Of a stretch of DNA of 15,946 nucleotides, positions 1 through 15,946 are shown one piece after another; positions within the stretch are counted from its first letter, which is position 1, and each line of letters begins with the position of its first letter. The stretch comes from a virus (lineage: Duplodnaviria; Heunggongvirae; Uroviricota; Caudoviricetes). Made by a program: the position numbers and the translations under genes. Location of the stretch: the IMG/VR virus record IMGVR_UViG_2645728048_000025; one strand, written 5' to 3'. The notes below the pieces were generated by a model that did no database searches, was not told where the DNA came from, and saw nothing but the letters and a program-made list of their open reading frames with translations.

Positions 1-561
1 CAGAGCGTCATACAGCGGCTTAACAGTGCGTGACCAGGTGGGTTGAGTAAGGTTTGGGATTAGCATCGTTACAGCGCGATATGCGGCGCTTGCTGGCATC
101 CTTGAATAGCCGACGCCTTTGCATCTTCCGCACTCTTTCTCAACAACTCTCCCCCACTGCTCCGTTTTGGCTATATCAACCGCACGGCCTGTACCGTGAC
201 AATCTCTGCATCTTGCTCCCGGCGTCGCAGCACTACGGCAATAATCCGCATAAGCGAATGTTGCGAGCACTTGCAGTACCTTTGCCTTAGTATTTCCTTC
301 GAGCTTTGCCACACCACGGTATTTCCCCGATACCTTGTGTGCAAATTGCATCAGATAGTTGATAGCCTTTTGTTTGTCGTTCTGGCTGAGTTCATGCTTA
401 CCGCAGAATGCAGCCATTCCGAATCCGGCTTGTGATTGCGCCATCCCCATAGCAGCCATCACATCAGTACCGGAAAGAGAGTCAGAAGCCGTAGCCCGTG
501 GTGAGTCGCTCATCATCGGGCTTTTTGGCGAATGAAATTTAGCTACGCTTTCGAGTCTCAT
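1..561 (-). CDS. Q: Late-gene antiterminator Q (lambda-type), partial; C-terminus lies beyond the window start
   Basis: Minus-strand translation from ATG at 561 reads MRLESVAKFHSPKSPMMSDSPRATASDSLSGTDVMAAMGMAQSQAGFGMAAFCGKHELSQNDKQKAINYLMQFAHKV..., which matches lambda Q as I recall it. Not in the ORF track because it runs off the window edge. Start overlaps the upstream small ORF stop (ATGA). Confidence 0.85.
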   Translation of the reverse strand, partial: MRLESVAKFHSPKSPMMSDSPRATASDSLSGTDVMAAMGMAQSQAGFGMAAFCGKHELSQNDKQKAINYLMQFAHKVSGKYRGVAKLEGNTKAKVLQVLATFAYADYCRSAATPGARCRDCHGTGRAVDIAKTEQWGRVVEKECGRCKGVGYSRMPASAAYRAVTMLIPNLTQPTWSRTVKPLYDAL

Positions 562-674
562 GGCCTTCCCCTTTTGCCCTGTTTGACCATCAGGACGCCG
601 TTAACTATTACGTGACGCTCGCCTTTGCTGTCTCGGTTGTACTTGAGCACTGTTCCTCTTGCGCAGGAAAGCAT
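558..674 (-). CDS. Small ORF (38 aa) between rusA and Q, MLSCARGTVLKYNRDSKGERHVIVNGVLMVKQGKRGRP; function unknown
   Basis: Hand translation of the minus strand; stop overlaps the Q start codon (ATGA). Weak RBS. Occupies the slot where lambdoid phages carry a small gene between rusA and Q. Confidence 0.35.
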   Translation of the reverse strand: MLSCARGTVLKYNRDSKGERHVIVNGVLMVKQGKRGRP

Positions 675-742
675 CCTTGCCACTTCGGTCTGATTGCCTC
701 GTGTCTAGATAAGAAGCTCTGGTATCGTTTGAATTGTGGCGT

Positions 743-1105
743 TCATACGTTCTCCAGTTCGGTGATTTTTATTCCAAGCCTTCCGCCTGGTACTTTCACG
801 CCACGAATTACGCGAATGTCATCGAATTGCTCGTCGTCTTCCGCAAATCCGGCGTGGATAAGGGAGTCGAGTAAACCTTTCAGGATGTTATCGAGGTCGC
901 GGCGGCGGGAGTCTGGAACGTCTGCGATGACTTTGATACGGAGTCGTGATTTGGTGAAAATGTCTAACTTGAGTTGGCGGATGATTTGCTGAACGTCTTT
1001 TCGGTATTTCTGGCCTTTATCGCTGATGTAGTATTGGCTTCCCCGTCTTCGCCAGTAGGTGTTCACCGACGGCGGGTAAGGAAGCACAAACTGATATTCT
1101 TTCAT
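743..1105 (-). CDS. rusA: RusA Holliday-junction resolvase
   Basis: 120-aa ORF MKEYQFVLPYPPSVNTYWRRRG... is a typical RusA family N-terminus; stop overlaps the next downstream start (ATGA); position upstream of Q as in lambdoid prophages. Confidence 0.88.
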   Translation of the reverse strand: MKEYQFVLPYPPSVNTYWRRRGSQYYISDKGQKYRKDVQQIIRQLKLDIFTKSRLRIKVIADVPDSRRRDLDNILKGLLDSLIHAGFAEDDEQFDDIRVIRGVKVPGGRLGIKITELENV

Positions 1106-1392
1106 GGCTTAATCTTCCCCTCCTTCAGCAGGATCGCCTGCGTCCTGATCACGCCTTCGAGGTGATAAAGTCTGGCGTCTTTGTTGTCGAGATTATGGGT
1201 GCGTCGGTCGATTTCATCGTGACACGCGCTACAAGCCCATGCGCCGATCAGGTCGTCAGGCTTCATTCCAGTTCCGCAAATTCCAGCCATCCGGTAATGT
1301 GCCAGAACTGTAGTTTCAGGATTGCCATTGCATACGCCGTAAATACGTACCTGGCATTCTCTGCCGCGCGCTTCTTTGCGTAGGTTAGCCAT
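1102..1392 (-). CDS. ybcO: YbcO-like small Cys-rich protein (DUF1364-type, putative nuclease)
   Basis: 96-aa ORF with several Cys/His (CQVRIYGVCNG ... CSACHDEIDRR); lies directly upstream of rusA with ATGA overlap, as ybcO does in DLP12-type prophages (recalled). Confidence 0.6.
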   Translation of the reverse strand: MANLRKEARGRECQVRIYGVCNGNPETTVLAHYRMAGICGTGMKPDDLIGAWACSACHDEIDRRTHNLDNKDARLYHLEGVIRTQAILLKEGKIKP

Positions 1393-2114
1393 TAAGCAGC
1401 CTCCCCTGTTACTTTCAGCATTCTGTTATCGAGCAGCTTTCTGGTCAGCCACTGTTGACCACGCCCGGTGATTTTTGTGGTGAACGATATCTGTATTCCG
1501 TGATTTGTGTTGACCGCTGTTTCTTTCACTGTGAAATAGCCGCGCTCCATATATTCCTGCATTGGCACATTGCGCCGGGAACCTGAAGCAATAAGGATTT
1601 TGTGATCGCGCATCCACGCAAACAGTTTGTTTGGACCAATTCCAACAACCTTTGCAAAGTTTCCAATCAAAATTCCGCTGGCCTCGCCAACGCGATCGGC
1701 AAACTCAACTTTAGGTGCGACAATTGCGAGCTGGTTTTCCAGTTGCATTTTCTGCTCAGCAAGATCGGCAGCAAGGCGCAACGCTTCCGGTAGCGTTTTG
1801 GGGATATTAACCGCAGCTTCTTCAAGATCTCGCCAGCGGTCAACAAGGCGAGCGGTGAACTCTGGCGACAACTGGGCAACAACGACAATACTGTCTCGCT
1901 TACCTTGTTCGCCCTCGAAGACGTAATGCTCGTACTGAACATTGAACCCTAAGTTATTGATTCTTTCGGAAACCTCAATTTGAGGAAGCCGGATAACACC
2001 ATTTTTAGCCAGCGTTTCTATGGTACGTTTCACATTGTCATGGCGCTTACCCACCAACTCAGCGATTTCAATGCTTGTCATTTTGATGGCATTGCCATTT
2101 ATTAACTCATTCAT
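1392..2114 (-). CDS. Phage regulatory protein, Rha-family N-terminal domain with KilAC-type antirepressor C-terminal domain
   Basis: 240-aa ORF; N-terminus MTSIEIAELVGKRHDNVKRTIETL resembles Rha-family regulators; C-terminal half (GNFAKVVGIGPNKLFAWMRDHKILIA...) resembles KilAC antirepressor domains. Start overlaps the NinF-like stop. Confidence 0.75.
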   Translation of the reverse strand: MNELINGNAIKMTSIEIAELVGKRHDNVKRTIETLAKNGVIRLPQIEVSERINNLGFNVQYEHYVFEGEQGKRDSIVVVAQLSPEFTARLVDRWRDLEEAAVNIPKTLPEALRLAADLAEQKMQLENQLAIVAPKVEFADRVGEASGILIGNFAKVVGIGPNKLFAWMRDHKILIASGSRRNVPMQEYMERGYFTVKETAVNTNHGIQISFTTKITGRGQQWLTRKLLDNRMLKVTGEAA

Positions 2115-2277
2115 CGTCTTCTTCCTCGTACATTGAGCTATTCGGATCGCTCATCAGTTCTGCGCAGCAATCGGAGCACACGTGAACTTCCAGCACATGC
2201 AGCTTCTGACCGCAGTTAGCGCACGTTAAAGCTCGCTCGACACTTCCTTGTTCGTAACTTCGATTTTGGTCAATCAC
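2107..2277 (-). CDS. ninF: NinF-like small zinc-ribbon protein (56 aa, GTG start)
   Basis: Hand translation: [56 protein letters not shown], matching my recollection of lambda NinF ([24 protein letters not shown]...). Below the 60-aa cut-off of the ORF track. GTG start overlaps the NinE stop (GTGA); stop overlaps the antirepressor start. Confidence 0.5.
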
Positions 2278-2456
2278 CTTGTTTTCCTCGCACGTTCTCT
2301 AAGCCACCGGATATCCCACAGGTGAGCCGTGTAGTTGAAGGTTTTTACGTCAGATTCTTTTGGGATTGGCTTGCGTTTATTTCTGGAGCGTTTCGTTGGA
2401 AGGTATTTGCAGTTTTCGCAGATTATGTCGGTGATACTTCGTTGCTGTCGCCTCAT
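2274..2456 (-). CDS. ninE: NinE family protein (60 aa)
   Basis: Internal ATG of the 90-aa track ORF, preceded by AGGAGG; product [64 protein letters not shown] overlap with the methyltransferase stop. Confidence 0.6.
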
Positions 2457-2980
2457 TCCGCCCTCCTGACGCCCTGCCCGATCGCCATCAATGCCGCTTT
2501 GGATACGGTAGTAAACATCCGTCGAGGACTGATGAACGGTCGCCAAATCAGCAGCATGGAGCCTTTGCTGTTTCCCTTCTTCTCCAGCCCTGTCGATGGT
2601 TCGATAAAATTAATCCGTCCATCAGTGATAATGCGAACTTCGTCGACACTCTCCAGAGCCTTGCTGAACCATCCGACTGACATATCCTCTGGCACAAGCA
2701 TCACTACCGTCTGTCGCTGTCGTATGCACTGCTCAGCGGCTTTTTCCACCCACGGCCTGATATTGCTGTACGGTGGGTTATTCCAGATTGCACCGTGGCT
2801 TACCCACTCAGAATTGAGCGCGTCGTCGGCCTCAGTTAGCCAGTGAGCACACAGAGCATTTTTGTCGCTCGCTGCCGAATCCAGCCAGAATCCAAACTCA
2901 ATATCCAGTGCATCAAAAAGCCAAAGCGGCGTTTGCCAGCAGTCCTTGTCGTGTGATGGCGTATTTGATTTGATAGTCAT
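2453..2980 (-). CDS. Phage-type DNA N6-adenine methyltransferase (orphan, no cognate endonuclease seen)
   Basis: NPPY motif ([10 protein letters not shown]), characteristic of N6-adenine methyltransferases. Start chosen at MTIKSNT (ATG 2980, AGGGAGAG RBS) because it overlaps the NinB stop; the track start at 3007 would overlap NinB by 31 nt. Confidence 0.78.
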
Positions 2981-3423
2981 GCAGCTCTCCCTTTTCGTTG
3001 TGACCATTCATACTCTCGCCAGGAGTCATCACTCCACCGCACGTTGCGCTCTGAGCCGAACCAGAACATGATTTCGATAAGCTCAGTCATGCTGGCCTTC
3101 CGCATTTTGCTGGTACGCACGCCAAGCATGACAACGCCACCGTCGATACCAGGCACACTTCGTTGCTCCAGTTTTTTGGTCTTAAGCCACAGGGCAGTGA
3201 ACAGGTCTTTCCAGTCTTCCGGCGCCAGCCGTTGACCATGCCATAGCACCTGACGCGAAACATCGTTCAGCATCGGCCACATACGGTCATTCTGCGCTTT
3301 GCTGCGCTTGGGTTCTTTAACGTGGACTTCGTGGGGTGACTTGTCGTCGATGGGTAGTGAGAGAATGGCGTCTATGGCGTTATTTCTGATTGCTTCGTTG
3401 CGAAGCAGAAAGGTTTGCTTCAT
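2977..3423 (-). CDS. ninB: NinB (Orf-family recombination mediator)
   Basis: From the internal start MKQTFLLRNEAIRNNAIDAILSLP ... [19 protein letters not shown]; collinear with lambda NinB as recalled. The track ORF begins 34 codons upstream at a non-ATG start. Confidence 0.8.
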   Translation of the reverse strand: MKQTFLLRNEAIRNNAIDAILSLPIDDKSPHEVHVKEPKRSKAQNDRMWPMLNDVSRQVLWHGQRLAPEDWKDLFTALWLKTKKLEQRSVPGIDGGVVMLGVRTSKMRKASMTELIEIMFWFGSERNVRWSDDSWREYEWSQRKGRAA

Positions 3424-3616
3424 CTCCTGCTCTCCGGTTCCATTTTTCAGCCGCCGCAGCAACTGATGGTGCCCATGCCCCCCTGGCTTCACAGAGGTCA
3501 CATTCTGCATAGCCCCACACATCAATATTTATTCCGGCCTCAACCCACAGACGAGCATTACCGCCGCAAAACGGACATTCTTTTAGCTTTGGCTGGGTTA
3601 ATGATAGGTCGCTCAT
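3380..3616 (-). CDS. Lar-family restriction-alleviation protein (78 aa)
   Basis: MSDLSLTQPKLKECPFCGGNARLWVEAG...AAAEKWNRRA; the CPFCGG ... AWNRR pattern is typical of Lar-family proteins. ATG at 3616 preceded by AAGGAG. The 3' end overlaps the ninB start by about 44 nt. Confidence 0.6.
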   Translation of the reverse strand: MSDLSLTQPKLKECPFCGGNARLWVEAGINIDVWGYAECDLCEARGAWAPSVAAAAEKWNRRAGDEANLSASQRSNQK

Positions 3617-3626
3617 GCTCACTCCT

Positions 3627-3842
3627 TCACTTAAAATCCAGACTCCGGATAATTCTGTTGCGCTGAAACTCATTGTTGAGTTTGAACAACCGTCGAAGAA
3701 CACGGTCACGCGGATAGCGTCGTGCGGCAGGTGAATGCTCATACAACTCATCAAGCGGCAAACTGGACGATGAACGATACCGATACCAACGCACCAACTC
3801 TTCACGAAAATTAGCCCTGACAAGCTCAGCTATCGTACTCAT
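3627..3842 (-). CDS. Hypothetical protein (71 aa), basic and Arg-rich
   Basis: ORF MSTIAELVRANFREELVRWYRYR... with GAGGAGG about 9 nt upstream of the ATG. No recognisable family. Confidence 0.5.
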   Translation of the reverse strand: MSTIAELVRANFREELVRWYRYRSSSSLPLDELYEHSPAARRYPRDRVLRRLFKLNNEFQRNRIIRSLDFK

Positions 3843-3974
3843 TTCTTAAAACCTCCTCAAACGCATTCTGACGCATTTTTCATTCTCGCTGCTTATCGGC
3901 ATGCCTTGCACGTGCTTACCTCACCACAGAGCGATTGTGATGCCTTAAAAGCGATTTATTGAAGTGATATTTGC

Positions 3975-4254
3975 TTAATCGAAATTCTTTTCTTTGATTC
4001 CTGCGGCCCTGATGGCTTTCATTACTGCAATTACCGTTTTGTCACGCCCATCCTCATAACCCATCGCATAAGCACCTTCTTCACCATCTTTCCAAAGGTC
4101 GTCATTCGATTCGGGCCAGTCGATATCCAGTTCAATAGCAGAGCGCGATGCCTGCCATATCACCCAGGCAAACTCTTTTAATTCATCGTCTCCCGTGAAC
4201 TGGCTTTTGTCTTTTGACCACCAGTTTTCAAACTGTCGGTAGCTATCGTTCACT
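3975..4254 (-). CDS. Hypothetical acidic, Trp-rich protein (about 92 aa, GTG start)
   Basis: Track ORF 3975..4268 starts at TTG inside the terminator T-tract; the GTG at 4254 preceded by GGGGGAGAGGGAA is a better start. No recognisable family; first gene after the tR2-like terminator. Confidence 0.45.
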
Positions 4255-4265
4255 TCCCTCTCCCC

Positions 4266-4298
4266 CAAATAAAAAGGCCTGCGATTACCAGCAGGCCT
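4266..4298 (-). terminator. Rho-independent terminator after the helicase gene (tR2 analogue)
   Basis: Perfect 8-bp stem AGGCCTGC / GCAGGCCT with an 8-nt loop, followed on the minus strand by TTTTTATTT; sits 29 nt downstream of the helicase stop. Confidence 0.65.
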
Positions 4299-4326
4299 GT
4301 TATTAGCTCAGTGATGTAGATGGTCA

Positions 4327-5763
4327 TCAGAATCCTCCTTTCTTCTTGGACTGCGGTTCCTCGCGTTCACGGCGGCGCATTTCAGCAGACTGTTGGTCTG
4401 TGTCATAAATAGCGCCATTTGCCTGTATGCAATACACCGTGCCGGTATTGCCATGACGATTGAGGCGAAGGATTAGTTCGGTTTCACCAGGAGGAACGCT
4501 GTCATCAAAAGCACCTTCACGATGGATCCCCACCCAATAATCGCAATCCTGTTCAATCTGCCCTGTATCTCGTGAGTCACTTGGTAATGGGCGTTTATTG
4601 GTTCGGCTTTCCAGTGCGCGGTTAAGCTGTGTCAGAAGCACAACAACGCAATCAAGCTCTTTGGCAAGGTTCTTCAGTCCTTTGGTGATCATGCCGTAAG
4701 CAAGGTCGTTGCGATCGGCCTTCTCAGCAGTCATTAGTGTCAGGTAATCGACCAGAATCATGCCAACACATCCTTTTTCTCGCTTGATTCGACGGCTTTC
4801 GCTGACGATTTGAGCCAGAGATAATCCCGGCGTGTCGTCGATGTAAAGCAGGTCGATTTCACTCAAGCGATTGGCTGTTTCGATCGCCCTGTTGAAGTCA
4901 CCATCGTAATCACCCTGATAGCCGTCATCAGCGTCATTTGTCGCCGGAAGGTAAAAAATATTCGGGTTAACACCTGACTTCTGTCCCACCAGTTTTTCCA
5001 GTATCTGGTCACCTGGCATTTCAAGGCTGAACATCAGAGCGGGCTTTTTCTCATGCACTGCACAGTTGATTGCCATCTGGCTGTATAGCGTCGTTTTCCC
5101 CATCTTAGGGCGAGCGCCAATGACAAACAAAGAGCCTTTCACCAGACCTTTCGGTGACAGCATCCTGTCCAGCGATGGGATCCCTGTGCTCATTCCCCGT
5201 TGTTCGCCTGATGGGTCAAATCGCTTCTCAAGGTCGCTAACCCAGTCTTCCATGACCTCACCAAATGAGCGAAGGCCGCGACGCGATCCGGTTTTTGCAT
5301 GGTCTGTCAGTTGCGTGAAAATCGCCTGAATAGCTTCGTACTTCTGCGTTGCAGTCATTCCATTGCGGGAATAGAGCAATTCCGTCGCTTCAGTCATGCG
5401 GTTGATGGCGTAGCGTTCCATTGCGGTTTCACGAACCTGCATTGCATAGGCAACGATGTTTGCTGCGCTTGGCGTGTTCTTTGCGATCTCAGCGATATAA
5501 GCAAAACCGCCAACAGACGCCGTTAACGATTTACGCTCCAGTTCATCGAAAAGCGTCAGGCCATCTACTGGCTTTTGCTCCCGGTGCATTCTGGTTATTT
5601 CTTCGAAAAGGATTTTGTGTGGTCGGCCGTAAAATGAATCAGGCTTCAGCATCGCCAGAACTTTCTGGACGCGCTCACTGCTGTCATCATCCAGAAGCAA
5701 TCCACCAATCACCGCCTGCTCTGCCTCGATGCTATGGGGCGGCGCATAAAAATTATCGGTCAT
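4327..5763 (-). CDS. Replicative DNA helicase, DnaB family (P22 gene 12-like)
   Basis: Walker A GARPKMGKTT and DnaB-like layout over about 478 aa. ATG at 5763 (MTDNFYAPPH) preceded by GAGGGTGAA is preferred over the track's GTG start at 5778; it overlaps the O-like stop by 11 nt. Confidence 0.88.
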   Translation of the reverse strand: MTDNFYAPPHSIEAEQAVIGGLLLDDDSSERVQKVLAMLKPDSFYGRPHKILFEEITRMHREQKPVDGLTLFDELERKSLTASVGGFAYIAEIAKNTPSAANIVAYAMQVRETAMERYAINRMTEATELLYSRNGMTATQKYEAIQAIFTQLTDHAKTGSRRGLRSFGEVMEDWVSDLEKRFDPSGEQRGMSTGIPSLDRMLSPKGLVKGSLFVIGARPKMGKTTLYSQMAINCAVHEKKPALMFSLEMPGDQILEKLVGQKSGVNPNIFYLPATNDADDGYQGDYDGDFNRAIETANRLSEIDLLYIDDTPGLSLAQIVSESRRIKREKGCVGMILVDYLTLMTAEKADRNDLAYGMITKGLKNLAKELDCVVVLLTQLNRALESRTNKRPLPSDSRDTGQIEQDCDYWVGIHREGAFDDSVPPGETELILRLNRHGNTGTVYCIQANGAIYDTDQQSAEMRRREREEPQSKKKGGF

Positions 5764-6514
5764 CGTGTTCACCCTCACGAACTTTCAGGTAGGTATTATC
5801 GTTAAGCAGGAAATCAAATCCCTTTTTGTGCCAGACGGTTCCGCGATGATGGTTTGGGCGCTCTTCGAACATCCATCGGCAATTTTCGCCTACGTAGCTC
5901 AAATAATTTCTCCAGTCCTGCATCGTGAACCCATGCCCGTCAAGCTGGCGGGTTATCACTCCGGCTTTGCGCCAGAACGTTCGGATCTGGTTTTTACGCT
6001 TGTCATTCAGTGCGCGGATTCTTGGCGCTTCAGGAAGGATTTCGTGGTAAGCATCGACAACATCCTGACAGCTAACGGAAGGTTTTTTCTTGTCAGACTT
6101 TTTGTCTGCTGTGGCACTCTCTAATACGTCAGTATTAGAGATATTATTTATATTATTGTTTATGGACAACCGTTGGACAACCGTTGGACAATTTTTTGCC
6201 TGAAAATCGTCATATTTAACGATTGTAAACAGGCTAAATTTCTTCCCCATCGAGCAAATATTAAGCATCCCTTTCGACTCAAAAGTCCGTAATAAGCTCC
6301 GAACTTTGTTGTCGGGGATGAATGTTTCTCTGACCAGCGACGGGCGTCCAGTTATCATCTGACCGCGATCAACAGTTATCGGACCGATATCCGTATTGAC
6401 GACAGTAGATTCGTGATTAGCCTTGAGGATTAAGTGAAGCCAAAGATGTACTGCCTGAGAGTCCTTATAGAGCCTGCTGTCCATAAACTGGCGGTGTATA
6501 GAGACATACCCCAT
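5753..6514 (-). CDS. Replication initiator, lambda O-like / P22 gene 18-like
   Basis: Start chosen at MGYVSIHRQFMDSRLYKDSQAVHLWLHLILKA (ATG 6514 preceded by CAGGAGG), a typical replication-protein-O N-terminal domain. An Asn/Ile-rich linker (SINNNINNISN) is encoded by the AT-rich ori segment. It sits upstream of the helicase. Confidence 0.8.
   Translation of the reverse strand: MGYVSIHRQFMDSRLYKDSQAVHLWLHLILKANHESTVVNTDIGPITVDRGQMITGRPSLVRETFIPDNKVRSLLRTFESKGMLNICSMGKKFSLFTIVKYDDFQAKNCPTVVQRLSINNNINNISNTDVLESATADKKSDKKKPSVSCQDVVDAYHEILPEAPRIRALNDKRKNQIRTFWRKAGVITRQLDGHGFTMQDWRNYLSYVGENCRWMFEERPNHHRGTVWHKKGFDFLLNDNTYLKVREGEHDDR
6118..6195. repeat. Candidate origin of replication inside the O-like gene: palindrome, AT-rich tract, 11-bp iterons
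   Basis: 24-bp perfect palindrome TCTCTAATAC-gtca-GTATTAGAGA (6118-6141); AT-rich tract 6141-6162; tandem TGGACAACCGT at 6163-6173 and 6174-6184 plus a partial third copy TGGACAATTTT (6185-6195). Confidence 0.55.
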
Positions 6515-6563
6515 ACTGGATGCCTCCTGATGTTGTACAGGGTTATGCCTGTAATCAGCTAAC

Positions 6564-6725
6564 TTAACGACGCCCATGTTTCACTCCTGCTTTGGCTAGT
6601 CTGTAAACACCAACAAGGCGCTCTGCGAACGCCCTGTTATTTGCTGCGGCTACCACTAATCCCTCAGGTGAATCAGGGTGTCGAATCTCTTCTTTTTCCT
6701 GGTATTTCTTACGACGTTTTGTCAT
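6564..6725 (-). CDS. Small basic ORF (53 aa) between cII and the O-like gene; uncertain
   Basis: MTKRRKKYQEKEEIRHPDSPEGLVVAAANNRAFAERLVGVYRLAKAGVKHGRR with AGGAG 5 nt upstream of the ATG. Its start codon coincides with a CATAAT -10-like hexamer on the opposite strand, so the interval may be regulatory instead. Confidence 0.3.
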   Translation of the reverse strand: MTKRRKKYQEKEEIRHPDSPEGLVVAAANNRAFAERLVGVYRLAKAGVKHGRR

Positions 6726-6759
6726 AATTACTCCTGTGGATTGATCCAGTCTTTCTACA

Positions 6760-7038
6760 TCAGGCCTCGAAGAATTCGCCGTTCTTCGGGGCTTTTTCTT
6801 TTGTCAGCATTCTGGCTACTTTCTTAGCCAGTTCCGCCAACTCCTCGTCTTCAACACCCCATTCAAGAACAGCAAGAAGCATTCCCATTTTGGGGATGAA
6901 GCTGTCTTTCCATCGAGAAATTTGCGATTCATTAATCCCTAACGCGTCGGCAACCTTTCGCTGACCACGTACAGCAATTCGATTCAGGATGTTGCTTGTA
7001 ATTGCATTCGCTTTCTTGCGAGTACTTGTAAGTTCCAT
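6760..7038 (-). CDS. cII: CII transcriptional activator (lambda cII / P22 c1 homologue, 92 aa)
   Basis: From the internal ATG (MELTSTRKKANAITSNILNRIAVRGQRKVADALGINESQISRWKDSFIPKMGMLLAVLEWGV...); the ESQISRWK ... MLLAVLEWGV stretch matches lambda CII as I recall it. Confidence 0.85.
   Translation of the reverse strand: MELTSTRKKANAITSNILNRIAVRGQRKVADALGINESQISRWKDSFIPKMGMLLAVLEWGVEDEELAELAKKVARMLTKEKAPKNGEFFEA
6767..6802 (+). terminator. Plus-strand intrinsic terminator inside the 3' end of cII (antisense), OOP-RNA-like
   Basis: Stem CGAAGAA / TTCTTCG (6768-6774 / 6782-6788) with a 7-nt loop, then GGGC and TTTTTCTTTT. Antisense to the cII 3' end, the position of the OOP terminator in lambda. 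Confidence 0.45.
6992..7005 (+). promoter_or_regulatory. CII-binding motif TTGC-N6-TTGC, candidate PRE -35 region (transcription towards cI)
   Basis: TTGC (6992-6995), ttgtaa, TTGC (7002-7005) on the plus strand within the 5' part of the cII coding region, the arrangement of PRE in lambda. Confidence 0.45.
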
Positions 7039-7096
7039 ATGTAAGTATTTCCTTAACAAATAAGAAGTTATGCGCATCAACTTATGCGCGTTGTAT

Positions 7097-7139
7097 TCCC
7101 GCATTTCGGCGGGAATGAGGACCATGACTGTTAAAGAGC
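7097..7139 (-). promoter_or_regulatory. nutR: boxA GCTCTTTAACA plus boxB hairpin
   Basis: Minus-strand boxA (plus 7129-7139) and boxB TCCCGCCGAAATGCGGGA (plus 7097-7114), immediately downstream of cro; both elements identical to nutL. Confidence 0.7.
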
Positions 7140-7146
7140 GGTGTTG

Positions 7147-7341
7147 CTATTTGTTTTTCTTGTTGCTTGGGAAAGGACGAACTTCCTCTCCAATCACACT
7201 GCCATCAGGCTTTACCGTAACCATGATGTTACGGCCTGCCAGAATGGCCTTGCTGATAGCGCACTGGATTACACCAAAGTCACTGGCTGCTTTAGCCTGT
7301 CCATGGATTTTGGCGTAATCGGCAAGTGTCATTCGAATCAT
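7147..7341 (-). CDS. cro: Cro repressor (64 aa)
   Basis: [62 protein letters not shown], collinear with lambda Cro (C-terminal FPSNKK). ATG at 7341 preceded by GGAGAG. Confidence 0.85.
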
Positions 7342-7370
7342 ATGCACTCTCCGTTATTAACCATGAACAA

Positions 7371-7399
7371 AGAATACTACAGGTATTCAAAGCAATCAA
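7371..7399 (-). promoter_or_regulatory. PR promoter candidate: -35 TTGATT, 17-nt spacer, -10 TATTCT
   Basis: Minus-strand hexamers with 17-nt spacing, overlapped by operator sites 1 and 2; the same -10/operator arrangement recurs at PL. Confidence 0.5.
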
Positions 7400-7436
7400 T
7401 ACTCAGGGTATTTTTAGTTTAAGTACCTTAGCTATT
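7372..7436. promoter_or_regulatory. OR operator triplet, consensus AATAC-N5-GTATT
   Basis: Site 1 GAATACtacagGTATTC (7372-7388, perfect 17-bp dyad); site 2 AATACtcaggGTATT (7398-7412); weaker site 3 AGTACcttagCTATT (7422-7436). Centre spacing about 24-25 bp, between divergent cro and cI. Confidence 0.65.
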
Positions 7437-7447
7437 AGAATTAAGCT
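7413..7447 (+). promoter_or_regulatory. PRM candidate giving a leaderless cI transcript
   Basis: -10-like TAGAAT at 7436-7441 lies 6 nt upstream of the cI ATG with no Shine-Dalgarno; weak -35-like TTTAGT at 7413-7418 abuts operator site 2, as OR2 abuts the PRM -35 in lambda. Confidence 0.4.
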
Positions 7448-8164
7448 ATGGAAAATAAAAAATCACTGACGACAGAACAGCTCGAAGACGCTAAGCGGCT
7501 TAAGGCTTTGTATGAGTCAAAAAAGAAAGAATTGGGAATAACCCAATACTCAATCGCTGATGAACTGGGTATCACCCAAGGAGCGGTAGGGCATTATCTT
7601 AATGGCAGAAACGCGCTAAACGTTGAGGTTGCATCTGGTTTTGCACGATTGTTGCAAGTCTCAATTGCTGATTTTAGCCAGTCAATTGCTGCCAAGGTTG
7701 CAGAACAGGCAGAAAGCCTTAAGAGCGATGCCAACGTAAGGTATGCAGGGGAATACAGAGCAGGAAAGAGGTATCCGGTGTTAAGCAGTATCCAGGCTGG
7801 CTCGTGGTGTGAAGCATGCGAACCATACACCATTAAAGACATAGATGTTTGGCTTGAGTCTGACGCGCATATTCAAGGTAATGCGTTCTGGCTTAAAGTG
7901 GAAGGTGATTCAATGACGGCACCGGTTGGGTTAAGCATTCCAGAGGGAACATTCGTTCTTTTCGATACCGGAAGGGAGGCGATCAACGGCAGCTTGGTCA
8001 TAGCAAAACTTTCTGACTCTAACGAAGCAACATTCAAGAAGCTGATAATCGACGGCGGAAATAAATACCTCAAGGGACTTAATCCTGCATGGCCTCTCGT
8101 GCCAATCAATGGAAACTGCAAGATTATAGGCGTTGCAATTGAGACAAAACTAAGGCTGGTTTGA
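7448..8164 (+). CDS. cI: CI repressor (HTH N-terminal domain plus S24 LexA-like autopeptidase domain)
   Basis: HTH region (ITQYSIADELGITQGAVGHYLNG), putative Ala-Gly cleavage site in YPVLSSIQAGSW, catalytic Ser in EGDSM and Lys in FKKL; collinear with lambda CI. Confidence 0.9.
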   Translation: MENKKSLTTEQLEDAKRLKALYESKKKELGITQYSIADELGITQGAVGHYLNGRNALNVEVASGFARLLQVSIADFSQSIAAKVAEQAESLKSDANVRYAGEYRAGKRYPVLSSIQAGSWCEACEPYTIKDIDVWLESDAHIQGNAFWLKVEGDSMTAPVGLSIPEGTFVLFDTGREAINGSLVIAKLSDSNEATFKKLIIDGGNKYLKGLNPAWPLVPINGNCKIIGVAIETKLRLV

Positions 8165-8181
8165 TCACGCAAGGGGCGATT

Positions 8182-8550
8182 ATGGTTGGAACCGCTATAG
8201 CAAGCTTTTTGGGGATGTTGGCAATCTCAACAATTTACGGCTTAGCGCATGCTTTTATTGCGAAATCTCTATCAGAAAAAATAAGCCAGGCTTGGGCGCA
8301 TAGATCTGCTCGTTTCATGATTCTAGTGGTCATAGCAATACAAGGGATATCTGCATTTATCCTCTATGGATCAAGCTTATACCTGTTGTATCAAGGCGCG
8401 ACATTTACGCCTTACACCAGTGATTACGGAACTCTATACGATGGTAGTGAAGACATCTCTATGGCTTGGATCGTCTTTGGTTTATCTATGGCCGTGTCTG
8501 TTGTAGCAGACATCATTAAGGTAATTCTCGTCTTAACCTTCGCTGACTAA
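8182..8550 (+). CDS. Small integral membrane protein (about 122 aa) immediately downstream of cI; function unknown
   Basis: ATG at 8182 preceded by AAGGGG, 18 nt after the cI stop. Three long hydrophobic segments. Visibly more AT-rich than cI. Occupies the rexAB/sieB-type slot. Confidence 0.6.
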   Translation: MVGTAIASFLGMLAISTIYGLAHAFIAKSLSEKISQAWAHRSARFMILVVIAIQGISAFILYGSSLYLLYQGATFTPYTSDYGTLYDGSEDISMAWIVFGLSMAVSVVADIIKVILVLTFAD

Positions 8551-8636
8551 CCCATAATCCCGGCAGCAATAGCTATCGGGATCCACTTCACATATCCCGC
8601 ATAAAAAGCACTGAACAAGCAGACACCGAAAAAATA

Positions 8637-8723
8637 AATATCCTTTGTATTCATTCGCTTATCATTATTTCACCAAAAATAAATACCTTGTGTATTTACA
8701 CAATAAAATACCTACAGTATTCT
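8637..8723. promoter_or_regulatory. OL operators and PL promoter candidate
   Basis: Operator matches AAATACcttgtGTATTT (8681-8697, perfect dyad), AATACctacaGTATT (8707-8721), and a weaker AATATccttTGTATT (8637-8651). PL candidate -35 TTTACA (8695-8700), 17-nt spacer, -10 TATTCT (8718-8723), overlapped by operators exactly as at PR. Confidence 0.55.
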
Positions 8724-8769
8724 TTAGCCATCAGCAGAACGCTTGAAGCCAAACGGAACAGATTGGCAG

Positions 8770-8810
8770 GCTCTTTAACATTGATGGGATTGTCCCGCCG
8801 AAATGCGGGA
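8770..8810 (+). promoter_or_regulatory. nutL: boxA GCTCTTTAACA plus boxB hairpin
   Basis: boxA 8770-8780; boxB TCCCGC-cgaaat-GCGGGA 8793-8810; about 40 nt downstream of the PL candidate and upstream of N; identical to nutR. Confidence 0.7.
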
Positions 8811-8917
8811 ACCAAAGAGTAGTTGGCTTTGGGGTGACGTGAAGTGCAGCTGCACGACGGCAACCGGAAGATAAGCACCCGGCGCGTCACCGCCAAAGTC
8901 AATCATCGGAGGTCAAC

Positions 8918-9190
8918 ATGACAGTAGTCATTACATATCTGGCTGACGATAACGCCAGAAATCGCCGCAGAGCACGCAGACAGGCTCAACGTGAACAGGC
9001 AATGCAAGAGCAGCAACTGGCGCGAAAAATTGCGCTAAAGCTCTCTGGTTGCGTCAGAGCAGATAAAGCAGCATCACTCGGAAGCCTTCGCTGCAAGAAG
9101 GCAGATGAATGCAGTGGAAGTATTTGCCTGCCAAACGTAGCTCTTTACGCGGCAGGCTACCGTAACTCCAAACAACTGACAGCAAGATGA
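8918..9190 (+). CDS. N: N-like transcription antiterminator (arginine-rich motif)
   Basis: 90-aa ORF with N-terminal ARM (DDNARNRRRARRQAQREQAM); GGAGG 5 nt upstream of the ATG; first gene downstream of PL/nutL. Confidence 0.72.
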   Translation: MTVVITYLADDNARNRRRARRQAQREQAMQEQQLARKIALKLSGCVRADKAASLGSLRCKKADECSGSICLPNVALYAAGYRNSKQLTAR

Positions 9191-9250
9191 CTTGTGTTGG
9201 TCGCCAGAAAATGAAATTAGGCAGCAAACCACTTATTTGAGGACTGATAC

Positions 9251-9493
9251 ATGAGAGTAAAAACTATGGGCGCAAGCCCATTAAGTGGTCGTATTTTTCA
9301 AGGAACATTAAACACTGAAAAAGGAATGTGGGTGGGAAAGAAAGAAGATGTAACCGAACAGGCAGTTAAGGCAGTAGCTGAACACATGATGATAAAAGAC
9401 CAGAAATATGCATACGAAACGAAGGATGGCAAATGGCTGATAATAAGTCATCAAATAGTTGATAAATTACCAGAAGAGTTTATTGCTGATTAA
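9251..9493 (+). CDS. Hypothetical protein (80 aa) directly after N
   Basis: ORF with GAGGA upstream; no recognisable family; followed by a hairpin and an intrinsic terminator. Confidence 0.45.
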   Translation: MRVKTMGASPLSGRIFQGTLNTEKGMWVGKKEDVTEQAVKAVAEHMMIKDQKYAYETKDGKWLIISHQIVDKLPEEFIAD

Positions 9494-9621
9494 AATTATT
9501 TTGGCATAAACAACAGAATAAACACTGCACTGTGTATTCATTCCAACGAGTGAATACACTGAGCAATGTCGCTCGTAACTAAACAGGAGCCGACTTGTTC
9601 TGATTATTGGAAATCTTCTTT

Positions 9622-9645
9622 GCCCTCCAGTGCGAGGGCTTTTTT
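9622..9645 (+). terminator. Rho-independent terminator in the PL operon (tL-like)
   Basis: Stem GCCCTC / GAGGGC (9622-9627 / 9634-9639) with a 6-nt loop, followed by TTTTTT (9640-9645). Confidence 0.6.
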
Positions 9646-9711
9646 ATATGCATACCAATAACGCTTCACTTGAGGCGTTTTCGTTATGCAATCAAACAGA
9701 AGGAGCATCCT

Positions 9712-9882
9712 ATGCAACAGTTCGCTATTGCAGGGGCGGCATCGGTTCGCCCTTTCAACCCGATTTTATCGGTGCAGCATTCACGAAAAAATATTTTAAC
9801 CGGAGCAGACTTTAAACAACCAAGAATGAAAAGTTTGCTCGAAAAGCTTTGGGATATTTTGAAACAACAAGGCCGTCCATGA
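9712..9882 (+). CDS. cIII: CIII-like protein (56 aa; putative FtsH-inhibitor that stabilises CII)
   Basis: MQQFAIAGAASV ... SLLEKLWDILKQQGRP, resembling lambda CIII as recalled (MQYAIAG ... RLIDILNQPG); AAGGAG 7 nt upstream of the ATG. Confidence 0.55.
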   Translation: MQQFAIAGAASVRPFNPILSVQHSRKNILTGADFKQPRMKSLLEKLWDILKQQGRP

Positions 9883-10037
9883 GTTTTACAGATAACTGGT
9901 CAGACGAAGAATTCATTCGTCAGATGAAAGAATTAATCGGTAACGAAGGAGATATTCATGTCACTTGCAACCACAGTGAAGGAGAGCAAGTTACAGAGAC
10001 GCATGTACACGCAGAAAGCTCTCTGGTATCGCCATAA
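9879..10037 (+). CDS. Small acidic protein (52 aa) translationally coupled to cIII; Kil-position ORF
   Basis: ATGA overlap with the cIII stop; MSFTDNWSDEEFIRQMKELIGNEGDIHVTCNHSEGEQ...; no recognisable family. Confidence 0.4.
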   Translation: MSFTDNWSDEEFIRQMKELIGNEGDIHVTCNHSEGEQVTETHVHAESSLVSP

Positions 10038-10136
10038 TGGCGACCGCGAAGGAATGCGGGTATGCCTTAATTTGTCCCGAGTCGAAGTATTAAATCAGCG
10101 TTATTTCCTTGGGCCTTGTCCATTCTGAGGTGAATT

Positions 10137-10844
10137 ATGGATTTGAACAAATTCGATGAGCCATTCAGCCCTGAAGATATCGAATGGCGAATACAGCAAA
10201 GCGGTAAAACACGCGATGGCAAGGTGTGGGCTATGGTGCTGGCTTATGTCACGAACCGGGCAATCATGAAACGCCTGGACGATGTTTGCGGCAAAGCAGG
10301 ATGGCGCAATGAATACCGCGATATTCCCAACAACGGCGGCGTTGAATGCGGCATATCAATAAAGATTGATTCCGAATGGGTAACCAAATGGGATGCTGCT
10401 GAAAACACGCAGGTAGAAGCCGTCAAAGGTGGTCGTTCCGGTGCAATGAAGCGCGCTGCCGTTCAGTGGGGAATCGGTCGGTATCTGTATAACCTTGAGG
10501 AAGGTTTCGCACAAACATCTCTCGATAAAAAGCAGGGGTGGCACAGGGCAAAACTGAAGGATGGAACAGGATTTTACTGGCTCCCTCCATCGCTTCCGGG
10601 ATGGGCAATCCCAGCATCAGATAACAAACCATCACCAGAAAATACCAACCAGAAATCTCCATCGGTTGACTGCGAACAAATCCTGAAAGACTTCAGCGAT
10701 TATGCGTCAACAGAAACTGACAAGAAAAAACTCATCGAGCGTTATCAGCGTGACTGGCAATTAATGGCTGGCAATGAGGATGCGCAGGCTAAATGCGTTC
10801 AGGTAATGAGCATCAGAGTTAACGAACTAAAACAGGCGGCATAA
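10137..10844 (+). CDS. Single-strand annealing recombinase: Rad52/Sak-like core with an Erf-like C-terminal tail
   Basis: Core motif AVQWGIGRYLYNLEEG is typical of Rad52-family annealing proteins; the C-terminal 60 aa (ILKDFSDYASTETDKKKLIERYQRDWQLMAGNEDAQAKCVQVMSIRVNELKQAA) resembles the C-terminus of P22 Erf as recalled. GAGGTGA RBS. Confidence 0.72.
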   Translation: MDLNKFDEPFSPEDIEWRIQQSGKTRDGKVWAMVLAYVTNRAIMKRLDDVCGKAGWRNEYRDIPNNGGVECGISIKIDSEWVTKWDAAENTQVEAVKGGRSGAMKRAAVQWGIGRYLYNLEEGFAQTSLDKKQGWHRAKLKDGTGFYWLPPSLPGWAIPASDNKPSPENTNQKSPSVDCEQILKDFSDYASTETDKKKLIERYQRDWQLMAGNEDAQAKCVQVMSIRVNELKQAA

Positions 10845-11351
10845 ATGGCAAGCAGAGGCGTAAATAAGGTGATTATCCTTGGTCGGGTAGGACAAGACCC
10901 GGAAGTTCGATACTCACCATCAGGAACAGCGTTCGCTAACCTGACAATAGCCACGTCAGAACAATGGCGAGATAAAAATACTGGCGAGCAAAAGGAATTG
11001 ACTGAATGGCATCGTGTTGCTGTATCCGGGAAACTGGCTGAGGTCGTGGGGCAGTATGTGAAAAAAGGTGATCAGATTTATTTCGAGGGAATGCTGAGAA
11101 CCAGAAAGTGGAAAGACCAGTCAGGGCAAGACCGTTACACAACCGAGGTTCATGTCGGAATTAATGGCGTGATGCAGATGCTTGGCGGCATTGGCGACAG
11201 CAAACAACAAGCAGCCAGCAGGCAATCACAGAAGCCACAGCAGCAATCATCACCAGCACAACACAACGAACCTCCGATGGATTTTGACGACGATATACCC
11301 TTTGCACCAGTAACTCTCCCCTTCCCTCGTCACGCTATTCACGCAATTTAA
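10845..11351 (+). CDS. ssb: Single-stranded DNA-binding protein with a 15-aa extension beyond the DDDIPF tip
   Basis: OB-fold N-terminus ([39 protein letters not shown]), Gln-rich linker, MDFDDDIPF, then [15 protein letters not shown] before the stop. Confidence 0.85.
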
Positions 11352-11364
11352 TCAGGAGAAAATC

Positions 11365-11661
11365 ATGCCAGCGCCTCTGTATGGTGCGGACGACGCGCGC
11401 CGCTGTTCCGGCAATTCCGTATCGGAGGTGCTGGATAAATTCAGAAAAAACTACGACCTGATAATGTCGCTACCGCAGGAAACGAAAGAGGAAAAGGAAT
11501 TTCGCCACTGTATATGGCTTGCAGAGAAAGAAGAACGCGAGCGAATTTACCAGACATCAATCCGACCATTCCGCAAAGCCACATATACCCACTTCCCTGA
11601 ATATATCGACCCGCGCCTGCGTAATTACCGCTCACGCTATGGCGCTATCAGTAATGACTGA
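11365..11661 (+). CDS. Hypothetical protein (98 aa)
   Basis: ORF with AGGAG upstream; no recognisable family. Confidence 0.5.
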
Positions 11662-11671
11662 GGAATTTACC

Positions 11672-11839
11672 ATGAGAGGACTTGCATACAATCCCGGAAT
11701 TCTTCCGGCAGAAATGATTATTCGCCAACGCGTAAAGCCAATGCCATCGATAGAGGAATTGCTTAAGAGAAATTCTTTTCCATCAGTGAATCAAAACAAA
11801 TATCTGAATGCGATGTGGCGTAAAGGAGGCAAGCAGTGA
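11672..11839 (+). CDS. Hypothetical small protein (55 aa)
   Basis: Internal ATG of the track ORF 11519..11839, preceded by GAGGAA; begins 11 nt after the previous stop. Confidence 0.4.
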
Positions 11840-12090
11840 GTAATTCCGCACGACTACAGCTTGGTTTTTCACCGCTATCAAAAACTATCATGCTGGCAAA
11901 AATGCGCGATGTTGAAGGTGGACGTATGCGCGTTGGCAATGATCCAGGTCGTGATGTTACCAATGAGGCTGCTCAATTGGTGTGGCGACTGGTCATGGCT
12001 GAAGGTGGTGAGATCGCGTGGGAGCTGGATGATGGTTCTCGCATGGTGTTGAAGGCAGAAAAGCAGGAGGCAACCAGTGAGCAAGATTGA
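11836..12090 (+). CDS. Hypothetical protein (84 aa, GTG start)
   Basis: GTG preceded by AAGGAGG, overlapping the previous stop (GTGA). Confidence 0.45.
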
Positions 12091-12721
12091 TTATCAAAAG
12101 CTTCGTGAAATCGCTGAAAAAACAAAAATTGCCGGTGAAGCACCTGTAATGCCTTGCGATCAGCGAATTAATGCGCTTAACGATTTTATGAAGCACTTTT
12201 CGCCAGATATCGCGCTGGCATTGTTGGATGAACGGGAAAGAAACCAGCAATACATCAAAAGCCGCGATCAGGAGAACGAGGATATTGCGCTTACGGTTGG
12301 GAAGCTGCGCGTTGAGCTGGAAGGCAAAGACAGCAAAATAGCCAATCTTACCGCCGAACGCGATGCTCTTCGTGAAGGTGAGATGGGCGACGCTAGGCAT
12401 AGCAACACACGGGCCGCAGCTGATATCTACTTCCAACTGGTCGAGGAGTGCGAAATTCCTGCTGGCGGTTCTCTGGTCGAGTACGTTGACGATATGCGCG
12501 AGAAGCTGGAAGCCGCAGAGAAGCGCATTGCAGAGTTAGAAAGTGGTTCTCAGGCACAAAAGTTAGTTGAAGCAATCATTGTTGCGATAGAAAACGAACA
12601 GGAAAGGCTTTTTGATGAAGATTACCTAATGGATTCGAAAGAATGCATTGACGTAATTCGTGAAGAAGTAAAGCGATGGAATGATTCCCGCGCCGCTGGC
12701 ATTCGCATCAAAGGAGAGTGA
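12077..12721 (+). CDS. Ea22-like coiled-coil protein (214 aa, GTG start)
   Basis: N-terminus [17 protein letters not shown] resembles the conserved start of Ea22-like prophage proteins as recalled; central heptad-rich segment. AGCAGGAGG RBS. Confidence 0.55.
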   Translation: MSKIDYQKLREIAEKTKIAGEAPVMPCDQRINALNDFMKHFSPDIALALLDERERNQQYIKSRDQENEDIALTVGKLRVELEGKDSKIANLTAERDALREGEMGDARHSNTRAAADIYFQLVEECEIPAGGSLVEYVDDMREKLEAAEKRIAELESGSQAQKLVEAIIVAIENEQERLFDEDYLMDSKECIDVIREEVKRWNDSRAAGIRIKGE

Positions 12722-12722
12722 T

Positions 12723-12914
12723 ATGGACGGACAAATATCAATCGTTCGACCAGGAGCATGTGACGATCGCGAAATACGAATAATTATTCGTCTGGCAATG
12801 GGGAAAACAATAACTGCTCTCATTACCCCAGAAAATCTCGCATTAGCATTAACAGGAAAGTCAGACCTGCCAGTAGAGCTAAAGCTGCGAAATGTTGAGA
12901 TTAAGGTGAAATAG
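12723..12914 (+). CDS. Hypothetical small protein (63 aa)
   Basis: ATG preceded by AAAGGAGAG, one nt after the previous stop. Confidence 0.45.
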   Translation: MDGQISIVRPGACDDREIRIIIRLAMGKTITALITPENLALALTGKSDLPVELKLRNVEIKVK

Positions 12915-12916
12915 CT

Positions 12917-13561
12917 ATGACCACTATTACCAAAGAACGTATCGAATTATTCATTAAAAATCCGCTTGAAAACGGGCTTACCCGTGGCGAACAAATGGAA
13001 CTGGCACGAATTGCACTGGCCTCGCTTGAGGCAGAGCCAGTTGGTGCATTCCACATTGCAGAACAGCAAGTTGACGGTACAAGTGACTACATCAAGGATG
13101 GAGAGTGGCCTATTGATAATGGGATTATTGAAGTCTACGCCGCTCCGCCAGTACCGGTAGTACCTGCTGCATTACCTGAGAACGACGATGAGGACGGGCA
13201 TGACATTGATTATCTTGAGCCATCTGAAGTTTACGCGCTTGGGCGAACAGCTGGATGGAGCGCCTGCCGCGCCGCCATGCTTCAGTCCGGAAACTTTCGG
13301 GAAAACAAGAATTCGTCAACCAATAATTTTCGGGATATTGCGGAAACGTCAACCAACTCTCCGGTAACTCCGGATAGTTGGATAAGCTGTAGTGAGCGAA
13401 TGCCAAACGAAGAAGATGTTTTGGTTTATTGTTCAGACACAAAAGAGCAGATGGTAGGGTTTCACAAAGGTAAAGGGTTATTTCAATTCTTTTACATGAA
13501 CGGTGTTGAGGGGGTATGTGAGCCGTCACACTGGATGCCGCTACCAGAGCCTCCACTTTGA
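12917..13561 (+). CDS. DUF551-like phage protein (214 aa)
   Basis: C-terminal WISCSERMPNEEDVLVYC ... HWMPLPEPP matches the DUF551 pattern common in lambdoid early-left accessory regions (recalled). Confidence 0.6.
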   Translation: MTTITKERIELFIKNPLENGLTRGEQMELARIALASLEAEPVGAFHIAEQQVDGTSDYIKDGEWPIDNGIIEVYAAPPVPVVPAALPENDDEDGHDIDYLEPSEVYALGRTAGWSACRAAMLQSGNFRENKNSSTNNFRDIAETSTNSPVTPDSWISCSERMPNEEDVLVYCSDTKEQMVGFHKGKGLFQFFYMNGVEGVCEPSHWMPLPEPPL

Positions 13562-13657
13562 AAGCGAAGCTTATACATATCTTTTACATCAGCAATCTAT
13601 TGTTAATCTCCAATCAATGTTACGTTGTCATCTCACTCATGCTTTGGAGGTAGTGAT

Positions 13658-13837
13658 ATGTCTTGTCCAAAATGCGGTTCTGGAAATATTGCAAAAGAAA
13701 AAACAATGCGTGGATGGTCTGGAGATTATGTGTGCTGCGATTGCGGATACAACGACTCTAAAGACGCATTTGGAGAGCGTGGTAAAAACGAGTTTGTTAA
13801 AATTAATAAAGAAAGCGAAGGCAACGAAAAAAGCTAA
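13658..13837 (+). CDS. Small zinc-ribbon protein (59 aa)
   Basis: MSCPKCGSGNIAKEK ... YVCCDCGYND with paired CxxC motifs; GGAGG upstream; Lys/Glu-rich tail. Confidence 0.5.
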   Translation: MSCPKCGSGNIAKEKTMRGWSGDYVCCDCGYNDSKDAFGERGKNEFVKINKESEGNEKS

Positions 13838-13902
13838 TTTATTTATTCATATATGAAAACAATGTAACCAATATTCGAATTGAAGAACTGAAAGAACACC
13901 AA

Positions 13903-13926
13903 GCCGCCTGATGGCGGTTTTTTATT
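13903..13926 (+). terminator. Rho-independent terminator closing the plus-strand early-left gene block
   Basis: GCCGCC-tgat-GGCGGT followed by TTTTTTATT. Confidence 0.6.
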
Positions 13927-13933
13927 GCCTGAT

Positions 13934-13949
13934 TTGCAGGTTCGATTCC
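13934..13949 (+). other. tRNA-derived fragment A (T-arm segment TTGCAGGTTCGATTCC); candidate att core
   Basis: 16 nt matching the T-stem/T-loop region of tRNA-Arg (argW) as I recall it; no 5' tRNA portion precedes it. Confidence 0.45.
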
Positions 13950-13968
13950 CTATTCGGAGATAGCACTC

Positions 13969-14169
13969 ATGCAACACGAACTACAACCTGATTCACTGGT
14001 TGATTTGAAATTCATCATGGCCGATACTGGCTTCGGTAAAACCTTCATCTATGACCGGATTAAGTCCGGCGACCTGCCTAAAGCCAAAGTTATCCACGGA
14101 CGAGCAAGATGGTTATATCGTGACCATTGTGAATTCAAAAATAAGCTCTTAAGCCGCGCCAATGGGTAA
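13969..14169 (+). CDS. AlpA/Xis-family small DNA-binding protein (excisionase-like, 66 aa), with no adjacent integrase
   Basis: LVDLKFIMADTGFGKTFIYDRIKSGDLPKAKVIHGRARWLYRD fits the AlpA-type winged-helix pattern; GGAGA upstream of the ATG. Confidence 0.55.
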   Translation: MQHELQPDSLVDLKFIMADTGFGKTFIYDRIKSGDLPKAKVIHGRARWLYRDHCEFKNKLLSRANG

Positions 14170-14242
14170 AATAGCGGGTAAAATATTTCTCATATCTCAA
14201 AAACACCATTCCAATCAATCCCCTGCTGCCTCAAGTAGATGT

Positions 14243-14257
14243 CTGCAGGGGACACCA
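14243..14257 (+). other. tRNA-derived fragment B (3' end CTGCAGGGGACACCA); candidate att copy or host junction
   Basis: Matches the 3'-terminal acceptor/T-stem sequence of argW as recalled, including the terminal CCA; the preceding bases AGATGTC look like a degenerate T-loop. Confidence 0.45.
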
Positions 14258-14645
14258 GATACCCTTCAAACGAAATCTACCTTCACCCCGTAAAAGATGG
14301 GTTTGGCAGCACACTTGCCTTATATCTACTCATTTTTACTGCAACAGGTTGAAATCTCAGCACTGTCAGAAAGCGCTGATGACTAAACAGCCCTGGGCCG
14401 GGCGATGTAACCATCACACAGAATCCTGATAGCGAAATATGGCGTGACTCGATACTTCACTCCGCAATGCATTCCTTGATGAATTCGCAGGACCGTGATA
14501 CACGGGACAGGTCACTGAATGACGACAATGTCCTGGAAATCAGCGAACCGCGCATCTGAAGTACATTTGAGCGACTGTACCAGAACATGAATGAGGCGTT
14601 TGGATTAGGCGATTATTAGCAGGGCTAAGCATTTTACTATTATTA

Positions 14646-14689
14646 TTTTCCGGTTGAGGGATATAGAGCTATCGACAACAACCGGAAAA
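14646..14689. repeat. 11-bp perfect inverted repeat TTTTCCGGTTG / CAACCGGAAAA with a 22-nt spacer, just downstream of the cscB stop
   Basis: Seen directly in the sequence; no U-tract follows the stem on either strand, so it is not a canonical intrinsic terminator. Confidence 0.4.
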
Positions 14690-14698
14690 AGTTTACGT

Positions 14699-15946
14699 CT
14701 ATATTGCTGAAGGTACAGGCGTTTCCATAACTATTTGCTCGCGTTTTTTACTCAAGAAGAAAATGCCAAATAGCAACATCAGGCAGACAATACCCGAAAT
14801 TGCGAAGAAAACTGTCTGGTAGCCTGCGTGGTCAAAGAGTATCCCAGTCGGCGTTGAAAGCAGCACAATCCCAAGCGAACTGGCAATTTGAAAACCAATC
14901 AGAAAGATCGTCGACGACAGGCGCTTATCAAAGTTTGCCACGCTGTATTTGAAGACGGATATGACACAAAGTGGAACCTCAATGGCATGTAACAACTTCA
15001 CTAATGAAATAATCCAGGGGTTAACGAACAGCGCGCAGGAAAGGATACGCAACGCCATAATCACAACTCCGATAAGTAATGCATTTTTTGGCTCTACCCG
15101 ATTCACAAAGAAAGGAATAATCGCCATGCACAGCGCTTCGAGTACCACCTGGAATGAGTTGAGATAACCATACAGGCGCGTTCCTACATCGTGTGATTCG
15201 AATAAACCTGCATAAAAGACAGGAAAAAGTTGTTGATCAAAAATGTTATAGAAAGACCACGTCCCCACAATAAATATGACGAAAACCCAGAAGTTTCGAT
15301 CCTTGAAAACTGCGATAAAATCCTCTTTTTTTACCCCTCCCGCATCTGCCGCTACGCACTGGTGATCCTTATCTTTAAAACGCATGTTGATCATCATAAA
15401 TACAGCGCCAAATAGCGAGACCAACCAGAAGTTGATATGGGGACTGATACTAAAAAATATGCCGGCAAAGAACGCGCCAATAGCATAGCCAAAAGATCCC
15501 CAGGCGCGCGCTGTTCCATATTCGAAATGAAAATTTCGCGCCATTTTTTCGGTGAAGCTATCAAGCAAACCGCATCCCGCCAGATACCCCAAGCCAAAAA
15601 ATAGCGCCCCCAGAATTAGACCTACAGAAAAATTGCTTTGCAGTAACGGTTCATAAACGTAAATCATAAACGGTCCGGTCAAGACCAGGATGAAACTCAT
15701 ACACCAGATGAGCGGTTTCTTCAGACCGAGTTTATCCTGAACGATGCCGTAGAACATCATAAATAGAATGCTGGTAAACTGGTTGACCGAATAAAGTGTA
15801 CCTAATTCCGTCCCTGTCAACCCTAGATGTCCTTTCAGCCAAATAGCGTATAACGACCACCACAGCGACCAGGAAATAAAAAAGAGAAATGAGTAACTGG
15901 ATGCAAAACGATAGTACGCATTTCTGAATGGAATATTCAGTGCCAT
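14699..15946 (-). CDS. cscB: LacY-family (MFS) oligosaccharide:H+ symporter, sucrose permease CscB-like (415 aa, complete)
   Basis: N-terminus MALNIPFRNAYYRFASSYSFLFFISWSLWWSLYAIWL and overall layout match LacY-family permeases, and to my recollection E. coli CscB specifically. The start codon is at the last base of the window. Confidence 0.8.
   Translation of the reverse strand: MALNIPFRNAYYRFASSYSFLFFISWSLWWSLYAIWLKGHLGLTGTELGTLYSVNQFTSILFMMFYGIVQDKLGLKKPLIWCMSFILVLTGPFMIYVYEPLLQSNFSVGLILGALFFGLGYLAGCGLLDSFTEKMARNFHFEYGTARAWGSFGYAIGAFFAGIFFSISPHINFWLVSLFGAVFMMINMRFKDKDHQCVAADAGGVKKEDFIAVFKDRNFWVFVIFIVGTWSFYNIFDQQLFPVFYAGLFESHDVGTRLYGYLNSFQVVLEALCMAIIPFFVNRVEPKNALLIGVVIMALRILSCALFVNPWIISLVKLLHAIEVPLCVISVFKYSVANFDKRLSSTIFLIGFQIASSLGIVLLSTPTGILFDHAGYQTVFFAISGIVCLMLLFGIFFLSKKREQIVMETPVPSAI

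Follow-up and report, generated by a model that had tools for sequence, protein, structure and literature searches.

Layout and distribution of the nin block

Within the window, by which we mean the whole stretch of 15,946 nucleotides that was analysed, the minus strand carries between positions 1392 and 3616 a run of six translationally coupled genes. From the 3616 end these encode a Lar-family zinc-ribbon protein, NinB, an N6-adenine methyltransferase of the PF05869 family, NinE, NinF and a Rha/KilAC protein. Position 3616 is base one of the Lar-like ATG and position 1392 the final base of the Rha/KilAC stop codon. An earlier sequence-only reading had singled out the Lar-like, methyltransferase and Rha/KilAC genes, all on the minus strand within these limits. 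Its limits, genes and identities were right, as domain and family searches matched all three products far beyond chance level.

All six genes have a Shine-Dalgarno sequence ahead of them, and gene starts overlap the preceding stops as ATGA, GTGA or TAATG, or by 44 nt in the case of the Lar-like gene and ninB. NinB, the Orf recombination mediator (148 aa, 2977..3423; PF05772, E 9e-49), is identical to VT2-Sakai H0104 at 147 of 148 positions. NinE (60 aa, 2274..2456; PF05322, E 1.2e-42) and NinF (56 aa with a GTG start, 2107..2277; PF05810, E 7.7e-14; phrog_672, E 1.6e-35) were assigned in the same way. A DUF7301 protein (71 aa, 3627..3842, minus strand; PF23975, E 3.8e-26) is encoded upstream of the block, and the same searches identified YbcO, RusA and NinH downstream of it. 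A tR2-like intrinsic terminator (4275..4298, minus strand; a consensus match only) separates the helicase gene from the nin genes; it is composed of an 8-bp stem, in which six pairs are G-C, with TTTTATTT after it.

Among phage records, 423 match the 2225-bp block and 99 of these cover 80% or more of it; of 5426 complete E. coli genomes, 2289 match it at least in part, mostly at 90-99% identity. The top matches are Stx phages, with 97-98% identity to the nin regions of VT2-Sakai and AU5Stx1. This is a standard early-gene (nin) block common to thousands of lambda-like and Shiga-toxin prophages of E. coli. The three flagged genes are real but had been catalogued before, and the predicted GATC target of the methyltransferase is already published for M.EcoVT2Dam. 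All functions named for the block are transferred by homology and should be read as predictions.

The orphan methyltransferase and its predicted target

The methyltransferase (175 aa, 2453..2980, minus strand), whose start codon at 2980 shares an ATGA with the stop of NinB, matches the Dam family PF05869 with an E value of 1e-64 (217.8 bits; cut-off 28.1) and the TIGR01712 equivalog with 263.6 bits (cut-off 97.05) in an alignment that spans the whole model (positions 1-165 of 165). By this full-length match it belongs to the PF05869/TIGR01712 group, which includes M.EcoVT2Dam, HP1 Dam and T1 Dam, and its best PADLOC matches are models of orphan methyltransferases. A PDB sequence search with the protein returned no match. 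It is identical to M.EcoVT2Dam of VT2-Sakai at 172 of 175 positions (98.3%). The three differences (S9A, R87Q and E175A) lie outside the catalytic motif IV, NPPY, which is intact at residues 68-71 (codons 2768..2779, minus strand, read from the sequence and its translation).

M.EcoVT2Dam is described as GATC-specific in PMC6602927, which cites Radlinska & Bujnicki 2001. The target site had been called unknown; this does not hold, as the present enzyme is 98.3% identical to this characterised one, and by that identity it is predicted to methylate the adenine of GATC. The designation as an orphan holds, since no endonuclease gene adjoins the methyltransferase gene, its neighbours being those for NinB and NinE. 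YbcO was considered as a cognate nuclease and rejected: its gene is three genes away, and VT2-Sakai and AU5Stx1 carry NinG instead with the same dam. Comparison of phages showed this dam with either NinG or YbcO/RusA downstream.

A GATC mark duplicates that of host Dam and therefore adds little protection against E. coli restriction; against the type I and type III systems of E. coli, the phage enzyme gives no new protection. Its likely role is to top up GATC methylation during fast phage replication. Phage Dam would add methylating capacity while replication of the phage DNA outpaces host Dam, so that the DNA of the progeny would carry full Dam methylation and resist m6A-sensitive enzymes cutting at or across GATC. 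In phage phi24B, expression of an identical dam shifts significantly upon induction.

A rival explanation, to which we give somewhat less than an even chance, is that the enzyme serves phage physiology and not anti-restriction, either through full GATC methylation in burst replication or by stabilising lysogeny. Stable lysogeny of 933W reportedly needs host Dam, and the work on phi24B includes the speculation that phage Dam may supplement host Dam in lysogens. GATC is depleted in the prophage window (37 sites observed, 62-72 expected) and in its pL operon (7 observed, about 23 expected), suggesting that GATC status matters to the phage. Set against this, dam is dispensable, as many lambdoid phages do without it, and lambda itself is not known to carry it. 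Regulatory roles of phage orphan methyltransferases, for example at P1 pac, are noted in a 2025 review. The literature searched contained no direct test of what an additional GATC methylase does physiologically when the host is Dam+. On a physiological role, full GATC methylation would avoid SeqA sequestration or MutH nicking.

Roi and the Lar-family protein

The Rha/KilAC protein (240 aa, 1392..2114, minus strand) combines a Rha-type N-terminal domain (Phage_pRha, PF09669, 35.2 bits; cut-off 29.9) with a C-terminal KilAC/ANT domain (PF03374, E 2.9e-32). It aligns end to end with HK022 Roi (209/241 identical, 87%); identities are 98.8% with HK140 Roi and 86% with HK97 Roi, and VT2-Sakai Roi shares 201 of 240 residues. 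On these alignments it is a Roi orthologue in the usual slot of Roi, after ninF and before ninG or ybcO/rusA, as in HK140, VT2-Sakai, AU5Stx1 and E. coli prophages. The proposal that the gene had been inserted as cargo is contradicted by the same position of roi in HK022, HK97, HK140 and the Stx phages.

Roi is described as a DNA-binding protein that contributes to lytic growth when IHF is mutated (PMC3430580), and no antirepressor activity of Roi is reported in the literature searched. Annotation nevertheless labels it "anti-repressor Ant" (phrog_63), a homology-derived name that, for Roi-type Rha/KilAC proteins, is without experimental support. A Pfam scan returned ANT/KilAC, Phage_pRha and one sub-threshold match (HVO_A0114), and neither the N- nor the C-terminal domain of P22 Ant. 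The absence of these domains, and the fact that orthologues are described as DNA-binding or lytic-growth factors, speak against the description of the protein as antirepressor-type. A PDB sequence search with Roi gave no match. The homologue search for its alignment returned only close relatives, all at least 83% identical, and the AlphaFold2 model built from the resulting 15 sequences (mean pLDDT 46.4) was too poor for use.

Two candidate sites lie inside roi. One is an IHF-consensus match, AATCAATAACTTA, on the minus strand at 1950..1962, which is one of two matches to WATCAANNNNTTR in the window (0.89 expected, not significant alone). It is kept across three alleles, including those of HK022 and VT2-Sakai, within what is otherwise the most diverged part of the gene. 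The other is an allele-specific 13-bp palindrome, CCTCAAATTGAGG, at 1973..1985, 10 nt upstream of the IHF consensus. A custom palindrome scan showed that HK022 has another palindrome, CTGCATTGCAG, in those alignment columns, and a repeat scan of roi with 7-nt seeds gave weak repeats only. Clerget and Boccard reportedly located, in 1996, both a Roi binding site and an IHF site inside the roi gene itself. We infer that CCTCAAATTGAGG is a candidate Roi-binding site. Most likely, Roi would act at a site within its own gene, beside the conserved IHF consensus. With a low probability, roi alleles could also be self-contained specificity cassettes, with palindrome operator and IHF site embedded in a hypervariable, putative DNA-recognition segment.

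The Lar-family zinc-ribbon protein (78 aa, 3380..3616, minus strand) scores above the cut-offs of Lar_restr_allev (PF14354, 41.3 bits against 28.6) and TIGR03655 (62.3 against 39.6), and matches phrog_599 with an E value of 9e-39. It is identical to VT2-Sakai H0103 at 78 of 78 positions. Its four cysteines (C14, C17, C39 and C42) and the C-terminal WNRR motif (W59-N60-R61-R62) align with Rac RalR and a Salmonella homologue (50% identity). Over 58 aa, the protein shares 36% of its residues with Rac Lar/RalR, and its score against the RalR equivalog (NF007260), 27.6 bits, falls short of the cut-off of 113. The Lar label is thus a family-level call only: family membership, as first proposed, is borne out, and RalR-level identity is not. 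A PDB sequence search showed weak similarity to the eL43 zinc ribbon and nothing else. Six matches, from close relatives only, were found in the homologue search for the alignment, and the AlphaFold2 model (4-sequence alignment, pLDDT 52.5) was too poor for use.

The name "restriction alleviation" is likewise homology-derived for Lar-family proteins, and the activity of the founding and sole characterised member is itself disputed between alleviation or modification enhancement and a DNase toxin. Guo et al. 2014 (PMC4041452) described Rac RalR (= Lar) as a non-specific DNase toxin that does not inhibit restriction-modification. Our best guess for the present protein is a Ral/Lar-like modulation, in which it would act on replicated or recombinant DNA, not on incoming DNA, and shift type I enzymes of the EcoKI family towards modification. 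DUF7301 as its obligate partner was rejected, because four of five Salmonella Lar-family loci have no adjacent DUF7301. No functional test of the Lar-like protein or of Roi in Stx phages was found in the literature reached.

A probable delayed-early block and its counterparts

Following the lambda model, pR transcripts antiterminated by N after induction or infection would read through the tR2-like terminator (4298-4275), and the Lar-like protein, NinB, Dam, NinE, NinF and Roi would then be translated by start/stop coupling. Such delayed-early genes, placed downstream of a terminator, cannot affect incoming DNA ahead of the restriction enzymes. The suggestion that the Lar-like protein and the methyltransferase both protect incoming DNA is at odds with this position and with the duplication of the host Dam mark.

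The three flagged genes also assort independently among relatives and are therefore not a coordinated module. HK140 has Dam and Roi and no Lar-like gene; Salmonella prophages carry a Lar-family gene in the same slot and neither Dam nor Roi; and E. coli 23CRST032 has Dam and Roi without the segment for DUF7301 and the Lar-like protein. A close relative aligns to the window over 1-3424 and from 3967 on and not between, so that DUF7301 and the Lar-like gene share a segment of about 540 bp (3425-3966) that this relative is missing. As a mosaic, the nin block of this prophage combines segments of the HK140/HK97 type with others of the Stx-phage type. At a probability of roughly 85%, the sequence comparisons point to an ordinary delayed-early nin operon of a lambdoid E. 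coli prophage, in which the three genes would be independent, swappable accessory cassettes and not a system.

It is improbable that the three genes together form a counter-defence and cross-induction cargo, with the Lar-like protein and the methylase guarding DNA and the Rha/KilAC protein inactivating a heterologous repressor. The names favour such a cargo (Lar restriction alleviation, orphan methyltransferase, phrog_63 "anti-repressor Ant"), a 2025 review credits orphan methyltransferases of phages with a capacity to protect exported DNA, and the window is without a lambda-type Ral, present in a close relative, whose role the Lar-like gene could take. However, the predicted GATC target is already methylated by host Dam, delayed-early genes behind a terminator come too late for incoming DNA, Roi orthologues are described as DNA-binding or lytic-growth factors, P22 Ant domains were not detected, the three genes assort independently, and Lar's own activity is disputed.

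We regard with similar doubt the notion that the Lar-family gene is functionally tied to NinB, instead of or beside restriction alleviation, or that roi alleles carry their own operator. Lar-family alleles of E. coli and Salmonella prophages that are about 50% identical occupy the same slot and reach into ninB by the same 44 nt, and Rac lar adjoins recT.

We also give a low probability to the idea that the Lar-like protein cleaves DNA as a toxin of the RalR type, and is not an alleviation factor, with a use in host DNA damage or takeover in lytic growth: the DNase result of Guo et al. and the alignment of the RalR toxicity residues R49/N51/K52 with K58/N60/R61, identical or conservative, speak for it, whereas the low identity to RalR and the failed equivalog, the loss of RalR residues C14 and T37, and the estimate that 100-plus viable phage genomes carry the gene in translational coupling with ninB speak against. 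A RalR/RalA toxin-antitoxin pair was rejected, as the equivalog model was failed, the longest complementarity to RalA was 8 nt and the window had no Rfam match; no RalA-like antitoxin was found there.

The reading as an ordinary nin operon offers a correction of labels and not a discovery, and simple genetics on these genes would inform the biology of Stx phages. The nin region of VT2-Sakai/933W shares order and strand logic with the block (H0103, H0104/NinB, dam, ninE and roi, with DUF7301 upstream), at identities of 100% for the Lar-like protein, 99% for NinB, 98.3% for Dam and 97% for NinE. Between ninE and roi, VT2-Sakai has one more ORF (H0107) and lacks an annotated ninF; its roi is another allele, with 84% identity and divergence at residues ~22-65, and downstream NinG takes the place of YbcO and RusA. 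HK140, grouped with the nin regions of HK97, HK022 and HK620, has the identical order NinB-Dam-NinE-NinF-Roi-gp66(YbcO)-RusA-NinH-Q; it differs in having Ren upstream of NinB and neither the DUF7301 nor the Lar-like gene.

Rac Lar/RalR (b1348) resembles the Lar-like protein as a small CxxC...CxxC zinc ribbon with a C-terminal WN(K/R)R motif in the same Pfam/TIGRFAM family, and both genes adjoin recombination genes (recT in Rac, ninB here). In contrast, Rac lar lies in the pL/recET operon and not in a pR nin operon, and its RalA sRNA partner has no counterpart detected in the window. The P22-type Ant of phi24B and AU5Stx1 carries the same annotation label, "anti-repressor Ant", as Roi, which is without P22 Ant domains. 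In those phages, Ant has a gene of its own, which lies between ninE and ninF and is absent from the present block; the antirepressor tested in phi24B was the product of this P22-type ant gene and not Roi.

Gene order and operon structure

All genes in the left half of the window lie on the minus strand. Listed in the order of transcription, an O-like replication gene (5753-6577) and a DnaB-type helicase gene (4327-5778) are followed by a 97-aa ORF (3975-4268), DUF7301 (3627-3842), a Lar-family protein (3380-3616), NinB (2977-3423), an N6-adenine methyltransferase (2453-2980), NinE (2274-2456), NinF (2107-2277), a Rha/KilAC protein (1392-2114), YbcO (1102-1392), RusA (743-1105), NinH (about 558-746) and the antiterminator Q gene, which is cut by the left window edge. 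These gene calls are all backed by Pfam, PHROGs and NCBIfam with scores exceeding the curated cut-offs. The sequence-only reading described the Lar-like, methyltransferase and Rha/KilAC genes as anti-restriction and antirepressor cargo at 1392-3616, limits that fall exactly on the stop codon of the Rha/KilAC gene and the start codon of the Lar-like gene. This observation was confirmed, but its interpretation is only partly supported.

A Shine-Dalgarno sequence precedes each gene, and each start overlaps the preceding stop, which makes this a translationally coupled operon. Directly 3' of the helicase gene, there is a good match to an intrinsic terminator (4298-4275, minus strand) at the position of lambda tR2, so the three flagged genes are predicted to be delayed-early and dependent on N antitermination.

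The possibility that the Lar-like, Dam and Roi (Rha/KilAC) genes form one unit was rejected because they assort independently among relatives. In coliphage HK140, Dam and Roi are present but the Lar-like gene is missing. In Salmonella prophages, the same slot holds a Lar-family gene of 49% identity that overlaps ninB, and both Dam and Roi are missing; the adjacent DUF7301 is absent in four of five of these Salmonella loci. The related prophage of E. coli 23CRST032 shows 96% identity to the window over 1-3424 and lacks 3425-3966 (~540 bp, DUF7301/Lar-like). There, ninB is abutted by a phiTE_015-family gene, which is related to the 97-aa ORF and has the same 14-aa C-terminal tail. The three genes are accessory cassettes of the nin region that assort independently of one another.

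The Dam-type methyltransferase

The methyltransferase shares 172 of 175 residues with M.EcoVT2Dam, the dam product of the Stx phage VT2-Sakai, and all three substitutions (S9A, R87Q and E175A) are located outside the NPPY motif (residues 68-71). A methylome paper citing Radlinska and Bujnicki 2001 states that the target of M.EcoVT2Dam, 5'-GATC-3', is known, and regards copies with 99% identity as GATC enzymes (PMC6602927). Through this identity, the literature already answers what was initially taken to be an unknown target, and the methyltransferase is predicted to be GATC-specific. The proposed lack of a partner endonuclease was borne out: the gene is flanked by NinB and NinE, PADLOC orphan-MTase models match best, and the same dam is paired with different downstream nuclease modules across phages; the enzyme is an orphan.

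GATC is already methylated in every Dam+ E. coli, and the phage enzyme would therefore add no further protection against the type I and type III systems of E. coli, contrary to the suggested anti-restriction role. Plausibly, it may supplement host Dam in burst replication or, in other hosts, protect against m6A-sensitive enzymes cutting at or across GATC. In phage phi24B, expression of an identical dam gene changes significantly upon induction, and the authors speculate that phage Dam adds to the activity of host Dam, on which stable 933W lysogeny depends (PMC3342100). The prophage has fewer GATC sites than expected, with 37 observed versus 62-72 expected (window 1-15946) and 7 versus about 23 in the pL operon (8551-14600), whereas cscB, the host gene next to it, shows no depletion (6 versus about 5).

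The Rha/KilAC and Lar-like proteins

The Rha/KilAC protein is 98.8% identical to the HK140 "DNA-binding protein; Roi", 86% to HK97 Roi and 84% to VT2-Sakai Roi, and shares 209 of 241 residues with the HK022 roi product. HK022 Roi is "implicated in phage lytic growth" according to a comparative Stx-phage paper citing Clerget and Boccard 1996 (PMC3430580). We assign the protein as Roi based on these identities. Its gene occupies the usual roi slot of HK140, HK97, HK022 and VT2-Sakai and thus does not represent an insertion specific to this phage. The "antirepressor" label derives from the KilAC domain common to Roi and P1 Ant1/KilA, and a Pfam scan of the protein found no P22-Ant domains. The antirepressor investigated in phi24B is encoded by a different gene, an ant of the P22 type. 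In AU5Stx1/phi24B-type Stx phages, a 1.4-kb module (P22-type ant and a hypothetical gene) is found between ninE and ninF; it is absent at this junction in the window (2274-2277), where the two genes overlap by 4 nt.

Roi was reportedly described by Clerget and Boccard in 1996 as a helix-turn-helix DNA-binding protein with a binding site within roi itself, adjoining an IHF site, and is said to make HK022 IHF-dependent. The window has only two IHF-consensus matches, one of which lies within roi (1950-1962) and is kept in the HK022 and VT2-Sakai alleles despite falling where the gene is most diverged. Located 10 nt upstream is a palindrome, a candidate Roi site, that each allele has in its own version: it reads CCTCAAATTGAGG in the window and CTGCATTGCAG at the aligned position in HK022. 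The consensus and this allele-specific palindrome are suggestive of a fit to that description. The roi gene contains four perfect palindromes with 6-nt arms (2086-2098, 1973-1985, 1619-1633 and 1524-1536; about 0.7 expected by chance, as estimated), of which three recur in all or most of five alleles and one is allele-specific. AlphaFold models of Roi and the Lar-like protein had low confidence, and PDB sequence searches with Dam, Roi and the Lar-like protein were uninformative.

The Lar-like protein is identical to H0103 of VT2-Sakai and occurs in 119 phage-collection records, with an identity of 95% or more in nearly all of them; in annotated records among the matches listed, its gene overlaps ninB. 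In CP111102.1 (EDL933-Stx) and NC_010237.1 (Min27), the frame matches in two pieces (87-88% coverage), suggesting a frameshift or indel. Its membership in the Lar family stands, but kinship to the sole characterised member, Rac Lar (now annotated RalR), is distant, with 36% identity over 58 aa and 27.6 bits against the RalR equivalog cut-off of 113. King and Murray reportedly observed restriction alleviation by Lar in 1995. The function of Rac Lar/RalR is contested, as Guo et al. 2014 (PMC4041452) describe it as a DNase toxin without sequence specificity and with no inhibitory effect on restriction-modification. Some of the RalR toxicity residues are conserved in the Lar-like protein and others are not. 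No complementarity resembling RalA, the antisense sRNA antitoxin of RalR, was found in the window, and an Rfam search of the window gave no match. At 8551-10100, the pL operon of the window encodes no lambda-type Ral, whereas 23CRST032 has an annotated Ral there, a point favouring a Ral/Lar-like role. Our best guess is that the protein may modulate type IA enzymes in a Ral/Lar-like manner.

Relation to known lambdoid phages

A 129-aa ORF (8161-8550) immediately follows the CI repressor gene in the same orientation, a position typical of exclusion genes expressed in lysogens, for example rex. It gave a match to phrog_6534, a family of unknown function, but none in Pfam or PADLOC. The recombination module (10137-11661), comprising a Rad52/Erf-type recombinase, SSB and the Abc2 anti-RecBCD protein, is P22-like, in contrast to lambda Red. 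Between a TorI/excisionase-like gene (13969-14169) and cscB (14699-15946), which encodes the sucrose transporter of the host, lie about 500 bp with no integrase. The csc-side end of the prophage therefore has no int gene on this side, as in relatives.

The 2225-bp block matches 423 phage-collection records (99 covering at least 80% of it), and the best matches are Stx-converting phages with 97-98% identity. At least part of it is present in 2289 of 5426 complete E. coli genomes, including 440 with at least 80% in one place. VT2-Sakai has the same order as the window, annotated H0102, H0103, H0104 (NinB), dam, ninE and roi, and the order in the non-Stx HK140, NinB-Dam-NinE-NinF-Roi-gp66(YbcO)-RusA-NinH-Q, is exactly that of the window. 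This lambdoid/Stx-phage nin region is already known and very common. Any single E. coli genome covers at most 77% of the whole window, and the prophage combines known segments into a new mosaic, which is the usual situation in lambdoid phages.

Follow-up and report, generated by a model that had tools for sequence, protein, structure and literature searches.

Genes and signals between the helicase and ninB

The window analyzed here, a stretch of 15,946 nucleotides from a Caudoviricetes virus record (IMGVR_UViG_2645728048_000025), contains a series of small genes lying between the replication module and the nin genes of a lambdoid early operon. All of the genes in this region, together with its terminator, belong to the minus strand, and transcription proceeds toward lower coordinates. 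The series is headed by an open reading frame (positions 4327–5778) for a DnaB-like replicative helicase, so annotated in matching records, which occupies the position of gene P and, closing the replication module, stands upstream of the accessory genes. It is followed by a hydrophobic frame of 25 codons that resembles ninA (MTIYITELITGLLVIAGLFIWGRGK; 4250–4327), recognized from the sequence itself and from the annotation of phage P22, and by an intrinsic terminator (4265–4298) located within that frame. Beyond these lie a gene with a GTG start that encodes an acidic protein of 92 residues (3975–4253), an intergenic spacer of 132 nucleotides (3843–3974) at whose 3′ end lies the GAGGAGG that serves the following gene as ribosome-binding site, and a gene for a basic, arginine-rich protein of 71 residues (3627–3842). 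A gene for a Lar-family restriction-alleviation protein of 78 residues (3380–3616) comes next, and the series ends with ninB (2977–3423), which encodes a recombination mediator of the Orf family (PF05772, 9.1e-49). Two further features of the window bear on the expression of these genes. A nutR-like site composed of a boxA and a boxB-like hairpin is found on the minus strand between cro and cII (7096–7140), and an N-type antiterminator gene is found on the plus strand (8918–9190; PF25694, N_peptide, 3.7e-15).

The strong terminator that the preliminary description had placed after the helicase gene, with a GC-rich stem of 8 bp and a T-tract, is indeed present at 4298–4275, where the two arms of the stem, AGGCCTGC and GCAGGCCT, enclose a loop of 8 nucleotides and are followed by TTTTATTT. 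The predicted folding energy of the hairpin is −16.1 kcal/mol (z = −2.65 relative to shuffled sequences). That this structure is “tR2-like” turned out to be an understatement, as the hairpin and its tail (TTTTATTTGG) are identical to those of tR2 in lambda and are identical also in P22. Moreover, the sole terminator-like site in the ren–ninB interval of lambda is exactly the hairpin and tail of the window, and its location matches that in lambda as well, past the replication genes of the pR operon and ahead of ninB. No variation was seen across six different contexts, P22 among them, in the hairpin, the T-tract, or the GGGGGAG that lies just past it. Judged by its sequence, the terminator is the tR2 of phage lambda, conserved together with the small ninA frame that surrounds it.

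This 25-residue frame (4327–4250), in which the hairpin is contained, had been overlooked in the preliminary description. It is joined to its neighbors on both sides, with the helicase stop codon (TGA, 4329–4327) overlapping the ninA ATG as TGATG, the hairpin following just downstream, and the ninA stop codon overlapping the GTG of the 92-residue protein as GTGA. The peptide that the frame encodes is kept across 85 flank variants, in which Leu8 is specified by five synonymous codons.

As had been noted from the outset, the two small proteins that follow are of contrasting composition. The product of the open reading frame that runs from GTG 4253 to 3975 is acidic and rich in tryptophan (pI 4.4, net charge −9, 6 Trp), whereas that of the frame at 3842–3627 is basic and rich in arginine (pI 10.8, 14 Arg, net charge +7). 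The accompanying statement that neither has a recognizable family must be withdrawn for both. The 92-residue protein matches phrog_343 (4e-29) and belongs to PF26207 (Phage_phiTE_015), an assignment that is precomputed for a cluster 100% identical to it (P0001) and for nearly all of its homologues; a local Pfam scan returned no match for this protein, the PF26207 model being evidently absent from the copy of Pfam that was used. The 71-residue protein is a member of DUF7301 (PF23975), matching positions 1–64 of the 65 in the profile (3.8e-26, 91.4 bits compared with a gathering threshold of 27), and likewise matches phrog_1785 (2e-33); it is predicted to form a helical hairpin. With respect to function, scans of both proteins against Pfam, NCBIfam, and PADLOC identified no functional family, sequence-profile searches of the PDB identified no relative of solved structure, and a literature search for DUF7301, for PF26207/phiTE_015, and for the RefSeq accessions found no paper.

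Both open reading frames are, on the evidence of how their sequences vary and how they are preceded, evidently real genes. In comparisons with diverged alleles, dN/dS for the two is 0.39–0.44 in the annotated frame and 0.84–4.0 in the other frames, and both have good Shine-Dalgarno sequences, that of the 92-residue protein being the one that serves ninB in lambda. The N terminus of this protein, MNDSY, aligns with the family N terminus, M-D/T-E-S-R. An alternative TTG start at 4268, which would give a version of 97 residues, was rejected, as it falls inside the T-tract of the terminator and the family N terminus aligns with the start at GTG 4253. A frame of 147 residues that extends Lar N-terminally (3823–3380) and overlaps DUF7301 was set aside as well, the substitution pattern favoring the DUF7301 frame. 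A match of DUF7301 to P22 Cro proved to stem from P0112, a chimera that the first alignment had included, and was lost once that sequence had been removed.

An exhaustive profile search with PF26207 gathered 462 clusters at 50% identity, almost all of them stand-alone proteins of 75–140 residues, and all members of the family map to phrog_343. No informative domain fusion was found among these clusters. The family is typified by three conserved motifs, M-D/T-E-S-R-x-Q-F-E-x-W, W-x-x-W-Q-A-S-R-A-A-I-E-I-E-L-P, and A-I-R-A-A-G-I-K-V-K-E, which are separated by two hypervariable segments. One phage record names the gene for the 92-residue protein “ninA” by its position.

The variable slot between tR2 and ninB

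The order of genes in lambda is P–ren–tR2 (PMC3640518), with ren upstream of tR2 and ninB directly after it. The three small genes of the window lie downstream of tR2, so that they fill the tR2–ninB slot and not, as had been proposed, the place where lambda carries ren. The counterpart of the ren slot, bounded by the replication gene and ninA/tR2, is empty in the window and is filled by orf28 in VT2-Sakai. One locus in particular (L170) combines lambda P, a Ren protein of 96 residues, tR2, a membrane protein of 68 residues, a PF26207 gene, and ninB, in that order; as Ren precedes tR2 and PF26207 follows it, the two occupy different slots.

How variable this slot is can be seen from a survey of 109 viral contigs that were anchored on the exact tR2 sequence, each with enough DNA downstream of the anchor. 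All 109 have, past tR2, a ninB-like gene that forms the fixed downstream border of the slot. In 55 of the contigs the slot is empty, with ninB found 10 nucleotides past the anchor, and in the other 54 it holds 0.2–1.3 kb of extra genes, which agrees with the original description of a variable accessory-gene slot behind the terminator. The inhabitants of the 54 occupied slots include PF26207 (37 contigs), the 68-residue membrane protein (26), DUF7301 (15), a protein of 108 residues with an N-terminal hydrophobic segment that is probably membrane-anchored (14), and Lar (11). One conserved joint at which these contents change is the GGGGGAG just past the T-tract of tR2; another is the 5′ overlap with ninB. 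Each of the three small early genes of the window is a cassette of its own, recombining independently of the others at conserved joints of this kind.

This stretch of DNA is by no means rare. Over 100 Stx and related phages that have been sequenced carry copies that are 97–100% identical, nearly all annotated as hypothetical, and of 5426 complete E. coli genomes 2017 have a match to sequence from the region. The region is one that is already catalogued, a widely sequenced variable stretch of lambdoid and Stx phages in which both small proteins belong to existing families. Taken as a whole, it probably represents the variable slot that the pR operon of a lambdoid prophage, here one resembling the Stx phages, carries between its ninA/tR2 linker and ninB. 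The main value of the analysis lies in the corrected annotation, in which the terminator becomes the tR2 of lambda, the slot becomes that between tR2 and ninB, and the supposed orphan proteins take their places in catalogued families.

Associations among the three small genes

The opposite net charges of the acidic and the basic protein (−9 and +7) and the proximity of their genes, which are neighbors in the window and in many Stx phages, had led to the suggestion that the two form a toxin-antitoxin system or some other obligate two-protein module. Moreover, in a minority of loci (L089, for example) a PF26207 gene is immediately preceded and overlapped by a diverged DUF7301 paralogue. The distribution of the two families argues otherwise. 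Among the 54 occupied slots anchored on tR2, both are present in 10, PF26207 alone in 27, DUF7301 alone in 5, and neither in 12, from which an odds ratio for co-occurrence of ~0.9 can be computed. In the 10 loci that have both, the order of the genes is that of the window in 6 and the reverse in 4. At one locus (L165) DUF7301 directly follows tR2, and PF26207 is found immediately 5′ of ninB and without DUF7301 in prophages of E. coli, Salmonella, and Hafnia; outside the Stx-phage group, in the contexts that were sampled, PF26207 usually has no DUF7301 neighbor. The stand-alone character of PF26207 across its 462 representative clusters, free of domain fusions, also speaks against an obligate partner.

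Nor does the arrangement of the genes in the window suggest a module. The spacing described earlier as tight is, for the 92- and 71-residue proteins, one of 132 nucleotides without coupling, and only DUF7301 and Lar are close to each other, at 10 nucleotides. Neither small protein matches any of the toxin, antitoxin, or defense models of PADLOC, Pfam, and NCBIfam. Of the features by which type II toxin-antitoxin systems are recognized, obligate co-occurrence, a coupled bicistronic operon of their own, and homology to toxin or antitoxin folds, none was found for this combination. Because of the independent assortment, the 132-nucleotide spacer, and the lack of toxin or antitoxin homology, the idea of a toxin-antitoxin or other obligate pair is not supported and must be regarded as extremely unlikely. 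PF26207 and DUF7301 instead assort independently of each other across the loci compared and are evidently not partners.

The relationship between DUF7301 and Lar is of a different kind. The third small gene (3616–3380) had been called Lar-like, and this assignment is confirmed by scores above the curated cut-offs of both PF14354 (1.8e-10; 41.3 bits compared with 28.6) and TIGR03655 (62.3 bits compared with 39.6), as well as by the four cysteines of a zinc ribbon, provided by CPFC at residues 14–17 (C14 and C17) and by CDLC at residues 39–42 (C39 and C42). The gene starts 10 nucleotides past the DUF7301 stop codon, and its 3′ end overlaps the start of ninB by 44 nucleotides. The prototype of the Lar family functions in restriction alleviation (PMC2993543). 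From its family membership, the Lar protein of the window most likely lessens type I restriction of phage DNA that is entering the cell or being replicated. The prototype is only distantly related to the protein of the window.

The same prototype, RalR of the Rac prophage, is also a DNase that serves as the toxin in a type I toxin-antitoxin system and is controlled by the small RNA RalA (PMC4041452). The Lar protein of the window passes the same family models as Lar/RalR of the Rac prophage and has the four-cysteine zinc ribbon, but it fails the equivalog model for RalR in NCBIfam (NF007260; 27.6 bits compared with a cut-off of 113) and so is not a RalR orthologue. The settings of the two genes differ also, with RalR encoded in the early-left region of Rac and Lar of the window in the nin region, and Rfam scans at both gathering and E-value thresholds found no RalA-like RNA near the latter.

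In every locus that has a close relative of the window's Lar (75 of 75), and in each of the 11 tR2-anchored slots that contain Lar, DUF7301 lies immediately upstream. Together with the spacing of 10 nucleotides and the precedent of RalR as a toxin (PMC4041452), this linkage could be taken to mean that DUF7301 and Lar form a functional pair in which the basic protein serves as a cofactor, a regulator, or a protein antitoxin of a zinc-ribbon protein of the Lar/RalR type. The alleles involved are, however, hardly independent of each other. Among 119 phage records, 118 carry the Lar allele of the window at 95% identity or more, and no diverged copies were present in the phage collection, so that linkage by common descent of a single block could account for the association and is inseparable from functional linkage. 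Furthermore, DUF7301 occurs without Lar at loci L163–L166 and in 4 of the 15 tR2-anchored loci that contain DUF7301. Lar is frameshifted in 933W and in Min27, which makes it dispensable in some phages, and it is interrupted by a premature stop codon at L168; some of the phages in which Lar is frameshifted or stopped have nonetheless kept DUF7301. With the failure to reach the RalR cut-off added to these observations, a functional pairing of DUF7301 with Lar is quite unlikely, and the reading of the three genes as separate cassettes is preferred here too.

Expression, possible roles, and comparison with known phages

Whether the three genes are morons, as the preliminary description had called them, depends on where they lie and on whether they carry signals of their own. 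With regard to the first, they separate genes that lie next to each other in lambda and P22, ninB following tR2 directly in the 55 empty slots of the survey, and this part of the designation stands. With regard to the second, a scan of the coding strand from 2900 to 4600 for the sigma-70 consensus found no promoter, although one that is weak or dependent on an activator could be missed by such a scan, and the only terminator in the same interval is tR2. The promoter that had been envisaged in the gap at 3843–3974 therefore has no consensus match. In other respects as well the gap is unremarkable. No Rfam match was found in it at gathering or E-value thresholds, RNA folding of either strand is no better than that of shuffled sequences (z = 0.06 and 0.40), and it holds no annotated gene in those of the listed phage records in which the spacer is complete (annotation was checked in 219 phage records).

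The signals required for antitermination are, by comparison, readily found. The boxA (CGCTCTTTA) of the nutR-like site lies at 7140–7132 and the boxB-like hairpin, TTCCCGC-CGAAAT-GCGGGAA, at 7115–7096, upstream of the accessory genes on the same strand and the same transcript; cro, cII, and the replication genes are also upstream. Along with the N_peptide homologue at 8918–9190, these elements make the earlier proposal of N-dependent expression a plausible one. Transcription would start at pR on the minus strand and run through cro, nutR, cII, O, and the helicase gene to tR2, where RNA polymerase modified by phage N at nutR would read through the terminator, and the three accessory genes would be made as delayed-early products along with ninB and the adjacent Dam methylase. 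Such N-antiterminated read-through of tR2 from pR is the best-supported mode of expression that we infer for these genes. As termination at tR2 of lambda is only ~50% in vitro (bioRxiv 10.1101/453969), about half of the transcripts, some read-through independent of N is to be expected in addition.

The alternative, that the three genes are true morons expressed in the lysogen from a promoter of their own and beneficial to the host, through superinfection immunity or defense, for example, draws on their insertion between otherwise adjacent genes and on the abundance of the module in E. coli (a match in the 2017 of 5426 complete genomes mentioned above). It is nevertheless very unlikely, given the results of the promoter and terminator scans, the tight embedding of the genes in the pR operon, where they reuse the ribosome-binding site of lambda ninB, and the absence of PADLOC matches for any of them. 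The three genes are probably accessory cassettes inside the pR operon and not morons with signals of their own.

PF26207 and DUF7301 are stand-alone small cytoplasmic proteins, each of which would most likely act individually as an early host-modifying or counter-defense factor. A role in counter-defense is plausible for one or both because of their predicted early expression beside Lar and the Dam methylase. A more elaborate version of this proposal, in which the whole tR2–ninB slot is a counter-defense island, PF26207 a diversifying inhibitor of or decoy for host defense, and DUF7301 a dedicated partner of Lar, is rather improbable. The slot is in any case a compact and very common place in which to seek new early phage factors, with sequence from the region found in ~2000 of 5426 complete E. 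coli genomes and in most Stx phages, and it adjoins both an anti-restriction gene of the Lar type and a gene for Dam methylase. The best candidate among its inhabitants would be PF26207, which is widespread. The pattern of this family, in which hypervariable inserts lie among conserved motifs, would suit a specificity-determining binding protein.

At the ninA/tR2 junction, lambda and the window have ~77 nucleotides in common, with one mismatch, and share the succession of ninA ATG, hairpin, T-tract, and the ribosome-binding site GGGGGAGAGGGAAGT. In lambda, ninB begins right after this site, whereas in the window 836 nucleotides with three extra genes are inserted there. On the other side of the junction the situation is reversed, with ren present between P and tR2 in lambda and the helicase gene of the window directly abutting ninA/tR2. 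Lambda Ren is likewise the product of a small accessory gene that adjoins the replication genes, but it is encoded upstream of tR2 and is unrelated to PF26207. P22 has the same hydrophobic frame and hairpin in the form of a 26-residue ninA open reading frame with the terminator inside it, annotated “L2; similar to phage lambda,” which is located, as in the window, between a DnaB-type helicase gene (gene 12) and the nin genes; its slot is empty, with ninB immediately next, while that of the window is filled. The closest counterparts are the Stx phages. VT2-Sakai (Sp5; orf28–orf31), 933W, BP-4795, 2851, and CP-1639 share 99.2–99.3% nucleotide identity with the window over 3300–4400 (99.2% for VT2-Sakai), and VT2-Sakai and other Stx phages have the same genes in the same succession, the 92-residue protein (orf29 in VT2-Sakai) being followed by DUF7301, Lar, and ninB. 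The difference lies once more on the upstream side of tR2, where VT2-Sakai carries a 262-bp cassette with orf28 (89 residues, no Pfam match) between the helicase gene and ninA/tR2, and the window is without it.

Reading frame around the terminator

The lambda-type intrinsic terminator of this prophage (tR2) has its hairpin inside a ninA-like hydrophobic reading frame of 25 amino acids (window 4250-4327, minus strand) that is coupled at both ends, through the overlaps TGATG and GTGA. The peptide MTIYITEL[IVMA][TA]GLLVIAGLFIWGRG is retained in 85 distinct flank variants, and its translation is suggested because across these variants Leu8 is encoded by five synonymous codons. Termination at tR2 might then be modulated by translation through the hairpin.

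In a second class of loci, which have an HNH endonuclease upstream, only the hairpin of the ninA/tR2 stretch is kept. The sole promoter-like match between 2900 and 4600 (TTCACT, 16 nt, GATAAT; 9 of 12 positions) falls at 3626-3653 on the plus strand, the opposite strand, where it would be antisense to the gene of the 71-aa slot protein DUF7301; this single match, compared with a shuffle mean of 2.0, is within chance expectation.

The ninB border and broken copies of Lar

Unrelated proteins that precede the ninB allele of the window, including Lar, some variants of the 92-aa slot protein PF26207 and other slot genes, share a common C-terminal end, EAN(I/L)xASQRSNQK. This tail (window 3380-3423, minus strand), found also in the proteins P0013, P0018 and P0023 and in the slot-protein clusters C11 and C13, overlaps the ribosome-binding site and start of ninB, so that the border between slot and ninB is a mosaic joint within overlapping reading frames.

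The Lar gene itself is broken in CP111102.1 (EDL933-Stx/933W), NC_010237.1 (Min27) and the compared locus L168: the 933W and Min27 copies each align as two separate pieces, and the L168 copy contains a premature stop. In some Stx phages, therefore, Lar is either decaying or not required. As a phage N6-adenine (Dam-type) methyltransferase (2453-2980, minus strand) directly follows ninB, Lar and a self-methylating enzyme lie about 1 kb or less apart in the same early operon.

Variants of DUF7301

Besides the usual DUF7301 downstream, a diverged paralogue of 73 aa, which matches the DUF7301 family profile at 4.7e-20, is present in some phages; at locus L089 (2313-2868) this paralogue immediately precedes a PF26207 variant, and the two genes overlap. 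The metagenomic protein P0112 (68 aa), which joins a Cro/YdaS-like N-terminus to the C-terminal half of DUF7301, is probably a recombinant. A match to P22 Cro in the profile search was spurious, caused by P0112.

Comparison with known prophages

At its right end the prophage has an adjoining TorI-type excisionase (13969-14169, plus strand) and LacY-family oligosaccharide transporter (14699-15946, minus strand), with no integrase between them and no tRNA gene within the window. This layout resembles the KplE1/CPS-53 module, in which the integrase lies at the other prophage end.

Unlike the window, VT2-Sakai carries a precise 262-bp cassette between the helicase and ninA/tR2 (L001 2529-2790, against window 4324-4327), whose 89-aa product, orf28, has no Pfam match. 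In lambda, the position held by this cassette is instead occupied by ren.

Follow-up and report, generated by a model that had tools for sequence, protein, structure and literature searches.

Inside its replication initiator gene, the window (the whole stretch of 15,946 nucleotides analysed here) carries a putative origin of replication of lambda-like build, a main reading that is well supported by sequence comparison and by analogy with lambda. We consider it likely, for the explanation as a whole, that positions 6118-6191 form a cis-acting origin of the Sf6/HK620/phage L-type lambdoid module, which is present here as a deletion allele and probably weakened. Judged by its sequence, this type of origin is already known, a putative rep_origin being annotated at this region in the records of Sf6 and phage L, and the window represents a rare shortened form of it. 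It is the comparison with relatives that gives the observation its strength, not the statistics within the window. The features concerned are:

4327-5778, minus strand: DnaB-type replicative helicase (P22 gp12/Sf6 gp44 type), intact, 478 aa (Pfam DnaB_C, 3e-60; DnaB, 1.2e-30)
5753-6577, minus strand: initiator gene ("O-like", Sf6 gp43/phage L gp18 type), open reading frame of 274 aa, PHROG 345, 22 codons shorter than the modal 296 aa
5768-6079, minus strand: C-terminal domain (aa 167-270), presumed helicase-recruiting module, subject to mosaic exchange among relatives
6080-6199, minus strand: predicted disordered interdomain linker (aa 127-166, pLDDT < 50), holding the whole origin
6118-6141, no strand: inverted repeat with 10-bp arms and 4-nt spacer, found by repeat search and folding; hairpin or cruciform possible
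6142-6162, no strand: AT-rich tract, putative DNA-unwinding element, A/T at 20 of 21 bp, encoding INNNINN
6163-6191, no strand: single cluster of three 11-bp-phased boxes, found by TRF and repeat search; putative initiator-binding sites
6218-6508, minus strand: predicted winged-helix N-terminal domain (aa 24-120, AlphaFold2 pLDDT 80-92), presumed box binder

All three putative origin elements are found where the sequence-only reading had placed them, within the initiator coding sequence. In the direction of transcription (5' to 3') they follow each other as three-box repeats, AT tract and inverted repeat with 4-bp spacer. The same reading had likened this architecture to lambda; compared directly, the order of the elements equals that of lambda ori, and the annotation of Sf6 and phage L agrees. 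Outside a single gap, the locus shows 99.4% DNA identity with the Sf6 gene 43 region. In phage L six 11-bp repeats were called the likely origin (PMC8022706), and genetic evidence cited in the same paper has the whole phage L replication region standing in for that of P22 (PMC8022706).

The gap is what sets the window apart. Apart from 66 bp, its initiator gene matches the O genes of HK106, mEp234 and Sf6 at about 99% identity, and in the alignment with two-cluster relatives it is short of exactly one 66-bp unit (22 codons). Fewer iterons than in lambda had been noted; this is not a property of the origin type, whose norm is six 11-bp boxes arranged as two clusters of three, 66 bp apart, and the window is one 66-bp unit short and retains one cluster. 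On this comparison the window carries a deletion allele, the in-frame loss of one 66-bp unit, with the junction somewhere inside the 30-bp repeat at 6163-6191. The unit, 22 codons of the disordered linker, was lost by recombination or slippage between two 30-bp clusters of identical sequence, and only the cluster adjoining the AT tract is left. Among relatives with variant boxes, a count in P0093/L136 gave the same 66-bp cluster spacing, and the others come close to it (spacer about 37 bp). The window origin is thus better annotated as a shortened Sf6/phage L-type allele than as a novel origin marked by "fewer iterons".

Two clusters are the modal state, not an invariant one. Of 111 viral-contig loci with sufficient flanking sequence, 104 had the two-cluster core, as did all eight species-level relatives, down to 52% identity of the N-domain, and at least two clusters were found in each of the 43 isolated-phage records. 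The repeat itself, whose absence from related functional phages was to speak against an origin, is thereby present in 43/43 of these records. The single-cluster allele was seen in just one of 5,426 complete E. coli genomes, compared with 144 that have two clusters or more (seven of them at least three). In nature the 66-bp unit occurs in 1, 2, 3 or 5 clusters; E. coli EC190329 (CP142949) represents the three-cluster form and ETEC1739 the five-cluster form.

Lambda mutants r93, r96 and r99 have lost origin function (ori-minus) through small in-frame deletions of iterons, and their O protein stays functional. The initiator protein of the window is probably still functional, and the single-cluster origin is probably weakened rather than dead. 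The contrary reading holds that a single cluster makes a fully sufficient, normal origin and that cluster number (1-5) is neutral minisatellite length variation in a disordered linker. The initiator and helicase frames of the window are intact, and a Klebsiella prophage with one cluster shows no obvious defect within 10 kb on either side, so that a single cluster may suffice. The natural occurrence of the unit in 1, 2, 3 and 5 copies fits with this, as does lambda, where, according to PMC7466680, unwinding and in vitro replication need only the two AT-proximal iterons. Against it stand the retention of the two-cluster form in relatives down to 52% N-domain identity, the lack of any single-cluster form among the 43 isolated-phage records and the ratio of 1 to 144 in complete E. 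coli genomes. Moreover, the flanks of five other single-cluster settings, a convenience-chosen set, were inspected, and three of these show a damaged replication module or a decayed prophage; there the allele adjoins a split helicase gene in one case and a helicase nonsense mutation in another, and in the third it lies in an IS-riddled remnant prophage. In Stx-phage replicons, finally, the distal iterons are bound weakly, yet in vivo replication needs them (PMC7466680). Taken together, we regard full sufficiency of one cluster as rather unlikely.

The 66-bp cluster could also be a natural copy-number switch of origin strength, in which case single-cluster alleles would be selected lesions and not neutral decay. 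Such lesions would shield the host from lethal in-situ replication of non-excising prophages ("replicative killing"), and mutations inactivating the helicase would protect it likewise. We rate this idea as distinctly unlikely; if it were true, the 1-, 2-, 3- and 5-cluster alleles would form a natural series for the number of initiator sites needed in vivo. The series of one to five clusters is in any event a natural allelic series for testing the iteron requirement. The occurrence of single-cluster alleles beside broken helicase genes further suggests a cheap marker for prophages without autonomous replication. The practical value is modest, the origin type being already annotated.

The deletion could also have arisen on the computer, by collapse of the two identical 30-bp clusters in a short-k-mer assembly of a prophage that in reality has both. 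The contig (JHSN01000009.1, 194 kb) is indeed a draft that ends inside the prophage, in the Q gene, and the repeat TGGACAACCGTTGGACAACCGTTGGACAAT is exact over 30 bp, so an assembler with k <= 30 could bypass the loop. Nevertheless, the same single-cluster allele is found in the finished chromosomes of E. coli (CP054662) and Shigella flexneri (CP000266), the identical 274-aa protein is encoded on contigs of at least two assemblies, and independent single-cluster alleles exist in Salmonella (277 aa) and Klebsiella. For the window we therefore consider an artefact highly unlikely, and as a general explanation of single-cluster alleles assembly collapse was rejected, since finished genomes carry the allele. 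Truncation of the prophage was likewise considered, as no integrase lies beside the torI-like gene; this sign was rejected, since the homologous E. coli F11 prophage has the same layout. In KplE1/Sf6-type prophages int and xis lie at opposite ends.

Beyond the boxes lie the AT tract and the inverted repeat. The tract TATTATTTATATTATTGTTTA (6142-6162) measures 21 bp with one G, close to the approximately 22 bp given before, and GC content falls to 0.20 over 6120-6159. All eight distant relatives have an AT-rich tract at the same position with a changed sequence. What had been described as a perfect 24-bp palindrome has to be corrected: the arms TCTCTAATAC (6118-6127) and GTATTAGAGA (6132-6141) show 100% complementarity across a gap of 4 nt, and since the centre GTCA is not self-complementary, the element is a hyphenated inverted repeat of 10+4+10. 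As single-stranded DNA it folds with -7.6 kcal/mol (z = -7 against shuffles). No other inverted repeat of the window combines perfect arms of 10 bp or more with a loop of up to 8; such repeats are expected about 0.35 times per random 16-kb sequence, at least one occurring in 23% of random sequences, and hence the inverted repeat alone is not significant.

Its conservation in relatives is more telling. Eight distinct arm sequences stay complementary, with 96% of the cells paired as compared to 30-46% at slid control positions, and in eight of the ten pairs both sides vary. The score for covariation, 0.767, is reached by none of 500 shuffles (0.22). The family element has arms of 9-10 bp and a 4-nt loop TRAC (TAAA in one type) past the AT tract, downstream of the boxes, and the window conforms to it.

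Together with the T-rich run that follows on the plus strand, the inverted repeat might instead be an intrinsic terminator or RNA hairpin of a transcript antisense to the initiator gene, and no origin element. An RNA hairpin would likewise covary, a loose scan picks out 6118-6141 together with TATTATTTAT as a plus-strand terminator candidate, and the phage L record carries terminators predicted by software at the corresponding position. The stem is weak, however (three GC pairs in ten, -7.6 kcal/mol), A's interrupt the tail, and shuffled sequences give as many scan sites (1.0 expected). A pair of the G-U type occurs in only one of 100 cells, the other changes being Watson-Crick on both strands as for a dyad acting at the DNA level, and in the lambda origin this place is likewise taken by an equivalent inverted repeat. 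The element matches no Rfam family, and Rfam and tRNA scans gave nothing relevant to the origin. A terminator is thus a very improbable explanation, and we retain the inverted repeat as a candidate origin element.

The box cluster consists of the tandem repeat TGGACAACCGT with a period of 11, 2.6 copies (2.5 had been counted before) and 100% matches at 6163-6191, one of only four TRF matches in the window; on the coding strand the box reads TTGTCCAACGG. Counts of the motif TGGACAA in the window are unconvincing alone (5 seen versus 2.3 expected, reached by 14 of 200 shuffles). The boxes are identical to those of Sf6 and HK106, of the TGTCCAACGG type in 11-bp phasing inside the initiator gene. 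As noted from the sequence at the outset, the origin DNA also encodes the Asn/Ile-rich linker of the protein, and translation gives NCPTVVQRLSINNNINNISNTDVLES. Due to the period of 11 bp the three identical boxes fall in three different codon frames, and selection on the protein cannot hold them identical. Third-codon-position variability is 0.0035 in the unbiased cluster versus 0.0527 in the flanking coding region of the N-domain, i.e. synonymous sites are about 15-fold less variable in the boxes than in adjoining coding DNA, and the inter-cluster spacer of two-cluster relatives shows no codon-position periodicity. Where the N-domain of the initiator diverges or is swapped, the variant boxes RGCCAACGAAA, AATCCAAAGGA and ATTACCAGCAA replace TTGTCCAACGG, with the 11-bp phasing retained across all variants. 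It is hardly tenable, then, that the repeats are a mere protein-level repeat (CPTVVQRLS) in a low-complexity linker without a cis role, the origin lying elsewhere: they are translated and the peptide CPTxVQRxS recurs among homologues, but disorder is predicted for the segment they encode, the box sequence follows the DNA-binding domain, and frames and synonymous sites speak for constraint on the DNA. A dyad CAACNGTTG at the box junctions was also considered as a dimer site resembling lambda iterons and was rejected, since the variant boxes of relatives L131-L133 and L136 contain no dyad at all.

Boxes identical over three frames, box sequence that tracks the N-domain and a covarying inverted repeat, with one likewise placed in lambda, make up this support. 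From the sequence side, these comparative data are the strongest non-experimental support so far for the putative Sf6/phage L-type class of origins.

The name "O-like" given to the initiator stands by its position and by its PHROGs label (phrog_345, "replication initiation O-like", E = 5e-80); it does not stand by sequence, as similarity to lambda O was not detectable (BLASTP E = 4.4). Lambda O matches Phage_rep_O (PF04492) at 5.7e-36, whereas the window initiator gave no PF04492 match at E <= 0.01 in Pfam, and the proteins of HK106 (O, the two-cluster counterpart with 99.8% identical DNA), L131 and L132 gave none even at E <= 10. Pfam, NCBIfam and PDB sequence searches with the initiator returned nothing useful, only PHROGs named it an initiator. 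Given no detectable homology to lambda O, the mechanics of lambda may not transfer. A protein search with the N-domain by itself gave nothing but truncated "partial" proteins of little diversity, and a search at full length was required. In structure comparison by Foldseek against PDB, the N-domain had no match at E <= 0.001; its best matches are weak (E at least 0.04) and all of them winged-helix DNA-binding domains (CodY C-domain, TubR, ArsR/SmtB, MarR). The C-domain is a separate mosaic module, 94% shared with ST160/phage L gp18, whose N-domain differs. In one hybrid relative (L130) a lambda-O-like C-domain takes its place, with a lambda-P-like gene behind it.

We propose that the winged-helix N-domain of the initiator would bind the 11-bp direct-repeat boxes, which lie one helical turn apart and would thus face the same side of the helix. 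The nucleoprotein complex so formed might strain and then melt the adjoining AT-rich tract, and the C-domain would recruit the DnaB-type helicase that the phage itself encodes directly downstream. Beyond the AT tract, the covarying inverted repeat may act at unwinding or helicase loading, either through a structure (hairpin or cruciform) or as a dyad site. A difference from lambda in binding specificity had been anticipated; since the boxes are directly repeated at intervals of one helical turn and are not palindromic sites of 18-19 bp, it is probably the binding mode that differs, not specificity alone.

Concerning known systems, the closest are Sf6, HK106, mEp234, HK75 and IME10, which share about 99% DNA identity with the window and are alike in boxes, AT tract, inverted repeat, initiator and downstream DnaB-type helicase. 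In Sf6 the putative rep_origin lies at 28385-28480 in gene 43 (AF547987), and the record notes similarity to HK620. Phages of the Sf6/HK106 type have two three-box clusters in a 96-bp core and an initiator of 296 aa, whereas the window has one cluster; its core of 30 bp instead of 96 bp accounts for the initiator of 274 aa. Gene 18 of phage L, ST64T and ST160 is alike in architecture and inverted repeat, with a C-domain 94% identical. It differs in the N-domain (about 65-75% identical), in boxes that are TGGACATCCGT variants in two clusters, and in the loop of the inverted repeat, GTTA as compared to GTCA in the window. The phage L origin has been described as "six imprecise repeats of 11 bp, TGTCCAACGGA" (PMC8022706).

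Lambda ori, like the candidate in the window, lies inside the initiator gene between two domain-coding parts and reads, in the direction of transcription, from repeats to AT tract to inverted repeat with 4-bp spacer. In gene O it comprises four 18-19-bp iterons, an AT-rich region of about 38-40 bp and a 12+4+12 inverted repeat, the positional counterpart of 6118-6141 (563-590 in the lambda sequence, L135). Marks of hybrid crossovers are placed at the end of the AT-rich tract, adjoining the inverted repeat. In lambda, O dimers bind iterons that are imperfect inverted repeats of 18-19 bp (PMC7466680), in contrast to the three 11-bp direct repeats in the window, whose palindromic sub-motif is not conserved in relatives. 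Helicase supply differs as well, with a phage DnaB homologue in the window versus P and host DnaB in lambda; a lambda-type C-domain with a P-like gene occurs only in the hybrid.

Iteron plasmids share with the window helix-phased direct repeats, an adjoining AT-rich tract and a winged-helix initiator, the latter predicted in the window. Plasmid iterons usually measure 17-22 bp. The window origin differs in lying inside the coding sequence of its own initiator, for which no Pfam or NCBIfam match to a plasmid Rep family (Rep_3, RepA-type) was obtained; the resemblance to plasmid Rep is that of a generic winged-helix fold. The Stx phages P27 and 933W carry six lambda-type iterons instead of four in the O gene, with matching extra linker residues, and belong to another initiator family and iteron type than the window. 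Their variation in iteron number is fixed between phage lineages, whereas in the family of the window it is a 66-bp polymorphism of one to five units.

The window spans the early part of a lambdoid prophage, in the orientation opposite to the usual drawing of lambda, and its initiator gene contains the three elements which a sequence-only reading had taken for a replication origin:

4327-5778, minus strand, DnaB-type helicase gene
5753-6577, minus strand, initiator gene, 274 aa
6118-6127 and 6132-6141, inverted repeat, arms 10/10 complementary, 4-nt centre
6142-6162, AT-rich tract, 21 bp with a single G
6163-6191, tandem repeat TGGACAACCGT, 2.6 perfect copies
6564-6725, minus strand, small ORF
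6760-7125, minus strand, cII
7147-7347, minus strand, cro
7448-8164, plus strand, cI
14699-15946, cscB-like sugar transporter gene, right end of the window

All three elements stand at the coordinates first reported, but the "perfect 24-bp palindrome" was an overstatement, since its centre GTCA is not self-complementary. The origin DNA is translated into NCPTVVQRLSINNNINNISNTDVLES. In the AlphaFold2 model this peptide falls in a low-confidence linker (aa 127-166, pLDDT <50), presumably disordered, which connects a confident N-domain (aa 24-120) to the C-domain.

The cscB-like gene at the right end places the phage in an Escherichia chromosome. The window is the reverse of positions 1-16577 of E. 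coli GCA_001265995.1 contig JHSN01000009.1, a draft contig terminating within the Q antiterminator gene. The prophage end lies at 13969-14169 (plus strand) and 14170-14698; in the homologous prophage of E. coli F11 a torI/xis-like gene adjoins cscB with no integrase between them. A tRNA search of the whole window returned no gene. At 6759-6804 (plus strand) there is a weak Rfam ctRNA match (19 bits, E = 0.81, far under the gathering score), antisense to the cII 3' end, the expected place of lambda oop RNA; an antisense RNA of oop type may lie here. Imperfect 21-bp tandem repeats of about 2 copies each (74-79% matches) occur at 7647-7691 and 11212-11260, one within the cI repressor gene, the other within the SSB gene.

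The sequence-only reading noted fewer iterons than in lambda. The low count is explained by the loss of 66 bp from the form usual in this family, not by a different design. The O genes of HK106, mEp234, HK629, IME10, HK75 and Sf6 share 99% identity with the window's initiator gene, and each is 66 bp longer. In the alignment these relatives carry the 2.6 x TGGACAACCGT cluster twice, in identical copies with a 37-bp spacer between them, and the window carries it exactly once. Scanning viral contigs with a pattern that every allele shares, we classified 120 loci, the vast majority with two clusters; the canonical 96-bp core is present in 104 of the 111 with enough flank to test. Among these loci only a mosaic prophage (L021) resembles the window in having a single 2.6-copy cluster; at three others the single cluster has 1.6 or 3.6 copies, and one has three clusters. 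Isolated phages of E. coli, Shigella, Salmonella and Cronobacter with this origin type have two clusters in 43 of 43 records. Among 5,426 complete E. coli genomes, 144 carry the two-cluster sequence, 7 three or more clusters and 1 the single-cluster junction; strain ETEC1739 (L146, NZ_CP122758, 440-732) carries five clusters, spaced exactly 66 bp apart, in a 1089-bp initiator gene. Initiator lengths in a large protein database fall into classes of 274, 296 and 318 aa, matching cluster numbers, and short alleles have arisen independently in Salmonella (277 versus 299 aa) and Klebsiella (274 aa, 73% identity). On these counts across contigs, phages, genomes and proteins the 66-bp unit is a copy-number polymorphism with a mode of two and the window at the low extreme; as 1, 2, 3 and 5 copies are observed, it behaves as a minisatellite. 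That two clusters were collapsed into one during assembly of the window's draft contig is improbable; the single-cluster junction is also present in a complete genome.

Two observations concern the database proteins. P0075 (292 aa) reads IVQRLSNGCPTQTPVMARLSAEIVQRLS over the iteron region (protein alignment A5, columns ~133-190), as if one frameshift within the two clusters had been compensated by another, and this too suggests that the peptide encoded there is under little constraint. Many entries among P0002-P0033 are "partial" (105-190 aa), and several of the aligned ones end at or just past the iteron-encoded segment, suggesting that short-read contigs frequently end where the N-domain and C-domain mosaic modules meet.

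Eight species-level relatives, with N-domains 52-96% identical to that of the window, all keep one layout: a set of three 11-bp-phased boxes (putative initiator sites) on each side of a ~37-bp spacer, then ~20 bp of AT-rich DNA and an inverted repeat whose loop is 4 nt long. The sequence of the boxes changes in step with the N-domain, being TTGTCCAACGG in close relatives, RGCCAACGAAA in locus L131 and AATCCAAAGGA in L132 and L133. In a natural recombinant (P0093, locus L136) only N-domain residues ~58-130 and the boxes (ATTACCAGCAA) differ, while the 66-bp spacing, inverted repeat and C-domain are retained. With a period of 11 bp, the three identical boxes fall into three different codon frames (TGT CCA A|CG GTT GTC CAA |CGG TTG TCC A), and selection on the protein therefore cannot hold them identical. 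Over 86 distinct two-cluster sequences, variability at third codon positions is 0.0035 in the cluster lying outside the search pattern used, versus 0.0527 in the neighbouring stretch that codes for the N-domain; the inter-cluster spacer evolves with no codon periodicity.

On the within-window test alone the inverted repeat is statistically unremarkable (0.35 expected by chance). Across the relatives it has eight distinct arm sequences, every one still complementary: 96% of cells are paired and both sides change in 8 of 10 pairs. The covariation score is 0.767 versus 0.22 when shuffled (0 of 500 shuffles reach 0.767), and slid controls give 30-46% pairing. With a G-T/G-U type pair in just one cell, a DNA-level dyad fits slightly better than an RNA hairpin, a question which pairing does not settle.

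For the initiator the match is to PHROG 345 ("replication initiation O-like"); NCBIfam and the PDB sequences gave none, and similarity to lambda O is not detectable in the sequence. In structure comparison the N-domain model weakly resembles winged-helix DNA-binding domains. The C-domain, on sequence comparison, is a separate mosaic module, 94% shared with gp18 of phage L and ST160, whose N-domain differs. In relative L130 a lambda-O-like C-domain takes its place, with a lambda-P-like gene after it, and the box, AT-tract and inverted-repeat layout is retained. Together, L130 and the C-domain mosaicism argue that the cis architecture travels with the N-domain, independent of helicase supply.

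As to the consequence of losing one cluster, the survivor is the one adjoining the AT tract, and the protein is probably functional, because the 22 lost residues sit in the linker modelled as disordered. Evidence on iteron number in lambda-type systems points both ways: two AT-proximal iterons are enough for unwinding and in vitro replication, yet in Stx-phage replicons the two weakly bound distal iterons are needed for plasmid establishment in vivo (PMC7466680). In the only complete E. coli genome carrying the single-cluster allele (IGC_RcoliRes_1.1, NZ_CP054662; L134, 6153-8618), the adjacent helicase gene appears in the annotation as a pair of pseudogene pieces ~1 kb apart, presumably split by an insertion. 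In two Salmonella prophages, identical over the helicase region (L143, 10824-12340; L144, 8832-10270), a DnaB-type helicase gene with an in-frame stop after codon 188 adjoins a single-cluster allele; this Salmonella lineage is represented by 24 contigs. In Shigella flexneri 5 str. 8401 (CP000266; L141, 4261-9408 and 18810-19966) the single-cluster allele sits in a remnant prophage without structural genes: its leftward operon contains IS1, IS4 separates cro from cII, and past the lysis genes an IS3-family element directly adjoins a chromosomal gene. The Klebsiella example is apparently intact over the 10 kb examined on either side, and the window's own helicase gene is intact. In this small convenience sample the settings lean towards attenuation, fitting relaxed selection and also selection against trapped prophages that replicate lethally in situ; such "replicative killing" is documented for lambda (PMC3349717).

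The reading as a lambda-style origin inside the initiator gene is right in outline, and the origin is of the Sf6 and phage L type, which is already known, as a prediction only. The Sf6 GenBank record reads [quoted passage not shown], and the phage L record likewise annotates a putative origin. The feature itself is ordinary; its side products are strong comparative support for this putative origin class and a natural allelic series of 1-5 clusters. A search of the literature, with incomplete coverage, turned up no account of an allele with one cluster, of the series of cluster numbers or of covariation in the inverted repeat. For phage L, PMC8022706 names six imprecise 11-bp repeats as the likely origin; in gene 18 of P22 it counts four repeats of ~20 bp, all different, and it refers to genetic evidence that the L replication region as a whole can stand in for that of P22. 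Lambda, read directly along O transcription, has four iterons, an AT-rich tract of ~40 bp and an inverted repeat whose 12-bp arms flank a 4-nt spacer, and the window has the identical order. Unlike in lambda, the initiator of this origin type lacks detectable similarity to O, the boxes are direct 11-bp repeats and the phage encodes its own DnaB-type helicase.

Follow-up and report, generated by a model that had tools for sequence, protein, structure and literature searches.

A probable pO/oop/tO module of a lambdoid phage shares its DNA with a 53-codon gene between cII and the O-like gene

The 15,946-nt stretch of DNA analyzed here (hereafter the window) very probably carries, on its plus strand at positions 6700–6802, a lambdoid pO/oop/tO module of the P22/BTP1 sequence type, and this module shares its DNA with a real 53-codon gene on the minus strand. 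The OOP arrangement as such is already known, being annotated in P22 and seen by RNA-seq in near-identical phages. The evidence presented below on homology, structure, conservation, strand bias and coding selection comes from our own analysis, and the transcripts of P22 and BTP1 are taken from the literature; from these we infer promoter activity in this exact context, an RNase III mechanism and an effect on lysogeny. The first-pass annotation of this DNA held that the presence of an antisense RNA or of a small gene could not be judged from sequence alone, which proved too pessimistic, as comparative sequence analysis settles most of the question. The uncertainty that remains is quantitative and concerns the activity of pO with a weak −35 element and the physiological weight of OOP.

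Results

Gene order of the window

The window comprises the immunity and replication region of a lambdoid E. coli phage or prophage with a mosaic genome (Table 1). It is 97–99% identical piecewise to mEpX2, HK620, Sf6 and HK542, with no single record matching throughout. The O-like gene begins at 6577, a start found in the Sf6 and mEpX2 annotations and obtained by gene calling in every related locus, and overlaps the end of the small open reading frame (ORF) that follows cII by 14 nt. For this reason the cII-to-O interval, bounded downstream by the O-like start, spans 182 bp (6578–6759) and not the 245 bp given in the first-pass annotation.

Several further features of the flanking genes were observed. 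The O-like protein has 274 aa in the window and 296 aa in Sf6 and mEpX2. Its gene contains an iteron-like 11-bp tandem repeat, TGGACAACCGT, in 2.6 copies, at the position of the ori annotated in Sf6 and HK620. A second element of the gene is a hairpin of 10 perfect base pairs whose tail is AT-rich, and the intervals noted for these elements are 6118–6141 and 6163–6191. At the 5′ end of cII there are two candidate CII-binding repeats, at 6992–7005 and 7016–7029. In mEpX2 the annotated CII site is TTGC-N6-TTGC, in Sf6 TTGC-N6-TTGT is marked as the pRE site for c1/CII, and the two annotations conflict over which repeat is the true one.

Table 1. Genes and predicted regulatory features of the window discussed in the text.
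Feature	Position	Strand	Basis or description
DnaB-like helicase	4327–5778	minus	
O-like replication initiator, next gene of the pR operon	5753–6577	minus	PHROG_345, E = 5e-80; annotations in relatives
53-codon ORF	6564–6725	minus	Sf6 gene 42/HK97 gp53/ES18 gp58 family, PHROG_1331
−35-like hexamer TGGTAT	6700–6705	plus	17-nt spacer to −10; TTGACA match 2/6, weak
Predicted extended −10, TGTCATAAT	6720–6728	plus	homologous to lambda pO −10; P22 "promoter oop" ends on the same hexamer
Palindrome CTGT-N8-CCAG, LexA-box-like candidate	6732–6751	strand-neutral	within the conserved core (Sf6 bsq5)
Predicted OOP-like antisense RNA, 63–66 nt	6736–6801	plus	lambda and P22 homology
5′ stem-loop	6736–6758	plus	6736–6740 paired with 6754–6758, plus a small inner helix
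Predicted intrinsic terminator, tO homologue	6762–6802	plus	14-bp hairpin 6762–6775/6781–6794 + T-tract
cII (P22 c1-type)	6760–7038	minus	Pfam Phage_CII, E = 1.2e-42; PHROG_191; annotations of relatives
cro	7147–7347	minus	Pfam Cro
cI	7448–8164	plus	

A predicted antisense RNA ends at an intrinsic terminator within cII

In a terminator scan of a 3-kb region, the plus-strand hairpin 6762–6794 ranks first; its stem has 14 pairs, 6 being G-C, its loop measures 5 nt, and TTTCTTTTGT comes after it. The T-tract at 6793–6802 is composed of a T-run (6793–6797), a C and a second T-run (6799–6802). Given the position of cII on the minus strand, hairpin and T-tract cover the cII stop codon and the last 13 codons. 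A stem-loop with T-tract antisense to the end of cII had been noted at 6767–6802; the element is indeed present, but its start lies 5 nt earlier, at 6762.

The predicted RNA is convergent with pR, is located between the 3′ end of cII and the next rightward gene and is antisense to the cII 3′ end, with an overlap of 42 nt (6760–6801) in which the last 42 nt of cII are complementary to it. Its 5′ end is placed at 6736 by homology to the +1 of lambda OOP, or at 6739 by the sequenced P22 oop RNA, and its 3′ end at about 6801. In the latter case the evidence is a 2026 small-RNA-seq study of P22 infection reporting a 63-nt P22C-oop RNA, GAUUGAUCCAGUCUUUCUACAUCAGGCCUCAAAACUGUUCCCGCAGUCUUGAGGCUUUUCUUU, i.e., GAUUGAUCCAG...GGCUUUUCUUU (PMC13397905), whose ends correspond to window 6739 and about 6801, so that the length of 65–70 nt and the end near 6800 proposed earlier were accurate. 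As RNA, 6736–6802 folds at −27.2 kcal/mol, as compared with −13.8 ± 2.8 kcal/mol for shuffled sequences (z = −4.9; 0/200 shuffles as stable), and the terminator portion folded alone gives z = −4.1. The reverse strand folds at −17.9 kcal/mol (z = −3.4 against shuffles) and has no T-tract after the stem.

A search of Rfam with the predicted RNA returned no match at the gathering score and only chance-level matches at E ≤ 1. This negative result is uninformative, because in a control search of Rfam 15 lambda's own oop region (lambda 38200–39000), like that of P22, also returned nothing relevant; apparently Rfam 15 contains no OOP family.

The terminator hairpin is retained and strand-biased in 132 loci

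A BLAST search with window 6690–6815 as the query shows that only a core of ~33 bp is common to the phages found, which include lambda, P22, HK022, 933W, VT2-Sakai and Klebsiella and Yersinia phages, and that the cII 3′ ends and the gene after cII differ among them. Scanning viral contigs for the pattern brought in a further 120 loci, and 132 loci with enough flank were compared; the conservation of the core in this set is partly by construction, since the loci were gathered with a pattern that fixes the core. When terminators were located by a hairpin-anchored search, a hairpin of −14 to −23 kcal/mol was found in 132/132 loci, ending 56–77 nt after the inferred +1, with at least 41 distinct hairpin-plus-tail sequences among them. 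A strict T-rich tail follows in 118 of the 132, and in the other 14, a Klebsiella class, the hairpin is followed by GCCTTT(T/C), a weaker tail. Because the hairpin lies within coding sequence, part of its conservation is protein-driven. Among 78 distinct sequences, the oop strand is the more stable fold in 70, and G-U pairs account for 224/1415 pairs on the oop strand versus 40/1233 on the mRNA strand; a G-U pair on the oop strand is an A-C mismatch on the mRNA. By both measures the structure is strand-specific.

Alignment of 28 short-class RNAs with MAFFT, followed by RNAalifold, recovered the 5′ helix alone, and the terminator was missed because differences in loop length put its arms out of register. 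A covariance model (R1) was built from these 28 sequences and matches the window once, at 6736–6801 on the plus strand with 78 bits, a match that speaks for uniqueness in the window and is not independent support, because the window's own sequence is among the 28. In the model alignment, which is fitted to the model, mixes length classes and thus serves as supporting evidence only, changes on both sides are seen in 16 of the 24 pairs. The observed values are reached by 0/500 shuffles in four of five measures and by 7/500 in the fifth (further pair types), and every slid register scores lower. In the outer helix of the 5′ stem-loop, relatives likewise show changes on both sides, e.g., G-C to A-U at the fourth pair.

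A predicted pO-like promoter with a conserved 17-nt spacing

The hexamer CATAAT at 6723–6728 is directly preceded by TGT, which makes it a TGn extended −10. Promoters of the TGn extended −10 type need little −35. Window 6718–6749, TTGTCATAATTACTCCTGTGGATTGATCCAGT, is identical in 29/32 positions to the lambda oop strand, TTGTCATAATGACTCCTGTTGATAGATCCAGT, the extended −10 and the +1 G included. The mapped 5′ G of the 77-nt lambda OOP RNA (position 38675) lies 7 nt after the lambda hexamer and aligns with window 6736; a −10 at the lambda CATAAT fits this distance. The curated P22 genome (BK000583) carries a "promoter oop; similar to phage lambda" and a "terminator oop; similar to phage lambda" at homologous positions, the terminator overlapping the 3′ end of c1. 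In P22-like prophage BTP1, RNA-seq led to the annotation of OOP-BTP1, an ncRNA on the strand opposite the 3′ end of cII (Owen et al. 2020, PMC7067206), and from the inferred +1 to the T-tract the BTP1 sequence (NC_042346) differs from the window in a single base, +3 G to T. The proposal that CATAAT serves as the −10 of a short antisense RNA is thus supported by lambda pO homology, P22 annotation, RNA-seq of P22 and BTP1 and the 132 loci.

The −35 element is less well matched. The corresponding hexamers are TGGTAT in the window, TGGTCA in P22 and BTP1, TGGTAA in HK022 and TTGAGT in lambda, and the output of a simple consensus promoter scan does not contain the pO-like site. What is retained is the geometry, with T[GT]Gnnn-17-(−10) present in the window and likewise in ES18, P22, BTP1, HK022, lambda and six divergent loci. 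TGn precedes the −10 in 116/132 loci, a T[TG]G-initial hexamer is found 17 nt upstream of the −10 in most of the 132, whatever gene lies opposite, and TGGTAT-17-CATAAT is the commonest single arrangement (33/132). Judged as a sigma-70 promoter, the site therefore combines a good extended −10, a −35 of 2/6 and a negative scan with a 17-nt geometry conserved across contexts, and the latter argues for a functional predicted pO. The weak −35 is the main caveat, which the TGn extended −10 partly offsets. Promoter strength in the present context, upstream of a gp53-type small ORF (see below), can only be gauged indirectly, because the phages with RNA evidence, P22 and BTP1, have an orf48-type upstream region with the better −35 TGGTCA.

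Six divergent gp53-type loci, from Enterobacter, Citrobacter and Lelliottia-type assemblies, bear on this point. Their core sequence is different, and they keep TGG(T/C)nn-17-(TAAAAT, TAGAAT, TAAGAT or CATTAT). Where the N-terminus of the ORF is one codon shorter, the −10 is displaced by 3 nt, so that the 17-nt spacing is preserved by a compensating shift. A new 5′ hairpin (TGTGTT...AACACA) and a terminator are present in 5/6 of these loci as scored (L134–L141, about 1440–1510, minus strand); in the sixth (L136), the RNA was truncated by the T-tract rule, and its sequence does show a hairpin followed by a weaker T tail. This geometry supports a working promoter in the gp53-type context, an interpretation that is confounded by coding conservation of the Y/D-Q codons beneath the −35.

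The 53-codon ORF is conserved as a protein

On the minus strand, the small ORF starts at an ATG (6725–6723) with a Shine-Dalgarno (SD) sequence AGGAG at 6735–6731, 5 nt upstream, in agreement with its earlier description as a well-primed ORF of 53 aa. It matches PHROG_1331 over its full length (E = 1.4e-37, residues 1–53 of 53), and no Pfam or NCBIfam family is matched. Homologues of 51–55 aa with 62–98% identity occur across Enterobacteriaceae and show in-frame two-codon indels and a conserved helical core, and in all eight fetched loci the small ORF lies between cII-like and O-like genes. Pairwise dN/dS against divergent copies is 0.09–0.25, with substitutions concentrated at third codon positions. 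In an AlphaFold model of low-to-medium confidence (pLDDT 69), the N-terminus is basic and disordered, and residues 20–46 form a two-helix hairpin. On these comparative grounds, the small ORF is evidently a real protein-coding gene under clear purifying selection.

The 3′ end of the small ORF overlaps the start of the O-like gene by 14 nt (6564–6577), ATGGGCGTCGTTAA, and across the eight loci this overlap is invariant as ATGGGCGTCGTTA(A/G). These loci are only about 70% identical elsewhere. The invariant overlap suggests that translation of the O-like gene is coupled to that of the small ORF.

The slot between cII and O holds two small-ORF families, an orf48-type of 47–49 aa (P22, at 564–710 of the P22 locus L005; HK022; HK620; BTP1) and a gp53-type of 53 aa (the window, Sf6, ES18, HK97). 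Homology between the two was considered and rejected (hhalign probability 1.8%). Both families begin with M[TP]K....[YD]Q, the stretch that lies over pO −10 to −35 of the other strand. In the RefSeq re-annotation, the orf48-type ORF is called "tail protein" (NC_002730, HK620 hkaW; NC_028696; NC_018275; NC_008464), a label that looks like a propagated annotation error.

The predicted −10 element and the start codon of the small gene coexist

As the first-pass annotation had noticed, the small ORF has its start codon in the reverse complement of CATAAT, CAT at 6723–6725 lying opposite its ATG. This had been taken as a conflict, such that the interval would encode either a small protein or a regulatory element, and that dichotomy is false. 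The lambda CATAAT, the pO −10, likewise mirrors the ATG of the O gene, so the layout is the normal one, and the oop promoter annotated in P22 overlaps the start of orf48, the small ORF between c1 and gene 18. In the window, both elements coexist, because the small ORF is under clear purifying selection. A −10 that overlaps an opposite-strand start codon is therefore a normal shared-sequence arrangement and gives no ground to discard either feature.

A candidate LexA-like site lies at the boundary

The palindrome at 6732–6751 extends across both the inferred start of OOP and the SD that serves the small ORF. It has the best LexA-like score in the whole 15.9-kb window, with a heterology index of 13.0 as against 9.7 for the lambda homologue, both computed with a hand-entered matrix, and as a candidate LexA site it appears borderline. 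In lambda, a LexA site lies within oop-pO (PMC5869508). We tentatively suggest, with more doubt than confidence, that the ~33-bp core is conserved across lambdoid mosaics because it serves three purposes, supplying the RBS and ATG for whichever gene follows, containing the extended −10 as well as the +1 of pO, and acting as a LexA-type operator, and that the pO −35 constrains the first 8–9 codons of two unrelated small proteins. If so, the promoter would shape protein N-termini and keep the junction recombination-competent.

Discussion

Alternative explanations

Two other readings deny the promoter a role. The window might hold a silent or decayed OOP copy, whose terminator and −10 were inherited with the cII module and whose weak gp53-type −35 yields little or no RNA. 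This is in keeping with a −35 of 2/6 and a promoter scan without the site, and with direct RNA evidence that comes from the orf48-type upstream context only. We nevertheless consider it unlikely, as TGn extended −10 promoters depend little on the −35, the TGGTAT-17-CATAAT arrangement is the commonest of all (33/132), divergent gp53-type loci hold the 17-nt geometry via a compensating −10 shift, and the terminator is without decay. Alternatively, the interval might be purely coding, with CATAAT no more than a by-product of an AT-rich SD–ATG spacer and the ATG itself. Any ATTATG entails a CATAAT on the opposite strand, and the small ORF is genuine; but the hexamer and the following 26 nt are kept before unrelated genes (lambda-type O, orf48, gp53 type and others), a terminator always lies downstream at a fixed distance, and the hexamer is that of lambda pO, which is inactivated by a mutation of its −10 (PMC3985674). 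A purely coding interval is accordingly extremely improbable.

The reverse case, in which the interval serves regulation alone and the 53-codon ORF is an accidental frame without translation, is credited with just as little. That the ORF matches no Pfam or NCBIfam family and that its model has only moderate confidence (pLDDT 69) speak for this view, yet dN/dS of 0.09–0.25 with a third-position bias, in-frame indels with a length of 51–55 aa kept across genera, a strong SD, the conserved 14-nt overlap with O and the full-length PHROG_1331 match all indicate a translated gene. It is also very improbable that the hairpin acts only on the minus-strand pR mRNA, e.g., in the processing or stability of this mRNA at the junction of cII with the following gene, with an incidental resemblance to a terminator on the plus strand. 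The minus strand does fold better than shuffles (z = −3.4) and the hairpin is located at a gene boundary of the pR operon; against this, the plus strand is more stable in 70/78 variants, G-U pairs are five-fold enriched on it, the T-tract follows the stem on this strand only, and P22 RNAs that end at the T-tract have been sequenced. The combined pO/oop/tO module and small gene thus remain the preferred reading.

Proposed mechanism

Taken together with what is known of lambda, this reading would imply the following mechanism. A constitutive sigma-70 promoter with the extended −10 TGTCATAAT (6720–6728) and the weak −35 TGGTAT (6700–6705) would start at ~6736–6739, convergent with the rightward pR operon. 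The transcript would form a small 5′ stem-loop and then stop at the intrinsic terminator (6762–6794 and the T-tract to 6802), giving an RNA of ~63–66 nt. Complementary throughout to the last 13 codons of cII, its stop codon and the 24-nt spacer beyond, this RNA could form a perfect duplex of 63–66 bp. In lambda, transcription of OOP runs from pO to tO; the RNA has an overlap of 52 nt with cII and suppresses CII activities, and cleavage of the cII-mRNA:OOP hybrid depends on RNase III (PMC5869508, PMC3985674). The RNase III-dependent down-regulation of lambda cII goes back to Krinke and Wulff (1987, 1990), as cited in PMC7067206, PMC5869508, PMC3985674 and PMC2327240. By analogy, the duplex with the pR transcript might be cut by RNase III, leaving less cII and shifting the phage toward lytic growth. 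In lambda, pO activity also modulates pR read-through and ori-lambda replication through convergent transcription (PMC3985674), and in the window a promoter firing against pR may likewise damp read-through into the replication genes. The other strand of the same DNA provides the RBS and ATG of the 53-codon gene, so that the two functions share the sequence and do not compete for it. Because OOP has at most a minor role in CII removal after SOS induction in lambda (PMC2327240), the physiological weight of the mechanism is expected to be modest.

Beyond annotation, the consequence of these findings is small, given that OOP is a textbook antisense RNA and that its P22/BTP1-type homologue is published. 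The mEpX2, Sf6 and HK620 records leave the oop promoter and terminator unannotated. The present data would also support an Rfam OOP family, the members of which have two hairpins, fall into at least three length classes and include many compensated terminators.

Comparison with known systems

The Sf6 "boundary sequence" bsq5 (AF547987) equals window 6718–6750, precisely the conserved core in which the −10 and the start site lie together with SD and ATG; it differs from the present interpretation in that this core is annotated only as a recombination boundary and not as the oop promoter. In the mEpX2 and HK620 records, the core region carries no annotation, and a literature search on boundary sequences returned unrelated mycobacteriophage papers only.

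The predicted element resembles lambda OOP in its setting: the unit is convergent with pR, begins immediately upstream of the gene after cII and stops inside the 3′ end of cII. It also has an identical extended −10 that lies over the ATG of the next gene, a nearly identical first ~15 nt of RNA, two stem-loops of which the second is an intrinsic terminator, and a LexA-box-like palindrome at the start site. It differs from lambda OOP in the length of the RNA (~63–66 nt versus 77 nt), in its 5′ stem (5 bp versus ~11 bp) and in its terminator, the sequence of which is unrelated. Its overlap with cII is 42 nt as opposed to 52 nt, the gene opposite is the 53-codon ORF in the window and O in lambda, and the −35 TGGTAT is weaker than the TTGAGT of lambda.

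The likeness to oop of P22 and BTP1 is closer. These RNAs belong to the same short two-hairpin class and share the 5′ part, BTP1 being one base off, and the terminator of P22 oop is a compensated variant of the hairpin in the window. In both phages, as in the window, a small ORF separates c1/cII from the replication gene and has its start overlapped by the promoter; in P22 and BTP1 this ORF is of the orf48 type (48 aa) and not detectably related to the 53-aa ORF. Because the small ORF is of a different type, the sequence upstream of −14, the −35 included, differs between the window and P22/BTP1.

Follow-up and report, generated by a model that had tools for sequence, protein, structure and literature searches.

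In bacteriophage lambda, the activator CII binds the direct repeat TTGCN6TTGC flanking the -35 element of the promoters pRE, pI and paQ (PMC4651098), and each direct repeat engages two of the four subunits of a CII tetramer (PMC9986795, PMC2995052). For the P22 activator C1, the recognition sequence is quoted from Ho et al. (1992) in PMC10345575 and PMC2629481 as TTGC-N6-TTGC/T. The locus described here is best read against two versions of pRE, those of lambda and P22. At lambda pRE, the CII site TTGCGTTTGTTTGC (TTGC-GTTTGT-TTGC) brackets the -35, a 17-nt spacer leads to the -10, and transcription starts at a position that we take to be 17 nt upstream of the cII ATG. At P22 pRE (AF527608/BK000583), the activator site occupies nucleotides 10-23 of c1 and the promoter points through cro into the repressor gene; a single base pair of c1 reportedly alters both the protein and its own TTGT/TTGC site. 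The P22 site has also been given as TTTCN6TTGT (PMC12111858), a form that we set aside because nucleotides 10-23 of c1 in the P22-pbi record read TTGCGAGTGCTTGT; the deviating form seems to be an error or to refer to another register. The pRE of the phage group to which our locus belongs is already known, being annotated in HK620 (AF335538), Sf6 (AF547987) and HK542 (EF120458) and characterised in P22.

We analysed a stretch of 15,946 nucleotides (hereafter the window), in which a preliminary description had flagged an exact TTGC-N6-TTGC repeat as a candidate CII site of pRE. The DNA around this motif is a lambdoid phage immunity region, inverted with respect to the usual lambda map (Table 1). 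Between positions 6740 and 7460 it is 99.0% identical to mEpX2 and 97.5% identical to HK620 and HK630; in the cII part, identity to Sf6 and HK542 is 98%. The cII product is a full-length member of its family (Pfam Phage_CII, E=1.2e-42, positions 1-91 of 91) and is 97.8% identical to HK620 CII, 87.0% to P22 C1 and 52.9% to lambda CII. The program-made open reading frame for cII runs on the minus strand from 6760 up to an ATG at 7125 (121 aa), and it is this long form that bears the name 'CII protein' in the HK140 record. We prefer the 92-aa form on the grounds of the annotated homologues, with which its start agrees, and of the Pfam coverage. The immunity genes cI and cro are of the HK620 type, not P22 c2/cro. 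N was recognised by Pfam in the window, and no integrase was seen there.

Table 1. Features of the window relevant to the pRE region and the lysogeny-establishment circuit
Feature	Position	Strand	Remarks
Core CII/C1 site of pRE, TTGCGAGTACTTGT (TTGC-GAGTAC-TTGT)	7016-7029	+	cII nt 10-23
pRE -35, GAGTAC, poor match to TTGACA	7020-7025	+	HK542 minus_35_signal maps here
pRE -10, AAGTAT	7043-7048	+	17 nt after -35; HK542 minus_10_signal maps here
Predicted pRE start (A)	~7055	+	Predicted from the sequence identical in lambda between the cII ATG and 7055
Flagged motif TTGCTTGTAATTGC, exact TTGC-N6-TTGC	6992-7005	+	Second copy, about -63 to -50 of pRE
paQ/Pa23-type CII-dependent antisense promoter in Q (predicted), TTGCGAGCACTTGC at 261-274 with -10 TAGTAT at 288-293	261-293	+	
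cI repressor	7448-8164	+	Pfam HTH_3 and Peptidase_S24; HK620 cI annotation; predicted to be expressed from pRE
cro	7147-7347	-	Pfam Cro, E=3.6e-26; HK620 annotation; predicted to be read antisense by the pRE transcript
cII (P22 C1-type transcriptional activator, 92 aa)	6760-7038	-	ATG at 7038
hkaW/orf48-like small gene	6564-6725	-	
O-like replication gene	5753-6577	-	
DnaB-like helicase	4327-5778	-	
cIII-like gene (56 aa, MQQFAIAG...LLEKLWDILKQQGRP)	9712-9882	+	PHROG 550 'CIII', E=1e-22

We located the promoter by its geometry and by the annotations of related phages. The core site departs from the lambda consensus by one mismatch, with TTGC at 7016-7019 and TTGT at 7026-7029 on either side of the -35, and the -10 is flanked by the ribosome-binding site and the ATG of cII. 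The lambda-type arrangement, a repeat flanking the -35 followed by a 17-nt spacer, is satisfied in this region by the core site only. The annotated C1/CII sites of P22-pbi, HK542, Sf6 and HK620 all map to these same 14 bases, and the CII-site, -35 and -10 features of the HK620, Sf6 and HK542 pRE coincide with those listed in Table 1. A sigma-70 consensus scan of 6500-8300 returned no promoter; this outcome and the poor -35 are both expected of a promoter that depends on an activator. On the plus strand, the promoter occupies the 5' end of cII and points antisense through cro into cI; that strand showed no terminator-like site between pRE and cI. The preliminary description had read the direction of transcription in the same way.

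Comparison with the reference promoters bears out this assignment. The window shares with P22 the position of the site within the activator gene, the TTGC-N6-TTGT half-sites and the orientation, and differs from it in the -10, which is GAACAT in P22. With lambda it shares the bracketed -35, the spacer length, and a -10 and downstream stretch, CATATGTAAGTATTTCCTTA, that is identical in the two phages and overlaps the start of cII. By contrast, the promoter-proximal tetramer is TTGC in lambda (Ala4, GCA) and TTGT in the window (Thr4, ACA). From HK620, Sf6 and HK542, whose DNA in the region is 97.5-98% identical, we found no difference of substance, and the window is another member of that group. 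Thus, the window very probably holds the pRE of an HK620/mEpX2/Sf6/P22-type lambdoid phage, the flagged repeat being a second copy of the activator site placed 24 bp upstream.

The sequence elements suggest how this promoter would work. A tetramer of the P22 C1-type CII would bind the two tetramers of the core site around the poor -35, which would allow RNA polymerase to use the -10 and to initiate near the predicted start. The transcript would cross the nutR/tR1 spacer and cro in the antisense direction before entering cI, so that repressor would be made and Cro expression lowered, as in lambda and P22. In this scheme the sequences, their geometry, their conservation and their homology to annotated sites are observed, and CII binding, the start site and the CII-dependence of pRE are deduced from them.

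Within the spacer of the promoter, between the CII site and the -10, position 7035 (cII codon 2) carries a G/C polymorphism that exchanges E2 for Q2 (AAGTTCCAT vs AAGTTGCAT). It accounts for 11 changes on the tree of cII haplotypes, far above any adjacent site, and either marks recombination or has arisen repeatedly.

What, then, is the flagged repeat? The sequence itself had been read correctly: the 14 bases match TTGC-N6-TTGC exactly on the plus strand, and they lie inside the 5' coding region of cII, at nucleotides 34-47, as the reverse complement of GCA ATT ACA AGC AA in codons 12-16 (A-I-T-S-N). Such a match has little weight by its mere occurrence. The window contains two exact motifs against 1.45 expected, and at least two arose in 90 of 200 shuffles; one-mismatch motifs number 28 against 24.8 expected. 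As neither count exceeds chance, motif counting alone cannot decide the matter. Synonymous recoding of the protein with the codon usage of the window regenerated the exact repeat at the same spot in 10.7% of trials. The position of the repeat is nevertheless non-random, with 10 nt between its end and the annotated activator site of pRE. The window has one other exact match, on the plus strand at 261-274, and this is the site annotated as the C1/CII site of P22 Pa23 and lambda paQ.

The preliminary description took the flagged repeat for the CII site of the promoter itself. In that case its N6, TTGTAA (6996-7001), would serve as the -35 and transcription would start near 7030. No other sequence in the region matches the lambda consensus perfectly, and TTGTAA is nearer to TTGACA than is GAGTAC. 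The records of mEpX2 (JQ182726) and HK630 (JQ086376) already label the same 14 bases 'putative coliphage lambda cII binding site (TTGCnnnnnnTTGC)', a label that apparently rests on matching to the exact consensus only and that conflicts both with the placement in P22, HK620, Sf6 and HK542 and with the promoter geometry. However, the hexamers found in the window at 16, 17 and 18 nt after the N6 (GCGAGT, CGAGTA and GAGTAC) are not -10-like, and among 113 haplotypes a hexamer with A2 and T6 occurs at these spacings in 0, 0 and 1, respectively. The repeat is also missing from P22, whose pRE is characterised, and from all other CII clades, and the site 24 bp downstream has the exact lambda geometry and is universally conserved. 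Given its location at about -63 to -50 and the lack of a -10, the repeat is neither a -35-flanking site nor a promoter in itself, and we rejected it as an independent promoter for want of a -10 at the proper spacing. We regard the placement of pRE on the flagged bases as very improbable. Geometry, annotated records and conservation all point instead to the core site. The interval 6992-7038 that had been proposed for the promoter does contain this real site, but it stops short of the -10 and of the predicted start.

To follow both sites across phages, we assembled 341 related loci and twelve annotated phages spanning the CII family. With the cII of the window as the query, nearly all loci retrieved were 97-100% identical, and diverged homologues were therefore added as queries; the genome collection contributed 8 loci only. 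Sequences were lined up from the ATG of cII, with the window, P22, lambda/434/mEp213, L/mEp043, Cronobacter ENT47670, Yersinia 21.09, Klebsiella RCIP0034 and Erwinia Midgardsormr38 represented. In every clade examined, TTGC-N6-TTG[C/T] was present at cII nucleotides 10-23, or at 13-26 where the N-terminus of CII is one residue longer. In a MAFFT alignment of seven diverse phages, TTGC (7016-7019) and TTG (7026-7028) formed invariant columns. All 123 unique haplotypes carried TTGY-N6-TTGY at the core position, with no loss, and in all 123, from all clades, A2 and T6 were found in the hexamer placed exactly 17 nt downstream of the core N6. When cII and the 60 nt upstream of it were scanned, TTGY-N6-TTGY was essentially confined to the core position and to that of the upstream copy.

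The upstream copy had a different history. It is restricted to the C1-type clade: it is absent from lambda, 434, mEp213, L/ST64T-type phages, mEp043 and the Yersinia, Klebsiella and Erwinia phages, lambda having nothing like a second repeat at cII nucleotides 34-47, and it is imperfect in P22. At least four independent losses of the copy have occurred within the clade, with P22 having CTGC through N16S where the window has TTGC, one lineage (L156) TTTC through A12E and another (L159) TTAC through a synonymous AGT; a further lineage (L262/L263/L101) has also had it destroyed. It has been kept in about eight diverged lineages. The copy occurs almost only where the core site ends in TTGT rather than TTGC; shared ancestry confounds this association. 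The upstream copy is dispensable for pRE function, as P22 and several further lineages do without it.

We then asked whether the upstream copy is constrained beyond its coding content, using 143 unique C1-type haplotypes over 82 ungapped codons and counting parsimony changes per site on a neighbour-joining tree. Four-fold degenerate third positions (n=37) changed 7.0 times on average, and three of them were unchanged: codons 4 (ACA) and 7 (CGC), in the core-site tetramers, and codon 12 (GCA), in the promoter-proximal tetramer of the upstream copy. In the distal tetramer of the upstream copy, Ser15 (AGC) changed once. The corresponding figures for the N6 spacers were 2-4 changes at the four-fold sites of the core site and 3 and 4 changes at the synonymous positions of the upstream copy. 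Both synonymous sites in the tetramers of the upstream copy belong to the 7 that vary least among 76 degenerate third positions; for two sites drawn at random, this pattern has p of about 0.007, or roughly 0.01-0.03 when the slower evolution of the first 17 codons is allowed for. No plus-strand open reading frame that could be a source of synonymous constraint spans the flagged repeat. Counted over all eight tetramer positions, there were 6 changes in the upstream copy and 1 in the core site, and invariant synonymous sites without an explanation also occur at K8 and Q26. The pattern at the upstream copy would be that expected of a bound site, as judged from two positions only, and the near-invariance of these positions argues against a pure by-product of coding. 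This conservation at synonymous sites is the one mildly new point of the analysis.

These data bear on the idea that the upstream copy is a functional auxiliary site. Since one tetramer occupies one direct repeat, it would need a second tetramer, centred 24 bp away; bound at -63 to -50, this tetramer could stabilise the one at -39 to -26 or contact the C-terminal domain of the polymerase alpha subunit, and activation of pRE would be sharpened or strengthened where the core is an imperfect TTGC-N6-TTGT. Both tetramers of the copy are perfect, and as the same type of protein uses an exact TTGC-N6-TTGC at Pa23, CII would probably bind the copy in vitro. The contrast between tetramers and spacer in synonymous change, the retention in diverged lineages, the near-restriction to lineages with a TTGT-ending core and the confinement of the motif to two places in and just upstream of cII are also in favour of such a role. 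Against it, P22 and at least three further lineages have lost the copy without any apparent compensation, and the copy has no counterpart in lambda, in other clades or at the paQ of the window. Furthermore, only two synonymous sites are informative, the invariant sites elsewhere in the gene have no explanation, the association with TTGT is confounded as stated above, and a spacing of 24 bp is calculated to rotate one site by about 100 degrees around the helix relative to the other. We consider this role possible but doubtful. Equally tentative is the more specific proposal that phages of the HK620/Sf6/Cronobacter branch may carry two tandem CII sites in the first 16 codons of cII, both under selection at their synonymous positions, the upstream one perhaps making up for the imperfect core. 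If true, it would amount to an elaboration in the style of class I plus class II activation that has not been described for the pRE of lambda or P22.

Another conceivable role is autoregulatory. CII bound at the flagged repeat, together with the core site, might hinder transcription from pR or translation of cII and so damp the expression of cII, O and P as CII accumulates. Neither site extends beyond nucleotide 47 of the cII coding sequence, both are in the path of transcription from pR, and in lambda convergent transcription from pRE is expected to interfere with pR transcripts. However, the flagged repeat is dispensable in P22, and to our knowledge an activator bound at a -35 region does not act as an efficient roadblock. 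We hold a roadblock to be highly unlikely.

The upstream copy is most likely a by-product of coding for A-I-T-S-N or at most a modulatory extra site, and the narrower reading, that it is a coding by-product or a neutral extra site, is moderately probable in our judgement.

The remainder of the establishment circuit was also examined. The paQ-type promoter maps to the 'P22 C1 protein' binding site and the 'a23' promoter of P22 BK000583, and it resembles lambda paQ and P22 Pa23 in combining an exact TTGC-N6-TTGC with TAGTAT 17 nt downstream. It differs from the pRE region in having a single site, without an upstream duplicate in the same orientation. The Q gene in which it lies shares about 96% identity with lambda Q and P22 gene 23 and runs off the left end of the window. 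The same CII protein would be expected to activate this promoter as well. As to cIII, no lambda-type gene was found by BLAST with the lambda and HK620 CIII proteins, and the cIII-like protein assigned by PHROG had no Pfam match and no significant BLAST match to either of them. It is very diverged from both, and the HK620 genome itself has a lambda-type cIII. The view that the presence of cII and a cIII-like gene leaves the circuit intact agrees with what we found: the two family assignments and the paQ-type site, taken with pRE and cI, make the circuit look intact at the sequence level.

Several further features of the window were recorded. An oop-like antisense RNA unit on the plus strand (6700-6803) overlaps the 3' end of cII and contains, at 6762-6794, a strong hairpin of terminator type with a T-run behind it; in the P22 record, a terminator and a lambda-like promoter are placed at the equivalents of about 6755-6797 and about 6700-6728, respectively, and a search of this region returned no significant Rfam family. 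Directly 3' of cI and overlapping its stop codon, a hydrophobic 129-aa open reading frame (8161-8550, plus strand) matches PHROG 6534, of unknown function (E=2.6e-78), and occupies the position of HK620 hkaS; it is possibly an exclusion or membrane protein expressed from the prophage and co-transcribed with cI. At the right end of the window, a gene on the minus strand (14699-15946) encodes a 415-aa multi-pass membrane protein. The phage records that match it name a sucrose permease or an MFS transporter, and the gene is either cargo or flanking host DNA.

In this phage group, matching to the exact consensus, as done in the preliminary description and apparently in the annotation of mEpX2 and HK630, leads to the wrong 14 bases for the CII site of pRE, 24 bp away from the site that geometry, conservation and annotated homologues identify. 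The intact-looking establishment circuit helps in judging whether this phage or prophage is temperate. If the upstream copy proves functional, the C1-type phages that retain it would carry two regulatory sites inside the coding sequence of the very protein that binds them, and sites and coding sequence would be evolving together.

Follow-up and report, generated by a model that had tools for sequence, protein, structure and literature searches.

The region around cI and cro in a 15,946-nucleotide stretch of viral DNA (the window, analysed as a whole) is very likely the immunity module of an E. coli lambdoid prophage of HK620 immunity, homologous to the phage lambda switch and working alike. 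The module as such is already known: it is an ordinary copy of the lambda-like repressor/Cro switch in the form known from HK620, annotated in 2001. The HK620 record (GenBank AF335538) is reportedly that of Clark, Inwood, Cloutier and Dhillon (2001, J Mol Biol 311:657). It marks OR1-3, OL1-3, pR, pL, nutL, nutR and N near the coordinates proposed in an earlier note on this DNA, which had described a lambda-type genetic switch at 7097-8810. Our analysis bears out that description: cI and cro diverge around a tripartite OR, N and the nut sites lie in the expected places, the limits are at most two bases off the HK620 annotation (nutR 7095-7140, nutL 8769-8810), and OR1-3, OL1-2, pR, pL, nutL and nutR coincide with the elements annotated there. 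The existing record gains just two points: OL3 and tIMM of HK620 probably need correcting, and the repressor family has two conserved OL3 spacings; for annotation, the gain lies in base-exact coordinates of operators, promoters and nut sites (Table 1).

Alignment of window positions 7000-8950 with HK620, mEpX2, HK630 and HK140 gave 98.9-99.0% identity over 1951 nt with no indels. The same cassette also occurs in HF4s and phi296, and the region is present in 146 of 5426 complete E. coli genomes. Some 20 substitutions separate the window from HK620, none of them in operator half-sites, promoter hexamers, boxA or boxB. OR, nutR and nutL show no difference at all, cro carries no nucleotide change and its product is identical, and the OL half-sites are the same, with one substitution in the central spacer of OL2 (8691, T here and G in HK620). 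CI differs by one residue (237/238; A66T, outside the recognition helix) and N matches at 85 of 90 residues. Since CI, Cro and operator sequences match, homoimmunity is expected, and assignment to the HK620 group predicts superinfection immunity against HK620, mEpX2, HK630 and HK140. A search of the literature on HK620 (operator, repressor, Cro, half-site, boxB) and on mEpX2 found no experimental work on this switch; the papers that mention HK620 alongside operator, repressor or boxB contain no binding or transcript results.

Table 1. Features of the HK620-type immunity module and its surroundings, in window coordinates; elements on the minus strand are given in the direction of transcription.
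Feature	Position	Strand	Sequence or elements	Remarks
cII	6760-7038	-		92 aa; Pfam Phage_CII, E=1e-42
tR1-like hairpin	7072-7089	-	GCGCAU-6-AUGCGC, then U-rich stretch	between nutR and cII; putative terminator
nutR	7095-7140	-	boxA CGCTCTTTAACA (7140 to 7129), 14-nt spacer, boxB hairpin (7116 to 7095)	HK620-annotated
cro	7147-7341	-	Shine-Dalgarno GGAGAG (7347-7352)	64 aa; Pfam Cro PF09048, E=4e-26
PR	7371-7399	-	-35 TTGATT (7399 to 7394), 17-nt spacer, -10 TATTCT (7376 to 7371)	
OR1	7372-7388		GAATACTACAGGTATTC	0 mismatches to core; overlaps PR -10; HK620-annotated OR1
OR2	7397-7413		CAATACTCAGGGTATTT	0 mismatches; overlaps PR -35, abuts weak PRM -35; HK620-annotated OR2
OR3	7421-7437		AAGTACCTTAGCTATTA	weakest site, 8/10 to core (2 mismatches); overlaps PRM -10; HK620-annotated OR3
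PRM -10 and cI start	7436-7450	+	TAGAAT (7436-7441), 6 nt (TAAGCT), cI ATG (7448)	
cI	7448-8164	+		repressor, 238 aa; Pfam HTH_3 and Peptidase_S24; 237/238 identical to HK620 CI
hkaS	8182-8550	+		122 aa, hydrophobic; co-oriented with cI, in lambda rexAB position; HK620-annotated
OL3 (as proposed here)	8636-8652		AAATATCCTTTGTATTC	9/10 (1 mismatch); 45 bp from OL2
OL2	8681-8697		AAATACCTTGTGTATTT	0 mismatches; overlaps PL -35; HK620-annotated OL2
PL	8695-8723	+	-35 TTTACA (8695-8700), 17-nt spacer, -10 TATTCT (8718-8723)	
OL1	8706-8722		AAATACCTACAGTATTC	0 mismatches; overlaps PL -10; HK620-annotated OL1
nutL	8769-8810	+	boxA GGCTCTTTAACA (8769-8780), 12-nt spacer, boxB (8793-8810)	HK620-annotated
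N	8918-9190	+		antiterminator, 90 aa; first gene of PL; Pfam N_peptide PF25694, E=4e-15

The proteins of the module are of lambda type. CI aligns with lambda CI (3bdn) end to end (E=3e-52, 43% identity). TQGAVGHYLNG is the recognition helix of its N-terminal HTH, and its C-terminal S24 autopeptidase shows the motifs QA/G, GDSM and FKKL; QAG, GDSMTAP and TFKKL align with A111-G112, S149 and K192 of lambda CI. Membership in the HK620 group also predicts that the prophage is SOS-inducible through CI self-cleavage. Cro, the product of the first gene of PR, is 63% identical to lambda Cro and belongs to its family. The 5' end of cII holds the CII site of pRE, TTGC-N6-TTGT (7016-7029), in the lambda position, and HK620 carries annotations of cII, pRE and the CII-binding site at equivalent coordinates. 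The hkaS product showed no significant Pfam family.

We scored the operators, given as 17-mers, against the core AATAC-N5-GTATT, the half-site consensus that the earlier note had read in OR and OL. Five sites match with at most one mismatch where 0.36 are expected (14-fold), all at OR or OL, and none of 200 shuffles contained five or more; the sixth operator, OR3, matches at 8/10. The three OR dyads are centred at 7380, 7405 and 7429, about 24 bp apart between the divergent cI and cro, and a second cluster with the same half-sites lies at PL (8707 and 8682 without mismatch, 8637 with one). At the two-mismatch level the pattern is not specific (13 matches against 6.1 expected), and because such matches are common by chance the case for OR3 draws on where it lies and on comparative evidence besides the match itself. 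The earlier note had called two of the sites perfect 17-bp dyads; OR1 and OL2 have perfectly symmetric 6-bp arms but the central 5 bp are not symmetric, so the description is true for the arms only.

Variation was counted among 64 distinct sequences of the same immunity. Two of 72 half-site positions are variable, against 9 of 30 in the 5-bp centres and 62 of 301 in other intergenic DNA (Fisher tests of half-sites, p=9e-5 against centres and 2e-4 against other intergenic positions); by this pattern the operator half-sites are under purifying selection. All three variable positions of OL2, and the sole one of the OL3 placed at 8636-8652, fall in the central spacer. We also compared a divergent set of CI homologues, 54-87% identical and from about ten enterobacterial genera. 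These keep the recognition helix and three sites spaced from the cI ATG as they are here, amid flanking DNA that has diverged. With the exception of a Yersinia pair, they retain two or all three of the OR sites at constant offsets: an OR1-equivalent at -73 to -76 in all divergent homologues examined except L124/L126 (at most 53% identical), an OR2-equivalent at -48 to -51 in all homologues examined except Yersinia L097/L098, and an imperfect OR3-equivalent at -25 to -27 in most divergent homologues. The alternative that the dyads are chance palindromes of A/T-rich intergenic DNA without regulatory role can draw on the base composition and on the two-mismatch matches, which number just about twice the chance figure; it is effectively refuted by the 14-fold excess at one mismatch or fewer, confined to OR and OL, by the selection on half-sites and by site positions conserved across genera, and we reject it.

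The promoters are interleaved with the operators, and the -10/operator overlaps are as the earlier note had described. At both PR and PL, TATTC of the -10 forms the last five bases of OR1 and OL1, respectively; the -35 hexamers overlap OR2 and OL2, and OR3 has the T of TAGAAT as its last base. HK620 pR corresponds to window 7364-7399 and pL to 8695-8730. PL was the only sigma-70-like match of a consensus scan in 6700-9300; this simple scan missed PR because it scores 8/12 to the sigma-70 consensus. The cI start indeed has no Shine-Dalgarno sequence and follows the -10-like TAGAAT by 6 nt. A TAnnnT hexamer stands 5-7 nt before the ATG in 27 divergent loci, none with a credible Shine-Dalgarno (three loci read by eye). 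A leaderless cI mRNA from PRM is predicted.

The HK620 record differs from our map in one place. It puts OL3 at 8659-8675 and labels the 8636-8652 stretch tIMM, which would make the 8637-8651 dyad the terminator stem of the cI operon and give OL3 a lambda-like distance of about 22 bp to OL2. Apart from the annotation itself, this layout can draw on OL regions in other genera, six distinct ones from Lonsdalea, Pantoea, Yersinia and Pectobacterium, that carry a third site at the equivalent position, about 22 bp from OL2, and on a T-rich stretch after the dyad. However, the sequence at 8659-8675 (TTATCATTATTTCACCA) matches about 2 of 10 core positions and varies at 4 of 17 among the relatives, whereas the dyad at 8637-8651 matches 9 of 10 and varies at one central position only. 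Of the 29 distinct OL regions compared, 9 have a third site at exactly -45 from OL2, and 8 of these belong to divergent loci in other genera. As a terminator stem the dyad would have 5 bp, A/U-rich; a terminator scan detected no tIMM-like terminator after hkaS, and folding of 8540-8685 gave no stable hairpin at the dyad and one hairpin elsewhere (8557-8582), which lacks a U-tract. The annotated layout thus appears improbable, and 8636-8652, where the earlier note had placed OL3, is the better supported site. We consider it rather likely that the OL3 of HK620 immunity is the dyad annotated as tIMM, 45 bp from OL2, and that this CI family, which is spread over many genera of Enterobacterales, falls into two discrete OL architectures, one with OL3 at exactly -45 from OL2 and one with OL3 at exactly -21. 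If so, OL3-OR3 pairing within the long-range loop that autoregulates PRM might not be the same in the two.

A 36-aa ORF on the minus strand (8546-8654) starts inside OL3, and its first codons looked conserved. We do not count it as a gene: in divergent loci conservation of the peptide stops at the operator and an A-tract, and 14 of the 64 relatives carry 1-nt indels at 8628.

The two nut sites share boxA and boxB, as had been noted: GCTCTTTAACA (11/11) and the 19-nt TCCCGCCGAAATGCGGGAA are found at both. A C precedes boxA in nutR and a G in nutL; the spacer to boxB measures 14 nt in the former and 12 nt in the latter. Both boxB sequences fold as stable hairpins. In nutR, boxB forms an 8-bp stem with the loop CGAAAU (-12.5 kcal/mol); nutL boxB, UCCCGC-CGAAAU-GCGGGA, folds at -10.5 kcal/mol (z=-3.6). 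Variation among the 64 distinct relatives is confined to the spacer (7115-7127) in nutR and to 8769, the base before boxA, in nutL. The hairpin downstream of nutR folds at -9.0 kcal/mol (z=-2.2) and may act as terminator tR1, which HK620 annotates at 7089-7095. N carries an arginine-rich N-terminal motif, NARNRRRARRQAQREQA, and NARNRRRARRQAQ is visible in its alignment with HK620 N (85/90); it shows mosaic relationships to the N proteins of CUS-3 and phage 21. A search of solved structures returned nothing relevant for N. A permissive Rfam search of the whole window gave no match, so that no curated RNA family covers these nut sites or the N leader.

Comparison with the heteroimmune phage CUS-3 delimits the exchangeable unit. 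CUS-3 shares window 7035-7139 (nutR to the start of cII) and 8723-8903 (PL transcript start, nutL and N leader) at 98-100%, whereas between these flanks it has a different cro-cI-operator block, with ATTTAAG-type dyads that are presumably P22-like. Because the flanks match while the cassette differs, we take 7140-8722 as the exchangeable immunity unit. The N/nut flanks are common to the heteroimmune CUS-3, ECP1, N7, JEP4 and IME10, which share the N-terminal part of N. The earlier note had let the whole switch, nut sites included, define immunity specificity; this stands for the operators, CI and Cro, but not for nutL, nutR or N, which lie outside the cassette and form a separate module.

By analogy with lambda, CI dimers in the lysogen would bind the 17-bp operators through the core AATAC-N5-GTATT. 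On OR1/OR2 and OL1/OL2 they would cover both hexamers of PR and PL, keeping cro, cII, O, P and N off, and at OR2 CI would activate the weak PRM, whose transcript would start at or beside the cI AUG and include hkaS. When CI is abundant, the weak OR3, probably with OL3, would let the repressor limit its own synthesis. Self-cleavage at QA/G, stimulated by RecA, would inactivate CI and leave these sites to Cro. The identical boxB RNA hairpins of nutL and nutR would be bound by N, which, with boxA and host Nus factors, would carry transcription past tR1 and the leftward terminators. Operator binding and the preference among sites, cooperativity, looping, the points where transcription starts and the inducibility of the module are what we infer here, and the same mode of action as in lambda is very probable for the HK620-type module.

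The switch appears intact, judged by its sequence and by comparison, as the earlier note had suggested. The prophage might nonetheless be defective and the switch a remnant of intact sequence, repressing and conferring immunity without productive induction. The window ends in host DNA just past a TorI-type excisionase with no integrase between, and the late genes lie outside it; no tRNA gene marking an attachment site was found in the window. We regard a defective prophage as unlikely, given that RusA, Dam, P, O, cII, cro, cI, N, a Rad52-like protein, SSB and TorI are all full-length ORFs and that CI is 100% identical to the CI of many phage contigs and differs at a single residue from that of the viable HK620. 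Moreover, the HK620/KplE1/Sf6 recombination module normally has int at one end of the prophage and xis at the other, as reported by Panis et al. in work on KplE1.

Set beside lambda, the layout is closely similar: PL/OL precede nutL and N, nutR lies between cro and cII, and pRE with its CII site occupies the 5' end of cII. Distances from the cI ATG to the operator centres are 19, 43 and 68 bp here and 19, 42 and 66 bp in lambda, and TAGAAT-6-ATG at PRM keeps the spacing of lambda TAGATT-6-ATG, in both cases before an ATG that lacks a Shine-Dalgarno sequence. The specificity elements differ, with a core of AATAC-N5-GTATT in place of the TATCACCGC-type half-sites and recognition helices QGAVGHY (CI) and QCAISKA (Cro) in place of QSGVGAL and QSAINKA. 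OL and OR are about 1.33 kb apart here and about 2.4 kb in lambda; the OL2-OL3 distance is 45 bp against 20 bp, and a lambda-style OL3-OR3 pairing is for this reason an extrapolation. One small gene, hkaS, stands in place of rexA-rexB. The lambda boxB loop is a GAAAA/GAAGA pentaloop, unlike the boxB of this module, which presents the 6-nt loop CGAAAU on a G+C-rich stem.

We found the lambdoid genes of the window in canonical order, as read from the sequence and the ORF list (6600-9400), the rightward operon being encoded on the minus strand. Across the whole of 7000-8950, the window shows 98.9-99.0% identity to coliphage HK620 (GenBank AF335538), mEpX2, HK630, HK140 and others, and the region is carried by 146 of 5426 complete E. 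coli genomes (coverage of at least 80%). No indels separate the window from HK620, and window coordinates therefore equal those of locus L001 plus 5499. The HK620 record annotates nutR, cro, pR, OR1-3, cI, hkaS, tIMM, OL3-1, pL, nutL and N, and these sites coincide with those picked in the earlier note, with the exception of OL3. OR, cro, nutR and nutL show no differences from HK620 and the central spacer of OL2 shows one substitution; CI is identical at 237/238 and N at 85/90 positions. Given this near-identity and the existing annotation, the lambda-type switch described in the earlier note is a rediscovery: the module is the HK620 immunity, annotated in 2001. The observation itself is confirmed and its lambda-type interpretation is supported. 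The literature searched held no experimental characterisation of the HK620-type switch, so binding, transcription starts and looping are predictions.

Features of the switch region
Feature	Position	Strand	Pfam
cII	6760-7038	-	Phage_CII
nutR	7095-7140	-	
cro	7147-7341	-	PF09048
OR/PR/PRM	7371-7447	both	
cI	7448-8164	+	HTH_3 + Peptidase_S24
hkaS (small membrane-protein gene)	8182-8550	+	
OL/PL	8636-8723	+	
nutL	8769-8810	+	
Structured leader	8822-8903	+	
N	8918-9190	+	PF25694

The operator core AATAC-N5-GTATT occurs four times without mismatch (7373, 7398, 8682 and 8707) and once with a single mismatch (8637), bearing out the claim of a half-site consensus shared by OR and OL. Five sites with at most one mismatch compare with 0.36 expected, and a count of five is reached in 0 of 200 shuffles. 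OR3 (7422) departs from the core at two positions, and with that tolerance the pattern is unspecific (13 observed, 6.1 expected). The two perfect 17-bp dyads noted earlier correspond to OR1 and OL2, where the perfect symmetry holds for the 6-bp arms only. PR (TTGATT-17-TATTCT, minus strand) and PL (TTTACA-17-TATTCT) have the same -10/operator overlap, as had been proposed, TATTC being the end of OR1 and OL1, respectively. One otherwise near-identical relative (among L003-L065) carries a T to C change at 8720 that alters both the right half-site of OL1 and the PL -10 (TATTCT to TACTCT), and could represent a PL-down mutation or an operator variant.

Among 64 distinct aligned sequences of the HK620 immunity type, 2/72 half-site positions vary, compared with 9/30 in the central 5-bp spacers (Fisher p = 9e-5) and 62/301 in other intergenic DNA (p = 2e-4). 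We also compared CI homologues of 54-87% identity from Lelliottia, Siccibacter, Enterobacter, Tatumella, Lonsdalea, Serratia, Pantoea, Providencia, Proteus, Yersinia, Pectobacterium and Kluyvera. The recognition helix [TS]QGAVGHY.NGR is present in every one of them, and nearly all have the core at positions -73 to -76, -48 to -51 and -25 to -27 relative to the cI ATG, in diverged surrounding DNA. The third site is usually imperfect, with more than one mismatch in several loci, and a Yersinia pair retains the first alone. Polymorphism and phylogenetic footprint provide independent evidence, drawn from sequence comparison, that the operator sites are likely to function.

GenBank places OL3 of HK620 at 8659-8675 (TTATCATTATTTCACCA) and tIMM at 8632-8662, whereas the earlier note placed OL3 at 8636-8652. 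The annotated site matches about 2/10 core positions and is variable among relatives at 4 of its 17; the alternative matches 9/10, its sole variation being central. A terminator scan and folding predicted no credible terminator at the 8636-8652 dyad. Of 29 distinct OL regions having an OL1/OL2 pair, nine have a third site exactly at -45 from OL2 and six have one exactly at -21; two more matches at -30, with two mismatches, are at chance level. The window has the -45 spacing, as do divergent loci of Tatumella and Kluyvera with OL DNA that cannot otherwise be aligned. We judge 8636-8652 to be the better call, and it is rather probable that it is a real CI site. The residual value of the analysis lies in this re-assignment of OL3 and tIMM and in the two conserved OL3 spacings.

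Directly left of OL3 is an A-rich block, AAAAATAAAT (8630-8639), non-coding and outside any recognisable terminator. It is retained at the equivalent position in aligned divergent OL regions from other genera (L087, L088, L092, L093 and L107); L087, L092 and L093 have no operator at -45 and a third site at -21, yet keep the block. A 36-aa hydrophobic ORF at 8546-8654 (minus strand), starting with the OL3 half-site ATGAATAC, is probably not a gene: divergent loci do not conserve its peptide, and close relatives commonly have frameshifting 1-nt indels at 8628.

The cI ATG had been described as lacking a Shine-Dalgarno and lying 6 nt past a -10-like hexamer; we find TAGAAT (7436-7441) at that distance and no Shine-Dalgarno before the ATG in the window. 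In all divergent homologues a TAnnnT hexamer adjoins OR3, 5-7 nt before the ATG (read by eye in three loci, because the script chose a later hexamer). None of these homologues has a credible Shine-Dalgarno; purine-rich tetramers flagged by the script in five loci each lie within OR3 or the hexamer itself. This pattern supports, short of proof, a leaderless cI mRNA.

As reported earlier, nutR and nutL share boxA and boxB, here GCTCTTTAACA and the 19-nt TCCCGCCGAAATGCGGGAA, which folds into a 6-8-bp stem with the loop CGAAAU. They differ only in the base before boxA and in the spacers. Among the 64 relatives, all five variable nutR positions fall in the boxA-boxB spacer, and the sole variable nutL position is the base before boxA. 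In the IMG/VR locus L066 (CI 87% identical), where nutL lies at +1319 and nutR at -311 from cI, boxA is that of the window and boxB is different (TCTCCCGCCCTTGTGGGAGA at nutL, TCTCCGCCCTTGTGGAGA at nutR). Thus the two sites change together between phages, which would be consistent with co-variation with N. N itself is a three-part mosaic: its arginine-rich N-terminal part also occurs in heteroimmune CUS-3, JEP4 and mEp213, its residues 37-64 match phage 21 N with 96% identity, and its last 25 residues match Stx phage N with 88% identity.

Between nutL and the N Shine-Dalgarno, the N leader forms a long, very stable predicted hairpin (8822-8903; fold of 8812-8925, -43.5 kcal/mol, z=-3.5, equalled by 0 of 200 shuffles), which recalls the N leader that RNase III processes in lambda. 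In many relatives, CUS-3 and HK140 among them, there are insertions of ~150-440 bp at 8903 (the commonest point, ~205 bp), 8812, 8833 or 8844, at or near the hairpin foot.

CUS-3 is 100% identical to the window at 7035-7139 and 98% at 8723-8903; between 7139 and 8723 its cro-cI cassette is a different one, with other dyads. These breakpoints recur in two more loci (L160 and L161) and thus delimit the exchangeable immunity unit as 7140-8722, which begins just upstream of nutR boxA and ends with the final base of OL1. Immunity specificity, ascribed earlier to the whole switch, thus stays with this cro-cI-operator unit and excludes the nut sites, shared with a heteroimmune phage.

In the rexAB position and the orientation of cI, hkaS encodes a 122-aa hydrophobic protein and is proportionally more than twice as variable among relatives as cI (45/369 and 37/717 positions); it may be an exclusion or moron gene expressed by the prophage. 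Two repeats are candidates for CII binding, and either may serve pRE. The mEpX2 record annotates a perfect TTGC-N6-TTGC at 6992-7005; the HK620 record annotates TTGC-N6-TTGT at 7016-7029, the lambda-equivalent position adjoining the cII start.

The window covers the early part of an integrated prophage, with RusA, Dam, a KilAC/Rha antirepressor-like protein, DnaB-like P, O, cII-cro-cI-N, a Rad52-like recombinase, SSB, Ea22-like and DUF551 genes; all early genes are open. Directly after a TorI-type excisionase gene (13969-14169) comes a host gene for a LacY-family (cscB-like) sugar permease, with no integrase between them and no tRNA gene in the window; the same junction occurs in 190 complete E. 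coli genomes. In the KplE1/HK620/Sf6 recombination module int and xis lie at opposite prophage ends, and the prophage end at 13969-15946 is in keeping with this arrangement.

Compared with lambda, CI is 43% identical end to end, with QA|G, G(D/N)SMTAP and TFKKL aligned, and Cro 63% identical. The distances of the operator centres to the cI ATG are 19, 43 and 68 bp (19, 42 and 66 in lambda), and PRM reads TAGAAT-TAAGCT-ATG (TAGATT-TAACGT-ATG in lambda). From this likeness in proteins and geometry we infer the mechanism by homology: the switch would have the architecture of lambda with a different DNA specificity.

What the first reader, a model, noticed from the sequence alone, without database searches (positions are those of the whole stretch)
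8182..8550. Lysogen-expressed small membrane protein directly downstream of cI (rexAB/sieB slot)
A 122-aa protein with three long hydrophobic segments starts 18 nt after the cI stop, on the same strand, ahead of OL/PL. It would therefore be co-transcribed with the repressor in the lysogen. In lambdoid phages this slot carries superinfection-exclusion or abortive-infection cargo (rexAB in lambda). The gene looks more AT-rich than cI by eye, consistent with a moron, and I do not recognise the sequence as RexB or SieB. It is the strongest single-gene candidate here for an uncharacterised prophage defence or exclusion function.
Basis: partly seen in the sequence, partly recalled or inferred. Interest (0 to 1): 0.75.

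Follow-up and report, generated by a model that had tools for sequence, protein, structure and literature searches.

The report
Orphan membrane gene behind prophage repressor
The ORF is real: it is hkaS of coliphage HK620, a conserved 122-residue inner-membrane protein that sits in the repressor operon of one lambdoid immunity module, and it is a reasonable but untested candidate for a prophage-encoded phage-exclusion factor.

Summary
Window 8182-8550 (+) encodes a 122-aa protein with three transmembrane helices. It starts 17 nt after the cI stop behind an AAGGGG Shine-Dalgarno, upstream of OL/pL and N.

It is not unrecorded. The immunity region is 99% identical to phage HK620, where this ORF was deposited as hkaS, product "unknown". 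It also defines PHROG 6534, of unknown function.

It is a genuine gene:
- dN/dS is about 0.14-0.2.
- All 80 viral-contig alleles examined are intact.
- Homologues of 50-81% identity occur in seven enterobacterial genera.
- Every homologue whose surroundings I examined lies directly after an HK620-type cI C-terminal domain.
- In complete E. coli genomes, hkaS and this cI each occur in 146 of 5426 genomes.

The family is an orphan. It has no Pfam, PADLOC, NCBIfam or PDB relatives, no similarity to RexB or SieA, and no informative fold match. The AT-richness claim is weak (42.3% against 45.5% GC).

Close cI relatives carry other cargo, or none, at this position, so the gene is dispensable cargo in a known mosaic hotspot.

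My best guess, from context only, is a lysogen-expressed inner-membrane factor that blocks superinfecting phages, at about 0.3 confidence. The function has not been tested. Interest is moderate.

The parts
7372..7437 (.). OR1 (7372-7388), OR2 (7397-7413) and OR3 (7421-7437), operators of the HK620-type switch
   Evidence: Transferred from the HK620 record through the 99%-identical alignment. The sites share AATAC-N7-GTATT.
7413..7441 (+). Candidate PRM: -35 TTTAGT (7413-7418), 17-nt spacer, -10 TAGAAT (7436-7441). The -10 ends 6 nt before the A of the cI ATG, which implies a leaderless or near-leaderless cI mRNA
   Evidence: Read directly from the sequence. No Shine-Dalgarno precedes the cI ATG. 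The assignment is by analogy with lambda PRM and is an inference; the HK620 record does not annotate it.
7448..8164 (+). cI repressor (HTH_3 plus Peptidase_S24), 238 aa
   Evidence: Pfam PF01381 and PF00717. 99.6% identical to HK620 cI.
8165..8181 (+). cI-hkaS spacer holding the Shine-Dalgarno AAGGGG (8171-8176). Its G-run varies among alleles, giving spacers of 17, 18 or 19 nt
8182..8550 (+). hkaS: a 122-aa protein with three TM helices and predicted N-out/C-in topology
8557..8582 (+). Stem-loop AAUCCCGG..CCGGGAUC just after the hkaS stop, with no U-tract. Conserved in E. coli and Hafnia and replaced by a different hairpin in Salmonella. Possibly a 3'-end stabiliser or processing site
   Evidence: Fold of 8545-8670: -18.5 kcal/mol, z = -2.1. 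Alignment. 80 alleles.
8632..8662 (+). tIMM as annotated in the HK620 record. It is only a weak all-A/U hairpin and overlaps an operator-like site at 8634-8650
8634..8722 (.). OL operators: candidate site 8634-8650 (AAATATCCTTTGTATTC), annotated OL3 8659-8675, OL2 8681-8697, OL1 8706-8722
   Evidence: Conserved across E. coli, Hafnia and Salmonella.
8695..8730 (+). pL early leftward promoter
   Evidence: HK620 record. Consensus scan finds TTTACA-17-TATTCT at 8695-8723.
8769..8810 (+). nutL
   Evidence: HK620 record.
8918..9190 (+). N antiterminator, marking the far side of the slot
   Evidence: PF25694 and phrog_271.

Best explanation
hkaS encodes a small polytopic inner-membrane protein. I predict the N-terminus in the periplasm, a basic cytoplasmic loop at 28-44 with a short amphipathic helix, an acidic, tyrosine-rich periplasmic beta-hairpin loop at 71-92, and the C-terminus in the cytoplasm.

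It is made in lysogens from the same PRM transcript as the cI repressor, and from PRE during establishment. It is accessory cargo of the HK620-type immunity module, kept by purifying selection but not needed for repression.

The mechanism I think most likely is superinfection exclusion at the inner membrane. The protein, alone or with a host membrane protein, would stop the genome of an incoming, probably heteroimmune, phage from crossing the cytoplasmic membrane. P22 SieA, T4 Imm and HK97 gp15 work this way.

Shown here: the gene is real, its position and anatomy, its conservation, and its lack of known relatives. Inferred: co-transcription, topology and the exclusion function.
For: **Operon anatomy.** The spacer is 17 nt with a good Shine-Dalgarno, no terminator lies before the gene, and OL/pL lie after it.

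**Real and selected.**
- dN/dS is 0.14-0.2, with the same dS as cI.
- All 80 alleles are intact, with conservative substitutions.
- Length is conserved at 121-122 aa in seven genera.

**Membrane protein.** The hydropathy profile shows three TM segments. Loop 28-44 carries K28, K33, R41 and R44, and loop 71-92 carries D81, D87, E90 and D91. The structure model is confident.

**Dispensable cargo.**
- Serratia phage OS31 has a 71%-identical cI and an empty slot.
- Other relatives with the same cI C-terminal domain carry unrelated ORFs.

**Precedent for the slot.** rexAB, bstA and hex are all phage-exclusion cargo co-transcribed with the repressor (PMC8585504, PMC3564112).

**Precedent for the protein type.** P22 SieA is a lysogen-expressed inner-membrane protein with three TM helices that blocks DNA delivery (PMC10883804).

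**Features that fit an entry block.**
- HkaS has no soluble domain that could sense infection inside the cell, which fits an entry block better than a sensor-dependent abortive system.
- The periplasmic loop is nearly invariant among the 80 E. coli alleles. It holds eleven of the residues invariant across genera.
Against: - There is no functional evidence of any kind. PADLOC, Pfam and NCBIfam give nothing and the library holds no paper on the gene.
- There is no homology to SieA or RexB. Fold searches return only generic helix bundles.
- The module rides in phages with different virions: the podoviruses HK620 and Hf4s (and the Hf4s preprint), the Hendrixvirinae phage HK140, and Stx2c phages. 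Known entry blockers such as SieA target their own virion type.
- The cytoplasmic loop (K33, Q36, W38, H40, R44, F45), an intramembrane Q54/D110/K113 cluster and the C-terminal LTFAD are as invariant as the periplasmic loop. The site of action is therefore open.
- Strict linkage to cI needs no functional explanation. The gene is trapped between cI and its OL operators.
Confidence: 0.3

Rival explanations
1. Single-protein abortive-infection effector. HkaS oligomerises into a channel or pore that is held closed in the lysogen and opens on infection, perhaps triggered by membrane perturbation or a phage protein. The infected cell is depolarised and killed, doing RexB's job without a RexA-type sensor.
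For: - It occupies the slot that holds rexAB in lambda.
- It has class-I-holin-like anatomy: three TM helices, N-out/C-in, about 120 aa.
- The polar residues Q54, D110 and K113 are invariant and lie at similar depth in TM2 and TM3.
- Carriage by phages with different virions suits a target-agnostic mechanism.
Against: - There is no similarity to RexB or to any holin or PADLOC model.
- It has no partner gene and no cytoplasmic sensing domain.
- It lacks the charged C-terminal tail typical of holins; the protein ends in LTFAD.
- Constitutive co-expression of a pore-former with cI would be risky.
Confidence: 0.15
2. Lysogenic-conversion factor unrelated to phages. The small membrane protein binds and modulates a host inner-membrane transporter, sensor kinase or protease, as small proteins such as MgrB or AcrZ do. 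That would change host fitness or stress tolerance.
For: - It is a compact three-helix membrane protein with conserved faces on both sides of the membrane and an invariant C-terminal motif. That pattern fits a partner-binding adaptor.
- It is present in prophages of commensal and pathogenic Enterobacterales from seven genera.
- Purifying selection operates in resident prophages.
Against: - No similarity to any known small regulatory membrane protein.
- Characterised cargo of this particular slot concerns phage exclusion or repressor stability (PMC8585504, PMC3564112).
- No candidate partner can be named.
Confidence: 0.2
3. Modulator of the lysis-lysogeny switch. Like 434 Hex, which stabilises lysogens by hindering RecA-stimulated repressor cleavage, HkaS would tune stability or induction of its own prophage. 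It might act on the cI C-terminal domain or on a membrane protease such as FtsH that controls CII.
For: - HkaS travels with the cI C-terminal (S24) domain even when the DNA-binding domain is swapped, as in Buttiauxella.
- The closest characterised repressor relative, 434 cI (52% identity), has such a partner gene in the same place (PMC3564112).
- The conserved cytoplasmic loop and C-terminus could contact a cytoplasmic or membrane-anchored partner.
Against: - Adjacency alone explains the linkage to the 3' half of cI.
- Cytoplasmic exposure is only about 17 residues plus a short tail.
- Phages with a 71-89% identical cI or cI C-terminal domain do without it.
- There is no similarity to Hex, which looks like a secreted protein with a signal peptide.
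Confidence: 0.1
4. Functionless hitchhiker: an ORF preserved only because it lies between cI and OL, which must stay together.
For: Mosaic breakpoints always fall outside the cro-cI-hkaS-OL block. Constraint is four to five times weaker than on cI.
Against: - dN/dS is well below 1 at saturating dS.
- No indels in 121-122 aa across seven genera at 50% identity.
- 80 of 80 alleles are intact.
- Relatives show the slot can be emptied, so a useless gene would be lost.
Confidence: 0.05

Closest known systems
HK620 hkaS (AAK28867.1) / PHROG 6534
   Same: The same gene: 95.9% amino-acid identity, the same position, and 99% identical flanking DNA. The PHROG match is full-length at E = 2e-78.
   Different: Only allelic differences (L10F, G20V, V50I, S93T, M94V). 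Neither record assigns a function.
Lambda RexB (with RexA)
   Same: A polytopic inner-membrane protein encoded between cI and OL, co-transcribed with cI from PRM and expressed in lysogens (PMC8585504).
   Different: RexB is 144 aa. From my own knowledge it has four TM segments, works with the RexA sensor and has its own internal promoter. HkaS has three TM helices and no partner gene, and shows no sequence similarity (hhalign probability 0.3%).
P22 SieA
   Same: A lysogen-expressed inner-membrane protein with three predicted TM helices and no signal peptide. One protein is sufficient for exclusion (PMC10883804).
   Different: SieA is 162-164 aa, is encoded in the late/immI region with its own promoter, and targets the ejection proteins of P22-like virions. 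There is no sequence similarity (hhalign probability 0.25%).
Phage 434 Hex
   Same: It occupies the same slot directly after the closest characterised repressor relative (52% identity). It is co-transcribed from PRM and reported both to exclude P22 and to stabilise the lysogen (PMC3564112).
   Different: Hex, as annotated in the lambda imm434 record, is a 134-aa protein with an N-terminal signal-like segment and a soluble body. It is unrelated in sequence and has no Pfam or PADLOC family.
BstA of prophage BTP1
   Same: [quoted passage not shown] It is highly expressed in lysogeny and the synteny is conserved (PMC8585504).
   Different: BstA mediates abortive infection at sites of phage DNA replication and has a DNA-encoded self-immunity element (aba). 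HkaS is a small membrane protein.

Membership tests
HkaS family (PHROG 6534) | Full-length sequence match to the family profile | tested here: met
   phrog_6534 at E = 2.1e-78, covering residues 1-122 of 122. 95.9% identity to HK620 HkaS.
HkaS family (PHROG 6534) | Position directly downstream of an HK620-type cI (S24 C-terminal domain) and upstream of OL/N | tested here: met
   True of the window and of every homologue locus examined: E. coli, Salmonella, Hafnia, Buttiauxella and the viral contigs later matched to Cronobacter and Citrobacter proteins.
Lambda RexB | Sequence or profile homology to RexB | tested here: not met
   hhalign probability 0.29% over 13 columns. No PADLOC Rex model matched.
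Lambda RexB | Adjacent rexA-like sensor gene | tested here: not met
   Only 17 nt separate cI from hkaS, and no further ORF lies before OL.
Lambda RexB | Infection-triggered membrane depolarisation | not testable with these tools
   Needs infection assays with membrane-potential dyes.
P22 SieA | Sequence or profile homology to one of the SieA sequence types | tested here: not met
   hhalign probability 0.25% against P22 SieA. Only the P22 type was compared; no PHROG annotated as superinfection exclusion matched at E <= 0.01.
P22 SieA | Inner-membrane protein with three TM helices | tested here: met
   Hydropathy and the AlphaFold2 model. Localisation itself is a prediction.
P22 SieA | Blocks DNA delivery by superinfecting phage | not testable with these tools
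   Needs K+ efflux or DNA-entry assays.
Class I holins | Three TM helices, N-out/C-in, followed by a charged cytoplasmic C-terminal tail, located in a lysis cassette | tested here: not met
   The topology fits. However, the protein ends in LTFAD straight after TM3, lies in the repressor operon, and matches no holin family in Pfam or PHROGs.
Known anti-phage defence systems (PADLOC-DB 2.0) | Match to any defence-protein model | tested here: not met
   No families at E <= 10.

The most novel reading that the evidence does not exclude
HkaS founds a new family of one-protein membrane immunity factors. It would be either a sensor-less three-helix protein that gates the inner membrane against a broad range of incoming phage genomes whatever the virion type, or a membrane-stress input that is physically coupled to the repressor's cleavage domain and so links envelope state to prophage induction. 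Both would be mechanisms without a characterised homologue. The evidence excludes neither: the family is an orphan, it is conserved on both membrane faces, and it stays tied to the cI C-terminal domain even when the DNA-binding domain is exchanged.
Probability: 0.12. Interest if true: 0.7.

Novelty: new member of a known kind. Interest (0 to 1): 0.4.

Why it matters
About 2.7% of complete E. coli genomes (146 of 5426) carry this gene, including O145:H28 and O111:H8 strains. So do two Stx2c-converting phages and prophages of Salmonella, Cronobacter, Enterobacter, Citrobacter, Hafnia and Buttiauxella. In each case it sits in what is probably one of the most strongly transcribed prophage operons during lysogeny.

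If it excludes phages, it would add a compact single-gene defence with no known relatives to the catalogue. It would also matter for the host range of therapeutic phages against these strains.

The test is cheap. HK620, mEpX2 and HK140 are culturable phages with laboratory hosts.

The idea is not surprising, though. The cI-N interval is a textbook cargo hotspot, and small membrane exclusion proteins are a known kind.

Tried and rejected
**Family and homology searches**
- Pfam gave only sub-threshold noise (Cation_ATPase_C at 19 bits against a cutoff of 27).
- NCBIfam and PADLOC gave nothing.
- A profile search against PDB sequences gave nothing at E <= 1.
- An exhaustive HMMER profile search of 1.84 billion cluster representatives found one family representative, one fragment, and a probably compositional match to a 5949-aa YD-repeat-like protein.

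**Fold searches**
- BFVD Foldseek: no hit at E <= 0.001.
- afdb50 was unavailable.

**Direct comparisons**
- hhalign against P22 SieA and lambda RexB was negative.

**Literature**
- I searched for hkaS together with HK620, for accession numbers and the PHROG id, for the carrier phages, and for HK620 lysogen RNA-seq. No paper in the library mentions the gene.
- The 2001 HK620 genome paper is not held.
- The Hf4s lysogen data looked useful, because they show no post-adsorption exclusion of DT57C, G7C or phiKT. However, the Hf4s copy is frameshifted, so I set them aside.

**Readings considered and rejected**
- A cleavable signal peptide at A22-H23-A24. The motif is absent from the Salmonella, Enterobacter and Cronobacter homologues and there is no basic N-region.
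- A 35-aa hydrophobic antisense ORF at 8546-8653 as a partner gene. It is truncated in Hafnia and Salmonella and carries radical substitutions among E. coli alleles.
- An MqsR-like toxin as the alternative cargo in L176-179, which was my impression by eye. Pfam and PADLOC do not support it.

Full report
**1. What is there**

The window is the early region of a lambdoid prophage.
- On the minus strand lie an Ant-like gene, a DnaB-type helicase, an O-like initiator, cII and cro.
- On the plus strand lie cI (7448-8164), the ORF in question (8182-8550), N (8918-9190), a DUF7446 gene, erf, ssb and abc2.

The cI stop is TGA at 8162-8164. A 17-nt spacer follows, containing AAGGGG at 8171-8176. Then come the ATG at 8182, 122 codons, and TAA at 8548-8550.

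**2. Identity**

Segment 7340-8930 is 99% identical to phage HK620. There the ORF is deposited as hkaS, product "unknown" (AAK28867.1).

I transferred the features of that record with an offset of +5599. This places tIMM at 8632-8662, OL3, OL2 and OL1 between 8659 and 8722, pL at 8695-8730 and nutL at 8769-8810. The promoter scan independently picks out TTTACA-17-TATTCT at 8695-8723, and finds no terminator-like site on the plus strand between the cI start and the hkaS stop.

The protein matches PHROG 6534 (unknown function) end to end at E = 2e-78. So the ORF is not a new discovery. Its function is unknown everywhere: every source calls it hypothetical, and no paper in the searchable library mentions it.

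**3. Is it a real gene?**

ORF length alone proves little. By my estimate about one ORF of this length is expected by chance in 16 kb at this composition, and the window does contain many spurious ORFs. Comparative evidence decides the matter.

Distribution:
- Homologues of 121-122 aa and 50-81% identity occur in Salmonella, Hafnia, Buttiauxella, Enterobacter, Cronobacter and Citrobacter.
- The carrier phages have different virions: the podoviruses HK620 and Hf4s, the Hendrixvirinae phage HK140, and Stx2c-converting phages.

Selection:
- Between E. coli and Hafnia, dS of hkaS (0.71) equals dS of cI (0.73). The two genes have therefore been inherited together.
- Over the same comparison, dN/dS is 0.14 for hkaS and 0.03 for cI.
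- All 80 IMG/VR alleles are intact. They comprise 42 nucleotide and 27 protein variants, and the substitutions are conservative: L/F, V/I, I/M, S/T and M/V.
- Within E. coli, hkaS is more polymorphic than cI. Nucleotide diversity is 0.014 against 0.006. Polymorphic codons split 23 nonsynonymous to 17 synonymous-only in hkaS, against 6 to 34 in cI.

The gene is constrained, but four to five times less tightly than the repressor.

**4. Anatomy of the protein**

Hydropathy gives three TM segments at about 1-27, 45-70 and 93-120. AlphaFold2, using a 6-sequence alignment, gives mean pLDDT 91.5 and pTM 0.78. It predicts helices 2-29, 31-38, 41-74 and 89-121, with a short beta-hairpin at 78-87.

Loop 28-44 carries K28, K33, R41 and R44. 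Loop 71-92 carries D81, D87, E90 and D91, and the homologues keep this charge bias. By the positive-inside rule the topology is N-out/C-in. This is an inference.

Residues invariant across eight diverse members:
- a cytoplasmic motif: K33, Q36, W38, H40, A43, R44 and F45;
- Q54 in TM2;
- the end of TM2 and the periplasmic loop: Y67, L69, Y70, G72, T74, G83, Y86, G88, I92, A95 and W96;
- D110 and K113 in TM3;
- the C-terminal LTFAD.

TM1 is the most variable part. Both faces of the membrane are conserved, so the side on which the protein acts cannot be read from the sequence.

**5. No known relatives**

All of the following were negative or uninformative:
- Pfam, NCBIfam and PADLOC;
- PDB sequence profiles;
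- an exhaustive profile search of 1.84 billion representatives, which found only the family itself;
- direct profile comparison with P22 SieA and lambda RexB, at probability below 1%.

**6. Context and linkage**

In complete E. coli genomes, hkaS and the HK620-type cI each occur in 146 of 5426 genomes, at 147 places each. In the loci I examined, hkaS always lies 17-20 nt after a cI whose C-terminal S24 domain is of the HK620 type.

In Buttiauxella the cI has an unrelated HTH domain but the same C-terminal domain plus hkaS. A recombination joint therefore lies inside cI.

Mosaic breakpoints in 80 viral contigs fall to the left of cro/cII and to the right of nutL, never inside the block. This linkage needs no functional explanation, because the gene is trapped between cI and the OL operators that cI must bind.

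The gene is nevertheless dispensable for the switch:
- Serratia phage OS31 (cI 71% identical) has an empty slot.
- Enterobacter phage BHUENT3 has two other ORFs there.
- Four viral contigs with an 85%-identical C-terminal domain carry a 141-aa soluble orphan, and another (89%) carries nothing.
- 434 and Sf101 carry hex.

That cargo includes rexAB, bstA and hex (PMC8585504, citing Degnan 2007; PMC3564112).

**7. Expression (inferred)**

A -10-like TAGAAT at 7436-7441 ends 6 nt before the cI ATG. No Shine-Dalgarno precedes that ATG. A weak -35 (TTTAGT) abuts OR2. This is the lambda PRM arrangement, with a leaderless cI message.

hkaS has its own good Shine-Dalgarno. Its G-run varies in length among alleles, giving spacers of 17, 18 or 19 nt in 61, 12 and 6 loci.

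A conserved stem-loop follows the stop codon at 8557-8582, without a U-tract. The tIMM annotated in the HK620 record is only a weak A/U hairpin. No RNA data were available to me.

**8. Mechanism**

The evidence supports a lysogen-expressed, selectively maintained, dispensable inner-membrane accessory protein. For what it does, only context is available.

I rank superinfection exclusion at the inner membrane first, at about 0.3:
- The characterised single small polytopic prophage membrane proteins are mostly entry blockers.
- SieA has the same three-TM architecture (PMC10883804).
- HkaS has no domain that could sense infection in the cytoplasm.
- The periplasmic loop is the least variable part among the E. 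coli alleles.

The rivals are:
- a sensor-less RexB- or holin-like abortive pore (0.15);
- a host-physiology conversion factor (0.2);
- a Hex-like modulator of prophage stability (0.1);
- a functionless hitchhiker (0.05).

The remaining probability is for something I have not thought of.

The main argument against a SieA-like mechanism is that the module is shared by phages with different virions and entry routes.

**9. Verdict**

Slot, co-transcription logic and lack of recognisable homology hold. The AT-rich moron signature is weak (42.3% against 45.5% GC). Novelty of the ORF is overstated, and the defence function is untested.
- It is a sensible, cheap experimental target rather than a surprise: a new (uncharacterised) member of a known kind.

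Noticed in passing
window 8634-8650 (compare 8659-8675): AAATATCCTTTGTATTC fits the operator consensus shared by OL1, OL2 and OR1-3 (AATAC-N7-GTATT) much better than the OL3 position carried over from the HK620 record (TTATCATTATTTCACCA). It is conserved in Hafnia and Salmonella and overlaps the record's 'tIMM'. The third OL operator may be mis-annotated.
   Followed up: partly
window 8546-8653 (-): A 35-aa hydrophobic ORF (MNTKDIYFFGVCLFSAFYAGYVKWIPIAIAAGIMG) runs convergent with hkaS and overlaps its stop. It is annotated only in phage HF4s. It is truncated to 10-12 aa in Salmonella and Hafnia and shows A->D and W->L changes among E. coli alleles, so it is probably not a gene.
   Followed up: yes
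window 8171-8181 and loci L019-L098: The G-run of the hkaS Shine-Dalgarno is polymorphic (GGGG, GGGGG or GGGGGG). This changes the cI-hkaS spacer to 17, 18 or 19 nt in 61, 12 and 6 loci, and it could tune translation.
   Followed up: partly
L018 3333-4369 (Buttiauxella): This cI has an unrelated N-terminal HTH domain but an HK620-type S24 domain followed by an hkaS homologue (54% identity). It points to a recombination joint inside the repressor gene that keeps the C-terminal domain and hkaS together.
   Followed up: partly
L176-L179 (about 122 nt after the cI stop); L014 2470-3186; L011 2512-3046: Close relatives of this cI carry other cargo in the same slot. These are a 141-aa soluble orphan (no Pfam or PADLOC family), a Zn-ribbon-like 127-aa ORF plus an XhlA-like 109-aa ORF with a C-terminal TM segment, or nothing.
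   Followed up: partly
L017 401-768 (phage HF4s): The hkaS copy of Hf4s is frameshifted, and only the C-terminal 77 codons are annotated. The published phage-sensitivity data for Hf4s lysogens therefore say nothing about HkaS.
   Followed up: yes
HkaS residues 71-96; protein P0014 residues about 4028-4055: The periplasmic loop matches nine repeats of a 5949-aa Thr/Tyr/Gly-rich YD-repeat-like protein (E = 2.8e-7). This is probably shared beta-hairpin composition rather than homology.
   Followed up: partly
window 14699-15946 (-): A complete LacY-family oligosaccharide/H+ symporter gene (PF01306, E = 1.6e-192). Matching E. coli genomes annotate torI-like excisionase, Eag and DUF551 genes in the same stretch, so the gene lies at or beyond the prophage end. 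No integrase is visible in the window. It is either prophage cargo or the host flank.
   Followed up: partly
window 7448-8550 compared with L001 and 80 viral contigs: Within E. coli, cI is almost invariant (at least 99% identity in 144 of 146 genomes) while hkaS and the OL spacer differ by 2-3%. Between the window and HK620, synonymous divergence is 0.048 in hkaS against 0.006 in cI. This suggests a recent sweep or recombination boundary at the cI/hkaS junction.
   Followed up: partly
window 1392-2114 (-): An Ant-like antirepressor gene (phrog_63, E = 8e-98) lies in the nin region of the same prophage.
   Followed up: no

Follow-up and report, generated by a model that had tools for sequence, protein, structure and literature searches.

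The window analysed here, the whole stretch of 15,946 nucleotides of a Caudoviricetes record (IMGVR_UViG_2645728048_000025), contains an early region in which the promoter PL and the nutL site are followed by the antiterminator gene N, an ORF of 80 amino acids (ORF80), a stem-loop, a homologue of the lambda small RNA LPR1/PreS that ends in the terminator tL2a, a second terminator-like hairpin (tL2b), and a cIII-like gene (Table 1). We read this order with considerable confidence as the beginning of the PL (early leftward) operon in a prophage of the HK620/lambda type, with an ORF80 cassette next to a conserved hairpin. All elements are of known kinds, namely a catalogued DUF member and a presumable orthologue of lambda PreS/tL2a, and they do not make up a new type of system. 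A preliminary description, made from the sequence alone, had placed an 80-aa ORF directly behind N in the PL operon. The ORF list and the position of N bear this out; that observation as a whole was confirmed, and the first interpretation attached to it was supported in part. The PL region aligns with HK620 without gaps at 96.8% identity, with the annotated pL of that phage at the matching position, and PL/OL spans approximately 8659–8730. The N gene shares 94–97% DNA identity with the N genes of HK620 and HK140.

Table 1. Coordinates of the genes and the DNA and RNA elements discussed in the text.
Feature	Position	Strand	Basis or remark
cI	7448–8164	+	
Predicted membrane protein, 129 aa, phrog_6534, hkaS-like	8161–8550	+	starts inside the cI stop codon
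PL promoter, TTTACA-17-TATTCT, overlapping OL1/OL2	8695–8730	+	promoter scan; HK620 pL annotation
nutL, boxA-like GCTCTTTAAC and boxB hairpin	8769–8810	+	mapped from HK620 by gapless alignment
Antiterminator N, HK620/phage 21 type, 90 aa	8918–9190	+	PF25694, E 3.7e-15; phrog_271, E 1.5e-33
ORF80, DUF7446 small protein, 80 aa, ATG start	9251–9493	+	Pfam, PHROG, selection, AlphaFold2
Hairpin, 12-bp stem and 4-nt loop	9532–9559	+	fold −15.4 kcal/mol; conserved flank of the PreS module
LPR1/PreS homologue (Hfq-dependent sRNA in lambda)	~9561–9647	+	primer position; lambda alignment
Intrinsic terminator tL2a, 3′ stem and U-tail of PreS	9622–9645	+	terminator scan; HK620 annotation; preprint
Second terminator-like hairpin, tL2B in the HK620 annotation	9660–9686	+	terminator scan; fold −9.9 kcal/mol
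cIII-like gene, 56 aa	9712–9882	+	phrog_550 'CIII', E 1e-22; HK140, 98% DNA identity
P22 Abc2-type anti-RecBCD protein	11365–11661	+	PF11043, E 4e-62
Divergent DUF7446 paralogue, 84 aa, GTG start	11836–12090	+	PF24233, E 1.3e-18; same operon
Ead/Ea22-like gene overlapping the 3′ end of the DUF7446 paralogue	12077–12721	+	

Around this region, the predicted membrane protein gene next to cI holds the position of lambda rexA/rexB and is presumably co-expressed with cI in the lysogen. The Abc2-type gene lies downstream of genes for a Rad52-like annealing protein and SSB. At the far end of the PL operon, a 70-aa zinc-ribbon ORF (13625–13837, + strand) reaches 22.5 bits against the Lar restriction-alleviation family, below its cut-off of 28.6, and is a possible anti-restriction gene. 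The last phage gene encodes a TorI-type excisionase (13969–14169, + strand); approximately 530 bp devoid of tRNA or integrase genes follow, and then a LacY-family oligosaccharide permease gene (14699–15946, − strand). We considered a defective prophage on account of the missing integrase and rejected it, given that a TorI-type excisionase stands last and that the junction between excisionase and permease is common in E. coli, where it was found in 298 complete genomes.

The comparison with related phages reveals a mosaic with joints near 9190 and 9499, which delimit the ORF80 cassette (approximately 9191–9498). Positions 8601–9190 are 95–97% identical to HK620 and HK140, and 9245–9517 are 95.6% identical to the Salmonella phage SE21. 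On the right, 9499–9928 match HK140 at 98% identity, and 9499–9650 match the spacer between ral and ea10 of lambda (34073–33920) at 96% identity (96.1% over 154 nt, the hairpin included). The lambda homology restarts 14 nt past the ral stop codon, in agreement with the preliminary description, which had located the ORF in the ral slot of lambda. The ORF80 cassette therefore replaces what lambda and HK140 carry at this place, the sieB-(orf28)-ral segment. ORF80 thereby resembles lambda ral in its slot between N and the hairpin-PreS unit, in its strand, and in its small size. It differs from Ral in lacking sequence or profile similarity and in coexisting with ral in P22-like phages.

The slot is variable. 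The genes directly upstream of the hairpin-PreS unit in 100 viral-contig loci belong to no fewer than 14 unrelated clusters of proteins, among them Ral (32 loci), a 156-aa protein (19), a 207-aa protein (10), and DUF7446 (4). The "ral position" thus exists, but as a general slot for accessory genes. Among 5,426 complete E. coli genomes, 45 carry the ORF80 cassette and 2,335 the flanking region. In SE21, a P22-like Salmonella phage, the ORF80 homologue follows directly after ral, and in other prophages extra genes part ORF80 from N or from PreS, so that the tight N-ORF80-PreS arrangement is not obligatory. In E. coli FDAARGOS_944 (locus L215, 2870–3701), an identical ORF80 follows another N allele at a distance of 10 nt, which indicates that the cassette moved between N backgrounds. 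The prophage in this strain is broken by IS4 and IS600, and no more than 100 nt separate ORF80 from cIII.

As for ORF80 itself, a Shine-Dalgarno sequence (GAGGA, 9239–9243) can be read 7 nt before the ATG codon. The protein scores 100.2 bits against Pfam DUF7446 (PF24233; cut-off 24.1), with residues 4–72 aligned to positions 2–70 of the 70-position profile, and matches phrog_1578 over its full length in a PHROG profile search (E 9.9e-41). The lack of recognisable similarity noted in the preliminary description thus holds with respect to Ral (hhalign probability 2.7%) but not with respect to these two families. RefSeq names the identical proteins "DUF7446 family protein", and the exact protein occurs on 225 public contigs under that label or as "hypothetical". 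A word-indexed search with ORF80 retrieved 61 homologues with identities down to 40%, and an exhaustive profile search yielded 351 clusters at the 50% identity level, nearly all of them stand-alone proteins of 70–95 residues. Across 31 homologues with 40–96% identity, 16 residues are invariant, mostly within the first 45 positions (M6, S9, G13, I15, G18, T19, T22, W27, K31, D33, V34, T35, A38, V42, E44, and H45). The pairwise dN/dS ratios among close relatives are mostly between 0.1 and 0.5. By these sequence comparisons, ORF80 is a real gene under purifying selection and a typical member of DUF7446, a catalogued family with no assigned function.

Attempts to link the family to a known function gave little. 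Literature searches with DUF7446, PF24233, phrog_1578, and WP_001264184 returned no paper on the family, an NCBIfam search of ORF80 nothing meaningful, and sequence searches of the PDB with the single sequence and with a profile no match below an E-value of 0.1. The sole match in PADLOC, to DndE (E 0.0078, 14.9 bits), is weak and was set aside as probably spurious. No motif matching ORF80 was present in the supplements of the 200-gene accessory-gene screen by Silas et al., and the fusion partners in longer relatives (DUF551, a zinc ribbon, and a VIT fragment) gave no functional lead.

We modeled the ORF80 structure with AlphaFold2 and searched for related folds, as the preliminary description had suggested; the outcome was a confident model (pLDDT 90.9) but no fold match in the PDB. 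The model contains strands at residues 2–8, 15–21, and 26–33, a helix at 35–49, and two further strands at 53–56 and 62–65. In Foldseek searches with the model, the best PDB hit had an E-value of 0.15 and TM-scores did not exceed 0.41, and the matches in BFVD were uncharacterised family members only. ORF80 is thus predicted to form a small βββαββ domain without a solved structural relative.

DUF7446 homologues occur both in virulent Ackermannviridae and in the lambdoid prophages of three genera (Escherichia, Salmonella, and Yersinia). A copy with 95% identity to ORF80 is present in nine P22-like Salmonella phages. Approximately 270 Ackermannviridae (Det7, Maynard, and others) have a copy of about 55% identity amid small early-type ORFs. 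In Yersinia lambdoid prophages the gene lies in the PL operon soon after N, and one of these prophages has two copies. A distant branch in phages of about 55 kb has genes for HD_4, NADAR, YAcAr, and a methylase as neighbours. In three such loci (L007–L009, 5001–5803), a DUF7446 gene of 40% identity overlaps the 5′ end of a gene with an HD_4 (RelA/SpoT-type HD) domain, with NADAR, YAcAr, and a faint DNA-methylase match nearby. The window itself contains a second, divergent DUF7446 gene with 31% identity to ORF80, and the presence of two DUF7446 paralogues within one operon is modestly new. The exact 84-aa protein encoded by this second gene is present on 1,000 or more public contigs. The overlapping pair of a DUF7446 gene followed by an Ead/Ea22-like gene is also present in L088 and L091, both unrelated phages.

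Downstream of ORF80 lies the segment homologous to the lambda spacer. In lambda, LPR1, renamed PreS, was mapped between ral and ea10 as an Hfq-dependent sRNA of approximately 88 nt, which is processed to approximately 68 nt, has the terminator tL2a as its 3′ end, and is confined to the lytic cycle (Silverman et al., bioRxiv 10.1101/2024.10.31.621285). It increases the translation of dnaN, represses alaS, and supports phage DNA replication (10.1101/2024.10.31.621285). In the published cloning primer P810, LPR1 begins at GAGCAATGTCGCTCGTAACT (10.1101/2024.10.31.621285), which corresponds to 9561–9580 of the window. From there to 9647, a single substitution in a loop and an indel of 2 nt set the window apart from lambda PreS (~88 nt), within the limits of at least 92% identity and at most three gaps by which the preprint defines conservation of LPR1 (10.1101/2024.10.31.621285). 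The seed mutations M1 (CTG) and M2 (GAA) abolish the regulation of both dnaN and alaS (10.1101/2024.10.31.621285). The seed (approximately 9596–9615) is identical in the window and in lambda, and TTGTTCTGATTATTGGAAATC at 9595–9615 corresponds to the wild type in primers P838, P839, P888, and P889, with the M1 and M2 sites intact. The 3′ end is of the Hfq type, with a GC-rich stem and poly-U. We therefore regard the window RNA as the probable orthologue of lambda LPR1/PreS, for which lytic-cycle expression, Hfq binding, and regulation of dnaN were demonstrated in lambda. The two share the seed, the GC stem with its U-tail, and the location in the PL operon upstream of cIII. They differ in their surroundings: in lambda, ral is the upstream gene instead of ORF80, sieB lies between N and PreS, and ea10 is inserted after tL2a, between the two terminator hairpins. 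None of the Rfam 15 covariance models detected an RNA over 8600–10000 at the gathering threshold or at an E-value of 1 or below, and the PreS segment was likewise without a match. A preprint on the Pas sRNA proved unrelated.

Diverged PreS-like RNAs are present in SE21 (L002, 3723–3830) and in two further P22-like loci (L033 and L056), with 84% identity over 55 nt. An insertion of approximately 13 nt precedes their terminator stem, which is a different one, and they have an upstream hairpin of their own. Their seed is changed at several positions, and they may regulate different targets.

The terminator scan found the letters GCCCTC-CAGTGC-GAGGGC followed by TTTTTT at tL2a, a stem of 6 bp with 5 GC pairs and a U6 tail (−11.4 kcal/mol) that scores as an intrinsic terminator. 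The canonical terminator of the preliminary description is thus real. A site at 9660–9679 with a T-run just upstream of cIII, not listed in the preliminary description, also scores as an intrinsic terminator, more weakly; the element at 9660–9686 is conserved in lambda, where it follows ea10, and the HK620 annotation names the homologous hairpins tL2A and tL2B. The assignment of stem and terminator to ORF80 itself did not hold, as both lie within the segment resembling the lambda ral-ea10 spacer, and the terminator is tL2a of PreS. What looked like the gene's own terminator is the end of a regulatory sRNA, and the logic of the annotation is corrected accordingly.

On the + strand, the scan detected no terminator-like site from PL to 9617. 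The sieB-like segment of HK620, in which the terminator tL1 is annotated, is missing from the window, so that transcription begun at PL is expected to extend to tL2a even when N is absent. An immediate-early, N-independent RNA of approximately 0.92 kb would then comprise the N and ORF80 coding regions with PreS at its end, and on this sequence-based prediction N, ORF80, and PreS should share one N-independent transcript. ORF80 had been described as the only cargo beyond N made without antitermination. No terminator is predicted before 9622, in keeping with that claim, but PreS lies on the same predicted transcript, so ORF80 is not the sole cargo before the first terminator. Neither inspection by eye nor the promoter scan found an acceptable −10/−35 pair upstream of 9561, which favours processing of PreS from the PL transcript over initiation at a promoter of its own. 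That PreS and its cargo are predicted to be made without N in this phage is modestly new.

The hairpin between ORF80 and PreS had been noted as a perfect 9-bp stem. The arms GTGTATTCA and TGAATACAC are indeed present at 9532–9540 and 9551–9559, but the stem folds further, into 12 pairs including one G.U, and closes on the tetraloop CAAC. Its fold has a z-score of −6.2, and none of 200 shuffled sequences folded equally well. The window contains two perfect 9-bp hairpins, with 0.9 expected per shuffled window. One such hairpin is expected about once by chance, and the significance of this one therefore rests on its conservation. It is identical in the aligned sequences of lambda, HK620, and HK140, all of which lack ORF80, and is thus part of the conserved right flank, outside the ORF80 cassette. 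A single base separates it from the 5′ end of PreS. Only one more perfect hairpin of 9 bp or longer occurs in the window, a 10-bp palindrome at 6118–6141 (TCTCTAATAC-GTCA-GTATTAGAGA); this palindrome lies inside a replication-initiator-like gene (5753–6577, − strand) and may be an origin element. An exact 11-nt copy of the 5′ arm (TGTATTCATTC) occurs on the + strand at 8646–8656, ahead of PL and close to where the cI operon ends, and is absent from the matching region of lambda; arm copies with at most one mismatch number three, with 0.4 expected, a count reached in 2 of 200 shuffles.

We located 153 loci with the PreS core, of which 145 have this hairpin, 7 have a second type, one is cut by the contig end, and none is without a hairpin. 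Every evaluable copy of PreS (152/152) is hence preceded by a hairpin of 11–12 bp. The second type reads UAUAGCAGAUU-UACG-AGUCUGCUAUG (−12.4 kcal/mol), and a third type precedes the diverged PreS of the P22-like phages (−12.6 kcal/mol for the trimmed hairpin). All three have 11–12 pairs and a loop of 4–5 nt and leave exactly 1 nt before the first G of GAGCAAU. Types 2 and 3 share their flanks and differ in 5 of 11 pairs, counted by script, with both sides changed in a compensatory manner. Three different sequences with the same geometry and compensatory changes indicate that the hairpin is conserved as a structure, and we consider this good evidence that it is under selection. A hairpin of constant geometry and replaceable sequence before every PreS copy examined is modestly new; the preprint mentions neither this hairpin nor how the 5′ end of PreS is formed (10.1101/2024.10.31.621285).

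Several readings of the hairpin could be set aside. It is followed by UGAGCAAUG instead of a U-run, does not score as an intrinsic terminator, and is therefore not a terminator; nor is it one for the opposite strand, as no U-run lies past it on either strand. It shares the words GTATT/AATAC with OL1 and OL2, which suggested a repressor operator, but it is identical in lambda, a phage of different immunity, and its half-sites stand in reverse order relative to OL1/OL2. We propose instead that a cut at the foot of the hairpin, one base after it, would release PreS from the PL transcript. The hairpin would remain as a 3′ stem-loop on the N-ORF80 mRNA and may shield it against 3′ exonucleases, and it might also keep the variable cargo sequence out of the PreS fold. 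Intercistronic hairpins that stabilise mRNA are known, such as the malE-malF REP hairpin, and CpxQ is an sRNA derived from a 3′-UTR by RNase E processing. As in these cases, a stable stem-loop without a U-tract ends a coding region and the 5′ end of an sRNA follows, and PreS shares the operon terminator as CpxQ-type sRNAs do. Unlike the malE-malF element, the PreS hairpin is not a REP sequence, and both processing and stabilisation are only proposed here.

Lambdoid phages are well known for conserved boundary sequences at mosaic joints, and the hairpin might accordingly be "linker" DNA at such a joint, kept through recombination between phages and devoid of an RNA function. The near-invariance of the main hairpin over 145 loci with no covariation within its own type would fit this explanation, as would the chance frequency of about one perfect 9-bp hairpin per window. 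It accounts poorly for the two other hairpins, which have the same spot, stem, loop, and 1-nt spacer and differ from each other by five compensatory changes, and for the lack of any hairpin-less copy among the evaluable PreS loci. We consider such a linker unlikely. With regard to ORF80, a spurious ORF or decaying remnant without gene function is brought to mind by its shortness, its unassigned function, and its rarity among E. coli genomes. Full-length membership in a Pfam family of 351 diverged clusters, invariant residues at 40–96% identity, dN/dS below 1, a good Shine-Dalgarno sequence, and a confident predicted fold all speak against it, and this explanation, to which we assign a negligible probability, is already effectively refuted.

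What ORF80 does can be approached by inference only. ORF80 could be a functional analogue of Ral, made immediately early to shield unmodified incoming DNA from type I restriction-modification, as it occupies the slot held by ral in lambda and HK140, as its synthesis is predicted to precede the action of N, and as an early position is typical for anti-restriction genes such as T7 ocr. The profile comparisons argue otherwise, with the hhalign probability for Ral given above and no Ral match in Pfam, NCBIfam, or PHROGs. Moreover, a 95%-identical gene lies directly 3′ of ral in the same operon in SE21 and its relatives, so that the two are not alternatives and the ral position loses its value as a hint of a ral substitute. 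With at least 14 unrelated genes in the slot, position carries little information on function; the family also extends to virulent Ackermannviridae, and a weak Lar-like zinc-ribbon ORF is present elsewhere in the operon. A Ral-like role thus seems decidedly improbable. Somewhat less so, yet still unlikely, is a role of DUF7446 as partner or modulator of Ead/Ea22-type coiled-coil proteins, acting in the lysis-lysogeny decision or host physiology and not in defence, with ORF80 as a solo immediate-early copy. The overlap of the window's paralogue with an Ead/Ea22-like gene, the same overlapping pair in the unrelated 41–46 kb phages L088 and L091, and the fusion of one relative to DUF551, another "ea"-region domain, are in line with such a partnership. 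ORF80 and most of its relatives, however, have no Ea22-like neighbour; the pairing is confined to a few loci, and the function of Ea22 is itself poorly defined.

We tentatively favour ORF80 as an early lytic effector that binds a protein of the host or of a competing element, in counter-defence or host takeover, and not as a methylase activator of the Ral type; this is a possibility and far from an established role. The counter-defence idea comes from the neighbouring genes and the position and from nothing else: the operon is repressed by CI, the gene is predicted to be immediate-early, the slot is shared with ral, abc2 lies in the same operon, and distant relatives have NADAR, YAcAr, methylase, and HD_4 genes beside them. 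The family is common to temperate and virulent phages. By residue count ORF80 is near-neutral, neither strongly acidic nor strongly basic, and a DNA mimic is therefore unlikely. The E44-H45 pair is lost in the paralogue of the window, which argues against a role as an enzyme. DUF7446 may be an immediate-early effector of new fold directed against a host defence or function, and the hairpin 1 nt before PreS may be a required element for processing or insulation; we regard these further-reaching readings as rather unlikely.

As the loss of the sieB segment should make PreS and the cargo gene independent of N, this phage offers a naturally occurring case in which to ask when PreS is required, and the invariable hairpin makes the origin of the PreS 5′ end directly testable. 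If the proposed role is correct, the hairpin would permit any swap of cargo without disturbing the biogenesis of PreS and would also stabilise the cargo mRNA. DUF7446 is widespread, has two paralogues here and no solved relative, and is therefore a reasonable candidate for accessory-gene screens. If the effector reading is true, DUF7446 would serve both temperate lambdoid phages and virulent Ackermannviridae.

Follow-up and report, generated by a model that had tools for sequence, protein, structure and literature searches.

The 52-residue acidic ORF studied here is best read as an accessory recombination peptide resembling Arf of phage P22 and as the first gene of a recombination module, a reading to which we assign a probability of about 0.5 from sequence and gene-order comparisons. 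It is not a substitute for Kil, and probably not a division inhibitor of the Kil type; this prophage is simply without kil. The main outcome of our survey is that a positional misreading of the 52-aa ORF has been corrected, as an earlier note on the same DNA had placed it in the kil position, immediately upstream of the recombinase.

On the + strand, as presented here, the window (the whole analysed stretch of 15,946 nucleotides) contains the early-left (pL) operon of a lambdoid prophage (Table 1). An E. coli chromosome matches the region at 99.8% identity, and the complete arrangement was recovered in 213 of 5426 complete E. coli genomes, parts of it being found in 1118; E. coli W and EPEC E2348/69 are examples of strains that have it. 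The early expression that had been supposed for the cIII-like gene and its neighbour agrees with this setting, since both genes lie in the N-dependent early-left operon, with N upstream and the recombinase, SSB and Abc2 genes downstream. In HK75, two terminators are annotated at the place homologous to the window hairpins at 9622-9649 and 9660-9689. A search for an internal promoter gave one 9/12 match at 9885-9912, and the number of sites in the region (3 versus 2.4 expected) is at chance level; the Rfam search of the window gave no match.

Table 1. Positions of the genes and signals of the early-left region in the window
Feature	Position	Strand	Supporting match or signal
cI-like repressor	7448-8164		
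N	8918-9190		PF25694
DUF7446 gene	9251-9493		
Terminator-like hairpin with T-run, first of two, upstream of the cIII-like gene	9622..9649	+	
Second terminator-like hairpin	9660..9689	+	
cIII-like ORF, 56 aa, basic (pI 11)	9712..9882	+	AAGGAG Shine-Dalgarno 9700-9705
ATGA start/stop overlap, cIII-like ORF and 52-aa ORF	9879..9882	+	
52-aa acidic ORF, Sf6 gp30 / HK97 gp42.1 family	9879..10037	+	
Conserved core of the 52-aa ORF, residues 1-20 (MSFTDNWSDEEFIRQMKELI)	9879..9938	+	
AAGGAG Shine-Dalgarno of the gp29-like gene, within codons 23-25 (E-G-D) of the 52-aa ORF	9946..9951	+	
80-nt two-frame overlap, tail of the 52-aa ORF (residues 27-52) and N-terminus of the gp29-like ORF	9958..10037	+	
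gp29-like ORF, 56 aa, basic (pI 10)	9958..10128	+	phrog_1723, E=9.4e-36
Rad52-like single-strand annealing protein with P22-Erf-type C-terminal domain	10137..10844	+	PF04098, E=5e-26
Phage SSB	10845..11351	+	PF00436, E=1.6e-36
Abc2 anti-RecBCD protein	11365..11661	+	PF11043, E=4e-62

The protein encoded by the 52-aa ORF had been described as unknown, but it is 100% identical to the Sf6 gene 30 protein (gp30) and is a member of PHROG 2123, its residues 1-52 matching profile positions 1-52 of 52 (E=6.6e-42). Homologues in HK022 (HK022p38), mEp235 and HK75 are ~92% identical to it, and HK97 gp42.1 is 89.8% identical over residues 1-49. The family is thus an already known one, annotated in Sf6, HK97 and HK022 for about twenty years and common in E. 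coli prophages, and RefSeq lists the protein as WP_000010966.1, 'hypothetical protein'. The acidic character attributed to it holds (11 D/E versus 2 K/R, pI 4.43). When 1.84 billion representative proteins were searched with the family profile, no more than 30 clusters came up, all from the same enterobacterial family, indicating a narrow family of enterobacterial phages; a scan of genome contigs gave seven loci, two of them usefully divergent. Far from being missing in related phages, an outcome that the earlier note had allowed for, the ORF is widely conserved among them. Sequence searches of PDB, NCBIfam and PADLOC with the 52-aa ORF, the gp29-like ORF and the cIII-like ORF gave nothing meaningful.

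The claim that the cIII-like stop and the next start share ATGA is confirmed, as the TGA at 9880-9882 overlaps the ATG at 9879-9881. The same overlap is kept in all of 80 IMG/VR loci chosen because they carry an identical or nearly identical 52-aa ORF, whether Kil or cIII lies upstream, and it is replaced by GTGA in the Pseudocitrobacter homologue. The Shine-Dalgarno sequence of the ORF itself is weak (AAGG). Translational coupling, as proposed before, is plausible on these grounds, and the weak AAGG together with the invariant overlap suggests termination and reinitiation at ATGA. The surrounding order is equally constant: in 80/80 loci as well as in Sf6, mEp235 and HK75, the ORF is flanked by an overlap with Kil or cIII on one side and an overlap with the gp29-like gene on the other, followed by an annealing protein. 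The next large gene is Rad52-like in 44 of these loci and Erf in 35. Natural indels within the family are all in-frame, for instance a 15-nt deletion in the phiKp_30 homologue and 21-nt tandem duplications of the heptad EFIRQMK in the database variants P0001 and P0022, and these are compatible with a helical peptide. Judged from its full-length profile match, the kept overlap and the selection on its core described below, the 52-aa ORF is a genuine small gene, probably translated, and more than a chance reading frame.

The gene order in relatives bears directly on the Kil question. In Sf6, HK97, HK022, mEp235 and HK75 the order is cIII, Kil, the homologue of the 52-aa ORF, the gp29-like gene and the annealing protein, and among the 80 IMG/VR loci the gene overlapping the ATG of the ORF is a lambda-type Kil in 56, while in 24 it is the cIII-like gene of 56 aa. 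The 52-aa gene is thus ATGA-coupled to Kil in Sf6, HK97 and HK022, whereas in the window and ~30% of its relatives it is coupled directly to the cIII-like gene, kil being absent. As most phages have a genuine Kil between cIII and the 52-aa ORF, the ORF occurs beside Kil and not in its stead, and the suggestion of a possible Kil analogue in the kil position is not upheld. It resembles the Kil proteins of lambda and P22 in being a small peptide of the early-left operon encoded between cIII and the recombination genes, but it has no sequence similarity to them, and it differs from lambda Kil in having a single predicted helix instead of a helix-turn-helix and an acidic instead of a basic C-terminus.

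It is accordingly very improbable that the ORF is a non-homologous analogue of Kil that blocks host division in phages without kil. Such an analogue would fit the window, which is without lambda-type or P22-type kil and in which the 52-aa ORF directly follows cIII; moreover, small size and acidity (pI 4.4) are features of P22 Kil too, and phage division inhibitors are diverse in sequence (PMC6206680). An identical ORF follows a bona fide Kil in the 56 loci mentioned above, however, and neither the 52-aa ORF nor the gp29-like ORF matched Pfam Lambda_Kil (PF06301) at E<=1, against 1.7e-20 for the control, Sf6 Kil. The earlier remark that the sequence is not recognisably Kil is in line with this result. 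Lambda Kil requires a helix-turn-helix core and a conserved basic C-terminal RSK/RSSK motif (PMC11762379), while the 52-aa sequence, with its one predicted helix, is devoid of the RSK motif. A Kil encoded elsewhere in the window was also considered and rejected, as neither the Kil HMM nor a phmmer search with P22 Kil yielded anything below E=0.27 among 387 stop-to-stop ORFs. In the UTI89 filamentation screen, the hit spans cIII-kil2-C2684-C2685-erf and does not separate the family member from kil2.

The gp29-like ORF is the actual neighbour of the recombinase. The 52-aa ORF had been said to sit immediately upstream of the recombinase, but the gp29-like ORF (9958..10128), overlooked in that description, intervenes. 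In a different frame it shares 80 nt with the 3' end of the 52-aa ORF, and 9 nt separate its own end from the start of the recombinase gene at 10137. Several observations show it to be a real gene: its product is identical to Sf6 gp29, the differences from mEp235 and HK75 are mostly synonymous third-position changes (GAC/GAT, CGC/CGT, GGA/GGT, CGG/CGC), and diverged homologues are found in SPN9CC, an Enterobacter phage and Pseudocitrobacter. The idea that it represents a disguised Kil, both being helical proteins of ~50 aa with a central GD, was rejected (hhalign probability 1.3%, P=0.041). Several database labels at this locus are misleading, namely 'CIII anti-termination' and 'recombinase', the latter given to both PHROG 1723 and PHROG 2123, in the second case with no visible basis.

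As for the upstream gene, its cIII-like identity stands in part. The 56-aa ORF matches phrog_550 'CIII' (E=1e-22), it lies downstream of the tL-type terminator-like hairpins and upstream of the recombination genes, and it is syntenic with the corresponding genes of SPN9CC, HK140 and SEN22. On the other hand, it has no match to Pfam Lambda_CIII (PF02061) at E<=1, where the control, P22 C3, scores 1.4e-26, and RefSeq labels it a hypothetical protein. With hhalign only residues 1-22 align to canonical cIII (the N-terminal M..AIAG; P=0.0015), and the C-terminal L.DILKQQG resembles LADILNQPG. The central amphipathic region of lambda cIII has been reported as necessary for FtsH inhibition, and the central region of canonical cIII is not recognisable in the 56-aa ORF. 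On these matches the label 'cIII-like' seems acceptable.

Divergent relatives allow the parts of the 52-aa ORF to be distinguished. The Enterobacter phage vB_Ecl_MII_001 has the order Kil, ATGA, 54-aa ORF, gp29-like gene and Sak4-like ATPase, and Pseudocitrobacter faecalis has cIII-like, GTGA, 53-aa ORF, gp29-like gene, ATPase, SSB and an Abc2-like gene. Salmonella phages of the SPN9CC type have a 60-aa form, whereas many E. coli and Salmonella phages possess forms of 35-39 aa followed by an ORF of 102-105 aa and RecT (HK140, Louie, Enterobacter adelaidei); in SEN22, a relative of the ORF is followed by an ExoVIII-like gene. Across these lineages residues 1-20 follow the consensus M-S-[FI]-[TA]-D-[NT]-W-[ST]-[DE]-[ED]-x-F-[IV]-R-x-M-x-x-[LMI]-[IL], and identity between lineages is 11-17/27 in the core versus 5-8/27 in the tail. 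For codons 2-20, pN/pS is 0.18-0.67 between divergent lineages with synonymous sites near saturation; between the window and Pseudocitrobacter, for instance, 9.5 of 9.8 synonymous sites have changed versus 18% of the non-synonymous ones. The amino-acid changes in the core are conservative (F/I, I/V, L/M, D/E). These comparisons show purifying selection on the amino-acid sequence of residues 1-20.

The next residues are constrained in another way. Residues 21-27 read G-N-E-G-D-I-H, or Q-H-K-E-Q-E-K in other lineages, and their codons contain the Shine-Dalgarno and the ATG from which the downstream gene is translated (GAAGGAG..ATG or CAGGAG..ATG). It is mainly this double use of the codons, as ribosome-binding site and start of the next gene, that keeps these residues fixed. 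The embedded Shine-Dalgarno is kept in divergent lineages, as GAAGGAGG in the Enterobacter phage and as CAGGAG in SPN9CC and the RecT-type loci. AlphaFold2, run on a 27-sequence alignment, predicts a single helix at residues 9-21 (pLDDT ~84 for 11-20) and disorder elsewhere. The working part is shown by these data to be a 20-residue N-terminal acidic-aromatic segment, with D5, W7 and S8-D-E-E preceding a predicted amphipathic helix that presents F12, I13, M16, L19 and I20. A natural frameshift fusion of the core to gp29 (P0049) gave a single-sequence AlphaFold2 model with pLDDT 58, too poor to interpret.

The last 25 residues, by contrast with the core, form a hydrophilic, mostly acidic tail that is unconstrained in sequence and encoded in a second frame across the beginning of the gp29-like gene. 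Within the overlap the gp29 frame is the more conserved of the two; for instance, 18/28 residues are identical between the window and Pseudocitrobacter in the gp29 frame versus 8/27 in the frame of the 52-aa ORF. Given the gp29 protein and local codon usage, the chance that the latter frame stays open is P=0.14-0.50 per lineage, and the product over four lineages, treated as independent, is ~0.011. There may thus be some retention of a tail of some length, and nothing indicates that its sequence matters.

These features also bear on whether the peptide itself is of any importance. It could be irrelevant, the ORF serving only as a translational relay from cIII or Kil to the gp29-like gene and recombinase, or as a modulator of the gp29 start. 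The ATGA overlap with its weak Shine-Dalgarno, the location of the gp29 Shine-Dalgarno and ATG inside the ORF, the unconstrained tail and a tail openness weakly beyond chance are all consistent with a relay. We nevertheless regard it as improbable, because the core is under amino-acid selection while its synonymous sites are saturated, and because gp29, having a strong AAGGAG, is likely to be initiated independently. The local fold of the RNA is moreover unremarkable (z=-1.85), and its hairpin GACGAA..TTCGTC is, by eye, not recognisable in the Enterobacter or Pseudocitrobacter homologues. A conserved RNA element as the cause of nucleotide conservation in the core was likewise rejected on the basis of this fold and the lack of an Rfam match.

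The counterpart of the 52-aa ORF in P22 seems to be Arf. In P22 the order is c3-kil-arf-erf, with overlapping starts and stops, and Arf has 47 aa and a pI of 4.05. Both proteins are therefore acidic and of ~50 aa, and both occupy the slot after kil that heads the recombination genes, upstream of Rad52-like or Erf genes. The Arf profile found 80 IMG/VR loci, in which the cassette typically consists of c3, a kil of the P22 type, arf and annealing protein, the last usually being a 235-aa Rad52-like protein nearly identical to that of the window, or Erf. The two peptides exclude each other: the gp30-type core is present in 0/58 Arf loci (those that could be parsed), and Arf in 0/80 loci with the 52-aa ORF. 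Arf and the 52-aa ORF are alternative occupants of one slot before the same recombinases.

A remote relation by descent between the two is possible, with modest statistical support. They share (F/W)SDEEFI (residues 5-11 in Arf and 7-13 in the 52-aa ORF), and a reading of both sequences shows similar hydrophobic spacing. The Arf family, PHROG 2445, scores the 52-aa ORF at E=0.037, and hhalign comparison of the two families gave P=0.0012 and 0.0026 (probability 19% and 12%). In an ungapped profile-profile test with composition-preserving column shuffling, 7/5000 and 2/5000 shuffles reached the observed score. The match comprises ~14 residues of acidic motif, however, and Pfam Phage_Arf (PF17585) had no match to the 52-aa ORF at E<=1, against 1.9e-35 (121 bits) for the control, P22 Arf. 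The reciprocal HMMER searches were non-significant, with Arf ranking third of 406 P22 ORFs (E=0.77; an acidic stretch of P22 Abc1 outscored it) and the 52-aa ORF third of 387 window ORFs (E=2.2). No bridge between the gp30 family and Arf appeared in the profile search of the 1.84 billion representative proteins. One nr record names a 90%-identical homologue of the 52-aa ORF 'accessory recombination function protein'.

There are differences in layout as well. Arf directly adjoins the annealing-protein gene and has a conserved C-terminal half (EEVEQQINLAAERQN..WDEF), whereas in the gp30 family the tail varies and one more gene comes next, either gp29-like or, in RecT-type loci, the 102-aa ORF. 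Since the gp29-like gene intervenes here, the functional counterpart of Arf could be gp29 or both proteins together. The idea that Arf is the 52-aa core fused to the gp29 C-terminus was tried and rejected (hhalign of gp29 versus Arf, P=0.52). Taken at the level that these alignments allow, Arf would be a functional and positional analogue of the 52-aa ORF and a possible remote homologue, but not a demonstrated member of the family. Arf was identified in 1991 by Poteete et al., as cited in PMC12315714, and it 'aids in, but is not essential for' recombination with Erf (PMC12315714). According to the literature it is unknown how Arf acts, and a DNA mimic has been suggested on account of its small size and acidity (PMC9836394).

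The company kept by the ORF is informative about a possible partner. Sf6 gp30, HK97 gp42.1 and HK022p38 are the nearest known systems, and in Sf6 the likeness continues downstream, through the overlapping gp29-like gene to the annealing protein, which is Rad52-like there too. The family as a whole heads modules of the Rad52-like, Erf, RecT, Sak4-like and ExoVIII-like types, with divergent or short forms in the last three. As the same core accompanies Rad52-like, Erf, RecT and Sak4-like modules, its partner should be common to all of them. A C-terminal domain of ~50 residues is in fact common to Rad52-like, Erf and RecT proteins, one Sak4-like ATPase and a 189-aa protein of SEN22 (pairwise BLASTP E 1e-9 to 1e-4 in a set of seven sequences), and the C-terminal 79 aa of the Rad52-like protein in the window share 63% identity with P22 Erf.

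On the other hand, the family is found with recombinases that have no fewer than four unrelated architectures, and this would fit a function independent of the annealing protein equally well. The peptide might be directed at the host, inhibiting a nuclease, defence or repair factor early in infection as a mimic of DNA or of the SSB tail, or as a helix-in-groove inhibitor, and not be a cofactor of the phage recombinase. No sequence relation to T7 gp5.9 was seen, the PDB sequence search being without matches, and the 52-aa ORF has one short predicted helix. The resemblance to T7 gp5.9 and other small acidic anti-RecBCD DNA mimics lies in size, charge and early expression beside recombination functions (PMC9836394). 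A host-directed role seems unlikely, though less so than a mere relay: the acidity (pI 4.43), the early-left operon, the nearness of the anti-RecBCD gene abc2 and the association with all five module types, which argues against a fold-specific partner, are in its favour, and Arf itself has been considered a DNA mimic (PMC9836394). A 13-residue helix with an unconstrained tail is small for a DNA mimic, however, anti-RecBCD functions are already provided in the modules by Abc2 or Gam-like genes, and PADLOC, NCBIfam and PDB sequence searches gave no match. This alternative overlaps with the preferred reading because the mechanism of Arf is itself unknown.

Under the preferred reading of an Arf-like accessory peptide, the 52-aa ORF would be transcribed from pL after N antitermination and probably owe most of its translation to ribosomes that finish the upstream gene and restart at ATGA, this gene being cIII here and Kil in most relatives. 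With its helix the peptide would then dock onto a protein that all these modules have in common, and thereby promote recombination driven by the annealing protein as well as recombination-dependent growth. Candidate partners are SSB, the C-terminal domain that the annealing proteins share, and host enzymes of end processing such as RecBCD.

A bolder extension, which we consider doubtful, is that gp30-type peptides and P22 Arf constitute one superfamily whose helix is a universal adaptor of lambdoid recombination modules. Its proposed signature would be an acidic-aromatic helix of ~20 residues, [DE]-[WFM]-[ST]-[DE]-[DE]-x-F-[IVY]-x-x-[MI], docking on the portable ~50-residue C-terminal domain or on the SSB partner of that domain. 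If true, such an adaptor helix would account for the occurrence of one and the same peptide beside recombinases whose folds are unrelated. The 52-aa ORF also illustrates cleanly how the 3' half of a small gene can be no more than an unconstrained reading, in a different frame, of the gene that follows. Finally, it gives a testable handle on Arf, because a second and apparently interchangeable family has no more than a 14-residue motif in common with Arf, so that the activity can be sought in a smaller part of the protein.

Natural in-frame length variants occur in the core of the family to which the 52-aa ORF belongs. The heptad EFIRQMK is tandemly duplicated, two- and three-fold, in the ORF's database homologues P0001 and P0022, and a 15-nt deletion has removed DNWSD from the homologue in Klebsiella phage phiKp_30. 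Related loci with RecT possess a short form of the peptide (35-39 aa), followed by a conserved acidic ORF of 102-105 aa that takes the place of gp29-like and whose sole Pfam match is HJURP_C at 0.099.

The gp29-like ORF itself is conserved from E. coli phages through Enterobacter and Pseudocitrobacter, and shows no relation to Pfam or PDB entries, Kil or Arf. In strain 214-4, the single E. coli genome inspected, it is absent from the RefSeq annotation. The 56-aa 'cIII' of the window belongs to PHROG 550 but fails the Pfam Lambda_CIII model, and its likeness to canonical cIII is confined to M..AIAG at the N-terminus and L.DILKQQG at the C-terminus; kil is often missing from phages with this 56-aa form. 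In PHROG-derived annotation, both small ORF families (PHROG 2123 and PHROG 1723) bear the product name 'recombinase', and the name given to cIII is 'CIII anti-termination'. No support is visible for either name, and the questioned names occur in RefSeq phage records such as NC_005344 and NC_019708.

Features of the window and of related loci (L-numbers; L001, phage phiKp_30)
Feature	Coordinates	Strand	Remarks
129-aa ORF	8161-8550	+	very hydrophobic; directly after cI-like repressor gene, overlapping it
DUF7446 paralogue, first of two	9251-9493	+	early-left operon, upstream of cIII-like gene
cIII-like ORF	9712-9882	+	56 aa
52-aa ORF	9879-10037	+	
gp29-like ORF	9958-10128	+	56 aa, basic; 80-nt overlap with 52-aa ORF; strong Shine-Dalgarno
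Portable C-terminal domain	within 10137-10844 product, about residues 170-235		also L092, L100, L094, L101
DUF7446 paralogue, second of two	11836-12090	+	early-left operon, downstream of Abc2
LacY-family sugar symporter	14699-15946	minus	PF01306, E=1.6e-192
Acidic 102-105-aa ORF	L092 2089-2397		RecT-type modules; also L093, L094, L090, L101
phiKp_30 homologue of 52-aa ORF	L001 2376-2516		lacks DNWSD

Elsewhere in the prophage, the 129-aa ORF has no match in Pfam and may encode an exclusion-type membrane protein expressed in the lysogen. The transition from prophage genes to the sugar symporter lies in 13856-15946, where no prophage end or attachment site is obvious; since no ORF of at least 70 aa separates the two, there is no candidate integrase between them, and no tRNA genes were found anywhere in the window.

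A portable C-terminal domain of approximately 50 residues is shared by annealing proteins of different folds, its carriers being Rad52-like, Erf and RecT proteins, one Sak4-like ATPase and the SEN22 189-aa protein. Pairwise BLASTP comparisons among these carriers gave E = 1e-9 to 1e-4, and the C-terminus of P22 Erf is 63% identical to that of the Rad52-like protein of the window. It is possible that this domain represents a common docking site, for which either SSB or the small peptide encoded by the 52-aa ORF is a candidate partner.

Follow-up and report, generated by a model that had tools for sequence, protein, structure and literature searches.

The gene at positions 10,137 to 10,844 of the window, i.e., the whole stretch of 15,946 nucleotides analyzed here (IMG/VR record IMGVR_UViG_2645728048_000025), very probably encodes a two-domain single-strand annealing protein (SSAP) of the lambdoid PL-operon module, in which a repeatedly exchanged C-terminal tail most likely serves to bring the annealing ring to a partner. 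Direct observations cover the make-up of the domains, the tail's homology, the position of the boundaries and the recurrent exchange. The gene product is an ordinary, widespread and previously described "Erf domain swap" protein of P22-like/lambdoid phages.

Domain architecture of the recombinase

The gene and its parts were delimited as follows, with the basis of each given in brackets.

10137..10844, + strand: SSAP recombinase gene, ATG start, 235 aa plus stop (ORF list, translation)
10137..10607, + strand: Rad52-type annealing core, residues 1–157 (Pfam PF04098, AF2, Foldseek)
10608..10670, + strand: variable, flexible linker rich in P/S/N, residues 158–178 (AF2 pLDDT, alignment)
10671..10841, + strand: C-terminal three-helix domain common to P22 Erf, residues 179–235 (BLASTP, DNA similarity, AF2)

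The AlphaFold2 (AF2) model, which was built on a 46-sequence alignment and had a mean pLDDT of 82.8, was laid out as an alpha/beta core (residues 1–157), a disordered linker and a three-helix tail. The pLDDT was mostly 85–95 in the core and below 50 over residues 162–176. Tail helices were predicted at residues 179–192, 196–209 and 214–234, with a pLDDT of approximately 90 in the full model and 93 when the tail was modeled alone. In the alignment, the family-invariant columns were mostly within the core, and the linker residues were without consensus; L183, F186 and R227 were the tail residues invariant within the family of the window protein.

The preliminary description had proposed a chimera of a Rad52/Sak-like core and an Erf-like tail. 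As regards the core, Pfam Rad52_Rad22 (PF04098) matched residues 4–136 on profile positions 7–153 of 153 with 91.9 bits and E = 5e-26 (gathering cut-off, 20.3 bits), and GIGRYLY was located at residues 112–118, inside the core. Pfam ERF (PF04404) gave no match at E <= 10 to the whole window protein or to either half. The likeness to Sak amounts to this shared Pfam family, to which Rad52, Mgm101 and the lactococcal phage Sak also belong. When the full model was compared with the PDB using Foldseek, the top 17 matches were Mgm101 and human RAD52, with probabilities of 0.72–1.0 (at least 0.87 in 16 of the 17) and E = 6e-4 to 6e-2; the TM scores were modest because the full-length model was the query. 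As Mgm101 and RAD52 were the top matches, a Rad52-type core was supported, and the modeled fold is in keeping with the Rad52-type beta-beta-beta-alpha arrangement. The C-terminal regions of the eukaryotic Rad52 and Mgm101 proteins are unrelated to the window tail; that of Rad52 binds RPA/Rad51.

Comparison with P22 Erf

The window protein and P22 Erf have a common core-hinge-tail layout, but only the tail aligned. The sole BLASTP alignment covered residues 157–235 of the window protein and 134–205 of Erf (79 columns, 63% identity, E = 2e-30), and a tblastn search of phage records with residues 171–235 matched the P22 erf gene at 71% identity and E = 2e-23. The C-terminal domain of P22 Erf (residues ~148–205) is thus matched by a homologous domain of approximately 57 residues (~179–235) in the window protein, with identities of 63–72%. 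The core of P22 Erf (erf from NC_002371) matched a different Pfam family, namely, ERF (PF04404), over residues 5–146 with E = 4.6e-46, and the two cores were only about 14% identical in a global alignment. Both resemblances are therefore real, far beyond chance, and the chimera holds. The extent given for the tail in the preliminary description, the last 60 residues, is also accurate.

One profile did align with the protein from end to end. The phrog_1097 profile matched residues 1–235 on positions 2–251 of 251 (E = 1.2e-129), whereas P22 Erf matched only the C-terminal part of this profile (129–251) and its core belongs to phrog_155. Since phrog_1097 is a family with the same composite architecture and P22 Erf matches its C-terminal part only, the end-to-end match leaves the chimera unrefuted; it indicates instead that the chimera is old and widespread, not peculiar to the window. 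The "Erf" proteins of this family, i.e., Sf6 gp28, mEp235 gp32, HK75, ε34 gp36, ST64T and L, have the same architecture end to end, with tails 85–97% identical to that of the window, and members of the Sf6/mEp235/ε34 type occupy the same place in the PL recombination module; otherwise there is essentially no difference.

Homologs of the window protein at E <= 1e-3 formed 5,593 clusters. Among the best 120 of these, PF04098 was found in all 120, and the proteins were Enterobacterales-wide, 56–97% identical and covered over the full length in nearly all cases. The gene was present at >=95% nucleotide identity in 402 of 5,426 complete E. coli genomes, and the nearest phages were mEp235, HK75, mEpX2, Sf6 and IME10.

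Layout and DNA boundaries of the recombination module

The neighbors of the recombinase gene were as follows.

9849..10128, + strand: two overlapping small ORFs at the P22 arf position, 9849–10037 and 9958–10128 (phrog_2123, E = 1e-41; phrog_1723, E = 9e-36)
10845..11351, + strand: phage SSB gene, 168 aa, starting right after the recombinase stop codon (Pfam SSB PF00436, E = 1.6e-36)
11365..11661, + strand: abc2, anti-RecBCD protein 2, in the same recombination module (Pfam Anti-RecBCD_p2, E = 4e-62)

In a PHROG scan, the other large ORFs included Ant, a methyltransferase, a DnaB-like helicase, an O-like initiator and cII on the - strand, and the + strand carried a cI-type repressor, an N-like antiterminator and the recombination module. 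The window shows a lambdoid (pro)phage early region. The gene under study and P22 erf both lie between arf-type small ORFs and abc genes; P22 differs in having abc1 rather than ssb downstream, in addition to its ERF-family core.

At the DNA level, the upstream match between the window and P22 was confined to 10674–10844 (171 nt, 78%). This similarity began at codon 180, which is the start of tail helix 1, and stopped exactly at the stop codon. No DNA similarity to P22 was found in the ssb region of the window, where P22 has abc1, and similarity resumed at 11355–11814 (abc2 and beyond) with 85%. Positions 9879–11351 of the window were 97% identical to mEp235, including the gp32 region that corresponds to the recombinase gene. 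HK446 combines an ERF core with another tail, and its matches to the window were limited to 9879–10129 (88%, the small-ORF region) and abc2 (97%). Because the similarity is patchwise, the module is a mosaic of small ORFs, core, tail, ssb/abc1/gp40-like gene, an optional exo and abc2. In related loci, the place directly 3' of the recombinase was held by ssb, abc1 or an HK97 gp40-like gene.

A gene of ~182 aa, annotated as a 3'-5' exonuclease or exodeoxyribonuclease VIII-like, lies between ssb and abc2 in mEp235, ε34 and others. In mEp235 it is located at 4786–5334 of locus L002. The window has only 13 nt at that place (11351–11365) and, therefore, a module without that nuclease, unlike mEp235 and ε34; the exonuclease gene was found in 44 of 145 window-type loci.

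The two small upstream ORFs are in different frames with an 80-nt overlap; both are annotated in mEp235, and both PHROG labels read "recombinase". The first showed a faint N-terminal likeness to Arf (E = 0.052, common "SDEEFI"). Either the small-ORF pair or Arf was found upstream in related loci, with either core.

Recurrent exchange of cores and tails

A tblastn search with residues 171–235 gave matches in 182 of the 50,697 phage records searched. Tail-only searches of protein databases returned 17 fragments without full-length proteins (word-indexed database) and 14 matches, mostly fragments (phmmer against 1.84 billion representatives); the census was drawn from IMG/VR loci instead. It comprised 308 loci, namely, the window, 6 phage records and IMG/VR contigs fetched with four tail queries, and the tail-bearing ORF of each was typed by BLASTP against reference cores and tails. 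The counts below are biased by the queries, although the qualitative result is robust, and the window itself is one of the 162 loci in which a Rad52 core carries a window- or P22-type tail.

Rad52 core with window-type tail: 160 loci
Rad52 core with P22-type tail: 2 loci
Rad52 core with Ehr49-type tail: 29 loci
ERF core with P22-type tail: 5 loci
ERF core with HK446-type tail: 82 loci
ERF core with Ehr49-type tail: 30 loci

The P22, HK446 and Ehr49 proteins matched Pfam ERF at E = 1e-22 to 5e-46, and the Rad52-type and ERF-type cores compared were 13–17% identical. Core and tail phylogenies disagreed, and the identity matrix was incongruent, as seen in the following pairs.

Window and Salmonella-type Rad52 protein (L097): core 99%, tail 83%
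Salmonella-type Rad52 protein and P22: core 13%, tail 88%
P22 and HK446: core 86%, tail 40%
Rad52-TC3 and ERF-Ehr49: core 17%, tail 64%

From this incongruence it follows that the tail (or the core) was exchanged several times, as differences in rate would be insufficient. The suggestion that the tail is swappable was thus strongly supported by the census. A reading without any true chimera, in which the Rad52 and ERF types belong to one superfamily with a slower-evolving C-terminal domain, could draw on the proposal that Sak, Redβ and Erf share a Rad52-like fold (PMC2896510) and on the coverage of the whole window protein by phrog_1097. It is nevertheless highly improbable. Tails 88% identical on cores 13% identical, beside a tail 83% identical on a core 99% identical, refute it; ERF cores 86% identical carry tails of only 40% identity, and the DNA edges are sharp, with 78% nucleotide identity beside regions of no detectable similarity.

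Recombination within the gene was not always at the domain boundary. The DNA similarity between P22 (L001, 2075–2564) and HK446 (L003, 2090–2566) ran to erf nucleotide 490 and ended inside the first tail helix, after the common "PEQVLKAF", not in the linker. As this breakpoint lies within the tail, exchange points are not limited to the domain boundary.

Several candidates were set aside. The Salmonella phage GE_vB_TR (49% tail match) was dropped because its record is marked UNVERIFIED and the gene in it is broken. What looked like "alternative tails" on nearly identical cores (P0108, P0041, P0114, P0133 and P0136) were frameshifted or truncated gene calls, the frameshifted ones reading, e.g., into the +1 frame of the window, "HHQKIPTRNLHRLTANKS". 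Likewise, P0139, which had no Pfam match, was a frameshifted Rad52-core gene.

Proposed role and candidate partners of the tail

Annealing activity and ring formation are expected of the window protein, which would have the same role as P22 Erf, i.e., that of the annealing protein of its module. The N-terminal Rad52-type domain would form an oligomeric ring or filament, bind ssDNA and anneal complementary strands. A disordered linker of ~20 residues tethers to it the 57-residue three-helix domain homologous to the P22 Erf C-terminus, and horizontal recombination inside the gene has moved this tail between cores of the Rad52 and ERF families more than once. Judging from Redβ, the most likely role of the tail is to recruit the ring to a partner. 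The candidates are the acidic C-terminal tip of SSB, whether of the host or of the phage, and the RecBCD resection machinery as modified by Abc2, or both. A predicted disordered tether with a small folded domain fits such a recruitment role.

λ Redβ follows the same logic of an annealing core, a flexible linker and a small helical C-terminal domain, and its C-terminal three-helix domain binds λ Exo and the host SSB tip (PMC11611040). The likeness of layout suggests a functional analogy for the tail. No detectable sequence-profile or specific structural similarity was found between the window tail and the Redβ C-terminal domain (PDB 6M9K). No homolog of λ Exo, the partner of Redβ, is encoded in the window, whose module uses Abc2 (RecBCD hijack) instead. 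In a survey of SSAPs, different families were found to share, by domain shuffling, a C-terminal domain remotely homologous to that of Redβ (PMC8093625). Cryo-EM of the Erf-like ring formed by SECΦ27 Gp77 shows a flexible three-helix C-terminal region at the periphery, atop the N-terminal ring (PMC13017515).

Of 145 window-type loci, 139 had abc2 no more than 2.5 kb away, as did every HK446-type locus. Modules with the P22-type tail also almost always carried abc2. Whichever core they had, only 1 of 52 loci with the Ehr49-type tail had an abc2 that BLAST could detect; examples of such loci are L006 (Erwinia phage vB_EhrS_49) and L247–L308. This scarcity could reflect host range or a different anti-RecBCD/resection partner.

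The adjacent ssb gene, which the preliminary description had linked to the tail, offers a narrower proposal, namely, that the tail is a docking module specific to the phage SSB encoded next to it and that tail and ssb co-evolve and travel together. The window has ssb directly 3' of the recombinase gene, as do 71 of 81 window-type (TC0) loci, the HK446-type tail is followed in 81 of 82 loci by an SSB-type gene like gp40 of HK97, and Sak4 of HK620 is stimulated by its cognate phage SSB via the SSB C-terminal tip (PMC5928155). However, the HK446 loci are near-clonal, with tails 98–100% identical, and so the association with the gp40-like gene does not represent independent observations. P22 has the tail but no phage ssb, erf being followed by abc1, and in the Salmonella-type loci (tail cluster TC1), the cores of which are 99% identical to that of the window, the next gene was abc1 in 43 of 76 and ssb in 33. 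As the DNA similarity to P22 ends at the recombinase stop codon, tail and ssb are separable. Both SSB C-terminal variants, i.e., an IPF end and a 15-aa extension, also occurred with the same tail clusters: among 155 phage SSBs from related loci, 86 had the conserved extension and 60 ended at IPF, and no correlation of the variant with tail cluster or core type was found among the 155. Accordingly, a specific link between the tail and the adjacent phage SSB is not favored, because P22 lacks ssb, many loci have abc1 instead and the SSB variants cross tail clusters; we regard this proposal as unlikely. The tail may bind the acidic IPF tip that host SSBs and phage SSBs have in common.

In the window SSB, the last 15 codons (11304–11348) add 15 residues beyond the canonical acidic tip, making DDDIPF internal. 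Partner proteins of SSB recognize its free C-terminal Phe. The internal position of DDDIPF might change the partners engaged.

It is similarly improbable that the tail has no partner at all and serves as an intramolecular or oligomerization element regulating the ring, through auto-inhibition at the DNA groove or ring-ring contacts, with the mosaicism reflecting a conserved crossover stretch. The conserved 3' end of the gene does sit at a module junction where the flanking genes differ, the P22/HK446 breakpoint in tail helix 1 shows that not all exchange was at the linker, and models of Redβ let the C-terminal helix occupy the DNA groove (PMC11611040). Against this, the domain is confidently folded and conserved at the protein level. 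The tail residues kept across both core families were L183, W207, G212, Q217, I226, R227, E230, L231 and A235; that hydrophobic-core positions and R227/E230 were kept in both families despite identities of 33–40% points to selection acting on the protein, not on DNA homology. The long disordered tether is, in addition, typical of recruitment domains.

Recruitment by the tail, the preferred reading, can be extended speculatively. The tail may be a portable specificity adaptor, whose subtype sets which resection or SSB partner loads the annealing ring: for the window- and P22-type tails, this would be the canonical SSB tip, Abc2-RecBCD or both; for the HK446-type, an SSB of the HK97 gp40 type; and for the Ehr49-type, another partner in modules lacking abc2. 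We hold this extension to be doubtful, if somewhat more plausible than docking to the adjacent SSB or a tail lacking any partner. If it were true, tail swaps would re-wire the recombinase to a new host or module, providing a handle for the portability of recombineering.

Previous descriptions, naming and relevance

The domain swap is real but common and already published. Nothing was found that is new in kind, as the swap has reportedly been noted since the genome papers on Sf6, ES18 and ε34. "Erf domain swaps" were described in the ε34 genome paper of 2008 (PMC2629481), and a swap of Erf domains was described in the phage L genome paper of 2020 (PMC8022706). In a census from 2025, the annealing proteins of lambdoid phages were grouped according to the annealing domain they carry (PMC12315714).

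As an example of mosaicism within a gene of lambdoid phages, with the join at a domain boundary, the gene is clean enough for a textbook. As the C-terminal domains of SSAPs govern partner and host compatibility in recombineering, an interchangeable natural tail on two different annealing cores offers a ready-made means of finding out what these tails bind.

Database labels for the protein are misleading, "Erf-like" and "Rad52/Rad22 family" each being half right: the "Erf" label comes from the tail alone, and the core is of the Rad52 type. In phrog_1097 and RefSeq phage records, the protein is called "Erf-like ssDNA annealing protein"; PGAP uses "Rad52/Rad22 family DNA repair protein" in E. coli genomes, and GenBank has "Rad52/22 family" for mEp235. 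The HK446-type protein with the ERF core is labeled "Bet" in some records (mEp043). P22 Abc1 (L001, 2692–2973) showed weak Pfam matches to sigma-70 region 4 and other helix-turn-helix models; its match to Sigma70_r4_2 (E = 3e-6, 27 bits against a cut-off of 25.7 bits) accounts for the label "sigma-70 family RNA polymerase sigma factor" that the gene at this position bears in some records of Salmonella phages.

What the first reader, a model, noticed from the sequence alone, without database searches (positions are those of the whole stretch)
10845..11351. Prophage SSB with a 15-residue extension past the DDDIPF tip
The canonical acidic tip MDFDDDIPF is present but the frame continues [15 protein letters not shown] before the stop. 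From established SSB biology, partner proteins bind the free C-terminal Phe carboxylate, so an extension should alter or block those interactions. It could be a genuine variant that avoids sequestering host partners, or a point mutation that removed the stop.
Basis: partly seen in the sequence, partly recalled or inferred. Interest (0 to 1): 0.5.

Follow-up and report, generated by a model that had tools for sequence, protein, structure and literature searches.

The report
Phage SSB with a conserved capped tail
This prophage single-stranded-DNA-binding protein really does carry 15 extra residues after the normally terminal DDDIPF tip; the extra residues are a conserved, selected tail module shared by many mobile-element SSBs of enteric bacteria, not a lost stop codon, and their function has not been studied.

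Summary
ORF 10845-11351 (+) encodes a 168-aa SSB ending ...[26 protein letters not shown].

It is not a private mutation. The same junction occurs in 297 of 5,426 complete E. coli genomes and in phages HK75, mEp235, mEpX2, epsilon34, g341c and ECP1. Of the 120 closest database homologues, 112 carry an extension.

The cap is nearly always 15 residues, with consensus [AS]P[VI][TG]L[PQ][FY]P[RS]HxI[HY]x[IL]-COOH. Substitutions are mostly synonymous only in the ssb reading frame. AlphaFold predicts it disordered. Tip plus cap occurs on at least three ssDNA-binding scaffolds, next to four kinds of annealing protein, and essentially only in Enterobacterales.

The canonical-looking alleles of Sf6, Huey, IME10 and N7 are derived. 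An HNH endonuclease gene that always sits directly after ssb inserted between Phe153 and Pro155. It brought a stop codon and took the last 14 cap residues as its own C-terminus.

The mechanism is inferred, not shown. Known SSB-tip pockets anchor the free carboxylate of the terminal Phe, so the cap should block host partners and offer a different C-terminal motif. That partner is unknown.

I found no paper describing the cap. I rate it a new variant of a known kind, of moderate interest.

The parts
10137..10844 (+). Rad52/Rad22-type ('Erf-like') single-strand annealing protein. Its stop abuts the ssb start codon.
   Evidence: Pfam PF04098, E = 5.1e-26. Annotated the same way in HK75, Sf6 and mEp235.
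10845..11351 (+). ssb ORF, 168 aa including the cap. Located in the early-left (pL) recombination module of a lambdoid prophage.
   Evidence: It is 99% identical in DNA to the annotated ssb of HK75, mEp235 and mEpX2. RefSeq annotates the full 168-aa product.
10860..11156 (+). OB-fold DNA-binding and tetramerisation domain (residues 6-104).
   Evidence: Pfam SSB match over residues 6-104. The AlphaFold2 model shows beta-strands over residues 8-113, with 10-residue block mean pLDDT of about 66-85 across residues 11-100.
11157..11270 (+). Gln/Pro/Ser-rich intrinsically disordered linker (residues about 105-142).
   Evidence: pLDDT below 50 from residue 106 onwards. These are the most variable columns of alignment A2.
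11271..11303 (+). Acidic SSB-Ct tip [11 protein letters not shown] (residues 143-153), here internal rather than C-terminal. In HNH-carrying alleles this tract is replaced by a recoded version (PMNFDDEIPF* or MNFDDSDIPF*).
   Evidence: Tip codons show pN/pS 0.13.
11304..11348 (+). 15-residue cap [15 protein letters not shown] (residues 154-168). A conserved, disordered C-terminal short linear motif.
   Evidence: Census of homologues. pN/pS is 0.28 in frame against 1.3 and 2.4 out of frame. Predicted disordered. No RNA structure, promoter or terminator in this DNA.
11306..11307 (+). Right-hand junction of the HNH endonuclease gene insertion seen in Sf6, Huey and related alleles. Homology of those alleles to the window resumes here. 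The left edge of their recoded tract is at 11273/11274.
   Evidence: Partial matches in 108 E. coli genomes start at query position 45/46 of window 11262-11351. Huey sequence. Huey and Sf6 proteins.
11349..11351 (+). TAA stop of the extended ssb. A mosaic boundary lies immediately after it.
   Evidence: In epsilon34 and mEp235, similarity to the window ends exactly at the stop and a DnaQ-like exonuclease gene follows.
11365..11661 (+). abc2, the P22-type anti-RecBCD protein. Its ribosome-binding site AGGAG lies after the ssb stop.
   Evidence: Pfam PF11043, E = 4e-62. Sequence.

Best explanation
The ORF is an intact member of a widespread class of mobile-element SSBs of Enterobacterales. In this class the usual acidic tip (...[11 protein letters not shown]) is followed by a conserved, disordered 15-residue cap, [AS]P[VI][TG]L[PQ][FY]P[RS]HxI[HY]x[IL]-COOH.

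Shown here:
- The cap is common.
- It is under purifying selection as a peptide.
- It travels with the acidic tip as one C-terminal module on at least three different ssDNA-binding scaffolds.
- It is not tied to one annealing-protein family.
- It is the older state at this locus. Canonical-stop alleles in Sf6, Huey, IME10, N7 and CurroJimenez arose when an HNH endonuclease gene that always sits at the ssb 3' end inserted between Phe153 and Pro155. The insert supplied a recoded tip plus a stop codon, and its own ORF now ends in the last 14 cap residues.

Inferred mechanism:
- Every characterised SSB-tip pocket buries the terminal Phe and anchors its free alpha-carboxylate. The cap removes that carboxylate, so it should prevent or strongly weaken docking to host partners such as ExoI, RecQ, PriA, RecG and chi.
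- The cap presents a different hydrophobic C-terminus ([HY]-x-[IL]-COOH) preceded by an LxF/Y motif.
- The phage SSB would therefore coat phage ssDNA without recruiting, or while excluding, the host SSB interactome, and would be read by a different, still unidentified partner. That partner is probably a host factor conserved in Enterobacterales.
For: Prevalence:
- 297 of 5,426 complete E. coli genomes carry the uninterrupted tip-cap junction.
- Phages HK75, mEp235, mEpX2, epsilon34, g341c, NM-3 and ECP1 carry the full extended ORF.
- 112 of the 120 best homologues have an extension.
- 19 species-representative genomes matched, 18 of them Enterobacterales.

Selection:
- Length is 15 residues in nearly all, with conservative substitutions such as SPVGLQYGKHRVYAL, APIGLQFSRHSIHAI and APIGLPYPRHAIYVI.
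- Pro, Leu and Arg positions use several synonymous codons.
- NG86 pN/pS is 0.28 in frame against 1.31 and 2.39 in the other frames. For the eight codons not fixed by the search pattern the values are 0.45 against 1.61 and 2.50.

Modularity:
- Tip plus cap occurs on the long PF00436 SSB, on a short 'MAIN..' PF00436 SSB, and on an HK620-HkaK-like SSB (phrog_743). That third protein's body is 36% identical to HkaK, while its last 28 residues are 68% identical to the HK75 SSB tail. It also occurs on a phrog_4477 protein.
- Upstream annealing proteins are Rad52-like, ERF, RecT or Sak4.

Direction of change:
- HNH homologues lacking the tail end a few residues after ...IYPE/D.
- The phrog_2340 profile ends before the tail.
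- One HNH (P0004) ends in a tail that resembles a +1-frame translation of the cap-coding DNA; this was judged from the protein sequence only.
- The HNH always lies directly after ssb.
- Huey SSB is identical to the window protein through Met145, then recoded.

Disorder: pLDDT is about 30 for residues 106-168.

Masking logic: GFP fused to the C-terminus of E. coli SSB abolishes ExoI binding and chi-dependent synthesis, and is dominant negative (PMC7293020). SSB-Ct pockets anchor the alpha-carboxyl group (PMC10164576).
Against: - No binding, stability or genetic data exist for any capped SSB. The lambdoid SSB-1 proteins are described as not studied experimentally (PMC12315714).
- If masking were the only purpose, deleting the tip would suffice. 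Yet the tip is strongly conserved next to the cap (pN/pS 0.13), so tip and cap may act together in a way not captured here.
- Viable phages (Sf6, Huey, ES18) carry uncapped SSBs, so the cap is dispensable for growth in the laboratory.
- Within E. coli and Salmonella phages the cap DNA is almost identical even between ssb bodies only 75-89% identical. Part of its uniformity therefore reflects recent recombination or gene conversion, not selection.
- The pN/pS values come from pooled pairwise comparisons of related sequences that were partly pre-filtered by the search pattern.
- The monomer AlphaFold model cannot exclude docking of the cap in the tetramer or on ssDNA.
Confidence: 0.55

Rival explanations
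1. The cap is a C-terminal degradation or remodelling tag. A non-polar C-terminus preceded by basic residues (..PRHAIHAI) would be recognised by ClpXP (compare the MuA C-terminus RRKKAI), ClpAP, FtsH or Lon. This would keep the phage SSB short-lived so that it does not poison the host replisome in lysogens or late in infection.
For: - The terminal tripeptide is consistently [HY]-[AVSCL]-[IL]-COOH, preceded by R/K-H.
- A common truncated allele (P0041, a cluster of 588 sequences) ends ..PRHAI, which recreates the same HAI terminus.
- The tail is disordered, as degrons are.
- C-terminally blocked SSB is dominant negative when over-expressed (PMC7293020), so limiting its level would make sense.
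- The resemblance to the MuA tag is from memory, not tested.
Against: - A simple degron does not explain the equally conserved N-terminal half of the cap (P-[VI]-[TG]-L-[PQ]-[FY]-P).
- It does not explain the fixed 15-residue length.
- It does not explain the constant pairing with an intact acidic tip.
Confidence: 0.15
2. The cap is a beta-sliding-clamp-binding motif or another positive recruitment motif. P-V-T-L-P-F resembles the hexapeptide clamp-binding class (Hda QLSLPL, Pol IV QLVLGL), so the phage SSB would tether the host clamp or another hub to phage ssDNA.
For: - Hydrophobic residues at cap positions 3, 5 and 7, with Pro or Gln at position 6, are conserved across all variants.
- The motif lies in a disordered tail near the C-terminus, as many clamp-binding motifs do.
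- The comparison with known motifs is from memory.
Against: - The near-universal leading Gln of clamp-binding motifs is replaced by an invariant Pro.
- Eight further conserved residues follow the motif.
- The strict distance to the C-terminus is not a feature of clamp-binding motifs.
- No structural or binding test was possible.
Confidence: 0.1
3. The cap is translated but functionally neutral. The 45 nt would be conserved at the DNA level, as the recognition or homing site of the HNH endonuclease, as a recombination boundary sequence between phage modules, or as part of the abc2 translation initiation region.
For: - Cap DNA is about 100% identical between ssb alleles whose bodies are only 75-89% identical.
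- A mosaic junction lies exactly at the stop codon.
- An endonuclease gene inserts precisely at the tip/cap junction.
Against: - In more distant relatives the DNA diverges freely at synonymous sites while the peptide and its length are kept (pN/pS 0.28-0.45 in frame against above 1.3 out of frame).
- The cap is kept on unrelated scaffolds with unrelated downstream genes.
- The abc2 ribosome-binding site lies after the stop.
- No RNA structure or promoter/terminator signal is present.
Confidence: 0.1
4. The extension is a scar. A precise or imprecise deletion of the HNH endonuclease gene would have fused the ssb tip in frame to the last 14 codons of the endonuclease gene.
For: The last 14 residues of Sf6 gp26 and of the Huey endonuclease are identical to cap residues 155-168. 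SSB-HNH deletion fusions do occur (P0016 and P0017).
Against: - HNH homologues in other ssb contexts lack the tail, and the family profile ends before it.
- The cap is far more widespread and more diverse than the tailed endonucleases, including on scaffolds and in genera where no such endonuclease was seen.
- Capped alleles outnumber HNH-carrying ones 297 to about 108 in E. coli.
Confidence: 0.03
5. The extension is a private point mutation or a sequencing error that removed the stop codon in this one prophage.
For: None beyond the bare sequence.
Against: The identical junction is found in hundreds of independently sequenced genomes and phages.
Confidence: 0.01

Closest known systems
E. coli chromosomal SSB (PF00436) and its SSB-Ct interaction hub
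   Same: OB-fold tetramerisation and DNA-binding domain, disordered Gln/Pro-rich linker, and an identical acidic tip [13 protein letters not shown].
   Different: In E. coli SSB the tip Phe is the last residue and its free carboxylate is a key contact (PMC10164576). Here 15 conserved residues follow it.
Engineered SSB with GFP fused to the C-terminus (Dubiel et al. 2020, PMC7293020)
   Same: The tip is made internal by residues added after Phe. This is the only experimental analogue of a capped tip. It binds ssDNA normally but not ExoI, fails in chi-dependent synthesis, and is dominant negative.
   Different: That cap is an artificial 27-kDa folded domain. The natural cap is a 15-residue conserved linear motif with its own conserved C-terminus.
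SSB of phage HK620 (HkaK), the cognate partner of the Sak4 annealase (Hutinet et al. 2018, PMC5928155)
   Same: A phage recombination-module SSB whose last residues decide partner use; its C-terminal NDYPPF is needed to stimulate Sak4. Relatives of this scaffold carry the same tip+cap module as the window protein.
   Different: HK620's own tail is an uncapped tip-like motif, and its scaffold is a different family from the window SSB.
Sf6 gp27 SSB and gp26 HNH endonuclease; Huey, IME10, N7, CurroJimenez; ES18 gp48/gp47
   Same: The same recombination module (Rad52-like annealase, ssb, abc2). The Huey SSB is identical to the window protein through Met145. gp26 ends in the same 14 residues as the cap.
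   Different: In those phages ssb ends at a recoded canonical tip (MNFDDSDIPF* or MNFDDEIPF*), and an HNH gene sits between ssb and abc2. The Sf6 annotation noted the 14-residue identity with an 'E. coli SSB' but did not explain it.
T7 gp2.5 acidic C-terminal tail (from memory)
   Same: A phage SSB whose C-terminal tail, ending in an aromatic residue, selects its replication partners.
   Different: Unrelated sequence. The terminal Phe is free and there is no cap.

Membership tests
Bacterial-type SSB (Pfam PF00436) | N-terminal OB-fold DNA-binding and tetramerisation domain | tested here: met
   PF00436 E = 1.6e-36 over residues 6-104. The AlphaFold2 model gives the beta-strand pattern of an OB fold at moderate confidence.
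Bacterial-type SSB (Pfam PF00436) | Low-complexity disordered linker followed by the acidic motif D-D-D-I-P-F | tested here: met
   Sequence [33 protein letters not shown]. pLDDT below 50 from residue 106. The 13-residue match to the E. coli SSB tail is identical.
Bacterial-type SSB (Pfam PF00436) | Phe of the tip is the C-terminal residue, so its free alpha-carboxylate is available to partner pockets | tested here: not met
   15 residues follow Phe153. The requirement for the alpha-carboxyl contact is from PMC10164576 and PMC7293020.
Bacterial-type SSB (Pfam PF00436) | Binds ssDNA as a tetramer and binds SSB-interacting proteins | not testable with these tools
   Needs biochemistry.
Capped mobile-element SSB tail (class defined here) | Tip [DE]-[ILV]-P-F followed by [AS]-P-x-x-L-x-[FY]-x-x-x-x-[IV]-[HY]-x-[IL]-stop | tested here: met
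   The pattern matched the window once (11286-11351) and 0 of 200 shuffles.
Homing-endonuclease target (endonuclease-free allele) | Alleles with and without the endonuclease gene exist at the same position in otherwise near-identical genes | tested here: met
   Window and HK75 against Huey: 98-99% DNA identity on both sides of a 438-bp longer segment (994 against 556 bp). In E. coli, 297 genomes lack and about 108 carry the insert.
Homing-endonuclease target (endonuclease-free allele) | The endonuclease-carrying allele has altered sequence at the presumed cleavage site | tested here: met
   Nine of 27 nt differ across tip codons 144-152 in Huey, within an otherwise near-identical gene. The same kind of recoded tip is seen in Sf6, ES18, L016, L140 and L144.
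Homing-endonuclease target (endonuclease-free allele) | The endonuclease cleaves the empty allele and the gene is copied into it | not testable with these tools
   Needs cleavage and co-infection assays. A published view treats these HNH genes as recombination-module nucleases instead (PMC12315714).
Group I intron-encoded HNH | Structured intron RNA around the endonuclease ORF | tested here: not met
   No Intron_gpI or other relevant Rfam match in Huey L005 1800-2600 at E <= 1. The insert is almost entirely ORF, with its own stop and ribosome-binding site upstream.
Beta-clamp-binding motif (QL[SD]LF / QLxLxL) | Leading Gln and hydrophobic residues at motif positions 2, 4 and 5/6 | tested here: inconclusive
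   By inspection the hydrophobic pattern V-x-L-x-F fits, but Gln is replaced by an invariant Pro. The consensus is recalled from memory and no binding test was possible.
ClpX C-terminal recognition tag (ssrA-like LAA or MuA-like RRKKAI) | Defined C-terminal residues with a free carboxylate | tested here: inconclusive
   The terminal [HY]-x-[IL] with upstream R-H only loosely resembles MuA ..KKAI. This is recalled from memory and no test was possible.

The most novel reading that the evidence does not exclude
Tip plus cap is a previously unrecognised, portable C-terminal interaction module of mobile-element ssDNA-binding proteins in Enterobacterales. It would turn the phage SSB into a partner-switched, possibly dominant-negative, version of the host SSB hub. 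Such a protein would coat ssDNA and form mixed tetramers, deny host nucleases, helicases and restart proteins access to phage recombination and replication intermediates, and use the new [HY]-x-[IL]-COOH terminus to engage one specific host or phage factor. That would be a host-takeover or anti-defence mechanism acting at the level of the SSB interactome. The HNH endonuclease insertion would provide natural 'cap-off' controls.
Probability: 0.25. Interest if true: 0.75.

Novelty: new variant of a known kind. Interest (0 to 1): 0.55.

Why it matters
The free C-terminal Phe of bacterial SSB is the textbook handle by which more than a dozen genome-maintenance proteins are recruited to ssDNA. Here a large natural class of phage and prophage SSBs buries that handle under a conserved 15-residue cap. 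The class is present in about 5% of complete E. coli genomes and across Enterobacterales.

If the cap blocks host partners or recruits a different one, it would show how temperate phages insulate or redirect their recombination intermediates. That bears on three things:
- how phage annealing proteins work with an SSB (the cap occurs beside Rad52-like, ERF, RecT and Sak4 proteins);
- the portability of recombineering systems;
- defence systems that sense phage SSBs.

Nature has also supplied matched controls. Near-identical phages exist whose SSB has lost the cap through insertion of an endonuclease gene, so the question can be tested directly.

Tried and rejected
- Sequencing error or private stop loss: rejected on prevalence.
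- Scar of HNH excision: I took this seriously after finding that Sf6 gp26 and the Huey endonuclease end in the same 14 residues. I rejected it because HNH relatives elsewhere lack the tail, the family profile ends before it, and the cap is far more widespread and diverse than the endonuclease.
- Group I intron that could splice the cap back on in HNH-carrying alleles: no Rfam match.
- Cap docking back on the OB domain: the monomer AlphaFold2 model shows the whole tail disordered. This does not exclude docking in the tetramer.
- Cap specific to the neighbouring Rad52-like annealase: rejected, because capped SSBs also sit beside ERF, RecT or Sak4 proteins and have varied downstream genes.
- phmmer of the last 40 residues against 1.84 billion cluster representatives: returned only 16 short fragments. 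These were useful for divergent cap variants but not for counting, because full-length capped SSBs are hidden inside clusters represented by other sequences.
- PDB search with the tail: only canonical tips matched; no solved structure contains the cap.
- Literature: four full-text searches, including the cap sequence itself, found no description of the extension.
Full report
**1. The observation**

Window 10845-11351 (+) is an ATG-initiated ORF of 168 codons. It translates to an SSB ending ...[30 protein letters not shown]-stop. Pfam SSB (PF00436) matches residues 6-104 with E = 1.6e-36. The acidic tip occupies residues 143-153 (nt 11271-11303). The extension occupies residues 154-168 (nt 11304-11348), and the stop is at 11349-11351.

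TTT(Phe153) is at 11301-11303, and 11304-11306 is GCA(Ala154).

The gene lies in the early-left operon of a lambdoid prophage. Going downstream, that operon holds:
- a cI-like repressor at 7448-8164;
- the N antiterminator at 8918-9190;
- a Rad52-like annealing protein at 10137-10844;
- ssb;
- the P22-type anti-RecBCD gene abc2 at 11365-11661;
- Ead/Ea22 and DUF551 genes.

**2. It is not a private mutation**

The 556-nt query covering ssb and the start of abc2 matches phages HK75, mEp235 and mEpX2 at 99%. It matches epsilon34, g341c and NM-3 at 89%, and ECP1 and HZ41 at 75-77%, in every case over the whole extended ORF. The epsilon34 and ECP1 proteins have different bodies but the identical 15-residue extension.

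A 90-nt probe across the tip/extension junction is fully covered in 297 of 5,426 complete E. coli genomes. RefSeq annotates the 168-aa product as SSB.

Of the 120 best hits from a search of 5.8 billion proteins, 112 carry an extension after DDD[IV]PF, 7 stop at the tip, and 1 is frameshifted. The hosts named are Klebsiella, Citrobacter, Enterobacter, Salmonella, Kluyvera, Pluralibacter and Phytobacter.

**3. The extension is a conserved peptide**

Across the cap is almost always exactly 15 residues, with consensus [AS]P[VI][TG]L[PQ][FY]P[RS]HxI[HY]x[IL]-COOH. Divergent but recognisable forms include SPVGLQYGKHRVYAL, APIGLQFSRHSIHAI, APIGLPYPRHAIYVI and APIGLPFPSHSIYAL.

Three exceptions were seen:
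- a 12-residue form ending ..PRHAI (P0041), which recreates the same HAI terminus;
- a 14-residue deletion form;
- a 16-residue form.

A degenerate DNA pattern for tip+cap+stop matched the window once and no shuffles.

Among 63 distinct nucleotide versions, the invariant Pro, Leu and Arg positions use three to five synonymous codons. Pooled Nei-Gojobori pN/pS is 0.28 in the ssb frame, against 1.31 and 2.39 in the two other frames. Restricted to the eight codons the pattern did not constrain, the values are 0.45 against 1.61 and 2.50. The tip codons give 0.13 and the linker 0.41.

These are crude pairwise figures on related sequences. The frame contrast is nevertheless what a translated, selected peptide gives.

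No promoter-like site was found in 11150-11500; the one terminator-like site lies downstream at 11453-11470 on the minus strand, outside the cap DNA and within shuffle expectation. Neither a stable RNA fold nor a significant Rfam family (only one sub-threshold match elsewhere in ssb, E 0.33) was found for this DNA either. The abc2 ribosome-binding site lies after the stop. In epsilon34 and mEp235 the mosaic boundary falls exactly at the stop codon, so the cap belongs to the ssb module.

AlphaFold2, run with a 44-sequence alignment, models the OB domain and leaves residues 106-168 disordered at pLDDT about 30. The cap therefore behaves as a short linear motif.

**4. Tip plus cap is a portable module**

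The same tip+cap ends at least three kinds of ssDNA-binding protein:
- the long PF00436 SSB of the window;
- a short 'MAIN[VI]IT.SGN.GKD' PF00436 SSB (L032, L058, Pseudescherichia, Kluyvera, Buttiauxella, Citrobacter, Providencia);
- a roughly 244-aa protein with no Pfam match that belongs to phrog_743 (L038, L060, Trabulsiella, Pantoea, Apirhabdus).

The body of that third protein is 36% identical to HK620 HkaK, the SSB shown experimentally to stimulate Sak4 (PMC5928155). Its last 28 residues instead match the HK75 and g341c SSB tail at 68%. A fourth carrier is a phrog_4477 protein of unknown function (L031).

The upstream annealing protein is Rad52-like, ERF, RecT (with a YqaJ-like exonuclease) or Sak4. 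The downstream gene is abc2, a DnaQ-like exonuclease, or something else. The cap is therefore not matched to one phage partner.

A scan of one genome per species (185,579 species) gave 19 hits. All were in Enterobacterales except one assembly labelled Chryseobacterium, which carries an enterobacterial-type SSB and is probably contaminated. Because the pattern is strict, this count is a lower bound.

**5. Where the canonical-looking relatives come from**

In Sf6, Huey, CurroJimenez, IME10 and N7, ssb ends at a normal tip (MNFDDSDIPF* or MNFDDEIPF*). An HNH endonuclease gene follows about 10-15 nt later, and then abc2 or the exonuclease gene.

The endonucleases (Sf6 gp26, 159 aa; Huey, 155 aa) end ...[26 protein letters not shown], which is the last 14 residues of the cap. 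The Sf6 annotation had noted '14 contiguous amino acids identical to E. coli SSB' without explaining it.

Huey SSB is identical to the window protein through Met145. Nine of the next 27 nt then differ, followed by TAA, a ribosome-binding site and the HNH ORF. Identity to the window resumes at 11306/11307.

Which state is older? Four lines of evidence say the cap is:
- HNH homologues lacking the tail end 3-7 residues after ..IYPE/D (..PEEIIQL..PEDLKAA..PENTNA). One, P0004, ends in a tail (..PYPSLATQYTHSK) that resembles a +1-frame translation of the cap-coding DNA (compare the frameshifted P0024); its DNA was not examined.
- The phrog_2340 profile stops before the tail.
- Those tail-less HNH genes also sit directly after ssb, but in lineages whose empty allele has a canonical stop and no cap. 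Compare L140 with L018; homology resumes just after the HNH stop.
- The cap is far more widespread and varied than the tailed endonuclease.

The cap is therefore native to ssb. The endonuclease gene inserted into it, brought a stop for ssb, and now reads through the remaining cap codons to the old ssb stop.

ES18 carries an unrelated HNH (similar to T7 gp7.7) at the same place, with the same recoded tip and no cap remnant.

In complete E. coli genomes, about 99 carry the Sf6-type HNH and 10 the Huey-type. This matches the roughly 108 genomes in which only the cap half of the junction probe is found.

No group I intron signature surrounds the HNH ORF. The pattern fits a free-standing homing endonuclease that targets the highly conserved tip-coding DNA: alleles with and without the gene, a recoded flank, and a fixed insertion site. 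Cleavage and homing are untested. A recent survey instead counts these HNH genes as recombination-module nucleases (PMC12315714).

**6. How the cap most likely works (inference)**

Published work describes three features of a typical SSB-Ct binding site: a hydrophobic pocket for the terminal Phe, a basic lip that anchors its alpha-carboxyl group, and a basic ridge for the Asp side chains. Deleting the Phe abolishes binding (PMC10164576).

An E. coli SSB with GFP fused directly to its C-terminus binds ssDNA normally. It shows no detectable ExoI binding, does not support chi-dependent strand-displacement synthesis, and behaves as a dominant negative from a plasmid (PMC7293020).

By that logic the 15-residue cap should stop the phage SSB from docking into host SSB-partner pockets. 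Two further facts point to a positive function as well:
- the cap sequence and length are conserved, and its C-terminus is always hydrophobic;
- the adjacent acidic tip is also strongly conserved.

Together these suggest a composite motif read by another partner. Because the phage neighbours vary and the distribution is confined to Enterobacterales, that partner is probably a host protein.

Two specific versions could not be tested. One is a protease or unfoldase tag, based on a loose resemblance of ..RHAIHAI to the MuA tag. The other is a clamp-binding-like hexapeptide, comparing PVTLPF with Hda QLSLPL. Both resemblances are recalled from memory, and I list them as rivals.

Against any essential role, Sf6, Huey and ES18 grow with uncapped SSBs.

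**7. Comparison with what is known, and novelty**

The protein is a bona fide member of the bacterial SSB family by domain, linker and tip. It fails one functional hallmark of that family, the free terminal Phe.

The gene itself is already in databases (HK75 gp31 and others) and is annotated simply as SSB. Four full-text literature searches, one using the cap sequence itself, found no description of the extension. The 2025 survey of lambdoid recombination modules states that these SSB-1 proteins have not been studied experimentally. No PDB chain contains the cap.

I therefore class it as a new variant of a known kind. This instance is ordinary within its class, but the class has an unexplained, conserved and testable departure from the SSB-tip paradigm. 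Interest is 0.55.

Noticed in passing
L004 2484-2963 (Sf6 gp26); L005 1978-2445 (Huey); L016 3468-3947; L140 3001-3435; L144 3001-3429. Corresponds to window 11273-11307.: A family of small HNH endonuclease genes (phrog_2340) always sits about 10-15 nt after ssb. The ssb tip codons of carrier alleles are recoded (MNFDDEIPF, MNFDDSDIPF, MNFDDYDIPF). This is the signature of a free-standing homing endonuclease targeting the conserved tip-coding DNA. In capped lineages the gene has no stop of its own and ends in the last 14 cap codons. PGAP and other annotation pipelines often leave it uncalled.
   Followed up: yes
L008 2501-3531 (ES18 gp48/gp47): An unrelated HNH endonuclease (similar to T7 gp7.7) occupies the same position after ssb. 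It has the same recoded tip as Huey and no cap remnant. The ssb 3' end therefore appears to be a hotspot for different endonuclease genes.
   Followed up: partly
Proteins P0016 (178 aa), P0017 (139 aa) and P0024 (206 aa): These are natural deletion or frameshift chimeras. P0016 and P0017 fuse the SSB OB domain directly to the C-terminal half of the HNH endonuclease, still ending in the cap. P0024 is an HNH fused by frameshift to the DnaQ-like exonuclease. They show that this junction is rearrangement-prone.
   Followed up: no
P0041, Salmonella, a cluster of 588 sequences: A common allele has a 12-residue cap, [12 protein letters not shown]. Loss of one HAI repeat recreates the same C-terminal HAI tripeptide, which hints that the extreme C-terminus matters.
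   Followed up: no
L031 39-476 (viral contig of 146 kb): A phrog_4477 protein of unknown function ends in ...[27 protein letters not shown]. Its matches to SSB families (phrog_18154, phrog_44) are weak and confined to the C-terminal region, so tip+cap may occur on a protein whose body is not an SSB.
   Followed up: partly
L164 (assembly labelled Chryseobacterium sp. 18061, 799-kb contig): This contig carries a capped SSB 71% identical to the window protein (P0072). It is the only hit outside Enterobacterales and is probably a contaminated or mislabelled assembly.
   Followed up: no
Window 13969-14169 and 14699-15946 (-): The prophage abuts a chromosomal oligosaccharide MFS transporter gene (csc sucrose locus in the related strain PM7). 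A TorI-like excisionase gene lies near the junction, and no integrase ORF was noticed between them. The related genome shows several pseudogenes in this arm, so the prophage may be defective.
   Followed up: no
Window 9251-9493 and 11836-12090: Two paralogous DUF7446 genes flank the recombination module (Pfam E = 5.6e-29 and 1.3e-18).
   Followed up: no
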